Below are positions 1-64,000 of a stretch of 64,000 bases of DNA, one piece after another (the stretch's first letter is position 1; every line of letters starts with the position of its first letter). Made by a program: the position numbers and the translations under genes. The stretch is taken from assembly GCA_963665815.1 (NCBI GenBank), contig OY762463.1, forward strand, positions 2,368,001 through 2,432,000, in the 5' to 3' direction. Below the pieces are notes generated by a model that made no database searches, was not told the DNA's origin, and saw only the letters and a program-made list of their open reading frames with translations. The DNA is from Candidatus Cloacimonadales bacterium. Its GTDB lineage: Bacteria; Cloacimonadota; Cloacimonadia; Cloacimonadales; JAIOQZ01.

Positions 1-2692
1 TAATCAGTCTATGATTGGGGTCATTCGTTGTTATATTTATTGATGCTTCATAAGTGCCATAATCCATTCCGGATGAATCAAATGTCATGTTCACAACACT
101 GTTTCCGGCTGGAGAGATAGTTCCTGCCAAATTACTCATGCTAAGCCAGTCAACTCCAGGAGGATCAATTAATATCGATTTGCTTCCGGTCAGGTAAGAA
201 GAATTATACACTATTGGAAGACCATCTAAACCATCAGATGATTCTATCCCGACAGTACAGCTTGACGGGTCTGATGTAAACGATTCGTAGTTAAATTGTA
301 TCTTACCGTTATGATAGAATACAACCTGCCATGTTCCGCTGCTGGAAGATGGGCTGTAGAAATGCCAGTCTTCAAACTGAACAACAAACGAATCGGTATT
401 CTGTTTTGTATAAACGCTTCCGCCATTAACACCATTCATGTCATCCCAGAACGGAACAACGATGTTATTAGGATCGGCAGTGTTAGGTATATCACTGTTA
501 GTCCAGGCATTAACATCTACACCTGCTTGTTCAAAACTTATAATTCCGTTTGAGTTTATGTATATACTATTATACGTGTTTCCATAAAAATTAAAGTCAA
601 AACCAAGACTGAATGGTCCGGCATAGCCTTCATCAAGAGCATCATAGCTGCCTGTTGCAACCCAGTTTGTTACTTCAGTACCTGTAGTTTGAATATCGTT
701 CCAGGAGTAAGAAGGTCCTCCCGCTTCAGATTCATCTTTCCAGGTGTATCCATAAGTATCCGGTCCACCGGCTGCTCTTGTTACAGTTCTGGTATGACTT
801 ACAGGCATTCCGGCAAAACTACCCTGTCTGCTATCTGACTGACCTTTGGGTATTATTGTACTGTCAAATATTGGAGTATAAGCAGATCTTACTGCAACAT
901 TATCATCCACGACAATTGAATAATCGAGATCAGCATTCCCTGTGTTATATATTGTTAATGTATTTTGAGATGTATTATCAGGTTCAAGGCTTTCCAGGAA
1001 ATAGTCAGGGCTGACAGAAGCTATGGGAGAAATAGTAGTTACTGAAGCACCACTGATAATAAGAGAAAAAGCCTGAGGATTAGTGAGAAAACCTTTATGA
1101 GTCACTCTGAGAGTATATTGTCCACTTGAAGGATTAGGAATATAAACAACTTCCACATTATCAATATCATTATCAGAATTATTGGTTGCAGCAGCTGTCG
1201 GGTTTTGACCATCCAGCTTCCATGGATAATGAGTAGATGTCCCCTGAATTCTCAAGTCAAGATCATTTACAAGCATTTTATCTGTTGGATCAAGTGAAGC
1301 TGATACAGGAGTTCCCGGAATATCAGCCCAGCAGATAGTTGCCTTGAGAGGTTCAGTTCCGTCTGAATTTAAAATAACTTCGTAAGTCTCTCCATTGGCA
1401 AGAGATTGCTCAAATATTCTACCTGATATATTATCTGTTGAAATTAAATCAGCAGCAGTTCTTATATTAACCAGTCCCCAACCATATTTATAGTCAGGAC
1501 CATCATATGATCCTGCTTCATCGGCAGTATGAATTACAAGTCCTTTTAAAGTAGAAGCTTTCATGTATGTATTGTGCAGATCTTCATATAGTTCCTGCAG
1601 CAGCCCAAGTGCTCCCGCAACAGAAGGTGTAGACATGGATGTACCGGAAATAGTAAGATAGTCAGAATCACCTGTGTTATCACATGATGTAAGATTAGAT
1701 CCATTTGCTACAACATCAGGTTTGATTCTACCATCATCTGCCGGTCCCCATGAGCTGAAAGATGTAGCAGAGACATCAGAAGGTTGAGAATATCCACCAA
1801 TTATATCATAAACAGCACCAACTGTAAGGACATTTTTTGCTACACCTCGCTGACCGATACAATCGTAACCGGTTCCCTGATTCCCATCCTGAGGATAAGA
1901 ACCGTCTCCGGTATCGTTTCTGTCATTTCCCGATGACTTACATATAAGAAAATCAGGAGCATTATAAGCAATCTGATCCCATCCCTGAGATTCACTGTCA
2001 TAAAAACCAAAAAGATAGTCTTCTGTAGAGCTGATAGAGGAGTTTCCATACCAGCTCCATGTGCTTGTTCCCTGATCATATCGCCAGCCTCGAATATATC
2101 CGTAGGAATGGTTAGAAATGATCGCACCGTTTGCTCCTTCGGAAGCAAGTTCACTATCGTCATTATTCCAGTCAAATGCTCTGAGATCAGCATTATAAGA
2201 CATTCCTCTTGCATCGGGATTTAATCCTGTGGCGATCATAGTCCCTGCAACATGAGTTGAGTGATAATGAGTTGATGAAGGGTTGTCCACCTGAACTACT
2301 CTACCGCCAAATTCAATATGAGATGTGAGAACGCCGCCTCCATCCCATTCATTCAGAGTAATACCGGAACCAGTAAGGCTGTATCCGGCTCCACCACCGG
2401 GATAAACAAGATTTGCAGAGATAGTTTCTGCCGCATCTGCATTGTTAGTTGTATAGTATTGAGGTTTACCGTATTTATCAATATACTGAATATCAATAAC
2501 TCCACCCTTGCCGTCTTCTTTTCTGACAGGCAGGTTGTTTTTTATGGCAAACTCAATTGCATCTTTTTTCTGTTTATCTCGTTTTTGTCTGAACTCTTTT
2601 GCAAGTTTATTCAATTCACTTACATTCGGAACTGCAAATAAACTTATACATATTAATGCCAAAATAACCAAAATAACTAATCTCTTACTCAT
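1..2692 (-). CDS. Secreted S8 (subtilisin-like) serine peptidase, multidomain; 3' end lies outside the window
   Basis: Absent from the ORF track because it runs off the edge. Hand translation from ATG at 2692 gives signal peptide MSKRLVILVILALICISLFA, catalytic motifs EWDGGGV, HSTHVAGT and SGTSMSTPSVAG, then a later GGPDTYGYTW domain. Confidence 0.9.
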   Translation of the reverse strand, partial: MSKRLVILVILALICISLFAVPNVSELNKLAKEFRQKRDKQKKDAIEFAIKNNLPVRKEDGKGGVIDIQYIDKYGKPQYYTTNNADAAETISANLVYPGGGAGYSLTGSGITLNEWDGGGVLTSHIEFGGRVVQVDNPSSTHYHSTHVAGTMIATGLNPDARGMSYNADLRAFDWNNDDSELASEGANGAIISNHSYGYIRGWRYDQGTSTWSWYGNSSISSTEDYLFGFYDSESQGWDQIAYNAPDFLICKSSGNDRNDTGDGSYPQDGNQGTGYDCIGQRGVAKNVLTVGAVYDIIGGYSQPSDVSATSFSSWGPADDGRIKPDVVANGSNLTSCDNTGDSDYLTISGTSMSTPSVAGALGLLQELYEDLHNTYMKASTLKGLVIHTADEAGSYDGPDYKYGWGLVNIRTAADLISTDNISGRIFEQSLANGETYEVILNSDGTEPLKATICWADIPGTPVSASLDPTDKMLVNDLDLRIQGTSTHYPWKLDGQNPTAAATNNSDNDIDNVEVVYIPNPSSGQYTLRVTHKGFLTNPQAFSLIISGASVTTISPIASVSPDYFLESLEPDNTSQNTLTIYNTGNADLDYSIVVDDNVAVRSAYTPIFDSTIIPKGQSDSRQGSFAGMPVSHTRTVTRAAGGPDTYGYTWKDESEAGGPSYSWNDIQTTGTEVTNWVATGSYDALDEGYAGPFSLGFDFNFYGNTYNSIYINSNGIISFEQAGVDVNAWTNSDIPNTADPNNIVVPFWDDMNGVNGGSVYTKQNTDSFVVQFEDWHFYSPSSSSGTWQVVFYHNGKIQFNYESFTSDPSSCTVGIESSDGLDGLPIVYNSSYLTGSKSILIDPPGVDWLSMSNLAGTISPAGNSVVNMTFDSSGMDYGTYEASINITTNDPNHRLI

Positions 2693-3016
2693 ATTCTTTC
2701 CTTCTATGCTTTTAAAAATTATTTCCAATTCAAATTGAACAATAATTATAATATAGTGTCAATTTCTTTAGTCAGGAAATTGTGAATCAGATTTTTATCA
2801 GCTATTGGTTGTCTTTTGCTGAGGGGCATTGACGTTGTTTCTTTTGACCTTCTGTCTCATAAACTCACATCTCCCCGTCGTTGTTTAGACAGGAGCACAT
2901 CTTCATTTAATGCATCCTGTTGATTACATTTTCATTTTTTGGTTGACTGTATAACAAGACGATTTACTTTTTCTAAAGTACATTTAATTATTGAAAATTA
3001 TGAAATGGAGTTATAA

Positions 3017-3928
3017 ATGAAAAAACTGTTCCTGAAACAGGTAATGATGAATCGTGTACTATATGCACTGATCCCAATTTCATTGATGGCTGTTTATCTG
3101 TATGGCTTCCGAGTTCTGGGGGTAATTGCTGTGTCTAATCTTGCAGCATTCCTGACAGAATATCTCTTTGCAAGACAGAAAAAAGTCCCGAAAGTGTCAA
3201 TGGCAGTGTTTGTCACCGGTTCTCTGGTTGCTCTTACGTTACCTCCTACAATTCCATTCTGGATTGCTGCGGTAGGTTCTGCTTTCGGAGTAATGTTTGG
3301 AAAAATGGTTTTTGGCGGATTTGGTATGAATGTGTTCAATCCGGCTATTGTTGGTAGAACATTCATCTACATATCATTCCCTAAGTATATGACAGTACAA
3401 TGGCTGAAACCTTTTGAAGGATTCCCCGGCGGATTCCTGCACTGGATGCAGCCAGATAATATTACTGCAGCTTCACCAATTATTACATTCCGTGATACAG
3501 GTGTAATGGAGTCATTCACTAAGATATCACTGGGAACAATCCCGGGGTGTATAGGTGAGACTTCAGCAGTACTGATTCTTGCTGCTGCAATATATCTTAT
3601 TGTTACAAAAACAGCTAAGTGGCAGCCTATGGTTGGCTGTCTGATAGGTTTTGCTGTCAGTACACTCATATTCTATGGAAAAAGCCCTTTGTTCTTCATG
3701 CTGAGCGGTGGATTCATGTTCGGTACAGTATTCATGGTGACTGACCCTGTTTCAATGCCTAAAAATAAAAAAGCTATCTGGATCTACGGAATCCTGGTTG
3801 GATTCTTAACCGTGTTTATTCGCAGATTCTCACTTTTTGCAGAAGGTTTCATGTTCGCCTTATTACTGGCAAATGTAACCATGCCGATTGTTGAGTACGC
3901 AATGAGCTACAAGCCGAAGAAGAAGTAA
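3017..3928 (+). CDS. rnfD: RnfD/NqrB-family ion-translocating oxidoreductase membrane subunit
   Basis: GKMVFGGFGMNVFNPAIVGR, GCIGETS, FMVTDPVSMP and FAEGFMFALL motifs; RBS GGAG. Confidence 0.93.
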   Translation: MKKLFLKQVMMNRVLYALIPISLMAVYLYGFRVLGVIAVSNLAAFLTEYLFARQKKVPKVSMAVFVTGSLVALTLPPTIPFWIAAVGSAFGVMFGKMVFGGFGMNVFNPAIVGRTFIYISFPKYMTVQWLKPFEGFPGGFLHWMQPDNITAASPIITFRDTGVMESFTKISLGTIPGCIGETSAVLILAAAIYLIVTKTAKWQPMVGCLIGFAVSTLIFYGKSPLFFMLSGGFMFGTVFMVTDPVSMPKNKKAIWIYGILVGFLTVFIRRFSLFAEGFMFALLLANVTMPIVEYAMSYKPKKK

Positions 3929-3938
3929 GGAGATATTC

Positions 3939-4562
3939 GTGGCAGAAAAAACACCTTTCACAGAAACCAGAATATATCCGATCATCTTTATGATGATAGT
4001 GACAATTGTATTTGTCGGACTTCTGGCTTTCTTTTATCATTCATCCAAAGAACGTATTGAAAGTAACGAACAGCTTGCGTTCCAGAAAAAGATTCTGGCT
4101 TTGTTCAGCCTTTCTGCGAAGAATCCTTCCGAAGCATTCGGAAAGTATATAAAAACCGAAACAAAGGATGACCTGACATTTTACAAAGCAGAAAAAGACG
4201 GAGCTATGCTCGGGTATGCTTTTGTAATTAACGGCCCGGGACTCTGGGGATCAATCAACGCTGTTGCTGCTTTCACGACAGATTTGAAGCAGATAATAAA
4301 GTTTGATATTCTCAATCAGAATGAAACACCGGGACTGGGCGGCAGAATTACCGAAGACCAGTTCAAAGATCAATTCAATAATAAAGTACTCGTAAAAGAT
4401 AATAAACTAATAGACTTCAAACTTATTGCTGAAGAAGAAACACCGAAAGCAAACGAAATCTGTCAGATTACCGGAGCAACGTTTTCTTCTCAGTCTGTAA
4501 CCAAGCTTATATACAAAGAAATGATACAAATCAGTAAGAAGATGGGATTTTCTTATGACTAA
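3939..4562 (+). CDS. rnfG: RnfG/NqrC-family FMN-binding subunit
   Basis: N-terminal TM helix, GLWG, ETPGLGGRI and ITGAT flavinylation motif. Confidence 0.92.
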   Translation: MAEKTPFTETRIYPIIFMMIVTIVFVGLLAFFYHSSKERIESNEQLAFQKKILALFSLSAKNPSEAFGKYIKTETKDDLTFYKAEKDGAMLGYAFVINGPGLWGSINAVAAFTTDLKQIIKFDILNQNETPGLGGRITEDQFKDQFNNKVLVKDNKLIDFKLIAEEETPKANEICQITGATFSSQSVTKLIYKEMIQISKKMGFSYD

Positions 4563-5154
4563 AAAAGAAATATTCATTACGTCGGCATTTACAGAGAACT
4601 CTGTCTGGAAACAGATTCTGGGGATTTGCTCTGCACTCGCTGTAACTAACTTGATGATGAACAGTCTGGTAATGGGATTAGGAGTAATATTCACCCTGGC
4701 TCTCTCAGGTTTCACAATTTCACTGATCAGAGACTTTATACCAAGACGTGTTCGTATGATGGCACAAACACTGATAATTGCGTCCTACGTGATTATTGTT
4801 GATATAACACTTAAGGCTTATCTACCGGAAATCAGTAAGAATCTCGGACCATATGTCGGTCTGATTATTACAAACTGTATTATTATGGGTAGAGCAGAAG
4901 CCTTTGCAGGTAAAAACAGCCCGATAGATTCCATGATCGACGGAATAGGTGCAGGTTTCGGATATACATTCGTTCTGCTGCTTATTGCTTTTGTCAGAGA
5001 AATCTTCGGTTTCGGTTCAATCTTCAACATTCAGATACTCGGTGACTGGTGGACAAAATGGTCTATTATGGTTATGGCTCCAAGTGCATTCTTTATACTT
5101 GCTGTTATAATCTGGATCATTAACGGACCTCTGGCAGCTAAGAAAGGGAAATAG
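4555..5154 (+). CDS. rnfE: RnfE/NqrD-family membrane subunit
   Basis: LGICSALAVT and LIITNCIIMGRAEAFA motifs. Confidence 0.92.
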   Translation: MTKKEIFITSAFTENSVWKQILGICSALAVTNLMMNSLVMGLGVIFTLALSGFTISLIRDFIPRRVRMMAQTLIIASYVIIVDITLKAYLPEISKNLGPYVGLIITNCIIMGRAEAFAGKNSPIDSMIDGIGAGFGYTFVLLLIAFVREIFGFGSIFNIQILGDWWTKWSIMVMAPSAFFILAVIIWIINGPLAAKKGK

Positions 5155-5163
5155 GAGATAATT

Positions 5164-5754
5164 ATGGTAGATGTATCATCAATAGTAATATTCTTCGCAG
5201 CAATTTTCACCAGTAATATCCTGCTGACGAATTTTCTCGGAATGTGTTCTTTCCTTTCAGTATCTAAAGAAGTAGAATCATCATTCGGACTTGGTATGGC
5301 AGTTGTGTTTGTCATGACAGTTACATCAGCACTGAATTATGTTGTATACCATTATATACTCGTACCTTTCGATATTGTGTACCTGCAGTACATAGTATTC
5401 ATTATCGTGATCGCCGCTTTTGTACAGCTTACAGAGATCGTGATAGAACGATTCTCACCGGTTCTGTATTATTCTCTCGGAATATTCTTACCTCTGATTA
5501 CCGTGAACTGTGCGATATTCGGGGTAGCTTTATTCATGATTATCCGAAAATACAGCTTTATTCAGGCAGTAGCTTACGGAGCAGGTGGCGGAATCGGTTG
5601 GATGCTGGCAATACTTATGCTTGCAGGTATCAGAAAGAAACTTAAAGACAAGTTCATACCAACAGGTCTGCAGGGAGCAGGAATAAGTCTTATAATTACC
5701 GGAATCATGGCTCTGGCGTTCATCGGGTTCTCCGGTGTTGCGGTTATTCAGTAG
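5164..5754 (+). CDS. rnfA: RnfA/NqrE-family membrane subunit
   Basis: FLGMCSFL and GIFLPLITVNCAIFG motifs. Confidence 0.92.
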   Translation: MVDVSSIVIFFAAIFTSNILLTNFLGMCSFLSVSKEVESSFGLGMAVVFVMTVTSALNYVVYHYILVPFDIVYLQYIVFIIVIAAFVQLTEIVIERFSPVLYYSLGIFLPLITVNCAIFGVALFMIIRKYSFIQAVAYGAGGGIGWMLAILMLAGIRKKLKDKFIPTGLQGAGISLIITGIMALAFIGFSGVAVIQ

Positions 5755-5767
5755 GGAGGACAAAAAA

Positions 5768-6865
5768 ATGAACGTTATCATACTGAATATACTTATTGCA
5801 ACAGGTATCAGTACTTTTCTGGCAATACTTCTCGTTATAGCCGAAATGCTGTTTGCCAACTACGGTGATTGTGAGATTGAGATAAACGGTAAGAAGAAAG
5901 TTACTGTTAAAGGCGGAGGAACACTGCTTGGTGCTCTTGCAGATAACAAGATATTTGTACCTTCTGCCTGTGGTGGAAGAGGCTCGTGCGGGTTCTGTAA
6001 ATGTAAGGTGGAATCCGGCGGAGGACCTTTACTCCCAACTGAAAAACCGTTTCTGACTGCTGCAGAACAAAAAGACAGTATCAGACTATCCTGTCAGGTT
6101 AAAGTCAAAGAAGACATCAAAATAAACATACCTGAAGAGATTTTCAATATCCAGAAGTTCACTGCTGTTGTAGAAAAGATAGAAGACTATACATATGACA
6201 TTAAAGGTGTAACATTCAAGCTTATTGAGCCAAAGGAAATCAACTTCAAAGCAGGACAATATGTTCAGCTTCACACTAAGAAATACGGCAAAGTAAAACA
6301 GGTGGTTTCCAGAGCATACTCAATATCCAGCTCACCGGATTTAAAAGACAGACTTCAGCTTATTATAAGACGAGTACCTGACGGAATCTGTACAACCTAC
6401 GTGCATGATTTCCTTAAGGAAGGTGATGAAGTGAACTTTACAGGACCATACGGTGATTTCTTTATCAGAGATACAGATGCAGAGATTATTTATATTGCTG
6501 GCGGATCCGGAAAAGCTCCTATCAAATCTATGATGGACTATTTTGCGAATCATCACAGTGACAGAAGAATGGTGTATTTCTTTGGTGCTAGAACAGAACA
6601 CGATCTTTATCTGACCGACTACTTTAACGAGTTCGAGAAGAAGCTGAACTTCACTTATGTACCGGTACTCTCTCAATGTGAGAACAAAGACTGCTGGAAT
6701 GGCAGAATGGGCTATATTCCGGAACATTTCGATGATTTCCTGACTAATCCGAAGAACTCGGAAGCGTATTTATGCGGATCCCCCGGTATGATAGCTGCAG
6801 TTGAGAAAGCTCTCATAAAATCCGGTGTCCCAAAAGATAATATATACTACGACAGTTTTGCTTAA
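5768..6865 (+). CDS. nqrF: NqrF-like membrane-anchored [2Fe-2S]/FAD/NAD(P)H oxidoreductase
   Basis: TM helix, CGGRGSCGFC...RLSC [2Fe-2S] motif, RAYSISS FAD motif, AGGSGKAP and YLCGSPGM NAD motifs; start moved to the ATG behind GGAGGA. Confidence 0.85.
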   Translation: MNVIILNILIATGISTFLAILLVIAEMLFANYGDCEIEINGKKKVTVKGGGTLLGALADNKIFVPSACGGRGSCGFCKCKVESGGGPLLPTEKPFLTAAEQKDSIRLSCQVKVKEDIKINIPEEIFNIQKFTAVVEKIEDYTYDIKGVTFKLIEPKEINFKAGQYVQLHTKKYGKVKQVVSRAYSISSSPDLKDRLQLIIRRVPDGICTTYVHDFLKEGDEVNFTGPYGDFFIRDTDAEIIYIAGGSGKAPIKSMMDYFANHHSDRRMVYFFGARTEHDLYLTDYFNEFEKKLNFTYVPVLSQCENKDCWNGRMGYIPEHFDDFLTNPKNSEAYLCGSPGMIAAVEKALIKSGVPKDNIYYDSFA

Positions 6866-6877
6866 AGGAGGATTACA

Positions 6878-7330
6878 ATGAAACTTACTCCAAAACAGAT
6901 TAAAATCCAGGAGAGAATGGCAGAAGGAAAAGTAACTATAGACGGATTCCTCGGGAATGATCCTCGACCATACCCTGAGATTATAGAAGATGATTTAAGA
7001 AAGCTGTCAGCTCTGGACAAAACTCAGGAAGAAATAGCTGACAGGCTCCAGTATTTCACGGATAAAGCATTTGAAAGCTATGATGGACCAATTGTTATTG
7101 ATAATATTTATAAGGTAGAATACAAGAGCTACAGGGGGAAAATGATTAGTCCATTCCTGGAAGTCGGGAGATTCTCTAAAGGTGAGATAACTCTGGAAAA
7201 CCTGGAAAATAAGGTGAAAATACATTGGACTCCATTGTCAATCCATATGATTCGAGTGCATGGTTTCTTTGAAGGCAAAGGTTCAGGACATAGAATAGAA
7301 CCCGATCAAGTCGTAAAAGCTTTGTTTTAG
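6878..7330 (+). CDS. Hypothetical protein, co-operonic with the Rnf/Nqr cluster
   Basis: 150-aa ORF, strong RBS AGGAGG, 12 bp after nqrF. Confidence 0.8.
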   Translation: MKLTPKQIKIQERMAEGKVTIDGFLGNDPRPYPEIIEDDLRKLSALDKTQEEIADRLQYFTDKAFESYDGPIVIDNIYKVEYKSYRGKMISPFLEVGRFSKGEITLENLENKVKIHWTPLSIHMIRVHGFFEGKGSGHRIEPDQVVKALF

Positions 7331-7342
7331 GGGGAGGATTAT

Positions 7343-7855
7343 ATGAAATCGCTTAAGGAACAAAAAGCTATAGCTGCGGTATGCGGTTTATATTGTGGAG
7401 CATGTTCAGCCTATATTGCAACAAAGGAAGATCCGGCAAGACTGACTCAACTGGCAGGCATGTTCGGTTGCAGTGAAGAAGATGTAAAATGCCATGGCTG
7501 TCGTGGAGATATAAGAGGCTCATACTGTTCTCAGTGCCGTATGGTGCAATGTGCCGAGGAACGCGGAATAGATTTTTGCTCGCAATGCAGTGAATACCCC
7601 TGCGATGTGATTAAGGAATTTCAGGCGCAGGCACCACACAGAAATGAGTTGTGGGAAGATCTGGCAAGGATCAGAGAAGTCGGCTATGAAAAATGGCTGG
7701 AAGAAGTTAAAGAGAAGTACACCTGTAGTGATTGCGGAACTGTTAACTCTGCGTATGATCTTGTCTGCAGGAAATGCGGAGCTGATCCATCCTCGGAATA
7801 CACAAAAAAGCACAAAGACAGTATTATCTCAGCTTTGACGATGTTTGGGAAGTAG
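7343..7855 (+). CDS. DUF3795-like Cys-rich metal-binding protein
   Basis: CGLYCGAC, CHGC, C-x-x-C repeats and CSQCSEYPC, plus a C-terminal zinc-ribbon. Confidence 0.8.
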   Translation: MKSLKEQKAIAAVCGLYCGACSAYIATKEDPARLTQLAGMFGCSEEDVKCHGCRGDIRGSYCSQCRMVQCAEERGIDFCSQCSEYPCDVIKEFQAQAPHRNELWEDLARIREVGYEKWLEEVKEKYTCSDCGTVNSAYDLVCRKCGADPSSEYTKKHKDSIISALTMFGK

Positions 7856-7872
7856 AAAATACTGAGGGTGCG

Positions 7873-10056
7873 ATGAAAATTAAAACAGGATTATGGTTAC
7901 TTCTGATAGTAATTATCTTGAATACGGGTTGCAAGCCTGATTCACCCAAACTTAAAGAGGATAGGCATTTTGAGATTCAGGTTAATGATTATAGCATTTT
8001 GAATCATTCAAAGTATAAGGATAAAAAGAAATTTGATAATATCATTGAATTAAAAGAATCTCCCTACTCAGTGAAACATGGAAATAAAAATGATCATAAT
8101 GGTACGTTGAACTCTTACTCTAAATTATCTATTTCCCTTGATGGAAAAATATATCTTCTTTCAAGTTATGGACATCTATATAAAACAAGTGGAATTGACT
8201 CAGTCTGGACTTCTCTTAATTCCCTCCCTCGACAAAATCCCAATAGTGATCAAAGATATAACCAAACTTATTGTACTGATATAACGTTTTGTACTGATAA
8301 TATTGCTCTGGTGACCGGAAGATTAGCTGTAAATGAAGGGTTTGGTATATACCGAACTGAAGATAATTGTAAATCCTGGGAATATTTGGAGTTGTCAGGA
8401 GAAGAAGAGCTCTTTGCAATACATATTACGGAGAACCGTAGAATCTGGTTGGGTGGTTCTTCCGGTAAGATATACTATTCTGATGATCTAGGTGAAACAT
8501 TTGATATAATAGAAAACAAAACAATAGCTGATCAGTGGGTAATGAGTATCTATATGACAGATAAATCAAATGGTGTTCTTGCAACTACAGAAAACTTTTA
8601 CTCAACTACTGACAACTGGAAAACAGCAGAATTAATATCTCCAAGACCTTACGGTCAAAGAAAAAATGAACTGAAAACGAATTTACTATATCCAGGTAAC
8701 TATAAAATTGCTGTTTGGAAAGATTATGTTATTGCAAGAACAGCAAAGGGAATCTTAAGCAAAACAATCAATACAATAACTGGTGATTGTACATGGGAAG
8801 AATTCCCTGAAAAGATAGAGGATTTTAGTATTTGTGATAATTCTGGAAAGTTGTACGGGATATGTAGAGACGAAGGCTTATTCAGGTTTCCAGATCAGAT
8901 TTATATAGTCGAATATTCATCTCCAACTGAATGCAATAGCATCAAGAAAATAGTTGATTCAGAATACATCAAAGATATTGAAGTTTGTAGTGATGAGTTA
9001 TATATTCTGGATAATTCAGGTTTAATGGAAATTACTTCCGAAAAAAAAATACCTTCTCAGATGATTCTTAAAGGTAAAACTATTGATCCATATAATAGAA
9101 ATATTCGAATATCAGATGCCGGCATAAAGTATGGATCTGACCACAATAATCTGTATTGTTTCGATGAAGCTGTAAATGACTGGTACAGAGTATGTGCAAC
9201 AACCTTTAATATCAATAGCTTCAAAATCCTCTCAGACAAGCAGATTGCACTTTCTGATGGCAGTAATTATTATCTTTATTCTCCGGATAAGGATTATCTA
9301 GAGGACTACACCTACGAAAAACCTTTAACAGATTTCCTGAAATTTCCGGTAACATCTATGAAAATTAAAGGTGAATATCATGGTTGCTGGGATGAAATTA
9401 TATCTTACATTGAATTCAAGAGAGAAGATGGAAAACTTATTTCTGTGAAATACACGAATAATAAACATAAAAGCGATTCAATAATTGAATTCAAACACCA
9501 GATAGAAACAGAAACACTGAATAATGTTTTACACTCAATCAATAAGGAACCAGACAATATCTCAGAGCCCAGAGATTTCAATTTCACACAAGAGCATATT
9601 GATTGTTATCTGAAATTTGTTAGAGAAAATGATTATATGTGTATTCCAGAAGACTTCTATTGTAAAGTCCCTTCAATACTTGATACGGTTAACTCGGATC
9701 TTTTTAAACATATTTTGTCATACTTTAGAGAATCACCTGTCAATAATCATCCACTTAATCTAAAAATAGTAATTTTTAATCAGGTAGATGACTCAATTGA
9801 GATAAAAGCTGCAATCAATGATTCAGATATAGCCTGGGGCTTCCCCTGGTCTATTGAGTACAATAGCATGAGGTTTCTGAATCTAGACATTGAACTTTCC
9901 AGATTTATTAATAGCTGTTTGCCCGATGATTTTCCAAGTAAACAATTTGCTGAATTCAATTACCTTTTTAAAGAAATAGGGGATTACTTTAATTGGGTAA
10001 ATGGTGTAAGTGAAAAATATTTCAAAAAATTGAAAGATGAGGAAGCTAACAGGTAA
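7873..10056 (+). CDS. Lipoprotein with Asp-box/BNR beta-propeller (YCF48/VPS10-like) and unknown C-terminal domain
   Basis: Lipobox ILNTGC; Asp-boxes RTEDNCKSW, YSDDLGETF and STTDNWKT. Confidence 0.7.
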   Translation: MKIKTGLWLLLIVIILNTGCKPDSPKLKEDRHFEIQVNDYSILNHSKYKDKKKFDNIIELKESPYSVKHGNKNDHNGTLNSYSKLSISLDGKIYLLSSYGHLYKTSGIDSVWTSLNSLPRQNPNSDQRYNQTYCTDITFCTDNIALVTGRLAVNEGFGIYRTEDNCKSWEYLELSGEEELFAIHITENRRIWLGGSSGKIYYSDDLGETFDIIENKTIADQWVMSIYMTDKSNGVLATTENFYSTTDNWKTAELISPRPYGQRKNELKTNLLYPGNYKIAVWKDYVIARTAKGILSKTINTITGDCTWEEFPEKIEDFSICDNSGKLYGICRDEGLFRFPDQIYIVEYSSPTECNSIKKIVDSEYIKDIEVCSDELYILDNSGLMEITSEKKIPSQMILKGKTIDPYNRNIRISDAGIKYGSDHNNLYCFDEAVNDWYRVCATTFNINSFKILSDKQIALSDGSNYYLYSPDKDYLEDYTYEKPLTDFLKFPVTSMKIKGEYHGCWDEIISYIEFKREDGKLISVKYTNNKHKSDSIIEFKHQIETETLNNVLHSINKEPDNISEPRDFNFTQEHIDCYLKFVRENDYMCIPEDFYCKVPSILDTVNSDLFKHILSYFRESPVNNHPLNLKIVIFNQVDDSIEIKAAINDSDIAWGFPWSIEYNSMRFLNLDIELSRFINSCLPDDFPSKQFAEFNYLFKEIGDYFNWVNGVSEKYFKKLKDEEANR

Positions 10057-10081
10057 TATTTTCTTCAGTAGAATAATATTC

Positions 10082-10432
10082 CTACAACTTCACTCCAAAA
10101 TGACCTAGAACTGCAATAAGGATAAAATAGAGAACTACAGTCCCTGCAGAAGCGATCAGCATGGACAGATAGAAGTTGATGTTCAGTTTCAGCATCAGGG
10201 GCAGGATAACAAAGAATGCCAGAGACGGCAGCACCATCCAGAAAACACCGATCGATAACTGACTGACCTGTTTAACATCTTTTGTGTCATGATACAACCA
10301 TAATATTGCCAGAACAGACACTAATGGCAGGGATGCCAGTATTGCACCCAGCAGGGAGCTGCGTTTGGATATCTCGGATATTGCTACAATCAATACTGAG
10401 GAAATCAGTAATTTTATTATATAATACCACAT
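10082..10432 (-). CDS. DUF3147-family small membrane protein
   Basis: ISEISKRS..LGAILASLPLVS signature; start moved to the ATG behind AAGGAG. Confidence 0.8.
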   Translation of the reverse strand: MWYYIIKLLISSVLIVAISEISKRSSLLGAILASLPLVSVLAILWLYHDTKDVKQVSQLSIGVFWMVLPSLAFFVILPLMLKLNINFYLSMLIASAGTVVLYFILIAVLGHFGVKL

Positions 10433-10844
10433 TGTTGTCTCCTTCGGAATATAAGTCATTCTATTTACATCAATTGACAAAGCTTATTTATTGAGTATTG
10501 GACAAAACAGATGTACAAAATGTCAAGAAGAGAGAAAAAAAGACAAGATAATTAAAGTTAGTTTTTCTTATAATTCTGATCATACTCTGCCTATTACAAA
10601 CAGGCTTCTTTACTCAATTCAATGGAAAATGGAAAGAAATCATAATTTCTGACTACACAATAAAACAAATATTAAGAACTAAAAGAAGTCATATTTATTC
10701 TATGAAGGTCTTATCTTCATTTGCAAGGTCTTTTTGTGTTTCAGGAAAGGGCTGAATAGATTTTCTGATTTATTTTCTTGACTGGAAACAGATTGCATAT
10801 TCTCATTTACTTAATCTTTATTATTGAACATTATAGGAGAAGCT

Positions 10845-11402
10845 ATGAATAAGGTGGTATTAGCACTTTTAGGGGCGATAGTGTTGTTATTGGGAGGATG
10901 TGCAGGAAAGAATGATTCCTTTTTAAGTCCCAGCAATGAAGCCAATATATGTTATTTCATGGAGTTTCATGATGATGAAGGATATACAACATCATATCTC
11001 GGTGTTCCTCCGAACGACTGGGAACCGAATTATAAAGAAGAAACCAGATCAACAGCATATTACGATTTCACAAAGATTGTGATCAATCTCAACAATGATA
11101 AATTGAGAGCAATAAAACCAAGTGAGACAACAATAGTAATAGAGAATGCTTACCCAAGCGAATACATTAATATGCAGCTTGGGAATTTCTTTGACCTGTC
11201 GAATATGACAAGATATGTTGTAAAAACCTTGAAGTCTACGGGTCATCAGCTTGTCTGGAACGGATGTAATGAAGAAGGAGAAATCTGCCCTACCGGATTT
11301 TACAAATATACAATATATTATGATGATCGTTCCAGTTCAGATTTTGCATTGCTGATTGATCAGGATGGAATACCGGGCTGGGATCCGGAACAACAGAAAT
11401 AG
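10845..11402 (+). CDS. Lipoprotein with FlgD-Ig-like C-terminal domain
   Basis: Lipobox LLGGC; WNGCNEEGEICPTGFYKY matches the FlgD-Ig WDG...GxY pattern. Confidence 0.65.
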   Translation: MNKVVLALLGAIVLLLGGCAGKNDSFLSPSNEANICYFMEFHDDEGYTTSYLGVPPNDWEPNYKEETRSTAYYDFTKIVINLNNDKLRAIKPSETTIVIENAYPSEYINMQLGNFFDLSNMTRYVVKTLKSTGHQLVWNGCNEEGEICPTGFYKYTIYYDDRSSSDFALLIDQDGIPGWDPEQQK

Positions 11403-11516
11403 GTTCTGTGATCCAGAAAACAGTGCTGATTTATAATATATAATCTTTTTAACACAGTTAAGAGTGCATTTTGTGTTACATTATAAAGTACAACTCGTTA
11501 TTATCAAAGGAATAAC

Positions 11517-12461
11517 ATGAAAAAACTATATCTATTTGTAATCTTTTTGAAAATCACGATTCTGATAAGTGCTCAAAATTCTCTATTTGTGCTGGGAGGT
11601 AAAGAATACAGGATTGAAGAATTTCCTGTTGTTCTGGACAGTTTGGCAAAAGTTATAATAGATAGTAAAGAGTCTGACAATCTGATCCTTTTTATTCATG
11701 GTCATGGCAATCAGCCTGACAAAGCTGTAAACAGAAGACTGCCTGTGATGGAAAAAGATTATTCTGCAAAAGTTATTGTGTTTCATTGGCCAAGCTGGGA
11801 TGAAAACTTCGTATATCCTGAGAAACAGGCAATTCTGGCAGGCAGAGATCTGGAAAAAGTTTTCAGGAATCTTAAGGAATTTAAAACCAGAAATCCTGAA
11901 GTATACAAAAAAATCAATCCGGTACTGCTTACCCACAGCATGGGAGGATATGTTCTGAAGGCTTGCATTGAGGCCACTGACAGAAAAGCTTATTCCAATA
12001 TCTTCAATAACATTCTGATTAATTCTCCTGATGTTGATACACAGGATCATTATGTCTGGGTAGATGCAATATCTGAAAGCAAAAATGTATATATTACTTA
12101 CAATAAATATGATCCTGTGCTTCAGAGTTCAGCAAGAACATTCAACAATAAAATTAGACTTGGTCAGAAGTTGGAATCAATATTCAATGGGAAATACAGG
12201 CTTTCTGAAAAAGCAGTGTATCTGAATCTTTCCGAACTTGGATTTGTTCATAAAAGCTATATGCCGGAAAGCCAACAGGGCAATAAATATCTTGAACAGT
12301 TCTATTGTAAAGCTCTCAATGGTGATTATATAAAGCTTAAAGAGAAATACGGATTTTTGAAAACCGAAGATAAGCAGGTCTACCTTATAAAAAGCGATAG
12401 AAAACCAATCTTCTCATTTATGGATGATAATAAAGATGAGGAAAAGAAAAAAGTTAACTAG
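11517..12461 (+). CDS. Secreted alpha/beta hydrolase (DUF900-like)
   Basis: LFIHGHG, FHWPS, THSMG nucleophile elbow and SPDVD. Confidence 0.8.
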   Translation: MKKLYLFVIFLKITILISAQNSLFVLGGKEYRIEEFPVVLDSLAKVIIDSKESDNLILFIHGHGNQPDKAVNRRLPVMEKDYSAKVIVFHWPSWDENFVYPEKQAILAGRDLEKVFRNLKEFKTRNPEVYKKINPVLLTHSMGGYVLKACIEATDRKAYSNIFNNILINSPDVDTQDHYVWVDAISESKNVYITYNKYDPVLQSSARTFNNKIRLGQKLESIFNGKYRLSEKAVYLNLSELGFVHKSYMPESQQGNKYLEQFYCKALNGDYIKLKEKYGFLKTEDKQVYLIKSDRKPIFSFMDDNKDEEKKKVN

Positions 12462-12616
12462 GATAAAACAAATCCAGACTTGACATTATAAATAAACTTG
12501 AAATTTTAGAGTATGCTGAAATCTATTTGGGGATAGATAAAAGCATGCTAAATCTTTTTCACTATATTTTTTAGAAGTTGTAGTGAATAAGAAATGTTAT
12601 TTGTTTAGGGGAACAA

Positions 12617-13555
12617 ATGAGAAATTTTATACTATTAGTACTATTGAGCTTTATTCTTTTTTCATGCATTAAAGAATCAGCTGACAGCAATCCTTTACAA
12701 TCTGAAATTTCCAGAAATTATCTTAATGACGCATTGAAGTTAAATATCAGCAATATTGATTCACTTGTTAATGCATATAAAGAAAAAGATTATCCTTTTG
12801 TCATTTATAATGGAGTGCCGGTTGAAACAGTTTTTGCTGATTCAATTGCATTCCTGAGTCGCAATGACACTCTTGTTTTCCATCCTTTACTGACTGCAAT
12901 CTGCGTTATCACTTTATATACGAGATATCATGAAGATGGTGATGAAAATGATAGAAAAGTGTTGCTTAAGAATCTTCAGTATCTGGAGGAAAATCTTACT
13001 GAAGAATTCTATTGTGAGTACAATTTCCCTATCTGGGAAACACATTGTGCAAATGCTCCATGGATAAGTGGATTGGCTCAGGGGGAAATATGTACAGCTT
13101 TTTGCAGGGGATACCTTCTTACAGGTGATGAACGTTATCTGGAAATTGCGAAAAAAATCCTTCGAACATTGATTACGAATAGCGAAGAGTATTGGTGCGT
13201 TTATACAGATCCGAATAATTATTACTGGATTGAGGAATACCCTAATCCTGACAAATGTCATGTTTTAAATGGAATGATGTTTGCACTTTGGGGAGTATGG
13301 GAATATTACACAATAACTGAAGATAATGATGCAAAGGATATTCTTCTGGCAGGATTACGATCAATTGCTGATCATTGTTGTACTTTCTGGATTGATGATA
13401 ATCTCAGATATTCAAAATACTGTAAACATGGAGAAGCTTCTGCTGCATACCACAGGCTTCATTTCAAGCTGTTCAAAGCTTTTTACGATCAATTCAAAAT
13501 ACCTGAGTTCAATACAGCTTATGAATTATACTACAATATGTATTATCATCCTTGA
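12617..13555 (+). CDS. Lipoprotein with D-glucuronyl C5-epimerase C-terminal-like domain (paralogue 1)
   Basis: Lipobox LFSC; WISGLAQG, EEYP, HVLNGMMFALWG and YHRLH motifs. Confidence 0.75.
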   Translation: MRNFILLVLLSFILFSCIKESADSNPLQSEISRNYLNDALKLNISNIDSLVNAYKEKDYPFVIYNGVPVETVFADSIAFLSRNDTLVFHPLLTAICVITLYTRYHEDGDENDRKVLLKNLQYLEENLTEEFYCEYNFPIWETHCANAPWISGLAQGEICTAFCRGYLLTGDERYLEIAKKILRTLITNSEEYWCVYTDPNNYYWIEEYPNPDKCHVLNGMMFALWGVWEYYTITEDNDAKDILLAGLRSIADHCCTFWIDDNLRYSKYCKHGEASAAYHRLHFKLFKAFYDQFKIPEFNTAYELYYNMYYHP

Positions 13556-13673
13556 AATTAAGTCGATGTGTTCATTATATTTCTTGTATGATGTGGCTTC
13601 AATTGCAGTTTCGCTTGACTGAATTAACGAATTTTCATCAACTATATCAAAGTAATTATCGAGGACATAATTT

Positions 13674-13841
13674 ATGAATGATAAAGAATATCTAAAAATG
13701 TTAATGAATGGAATATTTCAGGATGCAGGTCGTGACTCCTGGGGATGCCTGAAAAAGCTCATTGAATGGATTGCTTTTATTATACTGTGCATTATTGTAT
13801 TCGCAGCTTATGTGTGGATAAGGTTCGGTCGCCTAATTTGA
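13674..13841 (+). CDS. 55-aa single-pass membrane protein (below ORF-track cutoff)
   Basis: GAGGA RBS; MNDKEYLKMLMNGIFQDAGRDSWGCLKKLIEWIAFIILCIIVFAAYVWIRFGRLI; its stop abuts the fucosidase stop. Confidence 0.6.
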   Translation: MNDKEYLKMLMNGIFQDAGRDSWGCLKKLIEWIAFIILCIIVFAAYVWIRFGRLI

Positions 13842-15623
13842 TTACCTGTGTAAATCTATCTCTCCCTTCAACTGAACTGCAATAACGGTCACATATTCAT
13901 CAAGTGTGTCTTCAGGTACATCAATATAGACTATGCCGGGGACTTCACTCCAGTACAGCTTGTTAAAGACTTTATGCTGAAGTTTTACTCCTGTTCCTAC
14001 GACACGTATTCTGTTGATTGAATTTTTGATTCCCTTAAGTACTACAGGTCCATTGGGTTTACCATTAAGATATAAATACAGAATATCCCGGTTTTCAGAT
14101 AAGGATGTTCTACCGTTAAAATGACCCTCAGGAATACCTTTTTCAGGATTCATCAAGACCTCAAAGTGCTTCTCTTTCCATTCTCCGAAACCTTTTTCAG
14201 AATAATCACCATATTCTTCGGAAGTTCCTGATGTTAATTTATCTACAAGCTGGTTTACATATACATCATTAATATCAACGTCATTGTTTGTAAAAGATGT
14301 GAGATAATAATCTTCATTAACTGATAAATCCTCTATTAGTTTGATTTCCTCGTTCAATTCAATACATACAACAGTAATCTGTGAATCATAACAATCTTCA
14401 GGAAGTTTCATGTATAATGTTTTATTAGCAGTTTCACCTTCTTTTTCCCATTTTACACCGGAAGAGTTACCTACAACATACACATCTTTCACGTTATTGT
14501 CTAAGCCTTTCACTCTCAGAAGCCCATCAGAGGAATCATGTACAAAAAGATAGAGTTTCTTTCTGTCCTTTGACAATGTGGAGGGATAACAGGTGTGATT
14601 TGTGTTTATTCCTTCAGTGCTTTCAAAAACTGCTTCATGGTGCTTGGTATTCCATCTGGCGAGTTCTTTAAGTATTTCTAACTGCTCATCCGGAATAGTT
14701 CCATCTTCCTTGGGGCCTATATCAAGAAGAAGGTTCCCCCCCATTGATATACAATCCACAAAAATCCTCAATATCTGATATGGTGTTTTATAATTTGTGT
14801 CATGGTGTTGAAATCCCCAGGAATCATTCATTGTCATACACAATTCCCAGTAGCGATTATCCGGTTTAACAACAGGAACACCCTGTTCCGGAGTATCATA
14901 ATCACCATAACCGGCAAGACGGGAATTCACGATCACATCAGGGTTCCACTTAAGCAGTTTTACTTTGAGATCTTTTGCTTTCCAGGCTTCTGCACTCTGT
15001 TCCCAGTCACCGTCAAACCAGAACAGATCCGGCTTGAAATTCTTTGACAGTTCTTCGATCTGTCCCTGATAGAAATCAACAAATTTATTCCATCTGACCG
15101 GATCATATTTATAGCGTTTCTCCGTTATGGTAAAATTGGGATAGTTTTCATCAGACCAGTCTATAAGTGAGTAATACAGCCCTATTTTGATTCCCTGCTT
15201 TCTCATTGCATTGCAGAACGGAGTCACAAGGTCTTTACCTGCAAGAGTTCTGTCTTTAGTGTTAAGATCACTGAGTTTCGTATCCCATAAAGCTACACCG
15301 TCATGATGCTTAGTGGTTAACACAGCATATCCTGCACCGGTAGACTTTATCAGTTTTGCCCAATCCTCGGGATTATAGTTTGCAGCTGTAAATCTGATAG
15401 ATTGATTCATATATCTGTTGTACGAGATATAGTTATTATAAAAAGACCAGGATTCATCAATGCCGTCAACAGCGTAAATCCCCCAGTGTATAAATATCCC
15501 CAGCTTTGCATTTTCAAACCATTCCATTCTTTTCATATAGCTTTCCTCTTCAGATTGCTTTTCTGCACACAGACAATTTGCAGAAATTGTTAAAATTATC
15601 AGACTTATATATAGTACTTTCAT
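13842..15623 (-). CDS. Alpha-L-fucosidase (GH29), secreted
   Basis: GIFIHWG, TTKHHDG, FWFDGDW nucleophile and GGNLLLDIGP motifs. Confidence 0.93.
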   Translation of the reverse strand: MKVLYISLIILTISANCLCAEKQSEEESYMKRMEWFENAKLGIFIHWGIYAVDGIDESWSFYNNYISYNRYMNQSIRFTAANYNPEDWAKLIKSTGAGYAVLTTKHHDGVALWDTKLSDLNTKDRTLAGKDLVTPFCNAMRKQGIKIGLYYSLIDWSDENYPNFTITEKRYKYDPVRWNKFVDFYQGQIEELSKNFKPDLFWFDGDWEQSAEAWKAKDLKVKLLKWNPDVIVNSRLAGYGDYDTPEQGVPVVKPDNRYWELCMTMNDSWGFQHHDTNYKTPYQILRIFVDCISMGGNLLLDIGPKEDGTIPDEQLEILKELARWNTKHHEAVFESTEGINTNHTCYPSTLSKDRKKLYLFVHDSSDGLLRVKGLDNNVKDVYVVGNSSGVKWEKEGETANKTLYMKLPEDCYDSQITVVCIELNEEIKLIEDLSVNEDYYLTSFTNNDVDINDVYVNQLVDKLTSGTSEEYGDYSEKGFGEWKEKHFEVLMNPEKGIPEGHFNGRTSLSENRDILYLYLNGKPNGPVVLKGIKNSINRIRVVGTGVKLQHKVFNKLYWSEVPGIVYIDVPEDTLDEYVTVIAVQLKGEIDLHR

Positions 15624-15705
15624 AGATATCCCCTGAATCTGTATTTAGTAATTTATATTATTGATAGTTGTTGTATGTCAAAGAAAAACTTATTTGATTA
15701 CATAA

Positions 15706-16572
15706 CTACTTGCTTCTCCTCTGTGAGAGAATCATGGCACACAGCATTAAAGAACAGCCTGCAATCTTTTTTACAGATATTCCTTCGCTGAGAATCAGAA
15801 TTCCACCAATAAGAGCGAAAACACTTTCCAGACTAAGGATTATTGCTGCATGGGCGGGATGAGTTTTCTTTTGAGCCACAACCTGCAGAGTATAAGCTAT
15901 TCCTACAGACATGAGACCTCCATATAGAATTGGTATTCCGGCTGGAATAATGCTAGAAAGATAAATATCTTCCCAAATAAAAGATCCTGTCAAACTTAGT
16001 AGAGAACATACTGCAAACTGAATCATTGCAAGCTTTATACTGTCCTGATACTTTGTGAAATAATTAATCAACTGAACGTGTACAGCCCAGAATACAGCCG
16101 AGAGTAGTACAAGTAGATCGCCTCTGTTGATTGTCAGTCCGGAATTACCAGAAATCAGATATAGTCCTGAAACAGCAAGAATAGAACTGACCCAAATATG
16201 TTTTCCGGTTTTTTGCTTGAAAAAAATACCAATCATCGGAACAATTATAACGTATAAACCTGTGATAAAACCTGCATTACCCGCAGATGTATATACTATC
16301 CCGACCTGTTGCAGAGATGCTCCAAGAAACAAGGCACATCCAGCCAGAAGTCCATTTAAAATAAGAGATCTGGATATAAGTGGATCGGTTGTTTTCGGGG
16401 AAAGAAGAAAAACCGGGATGAGGGAAGCACTTCCAAGAGCGAATCGCAATCCATTGAACAGGAATGGTCCCATGTGTTCCATTCCGGCTCGTTGAGCAAC
16501 AAAGGCAAATCCCCAGATAATTGCAGTAAGCAGGAGCAGAATATCAGATTTAATTGTGTCAGAATTTATCAT
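15706..16572 (-). CDS. EamA/DMT-family transporter
   Basis: IWGFAFVAQR and LSLESVF motifs; about 10 TM helices. Confidence 0.9.
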   Translation of the reverse strand: MINSDTIKSDILLLLTAIIWGFAFVAQRAGMEHMGPFLFNGLRFALGSASLIPVFLLSPKTTDPLISRSLILNGLLAGCALFLGASLQQVGIVYTSAGNAGFITGLYVIIVPMIGIFFKQKTGKHIWVSSILAVSGLYLISGNSGLTINRGDLLVLLSAVFWAVHVQLINYFTKYQDSIKLAMIQFAVCSLLSLTGSFIWEDIYLSSIIPAGIPILYGGLMSVGIAYTLQVVAQKKTHPAHAAIILSLESVFALIGGILILSEGISVKKIAGCSLMLCAMILSQRRSK

Positions 16573-16632
16573 ATTAGTATGCAATTGTTTGTATATCTTT
16601 GAAAGTTATATTTTATTGATTACGGAACTATA

Positions 16633-17028
16633 TTAGCCAATAAGTTCAGGTATCACATCCTTGAATTTTTTAATACCAATCATCTTGTATATTACTGCAT
16701 CAAATTGGTCGAAATATTCTACCATTGAAGGATAATGTTCTTCATAAAAATCTCTTCCAGTGTAGACAGTATACAGAATGGATGGAATATCTCTGAATCT
16801 CTCATCAGATTTCATCAGCTTAAGAGTTTCAAGAGCATTCAATGTTTTCTTCCTGAACATATTCTGGATGACAAGGTCTATCTTCTCATCTTTCATTATA
16901 AAAAAAGCTTCCAGCAAGCTTGGAGTAATTATAAAGTTGTACTTCTCATTAAAACCCCAATCATCACAAAACTGTACAACAAATTCCATTGCATCGGGCA
17001 TTTCATCAATCATTAGAATGTTTTTCAT
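16633..17028 (-). CDS. Stand-alone atypical response-regulator receiver domain
   Basis: ILMIDE...IDLVIQN...IPSILYT; the phospho-acceptor Asp appears replaced by Asn. Confidence 0.6.
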   Translation of the reverse strand: MKNILMIDEMPDAMEFVVQFCDDWGFNEKYNFIITPSLLEAFFIMKDEKIDLVIQNMFRKKTLNALETLKLMKSDERFRDIPSILYTVYTGRDFYEEHYPSMVEYFDQFDAVIYKMIGIKKFKDVIPELIG

Positions 17029-17109
17029 ATATACCTCAGAAAATACTTAGAGAGCATTACATAGTAGTAAAACCAAGCCGCTTCGGACAATGAAACAGAA
17101 ACGTTTTAA

Positions 17110-17574
17110 TTATTTGAAAAAAGGAATAAGTTTATCGCAAATCTTGTTAAGGAATACTTTATCGTGATCGGAGAATGGAGCAAGATTATGTGAATCAATA
17201 TCCAGTTGTCCCAGATATATATCATTTTTTATGATAGGAATCACTATTTCTGATTTCACTTTAAGGCTGCATGAAAGGTAATTAGTTTCTTTTGCAACAT
17301 CCTGAATAAGATATACATCTTTTGTTTCCGCTGATTGACCGCAAATACCTTTGCCGAAAGGAATCTTAACATGTTCCGTTGGTTCTCCGCAGAATGGACC
17401 AAGCTCAAGTATCTTTTGGTTATTATCTGCAATATAGAATCCTGCCCAGTGATAATGATCAATGTTAAGAACGAGATAGTCACAGACATCCTGCATAACA
17501 TCTTCAAATGGTCTTCCCGGGAGTATCAATCCGTCAATATCAGGAAGTAAGAAGTCATATTTTGATCTTGGCAT
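17110..17574 (-). CDS. GAF-domain protein, free Met-R-sulfoxide reductase (MsrC)-like
   Basis: WAGFY, GKGICG, YLSCS..KSEIVIPI and LDIDS motifs. Confidence 0.8.
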   Translation of the reverse strand: MPRSKYDFLLPDIDGLILPGRPFEDVMQDVCDYLVLNIDHYHWAGFYIADNNQKILELGPFCGEPTEHVKIPFGKGICGQSAETKDVYLIQDVAKETNYLSCSLKVKSEIVIPIIKNDIYLGQLDIDSHNLAPFSDHDKVFLNKICDKLIPFFK

Positions 17575-17577
17575 AGT

Positions 17578-17919
17578 TCATTCCTTTTCTGTTTGGAGTT
17601 CCTGCCATACCTGTTCAGCAAACCTTAGATGAGGAATCACAATTGATCCTCCCACAACAAGTGCAATAGATACAGCTTCATGAAATTCATCTGATGTTAC
17701 ATTATGTTTCACGCATTGCTCAATATGATACTGAATACAGTCATTACAGCGAAGAACCATGGAAGCAACAAGTCCCATCAGTTCTTTAGTACTAACAGAT
17801 AAAGCCCCTTCCTGATACGCATTTGTATCAAGATTAAAAAAACGCTTCGTTGTTTTTGTAGCATTATCAAGTACAAGCTTGTTTAGCTGCTCTCTCTTCT
17901 TTTGAAATTCAGTTGCCAT
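17578..17919 (-). CDS. Carboxymuconolactone decarboxylase/AhpD-like protein
   Basis: KELMGL..RCNDCIQYH CxxC motif. Confidence 0.85.
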   Translation of the reverse strand: MATEFQKKREQLNKLVLDNATKTTKRFFNLDTNAYQEGALSVSTKELMGLVASMVLRCNDCIQYHIEQCVKHNVTSDEFHEAVSIALVVGGSIVIPHLRFAEQVWQELQTEKE

Positions 17920-18110
17920 ATTATCTCCTGATTAATCTAAAGCAAAATTAGTATCATTTACAATTTTTGACAATAAAAAAGGGTAAAATTTATTTAATCC
18001 AGACTGATAACAAAAGTAAGTATGCAATATGCAATCTTTGTAAATATAATTCAGTTAATGTACTTAATAGAGAGCTTTGCACAACCGAAGTAGTTATCTC
18101 GATATTCCTA

Positions 18111-19040
18111 TTATGAATACAATACTTTCAATCTTTGACTAAGAAGAGTATTGTATCTATCTTTCATGTTTTCAGAAAGAAAACTGATTGATATCAACTT
18201 CTGCCATATAGGAATACAACTTTCAATTTCTGCGAGAACCGCACTGATTCTTTTTCGCTGTATCTTCATTATATCATTTGCCAGATATTCAGTAAAATCT
18301 GCTCTTCTGAGCTTACTCTTTTTACCTGCAATGGGAAGTGCAATTTCTTCTGCTGGATTGCTTATTGCAATGGAAGTATTCAGTAAGTCATAAGAAGGAC
18401 TAAGCTCAGTTTTATTGTTTCTTGTTATTAAAGAGAAGTTTTTCAAGTGCATGTCTTCATTCCCGGAAAGGTAATTAAACAATGCAATTCTGAATAGTTT
18501 TATCATTTCCAGAACAGGAAAAGTTGTGTAATCTGCAATTATCGATACAATTTTCTCCATACTGGAATCATACTTTGTCTTTCTTTTTTTCTGAGAAATT
18601 TGAGAGAAATCTTCGACTGCAAACTTCGTACTGTGCCCTTTACGATCAAATCTTTTAACTATATAACATAATTCATCGTTTTTTGAGTAAATCAATCCAT
18701 GCCATGGAACTTCAATACCTGCTGCACTTGCCATCTTCATTGTCAAATCTTCATTCTCCGGTAACTCCGGATAGTTCATGTTCTGTGGCTTTGCAATGAA
18801 TTTCCCTTTAATGTCAACAATCTCAAACCTTTGCTTTGCTGCATTCAGTTTCATGCTCAATTTAGGTTGAACTCCCTGAATAGACATTTTCCCGGCTCTG
18901 TTAATGTATTCAAGATAAAACTCTTCTGACGAATACGGAAGAATTTCAAGATCGCTCAACTTTGGAGATAACTGCCGCAATCCCCTTTCTGAATACCTAC
19001 CCCCTGCTATTTCTTCGTAAGTAATTGGACACCTTGTCAT
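18111..19040 (-). CDS. hipT: HipT/HipA-like Ser/Thr kinase toxin
   Basis: MSIQGVQPK loop, GNEDMHLKNFS and PSYDLL; lacks the HipA N-terminal subdomain. Confidence 0.85.
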   Translation of the reverse strand: MTRCPITYEEIAGGRYSERGLRQLSPKLSDLEILPYSSEEFYLEYINRAGKMSIQGVQPKLSMKLNAAKQRFEIVDIKGKFIAKPQNMNYPELPENEDLTMKMASAAGIEVPWHGLIYSKNDELCYIVKRFDRKGHSTKFAVEDFSQISQKKRKTKYDSSMEKIVSIIADYTTFPVLEMIKLFRIALFNYLSGNEDMHLKNFSLITRNNKTELSPSYDLLNTSIAISNPAEEIALPIAGKKSKLRRADFTEYLANDIMKIQRKRISAVLAEIESCIPIWQKLISISFLSENMKDRYNTLLSQRLKVLYS

Positions 19041-19342
19041 TCTGCTTCCTCAACTGTTATTGCCCCAACAAGATCTCTTCCTACAATAACTATCTGAGAG
19101 AAATAGTCTTCTTCATCTATTTTGAACTTCCTTAAAAGAGCTTCCAATTGATATCCCTCCGGTAAAAGCCCGTCAAGAAAGGGTGGAAACTCTGAAAACT
19201 CGAAACTTCTTTTCACCACCGGTAAAGCAAGCGAAACAGGTTGACCAAAATAATCAGGCAAGTATTCAAGCTTGTACCCGTTCTCAGATTCTACCATTAT
19301 AGCAGCAGCTTTATCATGCATCCTCAGTATTAGCTTTCGCAT
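19037..19342 (-). CDS. hipS: HipS-like protein (HipA N-terminal/couple_hipA domain)
   Basis: PVSLALP, PPFLDGLLPEG and DLVGAITV motifs. Confidence 0.82.
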   Translation of the reverse strand: MRKLILRMHDKAAAIMVESENGYKLEYLPDYFGQPVSLALPVVKRSFEFSEFPPFLDGLLPEGYQLEALLRKFKIDEEDYFSQIVIVGRDLVGAITVEEAE

Positions 19343-19562
19343 ATTGTTTTCTCCATAAATTCATCAGTTGACTGCTGAAATCAATCCTGATATTTAAAAC
19401 ATTTAGTATATTGAGAAATGTATCTATACGAAAATTACTCCTACCTTTCTCAATATCAAACACGACTGTTTTCCCAACTTCTGCAAGATCTGCCAGTTCC
19501 TTTTGACTTAGCCCCGCCTGCTTACGGTGAAAACGGACTATGTCTCCGATCATTAGCTTCAT
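19314..19562 (-). CDS. hipB: HipB-like XRE HTH regulator
   Basis: RKQAGLSQKELADLAEVGKTVVFDIEKG. Confidence 0.85.
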   Translation of the reverse strand: MKLMIGDIVRFHRKQAGLSQKELADLAEVGKTVVFDIEKGRSNFRIDTFLNILNVLNIRIDFSSQLMNLWRKQYAKANTEDA

Positions 19563-19602
19563 TATTTCTCCCGAAATTCCTTTTTCTGCAATAAACTAAT
19601 AT

Positions 19603-19741
19603 TTACTGTCATAGCGGTAATATCAGAGATGATTATCAACAAGCCATAGTATTTGTCAAGTTTTTACTGCTATATTGGTAATTCTTATTGAAATAGGATT
19701 ATCTATATACAAACTAACCCTAATTACCGTAATATTGGCAA
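19603..19741. promoter_or_regulatory. Three 18-bp TTACYG-N6-YGGYAA operators and a sigma70 promoter for hipBST
   Basis: TTACTGTCATAGCGGTAA (19603), TTACTGCTATATTGGTAA (19664) and TTACCGTAATATTGGCAA (19724); minus-strand TTGACA-N16-GATAAT lies between boxes 1 and 2. Confidence 0.75.
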
Positions 19742-19930
19742 TAATCACAATATTTGTTTCTATCAGCGAAGCGTTCTAATCTTTTATAAGATCAACATGA
19801 TAAACTAAACATTTTACTCACACCGGGAACTGACCATTGGAAAATTTCATTTTCATAGGAAAAAGAACCTGAGCCAATGCCTTTAATTCCCTGCAGCCCA
19901 AGTTCTCATTCCATAGTAAATATTGATTAC

Positions 19931-22348
19931 TTACTCATATAAAAGTGAATCTGCCGGATTTGTGTTAGATGCCTTGACTGCATGAAACAGAATAGTCAGG
20001 ACTGCAATAGCCATTGAGATCAGAATTCCGAGTAAAAATACATAAAATGGGATTTTTACGCTGTATATGAAACTTTCCAACCACTTATACATCAGGAAGT
20101 AACTGATAACAACAGCTAAGATGCAGCCTATTGAAACAAGCTGAATAAAGTTTTTTACAAGAGTAACTATGATATTACCGTTTGTTGCTCCAAATACCTT
20201 TCTGATTCCTATTTCCTTAGTTCTCTGAGCAATTATGTATGAAGAGAGCCCAAGTAAGCCCAAACAGGATATAAGGATTGACAATGCCGAAAGATATGTG
20301 AACATTATTGATAGATTCTTCTCAGTTCGGTAATATTTATCCAGCTTCTGATCCATAAAGAAATAATCCATTGGTCTGGGACTGATCGATTCCCAGATTG
20401 AATTCATAAAATTTATTGTTTCGTTAACATTTCTGCCTTTAAGCTTTACGGCAATTCTGTTTCCCATATCAACAGGAATCAGCAGAATTGGTTCAACCTT
20501 ATTGTGCAGAGACTGATAGTTAAAGTCTTTTACAACACCAATCACCCTGCCATCACGCATTGGTCTTTGTCCACCAATACCAAACTGTATTCTCTTTTCC
20601 AAAGCATTATCACCCCAGCCAAAAGTTTTTGCTGCCGTCTCATTGATTATGAAAGCCGTAGAGTCATCAGACTGTATGTTTTTATCAAATTGTCTTCCGT
20701 AGAGCAGCTCTATTCCAAGCAGATCCATGCAATTGTAGTCAATATAGTAGAAATTTAGAGGACGCTCTGTAAAACCGTCATCTGTCTCCAGCTTCATTAC
20801 CAGTTTTCCTGCTCCTCCTGTACCAGGGAGCATGTACGCTGTGGCAACATCTTCAATATCAGGATGTTTTCTAAACTCATCCAGGACAAAGTCTATTCTG
20901 TTTATAATGAGTGTGTCACGTACTGAAGTAACCACAATATTTTCTTTCTCGAAACCAAGATCTTTTGTTCGGAGATAATTAAGTTGTAATGCCACAATCA
21001 GTGTTGCTATTATCATAGATGTAGATATTGTAAACTGCACAACCACAAGCAGCTTTCTCAAAAAACCGCCTTTCCCTTTCATGTTACCTGATTTAAGCAC
21101 GGAAATCGGGTCAAAAGCAGATAGATAAAATGCCGGATACGATCCCGATACCAGTCCGGTCAATACAACTATTGCAAGCATGAGTCCCAGAAAATACGGA
21201 GTCAGTATTTCAGAGAACTCGAAGCTCTTTGCTGTCAGGAAGTTGAATTCAGGTAAAAGCAGTTCCACAAAAACCAGTGATAAAACTAAGGCGGAAAGGG
21301 CAGTCAGGAATGCTTCAACCATAAACTGGGCTGCTATCTGCCCTTTCACAGCGCCTACAACTTTTCTCATGCCGATCTCTTTTGCCCGTTTAACAGATCT
21401 GGCTGTTGCCATATTCATATAGTTGATACAGGCTATGAAAATAAGAAAAAAAGCAATCGCAATAAAAATTATTATATAGGACAGATTACCTGTTTCCAGA
21501 TCCCAGTCCAATTTTGAATGAAAATGAATTTCAGATAGAGGAGTTGTTAACAGTTCGAACGAGATATTCAGTGCTTTGCCGGTTGCTTCCATTACATCTT
21601 TATAGAATACCTGAAACTTATCATGCACCGCTTTGATATAAGTTCCTTCTCTCAACATAATGTAAGAGTATACTTGTACATTCCATAATGCATTAGGATG
21701 ATTGTTCCTGATGGCAAAATTCTGATCTGACAACAGGGTTTCCATTGACAATGCACACTTGAACTGTAAGTGCATATTTTCCGGTAAGTCTTTTATTACA
21801 CCTGTGACTTCATAGTCATTACGGTTTTCCATTTTTACGGATTTACCTATCGGATCTTCATCTCCGAACAGCCTGTCTGACAATTCCTCTGTTATGACCA
21901 TCGTAAACGGTCTGCTGAGTGCGTGTTCCGGATTTCCCTTAACAAATTCGTGTGTAAACATTGTAAAAAGCGTAGAGTCAGCATAAAATGTTTCGTTTTC
22001 CTGAAACTTCTTCCCATTGTATTCATAAAGGATATCCGATCCTCGGGATATATTCATAAAACGGCAGTATGATTCTATTTCCGGTATTTCTTCTGCCAAC
22101 ATTGATGCCAGAGGAAAAGGTGTCAGGGCAAAATAATCTTCCTGTTCTTTGACCAGAAAATGCGATTCCAGCCTGTGTATTCTATCGTGATTTTTATGGA
22201 CTTTATCATAAGACAACTCATCAGCAACATACATAGAAATAAGGATAACACATGTTATACCGATTGCCAGGCTAAGAATATTGAGGAAACTGTAAAACCA
22301 GTTTCTACTGAAATTTCGGAATGCTGTATATATGTAATTTTTGAACAT
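19931..22348 (-). CDS. ABC exporter permease (MacB/FtsX-type, duplicated)
   Basis: ACINYMN..RAKEIGMRKVVGA and RTKEIGIRKVFGA repeats. Confidence 0.92.
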   Translation of the reverse strand: MFKNYIYTAFRNFSRNWFYSFLNILSLAIGITCVILISMYVADELSYDKVHKNHDRIHRLESHFLVKEQEDYFALTPFPLASMLAEEIPEIESYCRFMNISRGSDILYEYNGKKFQENETFYADSTLFTMFTHEFVKGNPEHALSRPFTMVITEELSDRLFGDEDPIGKSVKMENRNDYEVTGVIKDLPENMHLQFKCALSMETLLSDQNFAIRNNHPNALWNVQVYSYIMLREGTYIKAVHDKFQVFYKDVMEATGKALNISFELLTTPLSEIHFHSKLDWDLETGNLSYIIIFIAIAFFLIFIACINYMNMATARSVKRAKEIGMRKVVGAVKGQIAAQFMVEAFLTALSALVLSLVFVELLLPEFNFLTAKSFEFSEILTPYFLGLMLAIVVLTGLVSGSYPAFYLSAFDPISVLKSGNMKGKGGFLRKLLVVVQFTISTSMIIATLIVALQLNYLRTKDLGFEKENIVVTSVRDTLIINRIDFVLDEFRKHPDIEDVATAYMLPGTGGAGKLVMKLETDDGFTERPLNFYYIDYNCMDLLGIELLYGRQFDKNIQSDDSTAFIINETAAKTFGWGDNALEKRIQFGIGGQRPMRDGRVIGVVKDFNYQSLHNKVEPILLIPVDMGNRIAVKLKGRNVNETINFMNSIWESISPRPMDYFFMDQKLDKYYRTEKNLSIMFTYLSALSILISCLGLLGLSSYIIAQRTKEIGIRKVFGATNGNIIVTLVKNFIQLVSIGCILAVVISYFLMYKWLESFIYSVKIPFYVFLLGILISMAIAVLTILFHAVKASNTNPADSLLYE

Positions 22349-22438
22349 GTTTCCTCTTTTAAGCAGTGCCGGACCAATGAGGGAGGAAAATCAATCCGGC
22401 ACTGTTTTGGTTACAGAAATGTATGAATAGTCTATAAA

Positions 22439-23128
22439 TTATAACTGAAATTCTTCTTTAATATTTTCGGTGACAATATGACCGTCAAAAAGCTGAATTA
22501 TTCTTTGTGAGTATTCAGCGTGAGAAGGAGAGTGAGTAACCATTACAATGGTTGTACCATCATTATTGAGCTGAGTCAGAAGGTTCATTACTTCTTCACC
22601 ATGGGATGAGTCCAGATTACCCGTAGGCTCATCTGCAAGAATAAGTTTAGGCTTTGTTATCACAGCTCTTGCAACAGCTACTCGCTGCTGCTGACCACCG
22701 GAAAGCTGCTGCGGAAAGTGGTTCTTTCGGTGGATAATATTCATCTTTTCCAGAATCTCTTCCACTCGTTTTTTTCGTTCACGAGGAGGAACTTTCATAT
22801 ATAGTAATGGAAGCTCTGTGTTTTCATAAACAGTCAGTTCATCTATAAGATTAAAACTCTGAAATATGAAACCAATATTGGATTTTCTCAGCTTTGTTCT
22901 CTGTTTCTCTGAGTATCCGGACACTTCCTTTCCAAGAAAATTCATCTTTCCCTCGGAAGGATTGTCCAACAGACCAAGAAGGTTAAGCAATGTTGATTTC
23001 CCACAACCGGAGGGTCCCATGATAGCTACAAATTCACCATCTGAAATCTCCAGGTTAATATTGTTCAAAGCAGTTGTTTCAATTTCATCTGTTCGATAAA
23101 TCTTTTTCAGATTGCGGGTTGTTATCAT
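22439..23128 (-). CDS. ABC transporter ATP-binding protein (LolD/MacB-type)
   Basis: [17 protein letters not shown] and [10 protein letters not shown] motifs. Confidence 0.95.
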
Positions 23129-23156
23129 TTTTCCTCCGTGATCAATTTTTCTTTAA

Positions 23157-24410
23157 TTACTTTTTTAATACTAATTTTTCGGCATCATTAAAACTGTCAT
23201 AGCTTGATATAATTACTTTTTCATTTATACTGAGCCCTTCCAGAATTTCAAAAGCTACAGGGTTCATTTTGCCTATTTTTATATTTCTCTTTTCTGCATA
23301 AGTACCATCTTCCGATACAACATATACCCAGTTTCCACCGGTTGAATTATAGAATCCGCCTCTCTGGATCTGAAGTGCATGTTTTGATTCACTTAACTGC
23401 AGTCTTACGTGAAAAGTCTGACCTATTCTCATTTTCTCAGGTACTTCACCCGAAAATACCATTTCGATCCTGAACTTTCCGTCTTTTACTTCACTGAATA
23501 CTTTCTTAACTCTTATGTCATAAGACTCATTGTTAAATTTAAACTGCCCTGCCAATCCACGTGTTATTCGGGATATGTAATGCTCATCGACATCTGCCAT
23601 GATTTTGTAGCTGTCCAGAACATTAATCCAACCAACTCGCTGACCCTGATTCTTTGCTTCACCAATATCACCGTCTAAACGGGCTAGTTCACCTGTTACA
23701 GGGGCTTTAACAACCAGATTATCCAGTTTCTGCTTAATAATATCCAGATTTGCCTGCATTCTATCAACTGAGCTTTCCAACTGACTGATCTGTACTGACC
23801 TGAAAACCGAGTCCTGCTTCTGACTCTCAATAATAATATCTTTCTTCTGAAGATAATATTCGTAAGTTTCTTTGGATGAATCGTATTCTTCCTTTGATAT
23901 AAAACTCTTTTCATACAGATTTTTTGCCTGATTGAATGAACGCTTCTGTTTGTTGATGAGATGATTTATTTCTACAATATCCTGCTTTAAACGCAGTTTA
24001 TTCTGTTCCATGGAAAGTCTGGTATTACGCAGATTGTTCATCTGTTCTGCCAGATTCGCTTCTCTCGTCATGATGTTCAAGTGCAGATCCGTGTTGCTCA
24101 TTCTGAAAAGCTTATCGCCTTTATTAACATGAACCCCTTCCTCGAGATATATCTCTTCAATTCGACCACCCGAAAGCAGGTCCAGATAAATTGTGCTGAT
24201 TGGAGCAACAACACCTGAAACATTAATGAAGTCTGAGAATTCTTTCTTCTCAACAGTGCTGTAGAACAGCTTGTTTTTCTCAACATCAACAGTACTTCTG
24301 TTATCACTGAATGTGCATTTATAAAGAACAAGTATCGCAAGGATAAGAATAATTGATGTATAAGTGATTCTTTTCAAACTCCACTTCTTTTTTTCAATTT
24401 TTCTATCCAT
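23157..24410 (-). CDS. Periplasmic adaptor (membrane fusion protein, HlyD/MacA-like)
   Basis: N-terminal TM, lipoyl halves (GGRIEEIY..EG..V.KGD; VKAPVTG) and a coiled coil. Confidence 0.9.
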   Translation of the reverse strand: MDRKIEKKKWSLKRITYTSIILILAILVLYKCTFSDNRSTVDVEKNKLFYSTVEKKEFSDFINVSGVVAPISTIYLDLLSGGRIEEIYLEEGVHVNKGDKLFRMSNTDLHLNIMTREANLAEQMNNLRNTRLSMEQNKLRLKQDIVEINHLINKQKRSFNQAKNLYEKSFISKEEYDSSKETYEYYLQKKDIIIESQKQDSVFRSVQISQLESSVDRMQANLDIIKQKLDNLVVKAPVTGELARLDGDIGEAKNQGQRVGWINVLDSYKIMADVDEHYISRITRGLAGQFKFNNESYDIRVKKVFSEVKDGKFRIEMVFSGEVPEKMRIGQTFHVRLQLSESKHALQIQRGGFYNSTGGNWVYVVSEDGTYAEKRNIKIGKMNPVAFEILEGLSINEKVIISSYDSFNDAEKLVLKK

Positions 24411-24434
24411 ATTAATTCCTTTCGCTCTTTATAA

Positions 24435-24450
24435 TGCAATCACTGTGCCA
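24435..24450 (-). promoter_or_regulatory. Sigma54 (-24/-12) promoter of the exporter operon
   Basis: Minus strand reads TGGCAC-AGTGA-TTGCA, an exact match to TGGCAC-N5-TTGCW, 24 bp upstream of the ATG. Confidence 0.85.
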
Positions 24451-24629
24451 ACAAGCTTTCTCTTTTAATAACAGTCATTTAATATCTTGAAGTCATGTTC
24501 ATATATGTACGCTATCGGGCTGAAGATGTACGTATTCGGACGGCTACAGGCTACTGAAATTATTGTGGAAACATATTGACTGTTACTTAGTTTATATTGT
24601 ATAATGCCATTATATTGGAGGAAAATGTA

Positions 24630-25211
24630 ATGCAGATATTAAAAGCATTGATAATAGTGACTATGTCTCTCATAATTATCTTCTGTACAAGTGGATGCGG
24701 ATGCACATGTGCATACGGTTTTGCTGAAGATTCTCCAGATTACTTTAAGGTTCTGAATTACCTTAAAGAAGATATCAGACGACTTTCTCCAGATGCTGAA
24801 ATAGATACAAAAGATTTTACTGTGCTGCAGGATATGTTAACATCTCTTAGAATGAAGATTATTGAAAACGAAGCATCAGACAAATATAAATATGATACTC
24901 CTCCGTTATTGGTAAGTAGTTTCTTCTTTAGTGCTCCCCAGCAACGAGATTTACCGCCGGGAAACTGTGTTATGGAACTTGATATTCAAGTTCTTGAGAA
25001 TGGAGATGTTGGAGCTGTTACGGTGATGAAATCAGTTGAAAAAGGCAAATATGGGTTAGATATAAGGGCATATAATACTGCCAAGAAATGGGGATTCAAG
25101 CCTGCTGAGAAAAATGGAAAAACTGTTGAATCATGGATCAGAGTTAATATAAACTTCAGGCGTGAAATAGGCGAAAAGATGATAATTGCTGAAACAGGTC
25201 ATTATGGTTGA
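24630..25211 (+). CDS. Exported protein with TonB C-terminal-like domain
   Basis: G.V..V.V.KS...LD..A...AKKWGFKPA.KNGK.V..W..V.I.F pattern; GGAGG RBS. Confidence 0.7.
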   Translation: MQILKALIIVTMSLIIIFCTSGCGCTCAYGFAEDSPDYFKVLNYLKEDIRRLSPDAEIDTKDFTVLQDMLTSLRMKIIENEASDKYKYDTPPLLVSSFFFSAPQQRDLPPGNCVMELDIQVLENGDVGAVTVMKSVEKGKYGLDIRAYNTAKKWGFKPAEKNGKTVESWIRVNINFRREIGEKMIIAETGHYG

Positions 25212-25484
25212 TTACCGGTTGACCTGCAAGTTGTATTATCATCATTTATTCATCAATTATTCAAAAGTAGAAATATTGAAACCCGAACATAGAAAAGCTC
25301 TATACATGGCTGCAATATTGTGCGCAGTTCTGGTAAAAGGATTTCCCAGACCTTTATGAAATGGATGCATGCTATGGAACATCAAGAGAAGTAAATCGCC
25401 ATAGACCATTTGATCAATATAGATTGAAGTACATATATGATAATCAATATAACAACTAGTTAAAGTGAAAAATAGGAGAACGTT

Positions 25485-27227
25485 ATGAAAAAAATAAATG
25501 CTGTATTGTTTATTGTAATGTACCTTATATTCTTTTCAGTTTATGCAAGAAATATTGATTCAAGAACTTTAAGGTTAGATTACTTGAATATATCAAATGA
25601 AGCTGACAGCTTATCTGTAAATTGTGCAAATATTTCGAACATTTCTAAAATATCGAAATTTGTAAATCTGAAATATATTGATTTGAGAGGTAACAACATT
25701 ACGGATTTAACTCCGTTAAGTAAACTGAAGCTACTAGAAGAGCTTTATCTGGATGATAATCTTATAGAAGATATTTCTCCTTTGCTGAAACTGAAAAATC
25801 TGAGAATACTAAGTTTAAATCACAACAAAATAAAGAAAATCGATACAAAAATGAAGAACAGGAAGCTTGAAAAATTCAGTGCAGCTTTTAATGATATTGA
25901 AAGCATTTCAGGGATTACAGGTTTACCGAAACTAATTGATATTAATCTACAGAACAATAACATTAAGGACATCTCAACTCTTGGTAGTAATCCTGAAATA
26001 CTTTATGTATGGTTGGATAATAATAGAATAAATAGTATTAAGCCATTACTAACATGCAATAAACTGCGTGAAGTATGGATAAATAACAATCCTGTTGAAG
26101 ATATGAAGTCACTTTCATCATTAGACTCACTTGAATGGATATGGTTTGACAATAAATCAATTGTCCTCTGGGAGAAAGAGAAGCCAATAAGGTTCGATGA
26201 TCTAGTGTTTGAGAATTTTGTTCGAGATTTAGTTGATATACATGATCGTGATCTTTATCCTTCTGACTTGCAGAATATAAATGAAGTGAACTTTGTCGAG
26301 CATGAGGGTTATATTGAGTATAGGCAAAATAGAATAAGCGAATCAAAAGGAACAATATCAATTATTCTGGAAGCAGGATTTTCAGATAAATTATTTTTTA
26401 TAGAAGAAGATATACCTGAAAAATATGTTGCACTACCTATAAATCGTTGTAAAAGCTTAAAGTGTATTAAATATTTCAATAACCTAAGGGAAGTTCGTTA
26501 TCCTGCGAGATTAAATTGTAGAGGTGGAAATTTAGAGGTTACATCTATACAAAAAAACTATGCAATTAAAGAATTAAGAGAGATTATTGCTCTTCAAAAA
26601 ATTGAGATTTTTGACATTCGAAACACTGGGATAAGCTATATTCCTGATTTATCTGATCTAAAAGAACTGAAAACATTGATATTTGAAAATTGTCATATCT
26701 TCAATATTGATAATATGTCAGGTATTACCAACCTTGAAAGATTGAGCCTACAAAATAATCTAATAAGGAAGTTACCAGATTTTTGTGATTACAATGATAT
26801 TACTTCAATAGATATTTCTGACAACAACCTCCCCAGTATTGATTTGAGTTCCTTCGATAGACTGAAGTATTTGAACTGTTCAAAAAACAAAATTGCTTAC
26901 GTTAATTCAGATATTTACTTGCATAAACTAACAAATTTGAATATTAGCTTTAATGATTTAGAAAGCTTAGATTTTATAATTAAATGTAGAATGATAAGTG
27001 ATTTAGATATTTCAGCAACAAATATTAGTGATTTAATCCCATTAGAGTATACTCCACTTATTCGCAATTTAAAACTTGAACACCTTAATTGTAATATTAT
27101 GTCTATTTTGGATAGGAAGTTTGCTAGTAAACAAGATTTTAAAATATCTCTTTTCAACTCAAAAATTCCCAAAAATGAACGGGATGATTTCCTAAAGAAG
27201 CTTAAGAAATTGCAAGAAAAAGAATAA
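25485..27227 (+). CDS. Secreted leucine-rich-repeat (internalin-like) protein
   Basis: Signal peptide; many LxxLxLxxNxIxDI repeats; AT-rich. Confidence 0.88.
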   Translation: MKKINAVLFIVMYLIFFSVYARNIDSRTLRLDYLNISNEADSLSVNCANISNISKISKFVNLKYIDLRGNNITDLTPLSKLKLLEELYLDDNLIEDISPLLKLKNLRILSLNHNKIKKIDTKMKNRKLEKFSAAFNDIESISGITGLPKLIDINLQNNNIKDISTLGSNPEILYVWLDNNRINSIKPLLTCNKLREVWINNNPVEDMKSLSSLDSLEWIWFDNKSIVLWEKEKPIRFDDLVFENFVRDLVDIHDRDLYPSDLQNINEVNFVEHEGYIEYRQNRISESKGTISIILEAGFSDKLFFIEEDIPEKYVALPINRCKSLKCIKYFNNLREVRYPARLNCRGGNLEVTSIQKNYAIKELREIIALQKIEIFDIRNTGISYIPDLSDLKELKTLIFENCHIFNIDNMSGITNLERLSLQNNLIRKLPDFCDYNDITSIDISDNNLPSIDLSSFDRLKYLNCSKNKIAYVNSDIYLHKLTNLNISFNDLESLDFIIKCRMISDLDISATNISDLIPLEYTPLIRNLKLEHLNCNIMSILDRKFASKQDFKISLFNSKIPKNERDDFLKKLKKLQEKE

Positions 27228-27332
27228 ATCCAAACCTACCTCGTGCAGGCTTTTCTTTTAGATAAGTGTATTGCATAGAAATTATTGACGAACACGGCTT
27301 GAACTGGATATATTGGGGAAAACGGTTCCTTG
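27228..27332 (+). repeat. Direct repeat copy 1: degenerate terminator plus start of an RHS core
   Basis: Matches 29837-29942; 56 bp identical (27277-27332 = 29887-29942), encoding EIIDEHGLNWIYWGKRFL. Confidence 0.9.
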
Positions 27333-28598
27333 CCCGTAAATAGGTTTTGGGAGACTCTCGCCTAAGGCTCCGAGCTCTTTGTTGGCATTCTCTTGATCCG
27401 GCAGAGCAGTTTGACAGTCCGTATGTATATTGCGGTAACAATCCTGCTAATAAACAAGGTGTCTCCTATGGTCTTCGAACTTACGTTCTACAGACTTCAG
27501 AGACGAGACTCTCGGACTTAGTCCTGCGAGCTCATAGCTTGACGGAGCACTCTCATTATCATATCGTCAGGAGCAGTATGCTAAATTACAAAGTTTGTAC
27601 CGGGGATTCAGGGGAATGTCATTAAATGCTGAGGATGATTGGAATTATGCACAAAATTTTGAATTGCAGATGCTGAATTTTGAAATTGATGCCTGTGGTG
27701 GGTATGAAGCGTGGGCAGATTACCCGACTAAGAAAAGGAAGAAAGCTGAGGAGGAAGGAGCTCAAGGGGTTGATGGCGTAGCCCTGAATGATTATAATAC
27801 AAATGATCATGAGGTTGGTTCTCAGTATGTTAATCAATTAACACTTCATCTTGATAATTCAATACAAGACGAGATTGAGTTTAGATTACAAGGAAAAAAA
27901 GATCTGATGGGACAGAAATTGTTTTTGGTGAAGGGGGTTTGAATATCCAAAACATATATGCCGTTGCGATTGATGGTTATGACACTCCAACCGATTATAT
28001 TGATTCCTTGATCGACCAAATTGTTGATACGGTTTGTAATGGATCAGACAGTGATTATGAATCATTATGCATTGCATCAAATGCCACTGAAGGTGGACAA
28101 TTAGTACCCCTTACGTACTGTCCATTTGATAAACTTCACAACGATTCTGGAGATTTAAACAATGGTTATGCGCACTCACATACAAGAATTGATGGAAGAA
28201 GTTCAAACTTGATTTTTTGGGATCATAATACTACATATGTAAAAAAGGAAAAAGGTGGTGGTATACTATGCAAAATACCATTTATTGGAAAATATCTACC
28301 TCCGAAACAGGAAGTCTATCTTACGCCATATCATAATTTTCAGCATGAGACTTTTCATGCAAGACAAAGAACAGAATTGGGAGAACAAGGATATCGTGAT
28401 CTATCCAGAAAAAAAAGGGAAAATGATACAATGGCGGCAAAAAGATACTCAAAACATATCTGGCTTGAAAATCATTCAGACTTTCTTTCAAGTGTATTTC
28501 AATCTTCATATCCATATGGTGTCTTTACAAATTACAGGAATAAATACTCAAATACTGATTATACATATGAGAGCGATAGACATGGAAAATCATGGTAG
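27277..28598 (+). pseudogene. Orphan RHS core remnant plus C-terminal HExxH-containing toxin tip (interrupted)
   Basis: EIIDEHGLNWIYWGKRFL...WHSLDPAEQFDSPYVYCGNNP RHS-core motifs; ORFs 27595-27942 and 27939-28598 join via the A7 run at 27894-27900; HETFH motif. Confidence 0.72.
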
Positions 28599-28613
28599 AT
28601 AAAAGGAGGCAAT

Positions 28614-29825
28614 ATGAGTAAGATTTCAATATTATTGATAATGTCTGTATTAATTTTGAGCAGTTATTTGGAATGCGAAGAAATTTCTCGAAGTGAGATC
28701 AATGTAACAAGTTTTCTTCCTTCAAGTGCTCGCCTATATGATTTCGAGATTGATTCTAAGGGAAATTATATAGTTTCAGGATTCAAATTTGTTTATGATG
28801 CAAAAGAGAAGTTCAATAAATCAGTATGGTTTGTCATTAAATTCAATTCTGATTTTGAAGAAAGCTGGTCTAAAACGTTTAAAGATAATCAAACCGAGAT
28901 AAAGGTAATTCTTGATAGTAAAGATAATATAATAGTATTGGGAAATGAAAGCAGAATCAGCAACTATCTAAAGTATGGTTTTTTGACGAAATCAACGTTT
29001 TTCAAAAAGTATAATGCTAATGGAAAGAAGATTTGGTCTGAGATGATAAAATCTGATTATAAATGTGAAATCAATAGCATTGTGCTGGATTCCCTTGATA
29101 ACATGTTTGTTGCAGGTTATCTTGTTGATTCAGCAAAATTTAATTGGAGAATTAAATACAAGTATGATGGAGGTAGTAATAATAGCTTTATTGCAAAGCT
29201 AAGTTCTGATGGTAAATGGCAAGAAGCTCGTGTGTATAGATCAGAATGGCAAGATTCTGTAACAAATTTACTTCTTATAGAAGACGAGTTATACGTAATT
29301 GGTATCTACTCAGGGGATTTCAAAACAGAGAAAAATGTTATTAATCATCATGGTGAAGGTAGCTACTATATGTTGAAACTTGATATGAACTTTAATGAAA
29401 TTGATATTATCGATTTCGACTATGTTGATCCAAGAATCTTTTCTGTGAATGATATGTTTAATCCTCTGAGTTTGTACAGGATTGTTGATGTGCAAAACAA
29501 CATTGATTTCATTGGTCCTTTATATGACAGCCTTGATCAAAAGAGTATATTTATTGTTGATCGTAATCTCAATACTACCGAGAAGAAAATTGCTGTAAAT
29601 GAGTTTTCTGCTGGCTCTTTCAATGATTATAAGTATATATATGATGACAGTTACATTTATGCAATTCCTACTGTACTTAACAACATAATATACTCAATTA
29701 AACTAAAGCAGAATATGAGGACAAAAAAAATCTTTCAGCAAAATAACCATTTATATGTACTACAGGAAGCCATCTACTACAAAAATAATCAACCTGAATA
29801 TATTCTGAGTATATACAGTCCATAG
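28614..29825 (+). CDS. Secreted beta-propeller protein (SBBP-like repeats), candidate immunity protein
   Basis: Signal peptide; DSKGNYIVSG, DSKDNIIVLG and DSLDNMFVAG repeats; AGGAGG RBS, start 15 bp after the toxin-tip stop. Confidence 0.7.
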   Translation: MSKISILLIMSVLILSSYLECEEISRSEINVTSFLPSSARLYDFEIDSKGNYIVSGFKFVYDAKEKFNKSVWFVIKFNSDFEESWSKTFKDNQTEIKVILDSKDNIIVLGNESRISNYLKYGFLTKSTFFKKYNANGKKIWSEMIKSDYKCEINSIVLDSLDNMFVAGYLVDSAKFNWRIKYKYDGGSNNSFIAKLSSDGKWQEARVYRSEWQDSVTNLLLIEDELYVIGIYSGDFKTEKNVINHHGEGSYYMLKLDMNFNEIDIIDFDYVDPRIFSVNDMFNPLSLYRIVDVQNNIDFIGPLYDSLDQKSIFIVDRNLNTTEKKIAVNEFSAGSFNDYKYIYDDSYIYAIPTVLNNIIYSIKLKQNMRTKKIFQQNNHLYVLQEAIYYKNNQPEYILSIYSP

Positions 29826-29836
29826 TTAACACTCAT

Positions 29837-29942
29837 ATCCAAAGCCTGCCCCGTGCAGGCTTTTCTTTTACACAGAGGCAATGCAAAGAAATTATTGACG
29901 AACACGGCTTGAACTGGATATATTGGGGAAAACGGTTCCTTG
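29837..29942 (+). repeat. Direct repeat copy 2: intact terminator plus truncated RHS-core start
   Basis: AAAGCCTGC-CCCGT-GCAGGCTTT-TCTTTT hairpin, then the 56-bp identical block. Confidence 0.9.
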
Positions 29943-30270
29943 GGGTCATACCTTCAATAAGACCACCTTTCCGGATTTCATCCGTAATAATCAAATCCGA
30001 GTAGAGAGACGTCGAGTTTCGAGACAGAGGGTTTAGAAAAGGGAACTGATGATTATTCTTGCCTAAATCTAATTAACACACAATCAGGCTTCATTATTGC
30101 TACTCTGAATAAATCTGCTATTAAATTCCATATATTTAATTTCCTGTTCCTGTGTTATTCTGTATATTCAGTGGTTTAAAACAACCAATTTTGCTTGACT
30201 TTGATTCAGCATTTTCATTTTTATTAAAAACTCAATAGGGGTTGAGTAGAAAAGGAAAAGGGGAACCAAT

Positions 30271-31230
30271 ATGAAAAAACTAATATCATTAAGTATCATT
30301 ATTTTTATTGTACTAACTATTATGGGGTGTAAGAACATCTTTGAGAGTTCATCTTCGGAAGATGAGATTTCTTCAGATTACATTGATTTCAGTAACTTGA
30401 AGAAAATTGACATTCCTGACTTTGAAGCAATAGCAGATGAATATAAGAATGGAGAATTCAAATTTATTCATTATGCCAGAAGTGATGAGTCTGCACTAAA
30501 TGAAGACTCTCTTATAATATATCCTGATCATAATCCTCCTGTATTCCATCCAGTTTTCTCAGCGATTGTAATATGTTCAATGCATGCAAGGTACAAAGAT
30601 ACAAATAATGAATGGTATAGAAAAGTAATTCTAAAAAACCTTGATTATTTACTTTCTCGTATGACCGAAGAGTATTATATTGAATATTGCTTTCCAGTCA
30701 ATCATGGTAATAATTTTCTGGGAGAAAAATGGGTTAGTGGATTAGCTCAGGGAGAAATGGTTTCTGCATTCCTCAGAGGTTATTTCCTTACAGATGATGA
30801 AAAATATCTTAATGCTGCACATGGGTTTCTGAAAACATTGATGACAAAACAGGGAGTTGATCAATACTGGTGCACATGTGTTGATAGTAATAATTATTAC
30901 TGGATAGAAGAATATCCAAGTCCGGACAAATGCCATGTTCTGAATGGGATGATGTATGCTCTTTGGGGATCATGGGAATATTACACTATAACAAAAGATG
31001 AGAATGCAAAGCAAATTTTCCAGTCCGGTTTGAAATCAATCCTTGATAACTTTAAAGAATACTGGATTGATCCCACACCTATAAAATCCATGTATTGCAG
31101 GCACTATCTTGCAAGTGAAGAGTATCATGATATGCACATGAGAATCTTTCGCGATTTCTTAGTATATTTTGACCTTCCGGAATTGAAGGAAGCGTTACTC
31201 CTTCTTGAAAACCAACCTGTTTCTGAATAG
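30271..31230 (+). CDS. Lipoprotein with D-glucuronyl C5-epimerase C-terminal-like domain (paralogue 2)
   Basis: Lipobox IMGC; WVSGLAQG, NNYYWIEEYPSPDKCHVLNGMM and YHDMH motifs. Confidence 0.75.
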   Translation: MKKLISLSIIIFIVLTIMGCKNIFESSSSEDEISSDYIDFSNLKKIDIPDFEAIADEYKNGEFKFIHYARSDESALNEDSLIIYPDHNPPVFHPVFSAIVICSMHARYKDTNNEWYRKVILKNLDYLLSRMTEEYYIEYCFPVNHGNNFLGEKWVSGLAQGEMVSAFLRGYFLTDDEKYLNAAHGFLKTLMTKQGVDQYWCTCVDSNNYYWIEEYPSPDKCHVLNGMMYALWGSWEYYTITKDENAKQIFQSGLKSILDNFKEYWIDPTPIKSMYCRHYLASEEYHDMHMRIFRDFLVYFDLPELKEALLLLENQPVSE

Positions 31231-31438
31231 TATTTCAGGATTATCATCCAGTTAACCTGACCAGACAGTCCAGAGATATAGCAGGTATTGCTTTGATAAT
31301 AAATCTTCCCTGAAGAATTTTCTGGATGAAATCATCAATATCGTTGATACTTTTCTTCAAAGCTGTTTGATTTTGCTGTAATGCATAGCTCTAACAGAAA
31401 TTTAATGATAGATGCTGTTATTTAAACGCTGCTGAATA

Positions 31439-31477
31439 TAAAAAAAAGCAGAGGCTCAATCGTCTCTGCTTTTTCTC
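31439..31477. terminator. Bidirectional intrinsic terminator
   Basis: A-tract-GCAGAGGC-tcaatc-GTCTCTGC-T-tract between convergent genes. Confidence 0.8.
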
Positions 31478-31490
31478 TATAAATTTTCTA

Positions 31491-32348
31491 TTAGAATTGA
31501 TATCCTACACTGATATGGTGTGTTCCATTTAGATTACTGTGAGTATTGTAGGCATAGTCAACCAATACGCTTTTTGTATCAATTCCCAGACCAAAGCTGA
31601 GGCTATATGGGTTATTCCTGATTCCTGCTCGTAGAGCAAGAGCATCAAACAACACAACTTCAAGTCCACTGTGAATTTCAGTTTTATCGTACTCGGAACT
31701 GAACTCGGAATTAATCTCTTTTTTCAGTTCTATAGATGTTTTAACTCCATCATATGGTACATAAGTAACACCTATAGCCATTTTTTGAGGAAGTTCTTCG
31801 TGTGATTTACCAATTTCAGGTTTATTCAGATTTGTAATTGCAAAACCAATCTTAGTTCTTTTATAGAGAACACCAAGCATTCCAAGATTTAAGCCAAATG
31901 TTGAAGCATTGGAATTGTTTTTCATATCAAGAGTATACATATTAGCTGTATATCCGAAATAAAGCTCACTGCTGTAGTCTTTGAGCAACTTGAATGAATG
32001 TGCCAGAGTAAACACTTTCTCAGACATGAGGTCTACATCAAGGTATTCCACATCAAAAGCCTGAATAGCAAAACCGGCTTTACCAAACTTGGGTATATCA
32101 TAAGAAAAACTGAAAGTCTTGTTTACCATGAAATTTTCGTTAAAAAGTTTAGTATAACCAAATTTTACCTGATCTTCCGTTAAAACAAGACACGCCGGAT
32201 TATAGAATATTGAAGTTACATCATCTCCGGAAGAATAATAAGCTCCCCCCATTCCACGGGCAGCAACTGATGGAGTATAATCTTTAAAGATTGCATTAAG
32301 ACTGAATATACTGAATACGATTGCGAATATAATTATTAATCTTTTCAT
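31491..32348 (-). CDS. PorV/PorQ-like outer-membrane beta-barrel
   Basis: ARGMGGAY...SIFYNPA, LALRAG, VDYAY and C-terminal aromatic VGYQF. Confidence 0.75.
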   Translation of the reverse strand: MKRLIIIFAIVFSIFSLNAIFKDYTPSVAARGMGGAYYSSGDDVTSIFYNPACLVLTEDQVKFGYTKLFNENFMVNKTFSFSYDIPKFGKAGFAIQAFDVEYLDVDLMSEKVFTLAHSFKLLKDYSSELYFGYTANMYTLDMKNNSNASTFGLNLGMLGVLYKRTKIGFAITNLNKPEIGKSHEELPQKMAIGVTYVPYDGVKTSIELKKEINSEFSSEYDKTEIHSGLEVVLFDALALRAGIRNNPYSLSFGLGIDTKSVLVDYAYNTHSNLNGTHHISVGYQF

Positions 32349-32359
32349 TTCATACTCCT

Positions 32360-35300
32360 TTATAAAGGTCTTCCAATTACAATTGGGACTGTTTCCGTTT
32401 TCTTGTTACCTTTATTCTGGTCTGTTACCTCTAAATGACATATATACAAGCCTATTGGCAGAATCTTCTGATGCGAATACTTTCCATCCCACTCATAGGT
32501 GAAATGTCCGTCAGTTTCAGTTACAACTCTATCAACAAGTGTCTGTATGAATTTACCTTCAGCATTATATATATTAATTATAACCTTACTTCCCTGTTTC
32601 ACGAAGTAATTTATATCAAAAGTTTCGCCATCATAAGGATTGAATGGCTTTGGCTCAACTTTCAAAACTGCTCTGTAAGTAGACACAGGATATACAACAT
32701 CAAGTGCTTCCTCTGAATTCAATGAATATTCTTCACTGGAGAATCCATCGTTGTCAGCTGCATAAATTTTAAAATGAAGTGTGTTACCTGTATTATTACC
32801 TTTAGGTATCAGTGAAACCTCATAATGTGTTGAGTCCACAAAAGGATTACCTGTATTTGAATCAACTTGTTCCATAATAGCAGAATATGTTGAATTATTG
32901 TAATCAATAGTATACTGAAGACTCACATCTTCAATAATTCCGTCGGTATCAAAGACATTACATTCAAATTTAAGAGTATCATTCGGTTCAGGATTATTCA
33001 GAGGTTCTGTTCTTCCGAAATTCCAGACAACAGGTGCTCTATCGGCAACATCAACTATAATTTCGTCAGTTTTGATATAGTTTCCACTTGTATCTACTGC
33101 TGTAATCTGAATAAGATAGTTACCGTAAGTACCAATTGCATCATCGTAAGCAGGAAGAATTGCCTGATAGATGTCTCCACCAATATTGGTGAATAATGTA
33201 TCGGCTACAAATTCCATGTCCACATCAGATCCGTATTCTACGTATATTGAATCAATTTCACCTTCAGGATTTGTGTCAACAGCGTTAATTCTTATTCTAA
33301 TCTGTTCATCTCTGAATGGAACTTTTACAAGAGAAGCTCCATTATAAATCCAGGTATTCATTGCATCAGAGATTATCTGCATGCCTGAAATTTGAGGTTT
33401 ACCGCTTAAAAGATTTATTGTAGTTTTAGTAGAATTCTTTTCGCTGTTATCAACATAGTTAACTTCAATATAGAAATCATAATCATGCAGATCATTATAT
33501 ACAGGATCAAGATTGTAACTTGTCACAGGAGGAATTACTGCAGAGTATATATCAGGATATTCCATTTCCATAGCCTTATTGAGATATTGATTGTGCTCAA
33601 TCGGCTTATAATAAAGTACAACGTCACTGATTTCCGGAATTGTAAGCTTCTGCATCAGTCCGGAAACTTTTGTATCAAGCATAATTGTTATTTCATCATC
33701 AATATAGGCAGGATCCGGATTCCAACTAACTTTATCATCCGAAATTGCATCGAAATCGTAAATATCTTCCGTGTAAGCTGGTGCTATCTGAGATGTTCCA
33801 TTGTAAGATCCGATAATTCCTGCAAAGCCAACATAATGTCCCGGCTTTATAAAATCAGTATTAATATTGGCAGAGTCCCAGACTCTCATTGTAATATCAT
33901 TTCCTGAGTTATCTGCAACTGTGATATTGGCACCACCACCGGCATATCCAACCTCAGTAATTCTACCATTCATTAATACAAGAGTTCCTTCATAGGCTAA
34001 GTAGTCTGCTGCCTGTTCAAAATTGATAGTTTCTATAATGTGATCAAAAGGCTGATTTTCAGCTATGATCTGGTAGCTGCTTTCCCAATCCGTAATTTCT
34101 GTTGTTCCATTATACTCATCAACAGTACCGGTAACCTTCACTTTGTTTCCTCTGGCAAAATCAGTATATAGTTGAGGAGTTATATCATCTCCGTAAAGCT
34201 GAATACCTCTGCCGGATCCATCCTGAATATAAATGTTTATTTTGTCTGTTCTGAGAACACCAACTTCAACTGTCACCGTTCCCATGACTGTAACATTTCT
34301 GCCAAGCCAATAGTCTGTATCAGACTGAATATCGTAGATTGGAGTAACTGTAGGATCTGTATCGGAAATTTCAACTATTGCTTCTGCAAAGTTAGTTATC
34401 TCAATTGTTTCATTAACAACAAAAGAAGTGACAACAAGTGTATCTGTTCCAAGGCTTCTTGCCATGAAGTTAAGATCAATCAATGAACCTGCACCTGTAA
34501 AGATTTCAGGACTGTCATAAACAATATCTATAGTATGAGTTTCTTCATTAACTGTCAGATAACGGGAATCGTAGAAGACTGCACTTTCAGTATTCCAGTT
34601 GTATAACCTCAAAATATTACTGTCATAAGCAAGGCTTAACTCAATCTTACTGACATTCCATAAATCAAGAATTTCCGGAACTACAATACTTGCAGAAACG
34701 ATATCATTGATCATTCCGTCAGAAGCTTCAATAACAACAATCAGATCATTGATATCTGTTGATCTGATTACATCTGACTGACCTCTTGGATTAATTCCGA
34801 AATAGTCATAGCTGAAATCTACAATACCTCTGATAATAGCAAAGTTATCTCCTGTATTAATTGGAGATGGCAGGAATCCAAAACTGTCATCAATCTGACA
34901 TTCATCGGAAGCATTCCCGTCGGTAACATACCATTCGTTGTGATTATCAGGTGCTTGAGTTACAGTAACATCCCTGATTTCAACGAGAACAGATTCCCAT
35001 TGCTCTTCATTTGCTGCCTGGGCTGTTGTTATAACCGTTGGGGCAGGAAGTGCATTTCCGGTACTGATAAGCTGATATGAAGATATTGATGTCAACTCGG
35101 TAAAGCCGTAATATTCATCAATAGTACCTTTAACTCTAACTAAATCACCAACATTGGGATCATTTGTAAAGTCATATACATAGAGACCACTCCAGGCTCC
35201 GCCTTGAGGATCAGAGATAAAATACTTGTTTGTACTGTATCCGTATCCAGTTACAATTCCTTCAACTTCAACAACATCTCCGTCAAAGGAAGAAGGTCCG

Positions 35301-35410
35301 TCATTACTTGTATCTTCGGTATACTGAATATCATGAATAGTTTCCAATGCTGCCAGATTAACAATTGAAAGCATTGTAATTAACATGAGTATCAGGGCAA
35401 ATTTTTTCAT
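32360..35410 (-). CDS. Large secreted protein: OB-fold repeats, cohesin-like domain, Ig-like repeats and FlgD-Ig tail
   Basis: TIHDIQY..VEVEGIVTG and G..V.V.GT.DEY.G.TE OB repeats; LAYDSNIL..GSLIDLNF cohesin pattern; PKPFNP..IYNAEG..WDG..GLYI tail. Confidence 0.72.
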   Translation of the reverse strand: MKKFALILMLITMLSIVNLAALETIHDIQYTEDTSNDGPSSFDGDVVEVEGIVTGYGYSTNKYFISDPQGGAWSGLYVYDFTNDPNVGDLVRVKGTIDEYYGFTELTSISSYQLISTGNALPAPTVITTAQAANEEQWESVLVEIRDVTVTQAPDNHNEWYVTDGNASDECQIDDSFGFLPSPINTGDNFAIIRGIVDFSYDYFGINPRGQSDVIRSTDINDLIVVIEASDGMINDIVSASIVVPEILDLWNVSKIELSLAYDSNILRLYNWNTESAVFYDSRYLTVNEETHTIDIVYDSPEIFTGAGSLIDLNFMARSLGTDTLVVTSFVVNETIEITNFAEAIVEISDTDPTVTPIYDIQSDTDYWLGRNVTVMGTVTVEVGVLRTDKINIYIQDGSGRGIQLYGDDITPQLYTDFARGNKVKVTGTVDEYNGTTEITDWESSYQIIAENQPFDHIIETINFEQAADYLAYEGTLVLMNGRITEVGYAGGGANITVADNSGNDITMRVWDSANINTDFIKPGHYVGFAGIIGSYNGTSQIAPAYTEDIYDFDAISDDKVSWNPDPAYIDDEITIMLDTKVSGLMQKLTIPEISDVVLYYKPIEHNQYLNKAMEMEYPDIYSAVIPPVTSYNLDPVYNDLHDYDFYIEVNYVDNSEKNSTKTTINLLSGKPQISGMQIISDAMNTWIYNGASLVKVPFRDEQIRIRINAVDTNPEGEIDSIYVEYGSDVDMEFVADTLFTNIGGDIYQAILPAYDDAIGTYGNYLIQITAVDTSGNYIKTDEIIVDVADRAPVVWNFGRTEPLNNPEPNDTLKFECNVFDTDGIIEDVSLQYTIDYNNSTYSAIMEQVDSNTGNPFVDSTHYEVSLIPKGNNTGNTLHFKIYAADNDGFSSEEYSLNSEEALDVVYPVSTYRAVLKVEPKPFNPYDGETFDINYFVKQGSKVIINIYNAEGKFIQTLVDRVVTETDGHFTYEWDGKYSHQKILPIGLYICHLEVTDQNKGNKKTETVPIVIGRPL

Positions 35411-35922
35411 TCATCCTCCACGATGGGATTTTCTTTATTAATTTTTTTCTCGTAAAATAATATATAAATAATATACAAACCTATTGCTACGCATATCGCA
35501 CTGTCTGCAACATTAAAAATTGGCCATCTTTCCATCAGAAAATCAGGAAAATCAAAATCCAGAAAATCTGTAACCGAGCCAAGATATATTCTATCAATAA
35601 GATTACCTACAGCTCCGGCAATAATCAATGAAAAACTGACAGTCTGCAGTTTATGTTCTGATTTAATAATAAGCCATACCAGTATTCCTATAACAACAAA
35701 ACTGATAACTGAGAATATAATTCTATTCAGAAAAGGTGACCCCAGAGTAAAACTGAATGCAGCTCCGGGATTCTGTGTATGAGTAATACGGAAAAAGTCT
35801 CCGATTACCGGGATAGAATGGAAATGAGTCTTGTTTTCAAAGAAAAATCTGACATAAATCTTTGAAACTTGATCCAGCACAATGATAACAAAAGAGAGTA
35901 TCAGATATTTTAAGTTCTTCAT
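35407..35922 (-). CDS. lspA: Lipoprotein signal peptidase II
   Basis: DQVSK, NPGAAFS, GNLIDR, VTDFL and FNVAD motifs. Confidence 0.96.
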   Translation of the reverse strand: MKNLKYLILSFVIIVLDQVSKIYVRFFFENKTHFHSIPVIGDFFRITHTQNPGAAFSFTLGSPFLNRIIFSVISFVVIGILVWLIIKSEHKLQTVSFSLIIAGAVGNLIDRIYLGSVTDFLDFDFPDFLMERWPIFNVADSAICVAIGLYIIYILFYEKKINKENPIVEDE

Positions 35923-36314
35923 CTTCTTCTTTTCTTTTTTTCTTCTGAAGATTTACATTCAATACAATACTTTGCATAAGGAAGGATCTTTAATCGAGGT
36001 TCGGGAATATAAGTTCCACAAATTTCGCAAATTCCATATGTTTTATCAAATACTCGTTTCAATGCCAAATTGAGAGCTTTGAGTTTTTCCTGTTCTCTTT
36101 CTAACAGATATGCTTCTTTCTCTCTATTATCGGTTTCAGTTCCCTGATCAGCCTGATGCAGAGAAAAAGATGAGTGATCACCGGAACTTTCTTTAGAAGA
36201 TTTTTTCTGATAATCATAAATCTGATTAATAATATCCAATGTTTCTTTCTTCTCGTTTTGAAGAACCTGCTCATATTCTTTCAGCTTTTCCGATGGTAGG
36301 CTTTTCATTGACAT
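35919..36314 (-). CDS. TraR/DksA-family C4 zinc-finger protein
   Basis: HQADQGTE tip; YGICEICG..I...RL...PYAKYCIEC. Confidence 0.88.
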   Translation of the reverse strand: MSMKSLPSEKLKEYEQVLQNEKKETLDIINQIYDYQKKSSKESSGDHSSFSLHQADQGTETDNREKEAYLLEREQEKLKALNLALKRVFDKTYGICEICGTYIPEPRLKILPYAKYCIECKSSEEKKKRRR

Positions 36315-37141
36315 TTTTCATCCTCCAGATGTAGTCTATATAAGAATTCCTTTATGATGGTTAAAAGGTTTTTCTGTGCTATTCCTGCATTTTTTCTTAT
36401 CTCTTCCTGTGAATGTGAGGAAGAATGGAATATATTCCCGTAATTTGTTACGGATGAAATGCCAAGAACATTAATTCCGGAATGAACAGCTACTATTGTT
36501 TCCGGAACTGTTGACATTCCGACAAGATCAGCCCCCAGTCTCTGAAACATGATACATTCAGCTCTTGTTTCAAGGGATGGTCCAGTTACAGCAGCGTAAG
36601 TTCCATTAAAAACTTCTATTGAATGCTCAGCGGCTATTGAGTTAGCAAGTTCCACAAAATGTCTGTTGTATGGTTCATGCAGACTTGGAAATCTTTCGCC
36701 GAACTCATCCATGTTTTTCCCAATTAAAGGATTTGTTCCCATAAAATTTATATGATCATTCAGGACTACGAGAGAGCCCGGATACATTTTTTCATTAAGA
36801 CTTCCTGATGCATTAGTTACAATCAGGTTTTTAACTCCAAGTTGTTTGAATACTCTTATCGGATAAGTAATCTGCTCCATTGTGTAGCCTTCATAATAAT
36901 GCAGACGTCCCTGCATTACGACTACAGGATGATTGGAAATATAACCGAAGACAAGTCTTCCTTTATGAGATGGAGCCGTAGATACTGAAAATCCCGGTAT
37001 CTCAGAATAAGGTACTATTATCGGATTTTCAACGCTGTCTGCAAGTTCACTCAATCCTGTTCCGAGAATTATGGCAGTTTCAGGAGTAAATGAAATCTTA
37101 GTCTTTAAAAAGTGGTTCGTGTTCTTCAAATTGCAAATCAT
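36305..37141 (-). CDS. punA: Purine-nucleoside phosphorylase (family 2)
   Basis: ILGTGL, QGRLHYYEG, TNASG, GPSLET.AE and VGMSTVPE; start estimated at ATG 37141. Confidence 0.92.
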   Translation of the reverse strand: MICNLKNTNHFLKTKISFTPETAIILGTGLSELADSVENPIIVPYSEIPGFSVSTAPSHKGRLVFGYISNHPVVVMQGRLHYYEGYTMEQITYPIRVFKQLGVKNLIVTNASGSLNEKMYPGSLVVLNDHINFMGTNPLIGKNMDEFGERFPSLHEPYNRHFVELANSIAAEHSIEVFNGTYAAVTGPSLETRAECIMFQRLGADLVGMSTVPETIVAVHSGINVLGISSVTNYGNIFHSSSHSQEEIRKNAGIAQKNLLTIIKEFLYRLHLEDEKCQ

Positions 37142-38120
37142 CTTCAAAATCTTCTTCGTTTTTATTTTTATTCTGATCATTTGATTCAGGTTCAGACTGA
37201 GTTTTTTCTTCTTCCTGATCTTCATGTTCATTTATTAATGATTCTGAGTTGTTCAATGTTTCATCTATCGCATTGCTCAATTCTTCTGTCAGAGAATCAT
37301 CGAAACTTTTTTCAGCTTTTTTGTCAGAAATACCAAAAATTGCTTCCAGGCTTATATCCTCTTCCTCTTCTTCCTGAGGAGTCTCATACTGTTCCTGTGT
37401 TTCTTCCTGAACTTCATCATCATCAAATTGTAAATTACTGTTTATCTCAGATTGCTCAGTATTAGTTGTTTCTTGAGTTTCCTCTTCCTGTAGAGATTCA
37501 GTTTTTTCTGTTTCAGTCAGTTCGTTTTTGAGGTTTCTAACTTCATTTATCAGATTTCTGTTAAGTTTTTCTTTCTCAACTTTCATTTCTCTGTCTTTAT
37601 CAAAAACAGGATCCTGTTCGATCTTTTCGAGCCATTCAATAAGTTCAGCTCTGAAATTCATCAGGAAATCTTTCTTGCGATCTTTAAGATCAGTAAGTTC
37701 GGATTCCATAGTATTTTGATAATCAGTCGCCTCTCTAAGCAGAACTTCTACTTTCTGTTCAGCTTCACTGATTATTGCAGCAGCCTGTTGTTTTGCTTCG
37801 GAAATAATTTTCATTTTCATTTCCTCAGCCATTACAAGTGTTCTTCCGATTAAGTCTTCGGAAGCAGCTACCTGAGGTTTAGGTGGAGGTGTAGGTTCTG
37901 GTTGGGCTTGCACAGGTTTTTCCTGAACAACAGGTTCTTCTCTAATTACCTCTTGCACATTTGTATCGTCAAAGAGCTTTGCCCCGCTCAATTGGATATC
38001 TTCCAGTTGATTGGAGATCAAATTCAGAAATTCACGCACTTCTTCTTTTTTGTAACCTGCCAGTGCAGTTGAAAATTCTTTGTGTCGAATATCAACAGGT
38101 GTTAAAGCCAGATCTTCCAT
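37098..38120 (-). CDS. divIVA: DivIVA-domain protein with long acidic C-terminal tail
   Basis: LTPVDIRHKEFSTALAGYKKEEVREFL followed by coiled coil. Confidence 0.85.
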   Translation of the reverse strand: MEDLALTPVDIRHKEFSTALAGYKKEEVREFLNLISNQLEDIQLSGAKLFDDTNVQEVIREEPVVQEKPVQAQPEPTPPPKPQVAASEDLIGRTLVMAEEMKMKIISEAKQQAAAIISEAEQKVEVLLREATDYQNTMESELTDLKDRKKDFLMNFRAELIEWLEKIEQDPVFDKDREMKVEKEKLNRNLINEVRNLKNELTETEKTESLQEEETQETTNTEQSEINSNLQFDDDEVQEETQEQYETPQEEEEEDISLEAIFGISDKKAEKSFDDSLTEELSNAIDETLNNSESLINEHEDQEEEKTQSEPESNDQNKNKNEEDFEDDLQFEEHEPLFKD

Positions 38121-38138
38121 ATTACCTCCTGTATAACT

Positions 38139-38402
38139 TTAAAAACCATAGAACAAAATTATAATCAATTTTCTAATACCTTGTATCAATAATACTGCTA
38201 TAATAATTGAAAAATCAATTGGTGATCCCGGCAGCAGTTTATGTGTAATACCTCTTATTCTTGAAAGCACAGGCTCTGTAAGATTCAGCAATATCTGATA
38301 AAGAGGATTATAAGGACTGGGAGAAAACCAGGATATCAATGCCCTGATAATCAGAATCAGAATATACAGATCAAGAAGCCTGAAAATAAAAGCAACCAAC
38401 AT
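38139..38402 (-). CDS. yggT: YggT-family membrane protein
   Basis: ISWF..PYNP....L..LTEPVL..IR....IDFS. Confidence 0.9.
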   Translation of the reverse strand: MLVAFIFRLLDLYILILIIRALISWFSPSPYNPLYQILLNLTEPVLSRIRGITHKLLPGSPIDFSIIIAVLLIQGIRKLIIILFYGF

Positions 38403-38962
38403 TAATCCAATACCTCATGACAAATTCTGCATCGGGCTTCATATATATCGCCAGAACCAACAACTATTTTTTTATCATCATGGCTCAGTCTCTGAGTTCT
38501 GTTTGCAGGATTGCCACAGACAACACAGATTGCCGATACTTTTGTAATATATTCTGCAATTGCCAGTAAATGAGGAACAGGCTCAAAAGGTTCTCCACGA
38601 AAATCCTGATCCAGACCGGCTACTATTACTCTTTTACCATCATCAGCAAGTTTGTTACAAGCATCAATAATACCTTTATCAAAAAACTGCACTTCATCTA
38701 TTGCTACAACTTCAGTATCTGCTTCAACCATGGACATTATTTCTTCAGAAGTATTAACGGCAGCAGACTGAATCTTCATGCTGCTATGAGAAACAACATA
38801 TTCCGTTTCATATCTGTCATCTATCTCAGGTTTGAAAACCTGAATTTTCTGTTTAGCATATTGAGCTCTGCGAACTCTTCTGATAAGCTCCTCTGTTTTA
38901 CCGCTGAACATGCTTCCGCATATTACTTCTATCCAGCCGCTATTACGTTGAATTACGTTCAT
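38402..38962 (-). CDS. tdk: Thymidine kinase
   Basis: [30 protein letters not shown] and YEARCR motifs. Confidence 0.97.
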
Positions 38963-39067
38963 GTAACCTCATTTCGATATATAAATTTACATTCTTCCAG
39001 TGTCTGTCATATATCCTCTGCATGTGTATATATGTCAATATTTTTTCAATACATACATGCACTGCTT

Positions 39068-40018
39068 TTATTCCGAGATTACTGTTTCCTCAAACTTATC
39101 CATATTTTCAGCAATCCATTTTTCTGCTGAGAATGCTGCAATTGCGCCTTCACTCGAAGCTGTTACTACCTGACGCAAAACTTTATGCACAATATCACCT
39201 GCCGCATATACTCCCGGGATGTTTGTATGCATTTCTTCATCTGTGAGAATAAATCCTTGTTCATCCAACTCTACCCTGGATTCTACAAGCTGATTGTTCG
39301 GAATAATACCAACATAAACAAACACACCATCAACAGGAAGTGTTGAAATCTGCTCTGTTTTTCGATTGTACAGCTCTATCTGCTGAACAAAATCTTCTCC
39401 CTGAATCTCCTGCACAACAGTATCCCATATAAACTCAATCTTAGGATTTTTAAATGCTCTTTTCTGCACTGCATGAACAGCTCTGAGTTTATCTCTTCTA
39501 TGAATTATATATACTTTTTCAGCGAATCTGGTAAGGAACATTCCTTCTTCAACAGCAGAATCTCCACCACCTATAACGGCTACGGTTTTCCCTCTGTACA
39601 ATGCTCCGTCACAGGTTGCACAATATGATACTCCACGACCTGTCAGCTTTTCTTCACCGGGGACAGCCAGTTTTCTCGGATGAGCTCCCGCAGCGAATAT
39701 TACAGACTTAACTCTGTATTTTGCTTTATCTGTCTCTATAATTTTACAGAGACCTTCAATACCTATGGCAGTAACATCTTCCTGTAAAATTTCAGCATTA
39801 AATTTCTCTGCCTGAGTTTTCATTTTATCTGCTATCTCAAATCCAGAAATACTGTTTTCAAATCCAGGATAGTTCTCAACTTCAGTTGTTAGAACAATCT
39901 GACCACCAATAAGGCCTTTTTCAAAAACAATTGTACTTAATCCACCACGAGCAGCATAAACAGCAGCACTTAATCCTGCCGGTCCCGCTCCGATAATAGC
40001 TATATCATATTTGTTCAT
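39068..40018 (-). CDS. trxB: Thioredoxin-disulfide reductase
   Basis: GAGPAG, SYCATCDG and GGGDSAVEE motifs. Confidence 0.97.
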   Translation of the reverse strand: MNKYDIAIIGAGPAGLSAAVYAARGGLSTIVFEKGLIGGQIVLTTEVENYPGFENSISGFEIADKMKTQAEKFNAEILQEDVTAIGIEGLCKIIETDKAKYRVKSVIFAAGAHPRKLAVPGEEKLTGRGVSYCATCDGALYRGKTVAVIGGGDSAVEEGMFLTRFAEKVYIIHRRDKLRAVHAVQKRAFKNPKIEFIWDTVVQEIQGEDFVQQIELYNRKTEQISTLPVDGVFVYVGIIPNNQLVESRVELDEQGFILTDEEMHTNIPGVYAAGDIVHKVLRQVVTASSEGAIAAFSAEKWIAENMDKFEETVISE

Positions 40019-40030
40019 TTATCCTCCAAT

Positions 40031-40420
40031 TTAAGAAAGTTTGAATGATTCCGGTAGTAATTTTTTAATATTGGATTTTACTACTTTATTTTGATTTGCA
40101 TAAATTATAGTCATATCATCACTGAATTCTGCGATTACCTGTCTGCATGCTCCACAGGGAGGAAAAAGAGTGTCTGACTGTACGTAAACGGCAAGACTTT
40201 CGAACTCCTTTTCTCCTTCCGAAACAGCTTTGAATATGGCTGTTCTTTCAGCACAATTAGTAAGAGAATAAGATGCGTTTTCAACATTACATCCAGTGTA
40301 TATTTTTCCGGCTGCAGTTTGCAATGCAGCACCGACTTTATACCCGGAATAAACAGCATAAGCATTTTCGGAAGCTTTTCTTGCCAGATCTACTAACTCT
40401 TTTTCTTTCTTATCAAGCAT
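40031..40420 (-). CDS. cdd: Cytidine deaminase
   Basis: GCNVENASY, CAERTA and PCGACRQ motifs. Confidence 0.97.
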   Translation of the reverse strand: MLDKKEKELVDLARKASENAYAVYSGYKVGAALQTAAGKIYTGCNVENASYSLTNCAERTAIFKAVSEGEKEFESLAVYVQSDTLFPPCGACRQVIAEFSDDMTIIYANQNKVVKSNIKKLLPESFKLS

Positions 40421-40434
40421 AATTACCTCATTTT

Positions 40435-40890
40435 CTAATAATGATACTTCTTTCCGTTAATTATTGTACATGCTCTGTACAATTGTTCAGACAGTATAAC
40501 TCTGATCATCTGATGAGTGAATGTACTCTTAGAAAAACTTAAAATTTTATCGGAATTTGCAAGTATATTTTTGGATAATCCGTAAACTCCACCAATAACA
40601 AATTGTATTTTATAGTTGTTTTGCTCAATAAACTTTGCAAATTTTACGGAAGTCATCTGATCACCATGTTCGTCCAGAGCAACAGTCAGCATGGTCGGAT
40701 CAAGTTTCTTATGTATCAATTCCCCTTCTGCCTTTTTAACCATTTCAATATTGTTTGATTTCTTCAATTTAACATCGGGCAGAACATCTATTTTTATCTT
40801 AATATAAACGGATGCTCTTTTGATATATTCATCAAGAGCATCCTTAATATAGTTCTGTTTTGTTTTTCCAACACAGATAATTCTAATCAT
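40435..40890 (-). CDS. rlmH: 23S rRNA pseudouridine-1915 N3-methyltransferase
   Basis: FVIGG..G, TFTHQMIRVILSEQLYRA and C-terminal KYHY. Confidence 0.95.
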   Translation of the reverse strand: MIRIICVGKTKQNYIKDALDEYIKRASVYIKIKIDVLPDVKLKKSNNIEMVKKAEGELIHKKLDPTMLTVALDEHGDQMTSVKFAKFIEQNNYKIQFVIGGVYGLSKNILANSDKILSFSKSTFTHQMIRVILSEQLYRACTIINGKKYHY

Positions 40891-40893
40891 AGA

Positions 40894-41787
40894 TTAAGCA
40901 CTCAAAACTCCAAGAGCCATTGAAAGCATTTTTGTTTCAGCAGTATCTGCTCTGGAAGCGATAAGTACAGGAACCTGAGCTCCCATTACAACGTGTGCTA
41001 CTCTGTAGCCACAATAATATGTGAGGGCTTTCCCAAAAATGTTTCCGGATTCTATGTTAGGCACAACAAGAATGTCTGCATTTCCTGCCACTTCGGATTT
41101 AATACCTTTCATTCTGGCAGCCTCTTCACTGATAGCATTATCAAAAGCAAGAGGTCCATCAACGATACAACCTTTAATTTGTCCTCTCTGATTCATTTTT
41201 GCAATCAGAGCAGCATCAAGTGTACATTGCATCTTTGGGTTAACAACTTCAACAGCTGCAAGCAGAGCAACCTTTGGAACTTCTATCCCCATAGCATGAC
41301 CAACAGTTACAGCATTTTTTACAATAGATACCTTTTCTTTTACTTCCGGGTAAAGGTTAATTCCACCGTCACTCATAAGTATAAGTTTCTCAGGTGTTTC
41401 GTAGACAAGTACATCACTCAGAATATTACCTGTCCTTAAGCCTCTGTCTTTATCCAGCACAGCTTTCAACAACATTGCCGTATCGCATTTACCTTTAAGT
41501 ATCAGATGACCTTTTTTATCTTTAACAGCTTTTACTGCAGCTTTACAGGCAGCAGGCATATCATCACCGGTATCAATAATTTCAAAGCTGTCTTTGAAAT
41601 CAGCATGATTTTCTTCGAGGTGTTTTCTTATCCATTCTTCATTACCTGTAAGTAATGAATCTGCAAAATTCTCTTTTTTAGCGAGAACAGCGGCCTCTAT
41701 TGCGGATGGTGTGTGAGCTGCAGCAATTACTACAGTTTTATTTTCTTTTTCCTTCAGAGTGTTAAGCAGTTCTTCGAAGTTTCTCAC
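40894..41787 (-). CDS. ptb: Phosphate butyryltransferase/acyltransferase
   Basis: PKVALLAAVEVVN, VDGPLAFDNA, PNIESGNI and SRAD motifs. Confidence 0.88.
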   Translation of the reverse strand: MRNFEELLNTLKEKENKTVVIAAAHTPSAIEAAVLAKKENFADSLLTGNEEWIRKHLEENHADFKDSFEIIDTGDDMPAACKAAVKAVKDKKGHLILKGKCDTAMLLKAVLDKDRGLRTGNILSDVLVYETPEKLILMSDGGINLYPEVKEKVSIVKNAVTVGHAMGIEVPKVALLAAVEVVNPKMQCTLDAALIAKMNQRGQIKGCIVDGPLAFDNAISEEAARMKGIKSEVAGNADILVVPNIESGNIFGKALTYYCGYRVAHVVMGAQVPVLIASRADTAETKMLSMALGVLSA

Positions 41788-41798
41788 ATTTATCTCCT

Positions 41799-42665
41799 TT
41801 ATACTTTTCTGTTTATAATCATATCAATATCTTTTTCATAATCGACATAAGCATCTTTACGTATTTGTTTCAATGCCTGTTTCTGGATTTGTCTCACCCG
41901 TTCTCTGGAAAGCCCCAGTTCATCAGCGATCTGAGCAAAATTTCTTCCTTTCTCACCATCTAGTCCAAAGTAGGAACGAACTATATATGCGTCCCTTGAA
42001 GGAAGAGTATTTATGGATTCTTCAATCTTAGTCTGCATTCTATCTTTATAATAAAGGGTTTTAGGATCAAGTGTATCTTTATCTTCAATAAAATCCTTCA
42101 GATAAACAGTATCATTTTTACTGGAATAACTTATTTCATCGAATGACACAGTATCAACTGAATTTGTTTTCATGTTCATCAGGTCTCTTTTGGTCAGCGT
42201 AGTCTGTTCAACAAGAGAATCGTCGGACAGATGTTCTCCGGTTCTGTTAAATATTCTCTCCTGAATAGCCTTAACTTTATTGGCAGTGTTTGTTCTACCG
42301 AGTGGAACCCTGATCAAAGACGTTTTCTCAGCCAAAGCGAATAGAATACGCTGCTTAATCCACCAGACTGCATAAGATATCAGCTTGATCTCCTTGTATG
42401 GATCAAACTTCTCTATAGCTTTTATCAGCCCCATATTTCCTTCACTGATCAATTCAGACAGAGCCAGACCTCTATTCTGGTAATGAGAAGCTATTTTCAC
42501 AACAAACTTCAGATTAGATCGGATAAGCTTGTTAGTTGCAGCCATATCCCCCATTTTTGCCTTTACAGCAAGCTCATGTTCTTCTTCTCTGGTAAGAGTA
42601 TTAATATCTGCTATCTCATTCAGATATTTCTGCAACGCTTTGTCTTCAAAAACATTTTCTGCCAT
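41799..42665 (-). CDS. Sigma70-family factor without region 1.1 (RpoS/RpoH-like size)
   Basis: YLNEI, NLKFVVKIA, EGNMGLIKAIEKFD, SYAVWWIKQ and LSRERVRQI motifs. Confidence 0.92.
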   Translation of the reverse strand: MAENVFEDKALQKYLNEIADINTLTREEEHELAVKAKMGDMAATNKLIRSNLKFVVKIASHYQNRGLALSELISEGNMGLIKAIEKFDPYKEIKLISYAVWWIKQRILFALAEKTSLIRVPLGRTNTANKVKAIQERIFNRTGEHLSDDSLVEQTTLTKRDLMNMKTNSVDTVSFDEISYSSKNDTVYLKDFIEDKDTLDPKTLYYKDRMQTKIEESINTLPSRDAYIVRSYFGLDGEKGRNFAQIADELGLSRERVRQIQKQALKQIRKDAYVDYEKDIDMIINRKV

Positions 42666-42677
42666 TTCTAAATCCTG

Positions 42678-42989
42678 TTATACATTAAATTCATTAGCAT
42701 GATCACCAATAAAATCAAGTAATTCATCCGTATCCATTTCGAGCCTGTGAGCAAGCTCCATAATTATTTTGACTCCGGAAAAATTTATTCCATATTCCTG
42801 AGTCAGAGTAATTATCAATGTAATTTGTTCAATATCTTTTTTTGTGAATACTCGATAATTTGAGTCATTACGTGAAACATGAATCAGTTTTTTTCTTTCA
42901 TAAGTCCGGATTGTCTGATCATGTAGTCCGACAATTTTAGAAACTTCGCCTATTGAATAATATTTCTTTTTTTCGGAAGCCTTAAACAT
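42678..42989 (-). CDS. MerR-family regulator, HspR-like
   Basis: YSIGEVS..VGLH.QTIRTYER...R.....R.F...DI...LTQEYGINFSGVK. Confidence 0.8.
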   Translation of the reverse strand: MFKASEKKKYYSIGEVSKIVGLHDQTIRTYERKKLIHVSRNDSNYRVFTKKDIEQITLIITLTQEYGINFSGVKIIMELAHRLEMDTDELLDFIGDHANEFNV

Positions 42990-42999
42990 TATATTTCCA

Positions 43000-44088
43000 T
43001 CAGATTGATCCGAGAACTTTCCGCGGATTAACTGCTTTACCTTTTATTCTGTATTCAAAGTGCAGATGTGCACCGGTTGAATGTCCTGTATTTCCAAGAG
43101 TAGCTATGGGCTGACCTTTTGTAACAGTATCCCCGAGCCTTACAAGATTTGATTCATTATGGGCATAGACAGTCATTATGGAACCTTTATGCTCCAAAAT
43201 AATTACATTCCCGTATCCTTTCTGAACTCCTTCATAAACAACTTTTCCTGCAAGGGCAGCATGAATAGGTGTACCTATTTTAGCCGCGATATCAATACCC
43301 TTATGCGGTTTGCCATTTCTCAATCCAAACTCGGATGTTACTGTACCTTTGACCGGAAGAAAAACTTTTGCATTAGCCACAGTTTTTACTTTTACAGCAG
43401 CAGTTTTCACAGATGTCTTCTTCTTAATACTACTGTCAGTTTTTTTAACACCCGTAGAAGCGGTTTTCTCGGGAACAGTACCTCTCAACTTAAGTTTCTG
43501 GCCAACATAAATGTTGTTACTTTCAAGATTATTCAGCTGTTTTATATCATCAACTGTAGTCTTGTAAATCCTTGCAATTCCATACAGAGTTTCTTTTTTC
43601 TCCACAATGTGATACATGGAATTGTCTTTTTCTACAATTTCTTGGAACTCTTTAATTTCAGAATCCGAATCACCAACAAGCTTGAGTTTCTGTCCTTCAA
43701 AGATAGTAAATGAATCCAGTTTATTGAAATCCATAAGATCATATTCTTCAATACCATACATTTTAGATATTCTATATATGGTTTCACCTTTTTTTACAAC
43801 ATGAAATCCGTTTTCAGGAATATTTTTCTGAGTCACATAAACCTGTTGAGCATTATCTTTTGGTGAAAAATATATCTTCTGACCAATAATAATTTTACTG
43901 TTTTTTATATTATTATAGGCAATTAACTTTTCCTTATCAATACCATACTTCCTGCTTATGGAATGAATTGTGTCACCTTTTTTAACAATATGATATTTTG
44001 CTGACTTCGTAATATATACCGGATCAGCATAAGACATTGTAACGAAAATAAATAAAATTAAATTTACAACTAATAAACTTCGTTTCAC
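43000..44088 (-). CDS. LysM x3 plus M23 peptidase (NlpD/MepM-like)
   Basis: Three H.V.K.[DE]T LysM repeats; HKGIDI, YAHN and STGAHLHFE motifs. Confidence 0.92.
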   Translation of the reverse strand: MKRSLLVVNLILFIFVTMSYADPVYITKSAKYHIVKKGDTIHSISRKYGIDKEKLIAYNNIKNSKIIIGQKIYFSPKDNAQQVYVTQKNIPENGFHVVKKGETIYRISKMYGIEEYDLMDFNKLDSFTIFEGQKLKLVGDSDSEIKEFQEIVEKDNSMYHIVEKKETLYGIARIYKTTVDDIKQLNNLESNNIYVGQKLKLRGTVPEKTASTGVKKTDSSIKKKTSVKTAAVKVKTVANAKVFLPVKGTVTSEFGLRNGKPHKGIDIAAKIGTPIHAALAGKVVYEGVQKGYGNVIILEHKGSIMTVYAHNESNLVRLGDTVTKGQPIATLGNTGHSTGAHLHFEYRIKGKAVNPRKVLGSI

Positions 44089-44112
44089 CTGAAATCACCT
44101 TAACTTTTTAGT

Positions 44113-44379
44113 TTATCTGATTTCGAAAGATCCATAATCTGCGCTATGTTCAATCAAAGTTTCATTAACATTTTCCACAATAGACATTCTGGGACCTTCT
44201 TTAATCTTCGATTTAAACTCACTGATAAGTGTCTGATCACCCTGTACAATTATTTTTACATCCCCATTATGAAGATTTTTGACATATCCCGACAGTCCAT
44301 ATAATACCGCCTGAGTAAGAGTAAAATATCTGAAACCTACTCCCTGAACTCTTCCGGATACTGTCAGCTCTTTAGTCAT
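44113..44379 (-). CDS. acyP: Acylphosphatase
   Basis: VSGRVQGVGFR and GYVKNL.NGDV motifs. Confidence 0.95.
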   Translation of the reverse strand: MTKELTVSGRVQGVGFRYFTLTQAVLYGLSGYVKNLHNGDVKIIVQGDQTLISEFKSKIKEGPRMSIVENVNETLIEHSADYGSFEIR

Positions 44380-44521
44380 TCAAAATCCTTAAACTATCAT
44401 AGTAAAAATCGAATTTTAAAATAAACACAATAACCTCAATCTGTCAAATTTTATTTTAATCAGTTTTGCAGGAGCCGGATTATTATTTATTGTTATACTG
44501 AACAAAATAATTGAAAATCAG

Positions 44522-44734
44522 TTATTCACTATCTTCAAGTATCATTCTGGCAAAATCTTCAATATTATCTGCCTTATATATTGTAAGTCCCTTTTTTTTA
44601 TCTCCCAGAACAATCAATTTGTCATGAGGTTTTATTTTATAATACTCTCTGGCTTTTTTGGGAATTACAATCTGCCCTCTCTCACCAACTGTCACAGTTC
44701 CACAGATACATTTTCCATTTTTAAATTCAAGCAT
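44522..44734 (-). CDS. AbrB/MazE/SpoVT-family DNA-binding protein
   Basis: GTVTVGERGQIVIPKKARE; start moved to ATG 44734 behind GAGG. Confidence 0.88.
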   Translation of the reverse strand: MLEFKNGKCICGTVTVGERGQIVIPKKAREYYKIKPHDKLIVLGDKKKGLTIYKADNIEDFARMILEDSE

Positions 44735-44819
44735 AATTACCTCTATAGGCGTTTTCAATAATAATGCTGCAGCCCGGTTTTCTGTCAATAATAAATAAAA
44801 AAGTTGGAATCCCCCCGTT

Positions 44820-45030
44820 TTTTCTTGAAAATCTGACTTCAAGAAAATTGGAAGGATTTTTAGCAGACATTTCTTAGAAAAATGCACTCTTCATTTTCTT
44901 TGGTGCCAAAGAAAACGAAACAAAAGAAAATTTAGAAGTTGATGAAATTGTAAATTTCATCGAAAAGCACTCTTTTTAAAATGTATTTCCAGTAAACTGG
45001 AACCATAAATTTTTCCTAAAATCCTTCCAA
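44820..45030. other. Multi-stem palindromic non-coding element (MITE-like or structured RNA)
   Basis: Terminal inverted repeat 44848-44863/45016-45030, several internal hairpins and a mirror-repeat purine tract. Confidence 0.6.
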
Positions 45031-45226
45031 GGTTTCAGGATTTCTTAACGGTTAAATTTATTATACAGTAAAAAAGAGAAAATGCTATCATCAATGCAAA
45101 ACAATCATACTTAGTTCAAAGGTATTACATTGATTCATATTTTCCACTGGTTTACTGTTTCAATACTTTTATTTATAATAAGTTATACATACATTGTATT
45201 TGGGTTTCGGGGGAATGCCTATAAAT

Positions 45227-45260
45227 AAAAAAGAGGCTGTTGAAAATCCAACAACCTCTC
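45227..45260 (-). terminator. Intrinsic terminator downstream of the Ig-repeat lipoprotein gene
   Basis: Minus strand GAGAGGTTGTTG-gattt-tCAACAGCCTC-TTTTTT. Confidence 0.7.
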
Positions 45261-45418
45261 AGATTCATCTGACTATCTTTGTGAAGATGTAAACTGTCAG
45301 TATGGGGTAGGCTTTGACTATATTTTATCAAGATTATGTTTAGATTAAAACTGACAGAACAAAGTCCTGCCAGTTATATTGGAGTCTTCTGCGAATCTAT
45401 CTGTGATTTTTTTTACTA

Positions 45419-47599
45419 TTATGGTCCCGGAGGATCGTAGCGTACAATCAATACATTTGTATTGTTTGTAATGTCTGTACCTTCGATTTGAGCATTGATT
45501 TGAACATTCTGCTCGCCAGGAACACCATTTTGTGGTGGTGGACATTCATCAATACCAAATATAATTCTTGTCATTGCCATACCATTTACAAGTGAATTAC
45601 AATAACGTGGATCATCTGTTCCTTCAACTTTGTAAGGAGTTTGACCATTTCCATTTACGTAGAATTCGAAAACACCTCTGTCTGACCATAAACTGATTTC
45701 TGCATCTTTGATGTAGTTACCTTCCTGATCAGTTACTTCAAGAATTATAAGTGTTGATACTGTATCTGTAGCGTTACCTTGAGGACCATTGAAATCAACG
45801 TGACCAACTTGTGGGTACATTGTAAGTTGAGGTTCATTCATAGGCATTGCAAATTCAGTTGTTTGCGTTACACTACCACACTCAGCAGTTATTGTAAGTC
45901 TCTGGTTTGCATATGAGCCATCATATATCAATTTTGTGTAAGCAACACCAGCTGTAGAATCTTCTTCAGCATTAATGTTACCAACGTATGCTGCCGCATT
46001 AATTACAGCCCATTGAGGCTCAACAGCGTTTGGATCTGAGAAAGCTGGTCCTATAGAGAACCATACTGCTGTTCCCATAGCAACAGGGTTACCATAACGG
46101 TCAGTTACACTGGCGTTTACTTCGAGTTCCCAAAGACCACCGCCAATATTGTTAGCTGAGTTATAATCACCAATTGCCATATTGATATATCTTGGCATGC
46201 CACCATTAATAACGATATTTGATTTTGTAGCTGTAATAGCTGCAGGATCATTTACTGTCTCGCTGTTACTTACTTCAATGTAAACAGTACCGGATTCGCT
46301 TCCGCTGGAAACAGTTGCTCTGGCTTGTCCATTGTATGCTGTAACTTCAAGATAAGAATCTTCGTCTGTCACGTTTGTACCAATACGGCATCCTGCTGGA
46401 ATTGGTTGTTCTGATGCAAATCTGAAATACATATCTGTTGGTACATCAAGAAGATTACCAAAAGAATCATATAGATTTACAACGAGCTCAAATTGTTCTA
46501 AGCCACCGGTTCCCTGGATGTTAAGGTCAACTTGATCCTGAAAATCATACTGGATTGAGCTTAACTGAGAAGCACTGATTGTAAGTGCTGTTTCCGCATG
46601 AGCTGAATCTGCATCAGCCTGAATTGTTACAACCCCAGCTTGTGTTCCAACGCTGAATCTGTTTGTAACAGATCCATTATCATCTGTAGCCATCATTCCT
46701 GTTATGGAACCCATGGAAATTTCATGATCTCCTTCCATTCTGAAAGCTTTAAATGAAACATTAATTCCGTTCTTAACAGGATTATCGTATCTGTCGAGAA
46801 CCTGAGCCTGAATATCAGACCTCATTAAACTTACATCGTTCCCACCAATAACCAGATTAGTCCTTTCAGGTATTAAACTGATTTTGTTTGGACTGCCCGG
46901 ATTAACTGTTATCTCTTTTACAACCTTAACAGTATCAATTTCAATAGATACTGTTGCCAGCCCGGTTTTAGTTCCTGAGTTAAACAATGTTTTAGCAACA
47001 CCATTTGAAGCTTGCACCTGAGCTGATTGACCTACATCTGTTCCATCCTCAAGCTGAAAGTTACCAAGATCTGTTTTGAATGTAATAATTGTTCCATCCT
47101 GAACATTAGTATTATCAACATCTTTAGGATAAGCAACAATCTGAGATATCCTGTTAACAACCAGATTATCTACCGAGACTACATCAACTGTACCTACACC
47201 GGGTGTTTCAATGATATCAACGTAAACAAAGTCTGAACCACCCTTAACTTCGGCTGTTACTTTTGCAGTACCCTTATAACCATGATCTCTCAATATAACC
47301 GCTGCTATACCACTTGAATCAGTGACTGCAGAGTTCACAATACTTCCAAGAGAGGTTCTGAAATTAACAGCTACTCCCATCGGGGCATTGCCTTTTGAAT
47401 CGGAAACTTTAGCTTCGATTTTTGCAACAGTAATATTATTGTCGGCATAAATAGATATGTTCCCGCCCGTTCTTTCAAGTTCCTCGGGTACAAGTATTTT
47501 AACCGAGTAATTACCATTAGTTGTGTTTCTGTCATCACATCCGATAACCGATAAAAAAACAACCATTATGGCAACAAGTAATATAAAAGTATTTTTCAT
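45419..47599 (-). CDS. Surface lipoprotein with multiple invasin/Big_1-like Ig domains
   Basis: Lipobox VIGC; repeated V.D..GNPV..G..V.F and TD..G.A patterns. Confidence 0.8.
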   Translation of the reverse strand: MKNTFILLVAIMVVFLSVIGCDDRNTTNGNYSVKILVPEELERTGGNISIYADNNITVAKIEAKVSDSKGNAPMGVAVNFRTSLGSIVNSAVTDSSGIAAVILRDHGYKGTAKVTAEVKGGSDFVYVDIIETPGVGTVDVVSVDNLVVNRISQIVAYPKDVDNTNVQDGTIITFKTDLGNFQLEDGTDVGQSAQVQASNGVAKTLFNSGTKTGLATVSIEIDTVKVVKEITVNPGSPNKISLIPERTNLVIGGNDVSLMRSDIQAQVLDRYDNPVKNGINVSFKAFRMEGDHEISMGSITGMMATDDNGSVTNRFSVGTQAGVVTIQADADSAHAETALTISASQLSSIQYDFQDQVDLNIQGTGGLEQFELVVNLYDSFGNLLDVPTDMYFRFASEQPIPAGCRIGTNVTDEDSYLEVTAYNGQARATVSSGSESGTVYIEVSNSETVNDPAAITATKSNIVINGGMPRYINMAIGDYNSANNIGGGLWELEVNASVTDRYGNPVAMGTAVWFSIGPAFSDPNAVEPQWAVINAAAYVGNINAEEDSTAGVAYTKLIYDGSYANQRLTITAECGSVTQTTEFAMPMNEPQLTMYPQVGHVDFNGPQGNATDTVSTLIILEVTDQEGNYIKDAEISLWSDRGVFEFYVNGNGQTPYKVEGTDDPRYCNSLVNGMAMTRIIFGIDECPPPQNGVPGEQNVQINAQIEGTDITNNTNVLIVRYDPPGP

Positions 47600-47977
47600 T
47601 TTTCCTCCAACAGACTACTTTTCAAATTAATATTACACGTTCTGTGCCAATCAGTATTTACAGTATATCATCATATATAACAATCAGTTAAGCACAACTC
47701 ATCATAATTAGTATAAGTTGATTATCATATTTGATTTATGAAGTCGAACAGTACTATGTTTTTCCTCTGTATCCCACTGATAATACATTACTTACTCAAT
47801 AAAGGTCATTTCAGAGATTGTTTTCAAAATTGATAAGGGAAGAAATACAAAAAATGACTGCATTCAGTAATATGTCAGAATATCTGAAAATTGATGTATA
47901 ACAGATAATGAGTCATAATTTATTTGACAACTAAATATAAAATAACTTTCTGAAGAAAAAACAACTAGGAAGTATTT

Positions 47978-48763
47978 ATGAGTGCAGAAAAGGTAATTGA
48001 AATTCGTGATCTTAAAATGAAATATTCTCATGATGGTGAATATGTGTTAAACGGAATTGATCTTGATATCACCCCGGGGCAGATTATAGGATATATAGGA
48101 CCTAACGGTGCAGGGAAAACTACAACGCTGAAATTAATCCTCAACCTGCTTGAAGGTTATGAAGGAACAATATCCGTTTTCGGTCAAAACATAGCCATGG
48201 AAAAAGTTGATTACAAATATAGAATCGGGTATGTTCCGGAACATGGAGAGCTTTATGAAAACCTTACAGGATACGAAATGCTTGAGTTCTTCGGTAAAAT
48301 ATATAAAGTAAAAAAAGAGGCATTGGACTCAAAGATAAAACGTCTTACAGCACTATTCAAAATTGATGACAGTCTCCATGAAAGAATTTCGTCTTACTCA
48401 AAAGGTATGAAGCAGAAGCTGCTCATAATCTGCTCTCTTATTCACAACCCGGATATACTCTTCTTTGATGAACCCCTTAACGGTCTTGATGCTAATAGTG
48501 TGCAGGTTTTCAAGGAAATCATCAGTATGCTGGCAAAAGAAGGCAAAACAATATTCTACAGCTCTCATATTATGGATGTCGTGGAAAAAATCAGCAGCAG
48601 AATTATTCTGCTTAATAAGGGTAAAATTGTTGCAGACGGCACATTTGAAGAACTGAAATCAACAAGTATGTCAGGTACTCTGGAATCTGTTTTCAGTGAA
48701 ATGACCGGATTCAACGAATCAAAAGAAATCGCTGCCGACTTTGTTAACAGCCTCAAAGACTAA
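47978..48763 (+). CDS. ABC transporter ATP-binding protein (ABC-2/EcsA-like)
   Basis: GPNGAGKTT, YSKGMKQK and FFDEPLNGLD motifs. Confidence 0.95.
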   Translation: MSAEKVIEIRDLKMKYSHDGEYVLNGIDLDITPGQIIGYIGPNGAGKTTTLKLILNLLEGYEGTISVFGQNIAMEKVDYKYRIGYVPEHGELYENLTGYEMLEFFGKIYKVKKEALDSKIKRLTALFKIDDSLHERISSYSKGMKQKLLIICSLIHNPDILFFDEPLNGLDANSVQVFKEIISMLAKEGKTIFYSSHIMDVVEKISSRIILLNKGKIVADGTFEELKSTSMSGTLESVFSEMTGFNESKEIAADFVNSLKD

Positions 48764-48778
48764 TACCGGGAGAGTCGA

Positions 48779-50431
48779 ATGAAAAACTTTCTAATGATTC
48801 GATTTCTTGATCTGTTCAGATGGTTGTTCACAGCTCTGAACTATGACTATGAAACTATCAGAATGGTGCTTCAGCTTAAATTCACAGTGGCTTCGCGCCG
48901 ACCTATCATGAATCTGGGAGCAAAAAAGAAAAATAAAGAAATTAAGAACAGTACTCTTCCGGCAGTAGGATTCCACTTTTTTATGGGAATCATGGTTATT
49001 ACAATGATTGCGGGATTGAGTGAAAAATCAGTATTTATGGGAGTTGGACTTTTCTTCCTCATTCAGATGGTTTTCATATTCATGTCGCTGTTCGCAGAAT
49101 TCTCTGTGTCATTTCTGGACACTATTGATTCAACACTTTTATTACCGACTCCAATTGACAGAAAATCACTTAATGCCGCTAAAAACCTGCATATTGTATT
49201 ATTTTATCTGCAGCTTGTATTGGCTCTTTCAATTCCAAGCACAATATATCTTGGTAAAATGTACGGAATTGCCCCTGCTGTTGTATTTTTCTTATCGAAT
49301 ATTCTGTCAATGATGTTCCTCATCGTACTTATTTCGATTATATATGGACTGCTGATAAATAAGTTTTCCGGTGAAAAGCTGAAGGATATGGTAAACAGGG
49401 TGCAAGTCATAATGACTTTGATTGTAATTGGCAGCTATTATTCCACAGTCTACAAAATGGAATTCTTCATAAAACATGTTGAATCTATTGTGGACAGTAA
49501 ACTTATATATGCAATTCCACCACTCTGGTTTTCTTCACTTACAACAGCAATAATTGAAAAGAATTTCAGTACCCAATATATTATTCTCTCATCAGTAGCT
49601 TTATTCGTATCTGTTTTCGGATATATAATATATGTAAGATGGATTGCTCCGGAATATGAAAATAACCTTCTGAAATTCACAACTCATGATAAAGGGAAAG
49701 CAACAAAGAAAAAAGTCGGTTTCTTCAGCGGAATACTTTCCAATACTTCTTTTGCACCTTATTTTCAGTTGTCTGACAGAATGATTTCCACTGACAGAAA
49801 ACTGAAATTATCAATATTTCCAATTATTGGGATGGCAATATTCTTTTCGATTATATTCCCTATCTTAAAAAGTGATAATATTGCAGAGATGGGACAGGTC
49901 AGAGGGGAATCTATAATGATGTATATGGTATCATTGTTTTCCCTGCAGATTCTTATGTTTACGAACTACAGCGAGCATGCTAAAGCTTCCTGGCTTTTCC
50001 GCTATATACCGTTAGAATCTCCTGTGAATCTGGTGAAAGGTGCAGTTTTAGCATTATATCTGAAATTCCTGCTGCCAATGTATCTTGCAACAGGTATAGG
50101 TTATCTTGTTCTGTTCAAAGGGAAAATCCTGTTAGACGTAATTGCGTTCCTTCTGAATTCATCACTAATCTGTCTGGTATTTCTTCTTATCAGTAAAAGG
50201 GAATTACCCTTCTCAAATGAGTATCAGGGAAGATCTGCCGTAAACACAAGATCCTGGATTTTTTTATTTGCTACTTTTGTACTTGCTCCTGTAGTAGGTG
50301 GAACTCACTTCCTGATGATATGGCTGGAATTCAATATGTTATACTATATCCCGGTGCAGATAATCCTGTTAGCTGCTGCCTATAAAGGATACTTTGCCAT
50401 GACCTGGCAGGACTTGAAAGAAGTTCAGTAA
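48779..50431 (+). CDS. Putative ABC exporter permease 1
   Basis: Many TM segments; FLDT.D...L.P.P, PPLWF and LPFS motifs; follows the ATPase. Confidence 0.8.
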   Translation: MKNFLMIRFLDLFRWLFTALNYDYETIRMVLQLKFTVASRRPIMNLGAKKKNKEIKNSTLPAVGFHFFMGIMVITMIAGLSEKSVFMGVGLFFLIQMVFIFMSLFAEFSVSFLDTIDSTLLLPTPIDRKSLNAAKNLHIVLFYLQLVLALSIPSTIYLGKMYGIAPAVVFFLSNILSMMFLIVLISIIYGLLINKFSGEKLKDMVNRVQVIMTLIVIGSYYSTVYKMEFFIKHVESIVDSKLIYAIPPLWFSSLTTAIIEKNFSTQYIILSSVALFVSVFGYIIYVRWIAPEYENNLLKFTTHDKGKATKKKVGFFSGILSNTSFAPYFQLSDRMISTDRKLKLSIFPIIGMAIFFSIIFPILKSDNIAEMGQVRGESIMMYMVSLFSLQILMFTNYSEHAKASWLFRYIPLESPVNLVKGAVLALYLKFLLPMYLATGIGYLVLFKGKILLDVIAFLLNSSLICLVFLLISKRELPFSNEYQGRSAVNTRSWIFLFATFVLAPVVGGTHFLMIWLEFNMLYYIPVQIILLAAAYKGYFAMTWQDLKEVQ

Positions 50432-50434
50432 ATC

Positions 50435-52087
50435 ATGAAAAACTACATAGCTATTAGATTTCTATCCCTTTTCAGAGGTTTGTTCACTATGGCAGGTTAC
50501 GACTTTGAGGTAATCAAACTGATTCTGCAGTTGAAGTTTACACTCGCCAACAGATCAAATCTGGGTGGATTCCAGAACTTATCAAAAAAGAAAAAGAAAA
50601 AAAGTTCAGGAAGTATTTCCGGATTGATCTTCTATCAGGGGCTGATGGGGCTTGCTCTGGCAGCTCAATTGATTGTTCTGCGGAAAAGCGATCCGTTGCT
50701 GAGTATAAGCATCTACATGGTTATGGTTATGCTGTTCTCTCTGGTCAATCTTGTGACAGAGTTCTCCAATTCATTTCTTGATACTACAGATTTGAAGGTT
50801 CTCATGCCTGCTCCCGTAGAACGAAAAGTAATCAATCTCTCGAGAAACCTGTATGTATTATTGTTTTACGGGCAGTTCCAGATGATAATGCTTATTCCGG
50901 GTGTAATAATCGTCTCAATTCTCATGGGCGTTTTATCCGGCTTAATGCTGATCATCTCCAATATGCTCAGTCTAATGTTTATTATTGCTTTTACTTCCAT
51001 TTTGTATGGCTCTATGCTGAGATTTTTCAGAAACGAAACTCTCAAAAATGTTCTGGGTGTTTTTCAAATGCTTGCTTCAGGTGCCGGTGCTTTTGGATTT
51101 CAGATATTTATCAGGCTCTCAAACCACCTCGATAAAGTAGAGAATATCAACAGTGTAATGAAGTATTTAGTGTTTAATCCGTCTTCCTGGTTTGCTGCTC
51201 CGGTTGCAATATTTGCCGGTAAACCTGTAACCGCGGTTCATTGGATATGCATAGGCATTGGTCTGGCTGTTTCGATTCTGGGCTATATTATCTATATTAA
51301 ACTGATAGCTCCTTATTACGAGCGAGACATGCTTAAGCTGAATGTATCCTCTAAAAAGGGGAAGAAAGCAAAAAAGGCAAGAGATTCTGTGTGGTCTAAG
51401 CTATTTGAGAATTACGAGTTTTCACCTTATTATGATGTCTCTGTTAAACTGCTGTCTAAGGACAGGAAATCCAGGAATTTACTTTTTCCGGCAGTGGCAA
51501 TGTCTATAATTATCAGCATAGCTTTTCCGATATTCTTTATGCACAAGTTTGATAAACAACTATGGGAAACAAAGACATATCTGCTGTTATACTTCCCTGC
51601 GGTTATGACTGCCACTATTGCAACTCTCATATTTTACAGCGAGCATTTCAAAGCGTGCTATATGTTTAAATCTTTACCGCTGGACAAACCGAGAAAGCTG
51701 TATATCGGGGCATATATAGCCTGTCTTACCAGATATATTCTGCCGACAAATCTGTTTGCAGGAATCGTATTTCTGATTCTCTGGAAGGGAGCAATCTGGC
51801 TTGATGTGCTAATAATCATCCTGAATTCCGTGCTCTTCAGTTTAATGTTCCCGAACCTTACACCCCGCTATCTGCCGTTCTCTCGTGAGCTTGTGCAGGG
51901 GGAAGCAGGCAGGGGCGACCTGATGATCCTGCTTATCTCCGCATTCTGCATTACAGTAGCTGTAACAGCGCATTATTTGGCGACTATCTTCCGGGTAATC
52001 TATCCGGTAATACTTGTACTGCAGATGATTCTGCTGTATATATCCGCGCGAGCCTACGGTAATGTTGAATGGAAGGATGTGGAGTAG
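50435..52087 (+). CDS. Putative ABC exporter permease 2 (paralogue of permease 1)
   Basis: Same length (550 aa) and shared motifs: LQLKFT, SFLDT, YSEH.KA, LPFS. Confidence 0.8.
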   Translation: MKNYIAIRFLSLFRGLFTMAGYDFEVIKLILQLKFTLANRSNLGGFQNLSKKKKKKSSGSISGLIFYQGLMGLALAAQLIVLRKSDPLLSISIYMVMVMLFSLVNLVTEFSNSFLDTTDLKVLMPAPVERKVINLSRNLYVLLFYGQFQMIMLIPGVIIVSILMGVLSGLMLIISNMLSLMFIIAFTSILYGSMLRFFRNETLKNVLGVFQMLASGAGAFGFQIFIRLSNHLDKVENINSVMKYLVFNPSSWFAAPVAIFAGKPVTAVHWICIGIGLAVSILGYIIYIKLIAPYYERDMLKLNVSSKKGKKAKKARDSVWSKLFENYEFSPYYDVSVKLLSKDRKSRNLLFPAVAMSIIISIAFPIFFMHKFDKQLWETKTYLLLYFPAVMTATIATLIFYSEHFKACYMFKSLPLDKPRKLYIGAYIACLTRYILPTNLFAGIVFLILWKGAIWLDVLIIILNSVLFSLMFPNLTPRYLPFSRELVQGEAGRGDLMILLISAFCITVAVTAHYLATIFRVIYPVILVLQMILLYISARAYGNVEWKDVE

Positions 52088-52094
52088 GGGGAAT

Positions 52095-52143
52095 GCAGAG
52101 GCAAGCGGACGGTTGACTCAGTACAAAAGCCCCTTGCGTATGG
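52095..52143 (+). repeat. Left imperfect inverted repeat flanking the Gabija-like pair
   Basis: GCAGAGGCAAGCGGACGGTTGACT...CCTTGCGTATGG; matches the reverse complement of 56176-56222. Confidence 0.65.
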
Positions 52144-52187
52144 TTGGAAACCTACGCTACGGTGAAATTAATAAAAACTTGATAAAA

Positions 52188-54134
52188 TTATATCTCTACA
52201 ATTTCCCATCCATTATTTTCTAATTCTGAGTAATGTTCTATATTTACTCTATCCTTCTTAAACGCCACGCATAATAAATGAGTTGGTCTGCTCATAGCAA
52301 CATATGCCATTTTTAAGGATTTACTCATATCATTTCTATTAGCTTTTTTTTGATCATGCCTTCCTTTCATAAAATCAAGTAATCGTTGAGATTCAAATTT
52401 CTTATAATATGTTTCCATTAAAAGCGTTGCAGTATGTGTTTCTCCCTTAACAGAATGAATCTTCCCAACTTTAATGTTAATCTCTTTTCTCGTAAATTTA
52501 TTGTTTGTATTTTTGACTTCATTCTTGAACTCTTCTAATTCAGCATTTAAGAAATCACTTATTTTCGATACTTTAATGTCGAAAACTCCAGAAAAATCTA
52601 CTTCTATAAATTTAATTACTTGATTTACAATGCAGACAGGATAAAATTTCTTCGAGTGTTCACACTCAGTATTGCAACAATGAGAATGTATTTTCTTAGT
52701 CCATTCTGCCAGTTTTTCCAAAAAATTTACTAAGAAATCAGGATGATTATCCTCAAAATGTTTCAGTAATGATTTTTTAGTAAATCGTCTTCCGTATTTA
52801 CGTTTATTCAGTTCTTGTTTGACTTCAGCAATATCCAATATTGCCAGAAAACAGTTTATCAGAGCATCATAAATTGGTTTTGTATCCTTACGACCTACAG
52901 GTTTAACAAGATAGTTCTTCAGTGAATTAAAAACTGTTTTTCCGGTTTTCTTGGGATCGTTAAAATCAGAGAAATAATCCCTTAGTGTAAGAGTGTCCTT
53001 GTCTTTGGCTACCCAGGAAACAGCTTTGTACACAGGCTTCTTAACATCTTTCCATTCATTCTTGTTTTCGTTTATTAATTCAGCAAACTTCTCAAGGACT
53101 TCTGAAGGTTCATCAAACAAGATCAATTTCGGTGTGATACCCGAAATAAATTCCGATCCTTTTAACTTATCTTCTGGAGTTTTGCAAACATATTTTATTG
53201 AACCCGCAATATTCTGAGAAAACCTTTTCGAAGTATATATTTTGATAGGATTCGTTTCCACTTTCCAATCTCCAGAACGGTTAATATTACTGTAAATTGC
53301 CTGATTAGGATCTCCAATCCTTTGTATAATAACAGATTCACTAAATACTTTTTCCAGTAAATCAATTTGATATTGAGCAGTATCCTGCATTTCGTCAATG
53401 AATACAAAACTGAATCTTTTAGAAAGAGCTGTGTTATGCAGTGGATATTTTCTTAAAAATGTGTATGCTAAAGAGTATGCATCATCAAATGATAAAACCC
53501 CATTATCCATAATAACACGCTTCATCCTTGAAATATTATTCATTATCTTTGCTTCATCAAATCGAGTTGTATCAATACAGAGATCTTTACCATATAGATC
53601 TCCACCTATTGAGAAGTCGCATATACAATATCTCAAAGAGTTGGGATAATTATTTCTGCCTGAGCTGTAGCACCAATTGTTTACTTCTTTTCCTAAATAC
53701 ATTCTTTGATTTTCAATATATTTATAATACAAAGCATTATCTATTTTTACAATTCTTTTGTTCTTCCAATTACAATAGTATGGAACAGCCAAAAACTTAT
53801 CAACAAAACTCTGGATAGTTCCAAAGAAGTTTGGATAGCTGAACAAAACTGAAGACTGCTTTCCCATCCGTTCCTTTATTTCGTTGATAGCCACATTCGT
53901 ATGTGTAAGAACACATATTCCCTGATTATTATCAAAAGGCATAAACTTGGATAGTATATAAAGTTTGGCTAATAATGCAGTTGTTTTTCCGCTACCCGGG
54001 CAGGCTACAACATCTCTTGTATCAAGACACTTTATAAACTCCCTGCTGGCTTCATCGAAAGTACCTCCACCGGGAAGCAACACTCTTTCAGCTTCTGGAA
54101 TAAATTTGTCTATGTTTTCACTATTGAGAGTCAT
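52188..54134 (-). CDS. gajB: UvrD-family helicase, GajB-like
   Basis: ACPGSGKT, LTHTNVA, GTIQSF, IDEMQD, IGDPNQAIY, IHSVKGETH and YVAMSR motifs. Confidence 0.8.
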   Translation of the reverse strand: MTLNSENIDKFIPEAERVLLPGGGTFDEASREFIKCLDTRDVVACPGSGKTTALLAKLYILSKFMPFDNNQGICVLTHTNVAINEIKERMGKQSSVLFSYPNFFGTIQSFVDKFLAVPYYCNWKNKRIVKIDNALYYKYIENQRMYLGKEVNNWCYSSGRNNYPNSLRYCICDFSIGGDLYGKDLCIDTTRFDEAKIMNNISRMKRVIMDNGVLSFDDAYSLAYTFLRKYPLHNTALSKRFSFVFIDEMQDTAQYQIDLLEKVFSESVIIQRIGDPNQAIYSNINRSGDWKVETNPIKIYTSKRFSQNIAGSIKYVCKTPEDKLKGSEFISGITPKLILFDEPSEVLEKFAELINENKNEWKDVKKPVYKAVSWVAKDKDTLTLRDYFSDFNDPKKTGKTVFNSLKNYLVKPVGRKDTKPIYDALINCFLAILDIAEVKQELNKRKYGRRFTKKSLLKHFEDNHPDFLVNFLEKLAEWTKKIHSHCCNTECEHSKKFYPVCIVNQVIKFIEVDFSGVFDIKVSKISDFLNAELEEFKNEVKNTNNKFTRKEINIKVGKIHSVKGETHTATLLMETYYKKFESQRLLDFMKGRHDQKKANRNDMSKSLKMAYVAMSRPTHLLCVAFKKDRVNIEHYSELENNGWEIVEI

Positions 54135-55995
54135 TGTTTATCCTGATTCCTGCTACATGCAAATTTTATTGCTTCTACAATGTATTTTAAATGTTCATCT
54201 TTCTCAATCTTTTCTTTTGTAATATCAGGTGAATCAATCATTTCTGCAAGATATTGTGCTGTTGTTCCTTTAGATAAACCTTTTAAAAATGGTTTCATCA
54301 TTTCATATGGATTACTTTCATCTTCAGGAAGAGATACACTTTTGCCTGATAATTCTTCTGCACTTTTCATAGACACTAAAAGTGAACTCTTCAAACAACT
54401 TTGTGCAAGACTATATTCAAGGGTCCAATCATTTTTATATACTTTGAAAGTTTTTGTTGATTCAGTTTTCTTATCATTCTCTTCTAAGAATGACAAGTAT
54501 GCTTTAATATGTTCTTCTTTTAACTCCTCTTTTTTGGGATTTGATAAACAAGAGCAATTATTAATTTTTTCCTTAAATCTATCTTTATTTGTCTCAATTA
54601 TTACTTTATCATTACAATAACACCAATAGACCTTGGGTGGATGGTCTATTAAGTACTCATTACACGGAATATCCCCATCGGATATTACTGCTACTTTCAT
54701 TTCGAAGTCAGACCCATCATTTCTGCTGAAAATACCTGCCCAATTTTGCCAATGTGCACCACCTACATTTATTATTGAAACACCATGTTTGTGTAAAGGC
54801 AAATCAATTTGCCTGGCAATTGCAGGAACAATTAAGTTTTCAGCAATACCTTCTACAATAATGACTCCTTTTGCAAAAAATAAATTTGCTTTTGTTGCAT
54901 CGAGAAATCTTTCCAGAAACTTATAGTCTTTTTCATCAAGATTTGTATGTTCTTCATCCATTGGAAACACTTTATCATTCTTGCAAATAATAAGATTCCC
55001 TAATGGAATACTAGAGCCAAGAGTAATACTGTGGGTAGTTAAAATTGTCTGTCCATTACCTTCTTGATTATCAATTAGGTATCTGAGTACGTTCAGTTGA
55101 TAATGCGGATGCAGATGTGCTTCTAATTCTTCTATTACTGTCAATTTTAACCCGTTAAATCCATCCCTTTTAATTAGTAATATTCTGCTGCAATATAGAG
55201 TAAGTTCAGCATTCCCAGACTTGGCTGATTCTCATCAATATTCAGAGAAAGTCTTTGCAGAATTGCCCATAACTCAACACCTGAAAGGTTAACAAATGGA
55301 GTATGATCATCATCCTCACTTGTAAATCCTTTTATTGCGTCTTTTACATCTTCTATTATCTCATTTCCTTCCCCTGATGTTGCAATATTAAAGTAATCTT
55401 TAATTTCTTGGTCAGCTTTTTCAATAGCTTTTTTAATCTTATTATCTTTTAATTCTTCCTCAGTTTTCTTAAAAAGATGATGGTTTTTTAGCAATTGAGA
55501 AAACCTTGATCTTCTACCTGCTGACATTTCCTGCTCTGCATCTCTCAATGGTTTTAAGTATGTTATACGAAGTAAATCTCTCGCTCTTCCATCCATTTGA
55601 GAGCCTATGTCATCCATACCTGCTCTTGTATCCCAGATAATTCTGTTATCTTTCCTTTCTGCAGTTATCCACACTCTGAGTTTATAATTTTTTCGTACAT
55701 CAAATCCTATCCATTCAAGAAAATTACCTGCTTCAGAGTCTGAGAAACCGGTAAATATACCTTCTATCCTAAGATTTGACGCTCTTTTACCATCACTATA
55801 ATGGAAATCAGCCTCATATAGTCGCTGGTATTCGTAACTCTGAGTATTCAATAAAAATCTTATTGCATCAACAATTGTCGTTTTTCCTGAAGCATTTTCA
55901 CCTATGAGTACATTCAGCTTTTCGTTAAAGTGGACTTCAATACCTGGACTTCCATATTTCCGGAAATTATCTATTTTTAATTCTGATAAATACAT
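54131..55995 (-). pseudogene. gajA: OLD-family ABC-ATPase/TOPRIM nuclease, GajA-like, split by a 1-nt frameshift
   Basis: GENASGKTT, LKPLRDAE, IEELEAHLHP, TTHS, VEGIAE and ISDGD; adding one base at about 55182 joins both ORFs (AAELLLIKRDGFNGLKLTVIEE). Confidence 0.8.
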
Positions 55996-56175
55996 ACATA
56001 TCTCCTATGAGAAAATAGTTTATATAATATTGTTTTTGTCAATTTAAATATTTGTTCAGTATTTCATAAGATATTTCCCATGAGCAACACTTGATATTCA
56101 CACTACATCAATTACTTCCATATCCTTCCATTTTTTCAGTGGTTAATAGAGATATTTAAACAGATAGTCAGTTAT

Positions 56176-56222
56176 CCTTACGCAAGGTGTGTTAAATAAG
56201 TCAAACGGCCGTTTGCCTCTAC
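56176..56222 (-). repeat. Right inverted repeat (GTAG-type REP-like palindrome)
   Basis: Minus strand GTAGAGGCAAACGGCCGTTTGACTTATTTAACACACCTTGCGTAAGG. Confidence 0.65.
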
Positions 56223-56392
56223 GCGGTTGGCAGGATATGGAGAACTATTCAGAAGTCATATAGCGAACTCAAGTCTTTCCGGATTACAATATTAGTGCTA
56301 CTATAAGAGATCTCAGCACCGGAAATTCAAGTGAATCAGGATTCAGTCCTTCTATTCATACATAGAGACAGTCGACACTCTACTAAAAATCA

Positions 56393-57739
56393 TTAAAAAA
56401 TAACCAATAACTGGATATCTCCTACGTTAGTTCTTGTTGGACCAGTCTTATACAATCCGTCTATCTTCTCGAAAAAGTGATAAGCATCATGTCTTTTCAG
56501 ATATTCTCCGGTATTCAATCCTTTTTTTTCTGCTTTTGCCAGTTCCGAGAGAGATGCCCAGGCACCTGCAGCATCAGTTGGACCATCATTACCATCTGTA
56601 GATGCAGCGAGAAATATCACATTGTTCATTCCTTTTCCGGAACGCTTTAACTCATTCAGGAAAGAAAGTGCCATTTCCTGATTTCTCCCGCCTTTTCCAT
56701 GGTCTTCCGATAACACAACTGTTGTTTCTCCCCCCAGGATCAACAATTTAGGCTTTTTCACTCCATATCTGCAATTGTATCTTGCCAGAGCAAAAATTGT
56801 CCGAGCTGCTTCCCTGGCTTCACCTTCCAGACAATCAGTGAGAATTTCTGCTTCAAACCCTGAATCTTCCGCCTTTACAGCTGCAGCAGCCAATGCCTGA
56901 TAATTTGTTCCGATCAGGTAATTGTGGACTTTACCGAATGCCCGGTCATCCTCCTCAGGTGTATCCGGTAAGCAATCCCTAAGTCCCTGCTCTATCAGCT
57001 TTACTGCAGCAGGCGGCAGTTTATCACGTATATCATACTTACGTATAATAGCATCAGCATCTTTGAAAGTAGTCAGATCATAAGTTGTCGGACCGGATGC
57101 AATTGTGCCAAGATTGTCTCCCACAACATCTGAAAGAATCAGACTAATAGTTGTTGCAGGATATAGAAGTTTTGCCAGTCTTCCACCTTTTATTAGAGAG
57201 AGGTGTTTCCTCATGCAGTTTATCTCAGTTATATCTGCACCGCATGCCAGTAAAGCTCTGGTTACCTCCTGTTTATCTTCCAACGACAGATTGATGTCTT
57301 CATCTTTATATGGAGCAGTCATCAAAGCTGAACCACCTCCGGAAATAAGACATATCACAAGAGTCTGCTCGTCAGCTTCCTGAGCTAATGAAGCTATTCT
57401 CTGAGCTGCAATAACGCTGTTATGATCAGGAACAGGATGACCTGCTTCAATGACTTCTATTCGATCCAACAACTGCCCGAAACCGTATTTCGTGCTGATA
57501 AGACCTTCGGTAAGCTTATCTCCCAGAATTTCTTCCATAGCATTTCCCATCACAGCAGATGCCTTACCTGTTCCAATGACAATAATCCGATCGAATTGTT
57601 CCATATCAAAGGTTTCATTATAATCACCGGATTTTATATGTAGTTTATTTTCAGTACAGGACAACCCGTTTTTCAACATAAGATACGGGTCAACGCGATC
57701 CAGGGCAGCCCTGAATATGGAATCAAGCTTACTTTTCAT
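56393..57739 (-). CDS. Glycerate 2-kinase (MOFRL/TtuD family)
   Basis: GKAS, AGHPVPD, ISGGGSAL, SDVVGD...IASGPT, GGRNQE, TDGNDGPT and TGPTRTNVGD motifs. Confidence 0.93.
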   Translation of the reverse strand: MKSKLDSIFRAALDRVDPYLMLKNGLSCTENKLHIKSGDYNETFDMEQFDRIIVIGTGKASAVMGNAMEEILGDKLTEGLISTKYGFGQLLDRIEVIEAGHPVPDHNSVIAAQRIASLAQEADEQTLVICLISGGGSALMTAPYKDEDINLSLEDKQEVTRALLACGADITEINCMRKHLSLIKGGRLAKLLYPATTISLILSDVVGDNLGTIASGPTTYDLTTFKDADAIIRKYDIRDKLPPAAVKLIEQGLRDCLPDTPEEDDRAFGKVHNYLIGTNYQALAAAAVKAEDSGFEAEILTDCLEGEAREAARTIFALARYNCRYGVKKPKLLILGGETTVVLSEDHGKGGRNQEMALSFLNELKRSGKGMNNVIFLAASTDGNDGPTDAAGAWASLSELAKAEKKGLNTGEYLKRHDAYHFFEKIDGLYKTGPTRTNVGDIQLLVIF

Positions 57740-57806
57740 TATGTCTCCAGCAGTTTCTTCAACAATACCAGTATCAATTTTACGAAATAGTGAGTTTGTT
57801 TTGCTG

Positions 57807-58391
57807 CTATTGATTAATCTCTATTTCTTTTACAAGAGCGGTAATTGGAATTGCTTTAACTTTTTCACCTGAAAGTAAGAATATAACTTCTCTCGTTTTA
57901 CCTATCATTTTACCTTTTTCAATCTCGTTATCTGAATACCTGATACTGATTGAGGGCTTCTGCATAATTTCCTTTCTGGATATTTCTCCATACTTCAAAG
58001 AAGAAAGGAAGAGGTAAGCAAGGAAAATTAATATATGAAAGAAGTTTCTCACTAAGCTGTGCCAATGGTACTTATCCAGCCCAAGATATTGTCGGGAATA
58101 GAATTTCGGAAATTTAACCCTAATCACTGCATCAAATTTGAAAGCAATATATGCAACCAGTGATGACAATATTGTAAATAGCAATACAATGAAGTTTGAA
58201 AACGGAGTGATTAGGAAATCGAGCAGATCGGCATAGTCAAAGATGTCAATTCCGAATTCAGAGTATTTCATATAATTGAAAAGCATACCAATTCCAATAG
58301 CGAGAACATAACATATAGTTACCACCGTCTGGATTTCTTTTAATATCATCTCGGTTGCATCTTTAATAAGACCTTCATTCCTGTTTTCCAT
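57807..58391 (-). CDS. Hypothetical membrane protein
   Basis: 194 aa with three hydrophobic segments. Confidence 0.7.
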   Translation of the reverse strand: MENRNEGLIKDATEMILKEIQTVVTICYVLAIGIGMLFNYMKYSEFGIDIFDYADLLDFLITPFSNFIVLLFTILSSLVAYIAFKFDAVIRVKFPKFYSRQYLGLDKYHWHSLVRNFFHILIFLAYLFLSSLKYGEISRKEIMQKPSISIRYSDNEIEKGKMIGKTREVIFLLSGEKVKAIPITALVKEIEINQ

Positions 58392-58614
58392 AATACTTCC
58401 TTAACATTGGTTCAGAGCCCGATATGATTGTCAGAGATTATACTTCAAGTTGTTTCTCTCTTAATCTTATACTCATCAACAGACTGACTTTTGCAGTTAA
58501 TTTGTCAAACCAATTATTTTCATCTGCTCCTTGATAACACACAAAATAAAATTGTTTTATTGACAATTTAGTGATCAAGTGCCTGAATTCAATCAAATTT
58601 AAAGGGAGTATTTA

Positions 58615-59598
58615 ATGAAGAGAGTGCTGTTACTTCTAATTATTGTTGGCTTTATTGTTTCATGTGCAAAAACCGACAGTAATGATACCGCTCTAACACT
58701 GGCAGATTCACTCGGATGGCAGAATAGTGAAGATTATTACTTTTCTGCTGATTGTTCAATCAAGTGTAGAGATTCAAAATTATATATTCTCGATGCTGTT
58801 AATAAGAAACTGAGTATTTTCAATGAGGATAAGCTGGATTTTGTACGATCAATAGGAAAATCAGGACGAGGTCCCGGTGAATTCACTTTTCCTTTATGCT
58901 TTACATTTGATAATGAAGGCAACTTTATCGTTGCTGATTTTTCTAATTCAATGATACAATGGCTCTCACCGGCAGGTGAGTATATTAAATCAGTTAAAGC
59001 ACCCCTTCCGGGAGAAGTTTATAACTTCGATGGTGATATCTATTACACTGATTACGCCGGAAAACCGGAAATGAATCTGTACAAGATTGTTGATCACAAA
59101 CCGGTTGTAGATTTATCGATAACGGATTTAATTACCGGATCGGAATTACCGGAAGGCTCAAACAAACGTTTTGCCCTGGCTAAAACTGATAAGAAATTAA
59201 TTATTAGTTTCTTGCATTTCAAAGATAAGATTCTGGAGATTGACACCAACAAATATTTTGAAACAACGCTGAGAAATAGTGCTCATGGATTGTCTTCATG
59301 TATGGTTGTAGATGACAAAAGCATATTTGTTATATTGTATTCTCTGGAAAAAGATTTGTCGCAAACCATAACAGATTTGATTGAAAGCGGTAGAGAACAT
59401 GAGATATGCAGCAATCTGCTTGCAGAGGAGGTTGGATTAAAATCTTATCTCGTTGAATATTCTTTTGATGGCAGTATTGTCAACACACACAGATTACCGA
59501 ATAACATTCTGGGAAAGGAATTTTCCTTCGCAAAATCAGGAAATAATTTTTATCTTCAGGATGCTTTCTCCGGGATTATTTATAAGTACAAAATGTAA
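58615..59598 (+). CDS. 6-bladed (NHL-like) beta-propeller lipoprotein
   Basis: Lipobox IVSC; IGKSGRGPGEFTFP and GNFIVAD motifs. Confidence 0.8.
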   Translation: MKRVLLLLIIVGFIVSCAKTDSNDTALTLADSLGWQNSEDYYFSADCSIKCRDSKLYILDAVNKKLSIFNEDKLDFVRSIGKSGRGPGEFTFPLCFTFDNEGNFIVADFSNSMIQWLSPAGEYIKSVKAPLPGEVYNFDGDIYYTDYAGKPEMNLYKIVDHKPVVDLSITDLITGSELPEGSNKRFALAKTDKKLIISFLHFKDKILEIDTNKYFETTLRNSAHGLSSCMVVDDKSIFVILYSLEKDLSQTITDLIESGREHEICSNLLAEEVGLKSYLVEYSFDGSIVNTHRLPNNILGKEFSFAKSGNNFYLQDAFSGIIYKYKM

Positions 59599-59688
59599 CT
59601 GTTAGATCTGATATTTAAACAAAAATAAAATCAACTATCGTGAAGAAGTGAGTATGCAAAACATACCTCTGAAGTAAAAGGAGAGAGA

Positions 59689-60036
59689 ATGAGGAAATTT
59701 CTGTTTGCTTTATTAATTATAGGGTGCTCCATAACATTGTTTTCAGTTAAGAGTGTAACATACGAAATTGATGGTGAAGGTAAAGTCCGCACTATTACCG
59801 AGAAAAAAGGTGATGAAGCCTGGCAGAAAGCAATACAGGAAGAAATAGACTCTATGAATTTTGCGTCGAATGAATTCACTAAAACCATATTTCACGTTGA
59901 TGAAGATGGTTTTGTTACTGCATCAGTAATAGTCACAAAAGCAGGTATAGACAGTACTGAACAGACAATGAGAGCTATAGAAATAGTCAAAAGACTAAAT
60001 AAAAAAACAGCTGTACATAACGAAAAAGTCAAGTAG
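59689..60036 (+). CDS. Hypothetical secreted protein
   Basis: AGGAG RBS and signal peptide. Confidence 0.65.
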   Translation: MRKFLFALLIIGCSITLFSVKSVTYEIDGEGKVRTITEKKGDEAWQKAIQEEIDSMNFASNEFTKTIFHVDEDGFVTASVIVTKAGIDSTEQTMRAIEIVKRLNKKTAVHNEKVK

Positions 60037-60073
60037 TCAGTTAACATTGAGAAAATGATGGATACAGCTTATA

Positions 60074-60958
60074 TCAGCATCCTGTAATTACACAAGATTC
60101 CGGTTGCTCTGTGTTACCAACACTCTCAATCCTCTTCTTCATTCCAGCAGCCAGCTTTTCTTCAGCAGGTCCGATATGCATAGCTTTCTGTGGGCATCCT
60201 GCTATGCATTTATAGCAGTGAATACAGGGATAATCTGTTTCCACAATAATATTATCTTCTGATGACAGATGGAACACAGGACAATTCTTTGAGCATTTTC
60301 CACATGAAGTGCACTTATCCTTATCTATAATTATATTCGGAAACTTAGTCATATGCAGTAGTTTTTCATCCGGTACAGATCCAAGTGGAAACATCTCAAA
60401 ATTGTATTTGAATGCCCCAACAGCACTGATGTAATCCATAGCATTCTCAAGCTTATCAATATGATCAGCAAGATAATCTAATGTCTCACCGAATGATTTT
60501 TCTGACATTTTATTCTCATTGAATACATAATCCATGAATGTTCCTGCCAGAGTATGGGAAGCATTTATTTTGACACCCATGGGTACAGTCCTACCGGTTT
60601 CTTCCAGAGCTTTACCGGCTTCGTACAAAGCATTGCCGGATGAAATACCTCCATAGGTAACAAACGGAACGGCAAATTGTCCCCAGATATCATACTGTGC
60701 AGGGAGATTCTGTATCAATTCAAGCATATAGTACTGAAAGTGAGTGGAATAAACCGGGGCTCCCACGAACAGTAAGTCATGTTGTTTGATAATTGTATTG
60801 AGATATTCAGTAGTATTCTCTTTCAAGATTAGCTGTTTTGTTTTATTAATGTTTATCATTTGTATTGTGTGTTTTCTGTCTTGCAGTTCTGCAGCAATTC
60901 TCTCCGCAGTATAAGCTGTATTACCTGTTGCACTGAAATATATTATTGCAATATTCAT
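60074..60958 (-). CDS. Flavodoxin plus 2x[4Fe-4S] ferredoxin fusion (EFR1-like)
   Basis: YFSATGNT; CTSCGKCSKNCP and CIHCYKCIAGCP. Confidence 0.88.
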   Translation of the reverse strand: MNIAIIYFSATGNTAYTAERIAAELQDRKHTIQMININKTKQLILKENTTEYLNTIIKQHDLLFVGAPVYSTHFQYYMLELIQNLPAQYDIWGQFAVPFVTYGGISSGNALYEAGKALEETGRTVPMGVKINASHTLAGTFMDYVFNENKMSEKSFGETLDYLADHIDKLENAMDYISAVGAFKYNFEMFPLGSVPDEKLLHMTKFPNIIIDKDKCTSCGKCSKNCPVFHLSSEDNIIVETDYPCIHCYKCIAGCPQKAMHIGPAEEKLAAGMKKRIESVGNTEQPESCVITGC

Positions 60959-61058
60959 CCATAACTCCTCGCGAAGGAATCACAATCTTGCTGATTTTCA
61001 CGTCAAGGTAAACAAGTTCAGGAAAAATTCAGTTGACAAAAAACATACTGTTCAAATT

Positions 61059-61534
61059 TATATAAGCAATTACTTATATAGTTGGTAAAAGATGAAATCT
61101 ACAGAGATTACAGCAGACGTGTTCAAGGCACTTGGTGATCCAACCAGACTTAAGATTCTGAAACTGATTGTTTCCAGAGAGAATCGAGTCTGTGTGGGTA
61201 TGATTGCCAAGTATCTTAATATCAGTCAACCTGCTGTATCTCAACACCTGAAAGTTCTCAAAATCGCAGGAATAGTAGAAGCTCTTCGCGAAGGCTTCCA
61301 CATGCACTATTCTGTCTGCAGCACAGCTCTTAAAGAACAGGGGATAGATATATTTGCATTACTGGATACTTTCGGTTCTGAACTCGACTTTTCTTGCAAT
61401 TGCCATCATCATTCAGGTAAAGGAAACTGCCATCATGAATGATGTCTTTTTTTTGCACAGCATATATAAGTTTATACTTATATAACTAAATATAGATATT
61501 TTTTTTAATTAATAATATAAGTTAATACTAATAT
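61059..61534. promoter_or_regulatory. Three ATATAAG-N6-CT[T/A]ATAT palindromes (putative ArsR operators)
   Basis: At 61060-61079, 61464-61483 and 61515-61534; TTGACA at 61033. Confidence 0.7.
61092..61442 (+). CDS. ArsR/SmtB-family regulator
   Basis: FKALGDPTRLKIL, CVG.IA..L.ISQPAVSQHLKVL; Cys/His-rich tail. Confidence 0.93.
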   Translation: MKSTEITADVFKALGDPTRLKILKLIVSRENRVCVGMIAKYLNISQPAVSQHLKVLKIAGIVEALREGFHMHYSVCSTALKEQGIDIFALLDTFGSELDFSCNCHHHSGKGNCHHE

Positions 61535-61551
61535 AATTATAAGGAGATTGT

Positions 61552-61839
61552 ATGAAAGCTTGTAAAATTAAATTTGAAGCCTTAGACGTAAGATCTGAGA
61601 CCGGTGATTGTGGGGGATTGGCTAAAACAAAGCAGGGAGAATCATTCATCATGGACGGGCGAACACCTGCCGGATGTGGAATGTGTTCAAATGCATTCTG
61701 TGCCCTCAGTAACGCTGCTTTCGTAATGATGGCTACAGACAGCAAATTAACCGGTAAGGATGGTTACATAGACAGAATCTGCCCTCATGGAACAGTAACT
61801 TTCAGAATATCAAGAATAAACTCAGCTGAGATAAAATAA
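61552..61839 (+). CDS. TIGR04076-like Cys-containing protein
   Basis: C......G..F......P.GMC..AF...CP...V.F.I.R pattern. Confidence 0.65.
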   Translation: MKACKIKFEALDVRSETGDCGGLAKTKQGESFIMDGRTPAGCGMCSNAFCALSNAAFVMMATDSKLTGKDGYIDRICPHGTVTFRISRINSAEIK

Positions 61840-61855
61840 AAAAAGGAGAATACTT

Positions 61856-62065
61856 ATGAATTGTCATCATGGACATCATTCAGAAAAATCACACCACGGA
61901 AAACATGGGCATCACGGTCATGGCGAAAACTGCTGCTGCAGTAGCGAGAATCCATTATTATGGACTAAAAAGAAGAAGATTGAACTGCTTCAGCACAAGC
62001 TTGAATGTCTTGAAAAACAGAAACAGGAAATTCAGGAAGCACTTGACGAACTGAACCAGGATTAA
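61856..62065 (+). CDS. Small His/Cys-rich coiled-coil protein
   Basis: HHGHH..HHGKHGHHGHGENCCC plus C-terminal coiled coil; AGGAG RBS. Confidence 0.75.
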   Translation: MNCHHGHHSEKSHHGKHGHHGHGENCCCSSENPLLWTKKKKIELLQHKLECLEKQKQEIQEALDELNQD

Positions 62066-62096
62066 TCAGCCTATGACTTCTTAATCTCTTACATTA

Positions 62097-62146
62097 AGCC
62101 GGAACCGACTTTTCATAAACATGAAATAGTTCTTCCGGCTTTTTTT
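62097..62146 (+). terminator. Intrinsic terminator between convergent genes
   Basis: AAGCCGGAA...TTCCGGCTTTTTT. Confidence 0.65.
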
Positions 62147-64000
62147 ACGTCAACTCCCGCTTATAGTTAAAGGAAGTAGATCCTGAGATTACTCCATTCG
62201 ATTTAACGGCCTTTAAAACTTCTTTCAATTCGCTTTTGGAAGGATCAGTATAAGAAAAGTCTATCAGGAATCGCTTATAACCTATTTTCTTCAATTTATT
62301 CATATAGTGAATATGTGAAACAGGAATTCCCGGAGTTGTTATTGTCATTCCATCCCTGTTAATAATATTCATCGTTTTGCTTCTGTCTTTAAATTCATGT
62401 TTATTTACCGGAACACGTGAAATAAAAAGTTCAGGATAGAAGTAAACAGGTATGATCCCCCGTCTGTCAGACATACTTGTTATGTTAGGATAATCATTCT
62501 CAATCGGAAGCACATAGTCATTTATACCTTCATCAGCAAGGAAACTAATCGTTGCATCATTCATGCAGTATACTTTTTCACCTGATATAATAGTACATTT
62601 ATCTGAGATAAGCTGTTTCTGAGAAATATGCTGAATCACAAAAAATCTGATTCCATTTTTAACAAGCTGCTTTAAAATTTTCCTGTAGTTATCAATTTTG
62701 CTTTCAGGAATAAACACAGGCAGCTCATAAGCAAATTTACCAATATTTTTTCGTAAAAATCCGGTCGTAAAATCTACATTATCGATTTCCTCAGGAGTAA
62801 ACTTCAGAATTATCCTGTTATAATCATCAATATTTATACGCCTGAGCCATTTGAAAGAATCGATTCTGACAATTAATTCTGCTTTCTTACATTTTCTGTT
62901 CAGAGCAATTTTCCGCTTAACAATCTGCAGCCTTTTCCCTGAGAATTTTGATATATTCTTATGCTCTGTCTTTATTTTGGAAGAGAAGTTCTGATTTCCG
63001 AGAGCAGTCAGGAATATCTTATCACCGGGTTTACTATCTGATTCAGGGCTCTCAATTGTCACATAATCGCCTGCTTCGGCATTGTTGACATTCTTACCTC
63101 TAACAAGCATAGATTTGATTTTGATAGCTTTGGAGTCCATCCCATCCTGAGTTTGAACCCGGATTCTGTTACCCTTTTCCAATGGATATTCCGTTCTGAA
63201 AGATATGTCTGAGCCCGACGATTTTTCTATGATGCCTGTTTCAATCCCCGTGAAAGAGTCAGCAAGAACAACATCCTTTATCGTCTCTCCCATGAAGAAC
63301 TCGGTTTTCTTTCTGCCAAAGTCGAACTCAACCTGTTGTCTTGCAACTTCAAGAACATTATCTTCTCCGGGATTATCCAGAACGCTTCTATATGCTTTCG
63401 CTACCCTGTAAACGTATTCAGCGGATTTCATTCTGCCTTCCACTTTTATGGATGCAATACCAAGCTTTCTGAATTTCTCAATATGATGAATTACCTCGAG
63501 ATCACTGAGATTAAACAGATATTCATCATCTTTATTTCCGTCTGCAATGTACTTTCTCCGACAGGGCTGTCTGCATTCTCCCCGATTGGCACTTTTTCCA
63601 CCAAGATAGCTACTGTACAGACAGTACCCTGAAAAAGAATAACAGAGTGCACCATGCACAAATATCTCCAGTTCAATATTGCTTTTGCCTGCAATAGTTT
63701 CTATTTCCCTAAGAGTAAGTTCACGAGATAAAATTACTCGCTCAAATCCCTTTTTCAAGATGAATCCGGTTCCGATAGAGTTATGTATCCCCATCTGAGT
63801 ACTGGCATGGATTACAAGCTGAGGAAAATAATCTTTCATCAGTTTATAGATACCCCAATCCTGAATAATCACTGCATCAACAGGAATCTGAGTCAGAGCT
63901 TGAAGAGTGTGCATCAGTTCGGAGATTTCGTTTTGCTTAAGCAAAGTATTTATTGTAACATATATCTTAACGTTGTTCGTTCTGGCAATCCCTGTCATCG
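62145..64000 (-). CDS. U32-family protein (RlhA-like), 5' end outside the window
   Basis: HASTQ, ILSREL, EIFVHGALCYSFSGYC, SANRGECRQPCR and KVEGRMK motifs. Confidence 0.9.
   Translation of the reverse strand, partial: MTGIARTNNVKIYVTINTLLKQNEISELMHTLQALTQIPVDAVIIQDWGIYKLMKDYFPQLVIHASTQMGIHNSIGTGFILKKGFERVILSRELTLREIETIAGKSNIELEIFVHGALCYSFSGYCLYSSYLGGKSANRGECRQPCRRKYIADGNKDDEYLFNLSDLEVIHHIEKFRKLGIASIKVEGRMKSAEYVYRVAKAYRSVLDNPGEDNVLEVARQQVEFDFGRKKTEFFMGETIKDVVLADSFTGIETGIIEKSSGSDISFRTEYPLEKGNRIRVQTQDGMDSKAIKIKSMLVRGKNVNNAEAGDYVTIESPESDSKPGDKIFLTALGNQNFSSKIKTEHKNISKFSGKRLQIVKRKIALNRKCKKAELIVRIDSFKWLRRINIDDYNRIILKFTPEEIDNVDFTTGFLRKNIGKFAYELPVFIPESKIDNYRKILKQLVKNGIRFFVIQHISQKQLISDKCTIISGEKVYCMNDATISFLADEGINDYVLPIENDYPNITSMSDRRGIIPVYFYPELFISRVPVNKHEFKDRSKTMNIINRDGMTITTPGIPVSHIHYMNKLKKIGYKRFLIDFSYTDPSKSELKEVLKAVKSNGVISGSTSFNYKRELT

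Follow-up and report, generated by a model that had tools for sequence, protein, structure and literature searches.

The window, a stretch of 64,000 nucleotides of contig OY762463.1 from a Candidatus Cloacimonadales bacterium, carries a compact series of redox genes (Table 1). The initial annotation had described D-, G-, E- and A-type subunits followed by a membrane-anchored NqrF-type reductase within 3017..7855, and each of these genes was found where it had been placed, on the plus strand; the two genes that complete the interval, encoding o150 and a DUF3795 protein (6878-7855), had been missed. The ORFs of all six cluster genes, from D2 to o150, are intact. A 288-bp gap separates D2 from a divergently oriented gene for an S8 peptidase on the minus strand (2-2728) and holds 29 promoter-like matches, with no excess over shuffled sequences (mean, 26.8). 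The F2 ORF opens at GTG 5735, and its start is likely ATG 5768, which yields a protein of the same length as in relatives. The DUF3795 gene had no match in any of 64 related loci and its product has three paralogues elsewhere in the genome; it adjoins the cluster here only and is probably outside the system. As judged from gene content and phylogeny, 3017-7330 is very probably an intact operon from a separate lineage of NQR/RNF-family redox pumps that lacks NqrA.

Table 1. Features of the cluster and its flanks (window coordinates)
Feature	Position	Strand	Evidence or remark
Upstream intergenic region, presumed promoter	2729..3016		Gap between divergent S8 peptidase ORF and D2
D2, RnfD/NqrB-type subunit, 303 aa	3017..3928	+	PF03116, E 1.8e-84
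G2, RnfG/NqrC-type FMN-binding subunit, 207 aa	3939..4562	+	PF04205 (FMN_bind), E 4.6e-12
E2, NqrD/RnfE-type subunit, 199 aa	4555..5154	+	PF02508, E 1.7e-58
A2, NqrE/RnfA-type subunit, 196 aa	5164..5754	+	PF02508, E 6.1e-55
F2, NqrF-like reductase, 365 aa from ATG	5768..6865	+	Fer2 + FAD_binding_6 + NAD_binding_1
o150, conserved 150-aa soluble protein	6878..7330	+	Constant sixth gene, likely F2 partner
DUF3795 + zinc-ribbon Cys-rich protein, 170 aa	7343..7855	+	PF12675, E 8.5e-17

Profile scores of the membrane subunits are divided between the two known families. D2 reached 210.1 bits on the rnfD model TIGR01946 (cut-off, 207.05), and its alignment to NqrB models begins only at about profile position 110, the NqrB N-terminal stretch (first ~100 residues) being absent. 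The remark that the D subunit is "only 303 aa" was misleading: D2 is RnfD-sized, the solved structures that match it best are RnfD chains (318 and 310 aa), and it is short only in comparison with NqrB (415 aa). G2 fell under the cut-offs of both the rnfG and nqrC models, with a slightly higher RnfG score, whereas E2 (235.3 bits on the NqrD model NF006777, cut-off 235, versus 169 on rnfE) and A2 (224.9 bits on nqrE versus 218.9 on rnfA) scored better as NQR subunits. In G2, a TM segment lies at the N terminus and the flavinylation motif reads T-G-A-T; the D2 site, D-N-I-T-A-A-S, carries Ser in place of the Thr of relatives, and a flavin site is kept in every member of the D alignment. Cys25 and Cys108 of E2 and Cys28 and Cys116 of A2 are conserved, and these positions are invariant in 141/141 aligned A/E sequences. 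At the level of motifs, the four-subunit core is thereby shown to have kept its flavinylation motifs, in D2 and G2, along with the four cysteines that belong to the membrane [2Fe-2S] centre, and the genome encodes two ApbE proteins. F2 consists of a TM helix, a [2Fe-2S] ferredoxin domain, an FAD domain and an NAD(P)H domain, scores 292.2 bits on TIGR01941 nqrF (cut-off, 295) and, in alignment with its relatives, lacks two insertions of canonical NqrF; this domain layout shows it to be an NqrF-like, predicted NAD(P)H-oxidising entry subunit.

Profile searches found no RnfB, RnfC or NqrA in the cluster, as the initial annotation had noted. Subunits that both known families possess are missing, as in a decaying, functionless nqr or rnf remnant; such decay is extremely improbable in view of the six intact ORFs, the retained cysteines and flavinylation motifs, and the conservation of the cluster in 100/151 Cloacimonadota genomes at 56-87% identity and its presence in two other phyla. 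Within this phylum sample of 151 genomes, F2 occurs in 103 and D2 in 100, and the genome lists place D2 in 98 of the 103 F2 genomes. In the A/E tree, rooted on the paralogues, an F-type superclade (support, 100/98 and 98/98) and canonical NQR (100/99 in both halves) were recovered, with the cluster outside the latter; the D and F trees agreed on this placement, and D2 and RnfD fell into different clades (RNF 99*). In each tree, built without canonical NQR sequences from Vibrio, Bacteroidota and Chlorobi, the canonical NQR clade was sister or nearest to the cluster. The cluster is therefore placed by these trees outside canonical NQR and inside a clade of NQR plus relatives that excludes RNF, and none of the A/E, D and F trees nests its subunits in standard Nqr clades. 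Three Izemoplasmatales loci are members of the same NqrA-less class. A related cluster, L166, has its own RnfC-like subunit bearing both 4Fe-4S motifs and branches among C-less lineages. Because RNF has RnfC, canonical NQR keeps the homologue NqrA, and L166 occupies this position, the C-less state is a secondary loss, which according to the trees probably happened twice; the "evolutionary intermediate" of the initial annotation, a primitive state, does not agree with this pattern.

The genomic context also speaks about the electron acceptor. The genome has a separate canonical rnfCDGEAB, and a genome-wide search found no nqrA. Neither a MenA/UbiA-type quinone prenyltransferase nor the futalosine genes MqnA/D (PF02621) nor cytochrome bd was found; the best models for the only UbiA-family gene are of an archaeal-lipid-type (GGGP) prenyltransferase (197 bits versus a cut-off of 296), and menA was not among the models matching it. 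Since nqrA, nesting within Nqr clades and quinone genes are all wanting, the locus is not an ordinary nqr operon in split form, in line with what had been anticipated. The further claim that the complex has "no exit module" was overstated: a 2025 RNF/NQR review describes NqrA as cofactor-free, with electrons leaving NQR from the riboflavin in NqrB. Loss of NqrA need not, for the same reason, abolish quinone reduction, and a trimmed NQR that reduces a scavenged or unrecognised quinone, or another lipid-soluble carrier, would also suit the published annotations that name the cluster Nqr (Williams et al. 2021). This reading is nonetheless very unlikely. D2 lacks the N-terminal stretch that in NqrB forms a quinone/inhibitor pocket (Kishikawa et al. 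preprint), and MenA was detected in none of the 98 Cloacimonadota genomes that combine D2 with F2, nor in any of five carriers from Planctomycetota and Bacillota. MenA matches in the phylum instead come from 3/151 genomes, exactly those with NqrA-like or RnfC-like second clusters, and in the three contigs fetched menA adjoins the nqrF-type gene of that second cluster.

A second alternative is that the complex borrows RnfC from the rnf operon, working as an ion-coupled, transhydrogenase-like machine with NAD(P)H in and NAD+ out, as the initial annotation had proposed, or giving NADH another way into Rnf chemistry. Canonical RnfC is encoded by every carrier tested (our genome, 5/5 Planctomycetota carriers and, with or without the cluster, 148/151 Cloacimonadota genomes), and L166 provides a precedent for an RnfC-like subunit. 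This co-occurrence is uninformative, because RnfC is nearly universal in the phylum regardless of the cluster. The single rnfC of each genome is part of rnfCDGEAB, D2 and RnfD belong to different clades, and NADH at both ends leaves no driving force, all of which makes borrowing quite unlikely.

The sixth gene offers another candidate for an acceptor. o150 matched no Pfam or NCBIfam profile; its predicted structure (pLDDT 94.7) found no fold match in the PDB, and inspection of its sequence predicted neither a TM segment nor a signal peptide. The family has no invariant Cys, and no cofactor binding or enzyme function could be assigned to it. o150 was found in 108/151 sampled Cloacimonadota genomes and lies directly after F2 in 102 of the 103 that bear F2; five genomes of one genus keep it without F2, among housekeeping genes. 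Among the Planctomycetota o150 loci fetched, F adjoins in 12/16, and six of these 12 have no membrane genes, their F falling inside a mini-F clade; the Cloacimonadota locus L169 likewise has an F-o150 pair devoid of membrane genes. The pairing of o150 with a reductase, in these cases a soluble one, thus outlasts the membrane genes. It was found in 0/3 genomes of the Bacillota branch of the class and is therefore not a universal acceptor. Co-folding of F2 with o150 gave a median score of 0.50 (best control, 0.00), with contact agreement of at least 94% and partner pLDDT of at least 88. The mark used is reached by 58/80 solved complexes and 2/110 mismatched pairs, yet passing scores of 0.60 or lower came from only 7 of the 80 solved complexes and from both of the passing mismatched pairs, so that the co-fold lends weak support to a partnership of o150 with F2 that we regard as likely. 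o150 tracks F, not D. Direct transfer from F to o150 would account for this pattern no less well than an exit through D2, and would leave the membrane loop without an explained role.

Gene neighbourhoods hint that the complex supplies defences against oxygen stress and not a quinone pool for respiration. Rubrerythrin-type genes lie just upstream, on the same strand, in 13 of the 16 Cloacimonadota loci with upstream sequence (one phylum, hence not independent), some of which have flavodiiron and desulfoferrodoxin genes too; the link is absent in the other three (L013, L025 and L026). In L169 the gene order is flavodiiron, three rubrerythrin-like genes, soluble F and o150; four Planctomycetota loci have a thioredoxin-reductase-like gene ahead of soluble F, and desulfoferrodoxin and Hsp20 genes lie near L107. 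Among 19 longer o150-family proteins scanned there were fusions to rubredoxin (two), rubrerythrin, nitroreductase and AhpC/TSA (one each). In our genome, flavodiiron, rubrerythrin and rubredoxin genes are ~235 kb from the cluster, not adjacent to it. The initial annotation was right in doubting an ordinary nqr operon but had overlooked both the stress-gene link and the sixth gene.

We tentatively favour an NqrA-less lineage that delivers electrons to a protein acceptor in the O2/peroxide network with the help of o150, a reading that as a whole is plausible though short of probable. NAD(P)H would reduce the FAD and [2Fe-2S] of F2. From there the route would match that of NQR and RNF: the E2/A2 cluster first, then the FMN carried by G2, and last the FMN and probably a riboflavin of D2; by homology, this flow is predicted to drive Na+ export. 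They would leave to a cytoplasm-side protein acceptor, not a quinone, among the proteins with which anaerobes detoxify O2 and peroxide (rubredoxin, rubrerythrin, flavodiiron protein or desulfoferrodoxin), and o150 would bind F2 and serve as the adaptor or the terminal protein. Loci that have lost the membrane genes would retain the same chemistry, free of ion coupling, through soluble F2 and o150. The acceptor and mechanism are the more doubtful part. Alternatively, NAD(P)H electrons could be exported one way, via E2/A2 to the FMN of G2 and on to a periplasmic or extracellular acceptor, in the manner of flavinylation-based extracytosolic electron transfer; D2 would then have a structural role or provide a second flavin on the outer face. 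The membrane anchor and flavinylation motif of G2, the two ApbE genes and the interpretation of partial NQR/RNF-like systems as unidirectional exporters (Meheust et al. 2021, PMC8238504) accord with export. It is unlikely all the same: the cluster has no conserved gene for a secreted or flavinylated acceptor, its constant partner o150, with neither TM segment nor signal peptide predicted, is paired with a cytoplasmic reductase, and D2, which export does not require, has been retained by all members aligned, together with its flavin site.

NqrA-less nqrBCDEF clusters are on record in genome papers from 2014, in Pseudothermotoga (Thermotoga) thermarum and lettingae (PMC4148951), Clostridium ultunense (PMC5924567) and Ca. 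Izimaplasma ZiA1 (PMC6256511), and, as far as these accounts go, have never been characterised; a 2018 genome paper suggests for one an acceptor of lower potential than quinone. They share with the cluster described here the order B/D-C/G-D/E-E/A-F, the lack of NqrA and an NADH partner that the accounts do not identify, and their carriers are likewise described as strict anaerobes with a canonical Rnf elsewhere in the genome. In contrast, the passages describing them mention no sixth gene, phylogeny or oxidative-stress link, and they are assigned to the same clade by architecture only. NqrABCDEF (Vibrio cholerae, 7xk3 and 8a1t) resembles the cluster in its NqrF-type NADH entry, in an NqrD whose model E2 matches at the cut-off, in its flavinylated C/G and B/D subunits and in the four-Cys membrane cluster. 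The present system differs from it in lacking NqrA, the first ~100 residues of NqrB and two NqrF insertions, in a carrier where quinone synthesis was not found, in the extra partner o150 and in branching outside the canonical clade. With RnfCDGEAB it shares the order D-G-E-A, a D2 of RnfD size and fold family (303 versus 310-318 aa; best PDB matches, the RnfD chains 9eri_D and 7zc6_D) and a G2 whose RnfG score slightly exceeds its NqrC score; unlike RNF, it has no RnfC or RnfB, a ferredoxin-reductase-type NAD(P)H subunit occupies the RnfB position, and the membrane subunits branch with NQR. The NQR/RNF-like systems described by Meheust et al. are similar as partial apparatuses that have flavinylated parts and a domain that binds NAD(P)H, but are presented there as single proteins, an RnfD-like membrane domain fused to an NAD-binding domain, with no NqrD/E. 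By the rule stated in that study (eLife), under which the presence of K00351 NqrF denotes NQR, the present cluster would be counted as NQR.

Six closely packed genes occupy positions 3017-7330 on the plus strand, separated by a 288-bp gap from a divergent S8 peptidase gene upstream. The first five encode D2, G2, E2 and A2, membrane subunits of the RnfD/NqrB, RnfG/NqrC, NqrD/RnfE and NqrE/RnfA types, and F2, an NqrF-like reductase; scores of the curated models leave the D, E and A subunits on the fence between RNF and NQR (see table). The initial annotation had described an RnfDGEA operon followed by an NqrF-type reductase, and these genes were confirmed with three corrections, to the size of D, the start of the reductase gene and the number of conserved genes. 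D2, which had been called short at 303 aa, is of ordinary RnfD size, as its best solved matches are RnfD chains 318 and 310 aa long. The reductase gene is present, and its most likely start is the ATG at 5768. The annotated interval did hold the cluster but overlooked two genes, a conserved sixth one encoding a 150-aa protein (o150) and that of a DUF3795 protein. The latter, a Cys-rich protein with a zinc ribbon encoded directly 3′ of o150, has three paralogues in the same genome (C1, about 637.6 kb, 3191.5 kb and 3728.7 kb); it was rejected as a part of the system, being present in 0/64 related loci, a 97%-identical relative included. Promoter and terminator predictions at the operon yielded matches no commoner than in shuffled sequences, and half of a Rex-like box, seen by eye in the upstream gap, was dropped. 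A search for RNA data sets covering positions 2700-8000 listed none.

Features of the redox cluster and of other loci in the window
Feature	Position	Strand	Length	Description
D2, gene 1		+	303 aa	RnfD/NqrB-type subunit; rnfD 210 bits, NqrB 200 bits
G2, gene 2		+	207 aa	RnfG/NqrC-type FMN-binding subunit
E2, gene 3		+	199 aa	NqrD/RnfE-type subunit; NqrD 235 bits, rnfE 169
A2, gene 4		+	196 aa	NqrE/RnfA-type subunit; nqrE 225 bits, rnfA 219
F2, gene 5		+		Membrane-anchored [2Fe-2S]-FAD-NAD(P)H reductase; TIGR01941 (nqrF) 292.2 bits, cut-off 295
o150, gene 6	6878-7330	+	150 aa
DUF3795 protein, seventh gene	7343-7855	+		Inside the initially annotated interval, unmentioned there
Lipoprotein-like ORF	7873-10056	+	727 aa	Weak sortilin/BNR-type matches
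HipA-like kinase	18111-19342	-	101 and 309 aa	'Couple_hipA' ORF (N-terminal) and HipA_C ORF
Thioredoxin-reductase-like gene	39068-40018	-		Among nucleotide-metabolism genes
Gabija-like pair	52188-55995	-		AAA/OLD-TOPRIM nuclease as two ORFs (55174-55995, 54131-55144), then UvrD-type helicase (52188-54134)

The cluster keeps the cofactor sites compared here. F2 combines a TM helix with [2Fe-2S], FAD and NADH domains, and its alignment lacks the two insertions specific to NqrF. The Cys residues of the membrane [2Fe-2S] center (C25 and C108 in E2, C28 and C116 in A2) were invariant in 141/141 sequences, and D2 (DNITAAS) and G2 (TGAT) both keep their flavinylation motifs; the genome has two ApbE genes. 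The predicted flavinylation residue of D2 (about position 152) is Ser; 32 of 33 other aligned D/NqrB/RnfD sequences have Thr, and one is gapped there. Because the four membrane Cys are invariant and both motifs are present, the path from NAD(P)H to D is likely kept: electrons would travel from NAD(P)H to FAD and the [2Fe-2S] center of F, to that of E/A, to the FMN of G and finally to the FMN, and probably also the riboflavin, of D. By homology, ion pumping is likely retained along with it. Export of electrons to the outer face through G ranks second among the four acceptor readings that we considered. NqrB models align to D2 only from profile position 110-112, and the PDB alignment begins at NqrB residue 139; by both, D2 lacks the N-terminal part of NqrB with its TMH1, which according to the cryo-EM preprint of Kishikawa et al. 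make up the quinone/inhibitor pocket. The 2025 RNF/NQR review describes NqrA as devoid of cofactors and places the electron exit of NQR at the riboflavin of NqrB; absence of the C/A subunit (the RnfC/NqrA homologue) would therefore mean that a docking subunit, and no redox step, was lost. The cluster has neither RnfC nor RnfB, and in this genome both occur only in a separate canonical rnfCDGEAB operon (C1, about 1.988-1.993 Mb).

Textbook accounts of this redox-pump family have two members, NQR and RNF. Since RnfA/NqrE and RnfE/NqrD are ancient paralogues, the two halves of a joint A/E tree (IQ-TREE, LG+C20+F+G4 PMSF, 70 rows) were each rooted by the other. A superclade of F-type sequences, i.e., canonical NQR and its F-bearing relatives, excluded every RNF sequence (E half, 100/98; A half, 98/98) and contained A2 and E2. 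Canonical NQR, sampled here as the loci most similar to F2 and leaving out Vibrio, Bacteroidota and Chlorobi, was monophyletic in both halves (100/99) with the window's sequences outside; the nesting inside standard Nqr clades that the initial annotation associated with an ordinary split nqr operon was not recovered. Cloacimonadota and Planctomycetota clusters formed a separate clade (100/99 and 99/95), and a 141-row quick tree agreed. The D-subunit tree (RNF 99*, F-type 99*, NQR 100*) likewise put D2 outside RNF and canonical NQR, and the reductase tree set canonical NqrF (100/100) apart from short reductases (92/93), which as a group miss the two NqrF insertions and include F2.

One relative bears a C subunit. 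Locus L166 (G121:C143:6000-19000) carries, at 983-10562, genes for RibF-like, ApbE, RnfG-like and RnfC-like proteins, D (342 aa), G, E, A, a short NqrF-like reductase (374 aa) and MenA. The RnfC-like protein of this locus (515 aa) exceeds the cut-off of the rnfC model and has both 4Fe-4S CxxCxxCxxxC motifs intact, and the joint A/E tree places the locus as sister to C-less Bacillota clusters (99/97 and 100/99). As RNF has RnfC, NQR keeps the homologous NqrA and L166 is C-bearing, the C-less state must, on these trees, represent secondary loss and not primitive absence; on the better-supported A-half topology (99/85), the subunit was probably lost at least twice. The earlier suggestion that the window's cluster is an evolutionary intermediate is thus not supported, the C-less state reflecting loss and a C-bearing locus branching among C-less lineages. 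L166, an RnfC-NqrF hybrid beside a menaquinone prenyltransferase gene, looks more than the window's cluster like a plausible living Rnf-to-Nqr intermediate.

Among the 151 sampled Cloacimonadota genomes, 103 have the reductase, 100 the D subunit and 108 o150. D accompanies the reductase in 98/103 genomes and o150 does so in 102/103, the sole exception being G121, the source of L166. The D-G-E-A-F order with o150 was found in Planctomycetota too, and Izemoplasmatales and other small-genome Bacillota have the same order without o150 (0/3 genomes). Canonical nqr loci in the same scan encode NqrB of 377-426 aa and NqrF of 406-411 aa, with an NqrA-like gene wherever upstream sequence exists. Among public sequences, the locus is closest to a Candidatus Cloacimonadales MAG (97% identity), and the best 120 of 8000 candidates in the A2 homology search were close Cloacimonadota relatives only, annotated at source as NqrE or 'Rnf-Nqr domain'.

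The window's own genome, a single 3.96-Mb contig that is 98.7% complete, speaks against a quinone-reducing role. In Nqr terms, the cluster has the five-gene order B-C-D-E-F with no nqrA anywhere in the genome: the nqrA model TIGR01936 matched the canonical RnfC alone (22.9 bits versus a cut-off of 321), bearing out the absence of an nqrA elsewhere, and exceeded its cut-off in 1/151 Cloacimonadota genomes. Searches of this genome found no MenA/UbiA-type quinone prenyltransferase, MqnA/D (PF02621) or cytochrome bd. Its sole UbiA-family (PF01040) gene adjoins a polyprenyl synthase and fits best the models of archaeal-lipid-type (GGGP) prenyltransferases (197 bits versus a cut-off of 296), menA being absent among the matching models. 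Quinone biosynthesis, which the initial annotation had also linked to an ordinary nqr operon, was therefore not detected as menA or MqnA/D. Across the phylum, MenA (E ≤ 1e-10) occurs in 3/151 genomes (G114, G121 and G127), which coincide with the genomes that have a second-cluster match of NqrA-like or RnfC-like type, and in the three contigs fetched menA directly adjoins the nqrF-type gene of the second cluster. MenA was found in 0/98 Cloacimonadota genomes having both D and F and in 0/5 tested carriers from the other two phyla. From these searches we conclude that the cluster is not a reducer of endogenous quinone; reduction of a scavenged quinone we rank fourth and lowest. The initial annotation had also proposed an RnfC supplied in trans. 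RnfC is present in 148/151 Cloacimonadota genomes and 5/5 Planctomycetota carriers, but co-occurrence with the near-universal Rnf is uninformative, and this reading ranks third.

o150 had no Pfam or NCBIfam match, and in the protein atlas it matched 'hypothetical protein' clusters only. Its predicted structure (pLDDT 94.7, pTM 0.88) matched no PDB entry at E ≤ 0.001 with Foldseek and reached a best Z of 2.7 against 48,161 chains with VIA-align. At E ≤ 0.001 the family comprises 472 representatives, most of which stand alone at about 150 aa; its near-invariant positions include G23, F24, G26, D28, R30, D39, G87, P92, K101, H123, H128, F130 and G133; the family alignment has no invariant Cys. 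o150 goes with the reductase rather than with the membrane core. F was adjacent in 12/16 Planctomycetota o150 loci fetched, 6 of these 12 have no membrane genes, and the reductase of 4 of those 6 lacks a TM helix. Four Planctomycetota loci (L106, L108, L109 and L110) and L169 (G127:C29:3000-13000) lack membrane subunits and encode a soluble reductase of 332-336 aa with o150 next to it downstream. Planctomycetota reductases without membrane genes nest within the short-F clade and are therefore derived from membrane-bound forms. When F2 (residues 30-365) and o150 were co-folded, the score was 0.50 (runs 0.51, 0.50 and 0.42), and each of the three controls gave 0.00; contact agreement was at least 94% and partner pLDDT at least 88. 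The mark applied is reached by 58/80 solved complexes and 2/110 mismatched pairs, and passing scores of 0.60 or less comprise 7/80 solved complexes and both of those mismatched pairs, a range that the tool rates as weak support; because the genomic prior is high, we take the model as modest support for an F2-o150 pairing. In two further loci, from genomes of one genus (G003 and G018), o150 occurs without any NqrF-like gene and ends a YebC-RuvC-RuvA-RsmB-PASTA row.

Gene neighborhoods hint at oxidant defense. The cluster lies directly downstream, on the same strand, of rubrerythrin and rubrerythrin-like genes in 13 of the 16 Cloacimonadota loci whose upstream sequence sufficed for the comparison (four others had none and were excluded), in some cases with a formate-THF ligase gene in between. 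Flavodiiron protein and desulfoferrodoxin genes are both present upstream in five loci, and that of flavodiiron protein alone in one more. In L169, a flavodiiron protein gene and three rubrerythrin-like genes precede soluble F and o150; a thioredoxin-reductase-like gene stands 5′ of soluble F in the four Planctomycetota loci, and L107 has desulfoferrodoxin and Hsp20 genes nearby. Scanning 19 longer o150-family proteins revealed a C-terminal rubredoxin domain in two and a rubrerythrin, nitroreductase or AhpC/TSA domain in one each (11 had no match and 3 had weak DUF matches). Fusion to rubredoxin is typical of the terminal enzymes with which anaerobes reduce oxidants, and we therefore favor a terminal or adaptor role for o150. 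Several observations count against this reading: the flavodiiron, rubrerythrin, rubredoxin and rubrerythrin-like genes of the window's genome (C1:2609793-2613567) lie about 235 kb from the cluster, whereas in most relatives the same group is directly upstream of it; three relatives lack such a neighborhood, and the synteny is drawn from one phylum. Counting against it as well, five genomes carry o150 without F beside housekeeping genes, and the Bacillota branch lacks o150. On balance, we tentatively rank first a cytoplasmic protein of the oxidant-defense network as acceptor, with o150 bound to F. That in quinone-free strict anaerobes the complex would act as a Na+-pumping NAD(P)H:protein oxidoreductase, passing electrons via o150 and rubredoxin-, rubrerythrin- or flavodiiron-type enzymes to O2 or peroxide, we regard as unlikely in this full form. 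If true, oxidant detoxification would conserve energy, amounting to a micro-respiration that needs no quinone and is assembled from components of NQR, with o150 as a novel type of terminal or adaptor redox protein.

Other features of the window were recorded. The thioredoxin-reductase-like gene shares 42% identity with the one found 5′ of the Planctomycetota soluble reductase-o150 pairs. The lipoprotein-like ORF has a G+C content of 0.32 versus about 0.40, and acquisition is therefore possible. The HipA-like ORFs have a toxin-antitoxin-like arrangement, and the split of the nuclease in the Gabija-like pair may reflect a frameshift or stop.

The operon is real and belongs to a class already noted in the literature but uncharacterized. 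Genome papers describe it in Pseudothermotoga (Thermotoga) thermarum and lettingae (PMC4148951). The 2018 Clostridium ultunense paper (PMC5924567) noted an NqrA-less cluster and suggested an acceptor below quinone potential; nqrBCDEF without NqrA is listed for Ca. Izimaplasma ZiA1 (PMC6256511), and Antarctic Cloacimonadota are credited with 'Nqr' by Williams et al. (2021), the accessible part of their text commenting on neither NqrA nor quinones. The accessible parts of Reyes-Prieto et al. (2014) and of the 2025 RNF/NQR review do not treat such A-less forms. Literature searches on NQR lacking NqrA returned V. cholerae mutant papers only and no experimental work on the class; clusters of this kind may be counted as 'NQR' in Meheust et al. 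(supplementary file 1). As far as our searches show, new elements are the lack of endogenous-quinone genes alongside the cluster across the phylum (MenA search), its position outside canonical NQR after losing the C subunit, a reductase-o150 pairing that persists where the membrane genes are gone, the neighborhood of oxidative-stress genes with the o150 fusions, and the RnfC-bearing, menA-linked L166. These findings outline a third, C/A-less branch of the redox-pump family, widespread (100/151 sampled Cloacimonadota genomes, plus Planctomycetota and Bacillota) and annotated in genomes as 'Nqr' since at least 2014. o150 is its candidate partner, and rubredoxin, rubrerythrin, flavodiiron protein and desulfoferrodoxin are candidate acceptors. 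Metabolic models of anaerobic digesters and sediments credit carriers with an NADH:quinone reductase that is probably unusable as such.

[quoted passage not shown] It differs from Rnf (RnfCDGEAB) in having neither RnfC nor RnfB and in membrane subunits that branch apart, the RNF clade of the D tree (99*) excluding D2. The 'NQR/RNF-like' systems of Meheust et al. (2021; PMC8238504), as described there, fuse an RnfD-like domain to an NAD-binding domain in one protein, whereas D2 and F2 are encoded by separate genes and NqrD/E-type subunits are present. With the NqrA-less nqrBCDEF clusters of genome papers, the Thermotogae and Clostridia examples being compared by description only, it shares the B-C-D-E-F order and the absence of nqrA. 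The four [2Fe-2S] Cys and the flavinylation motifs of D/B and G/C are common to the cluster and both the NQR and RNF families.
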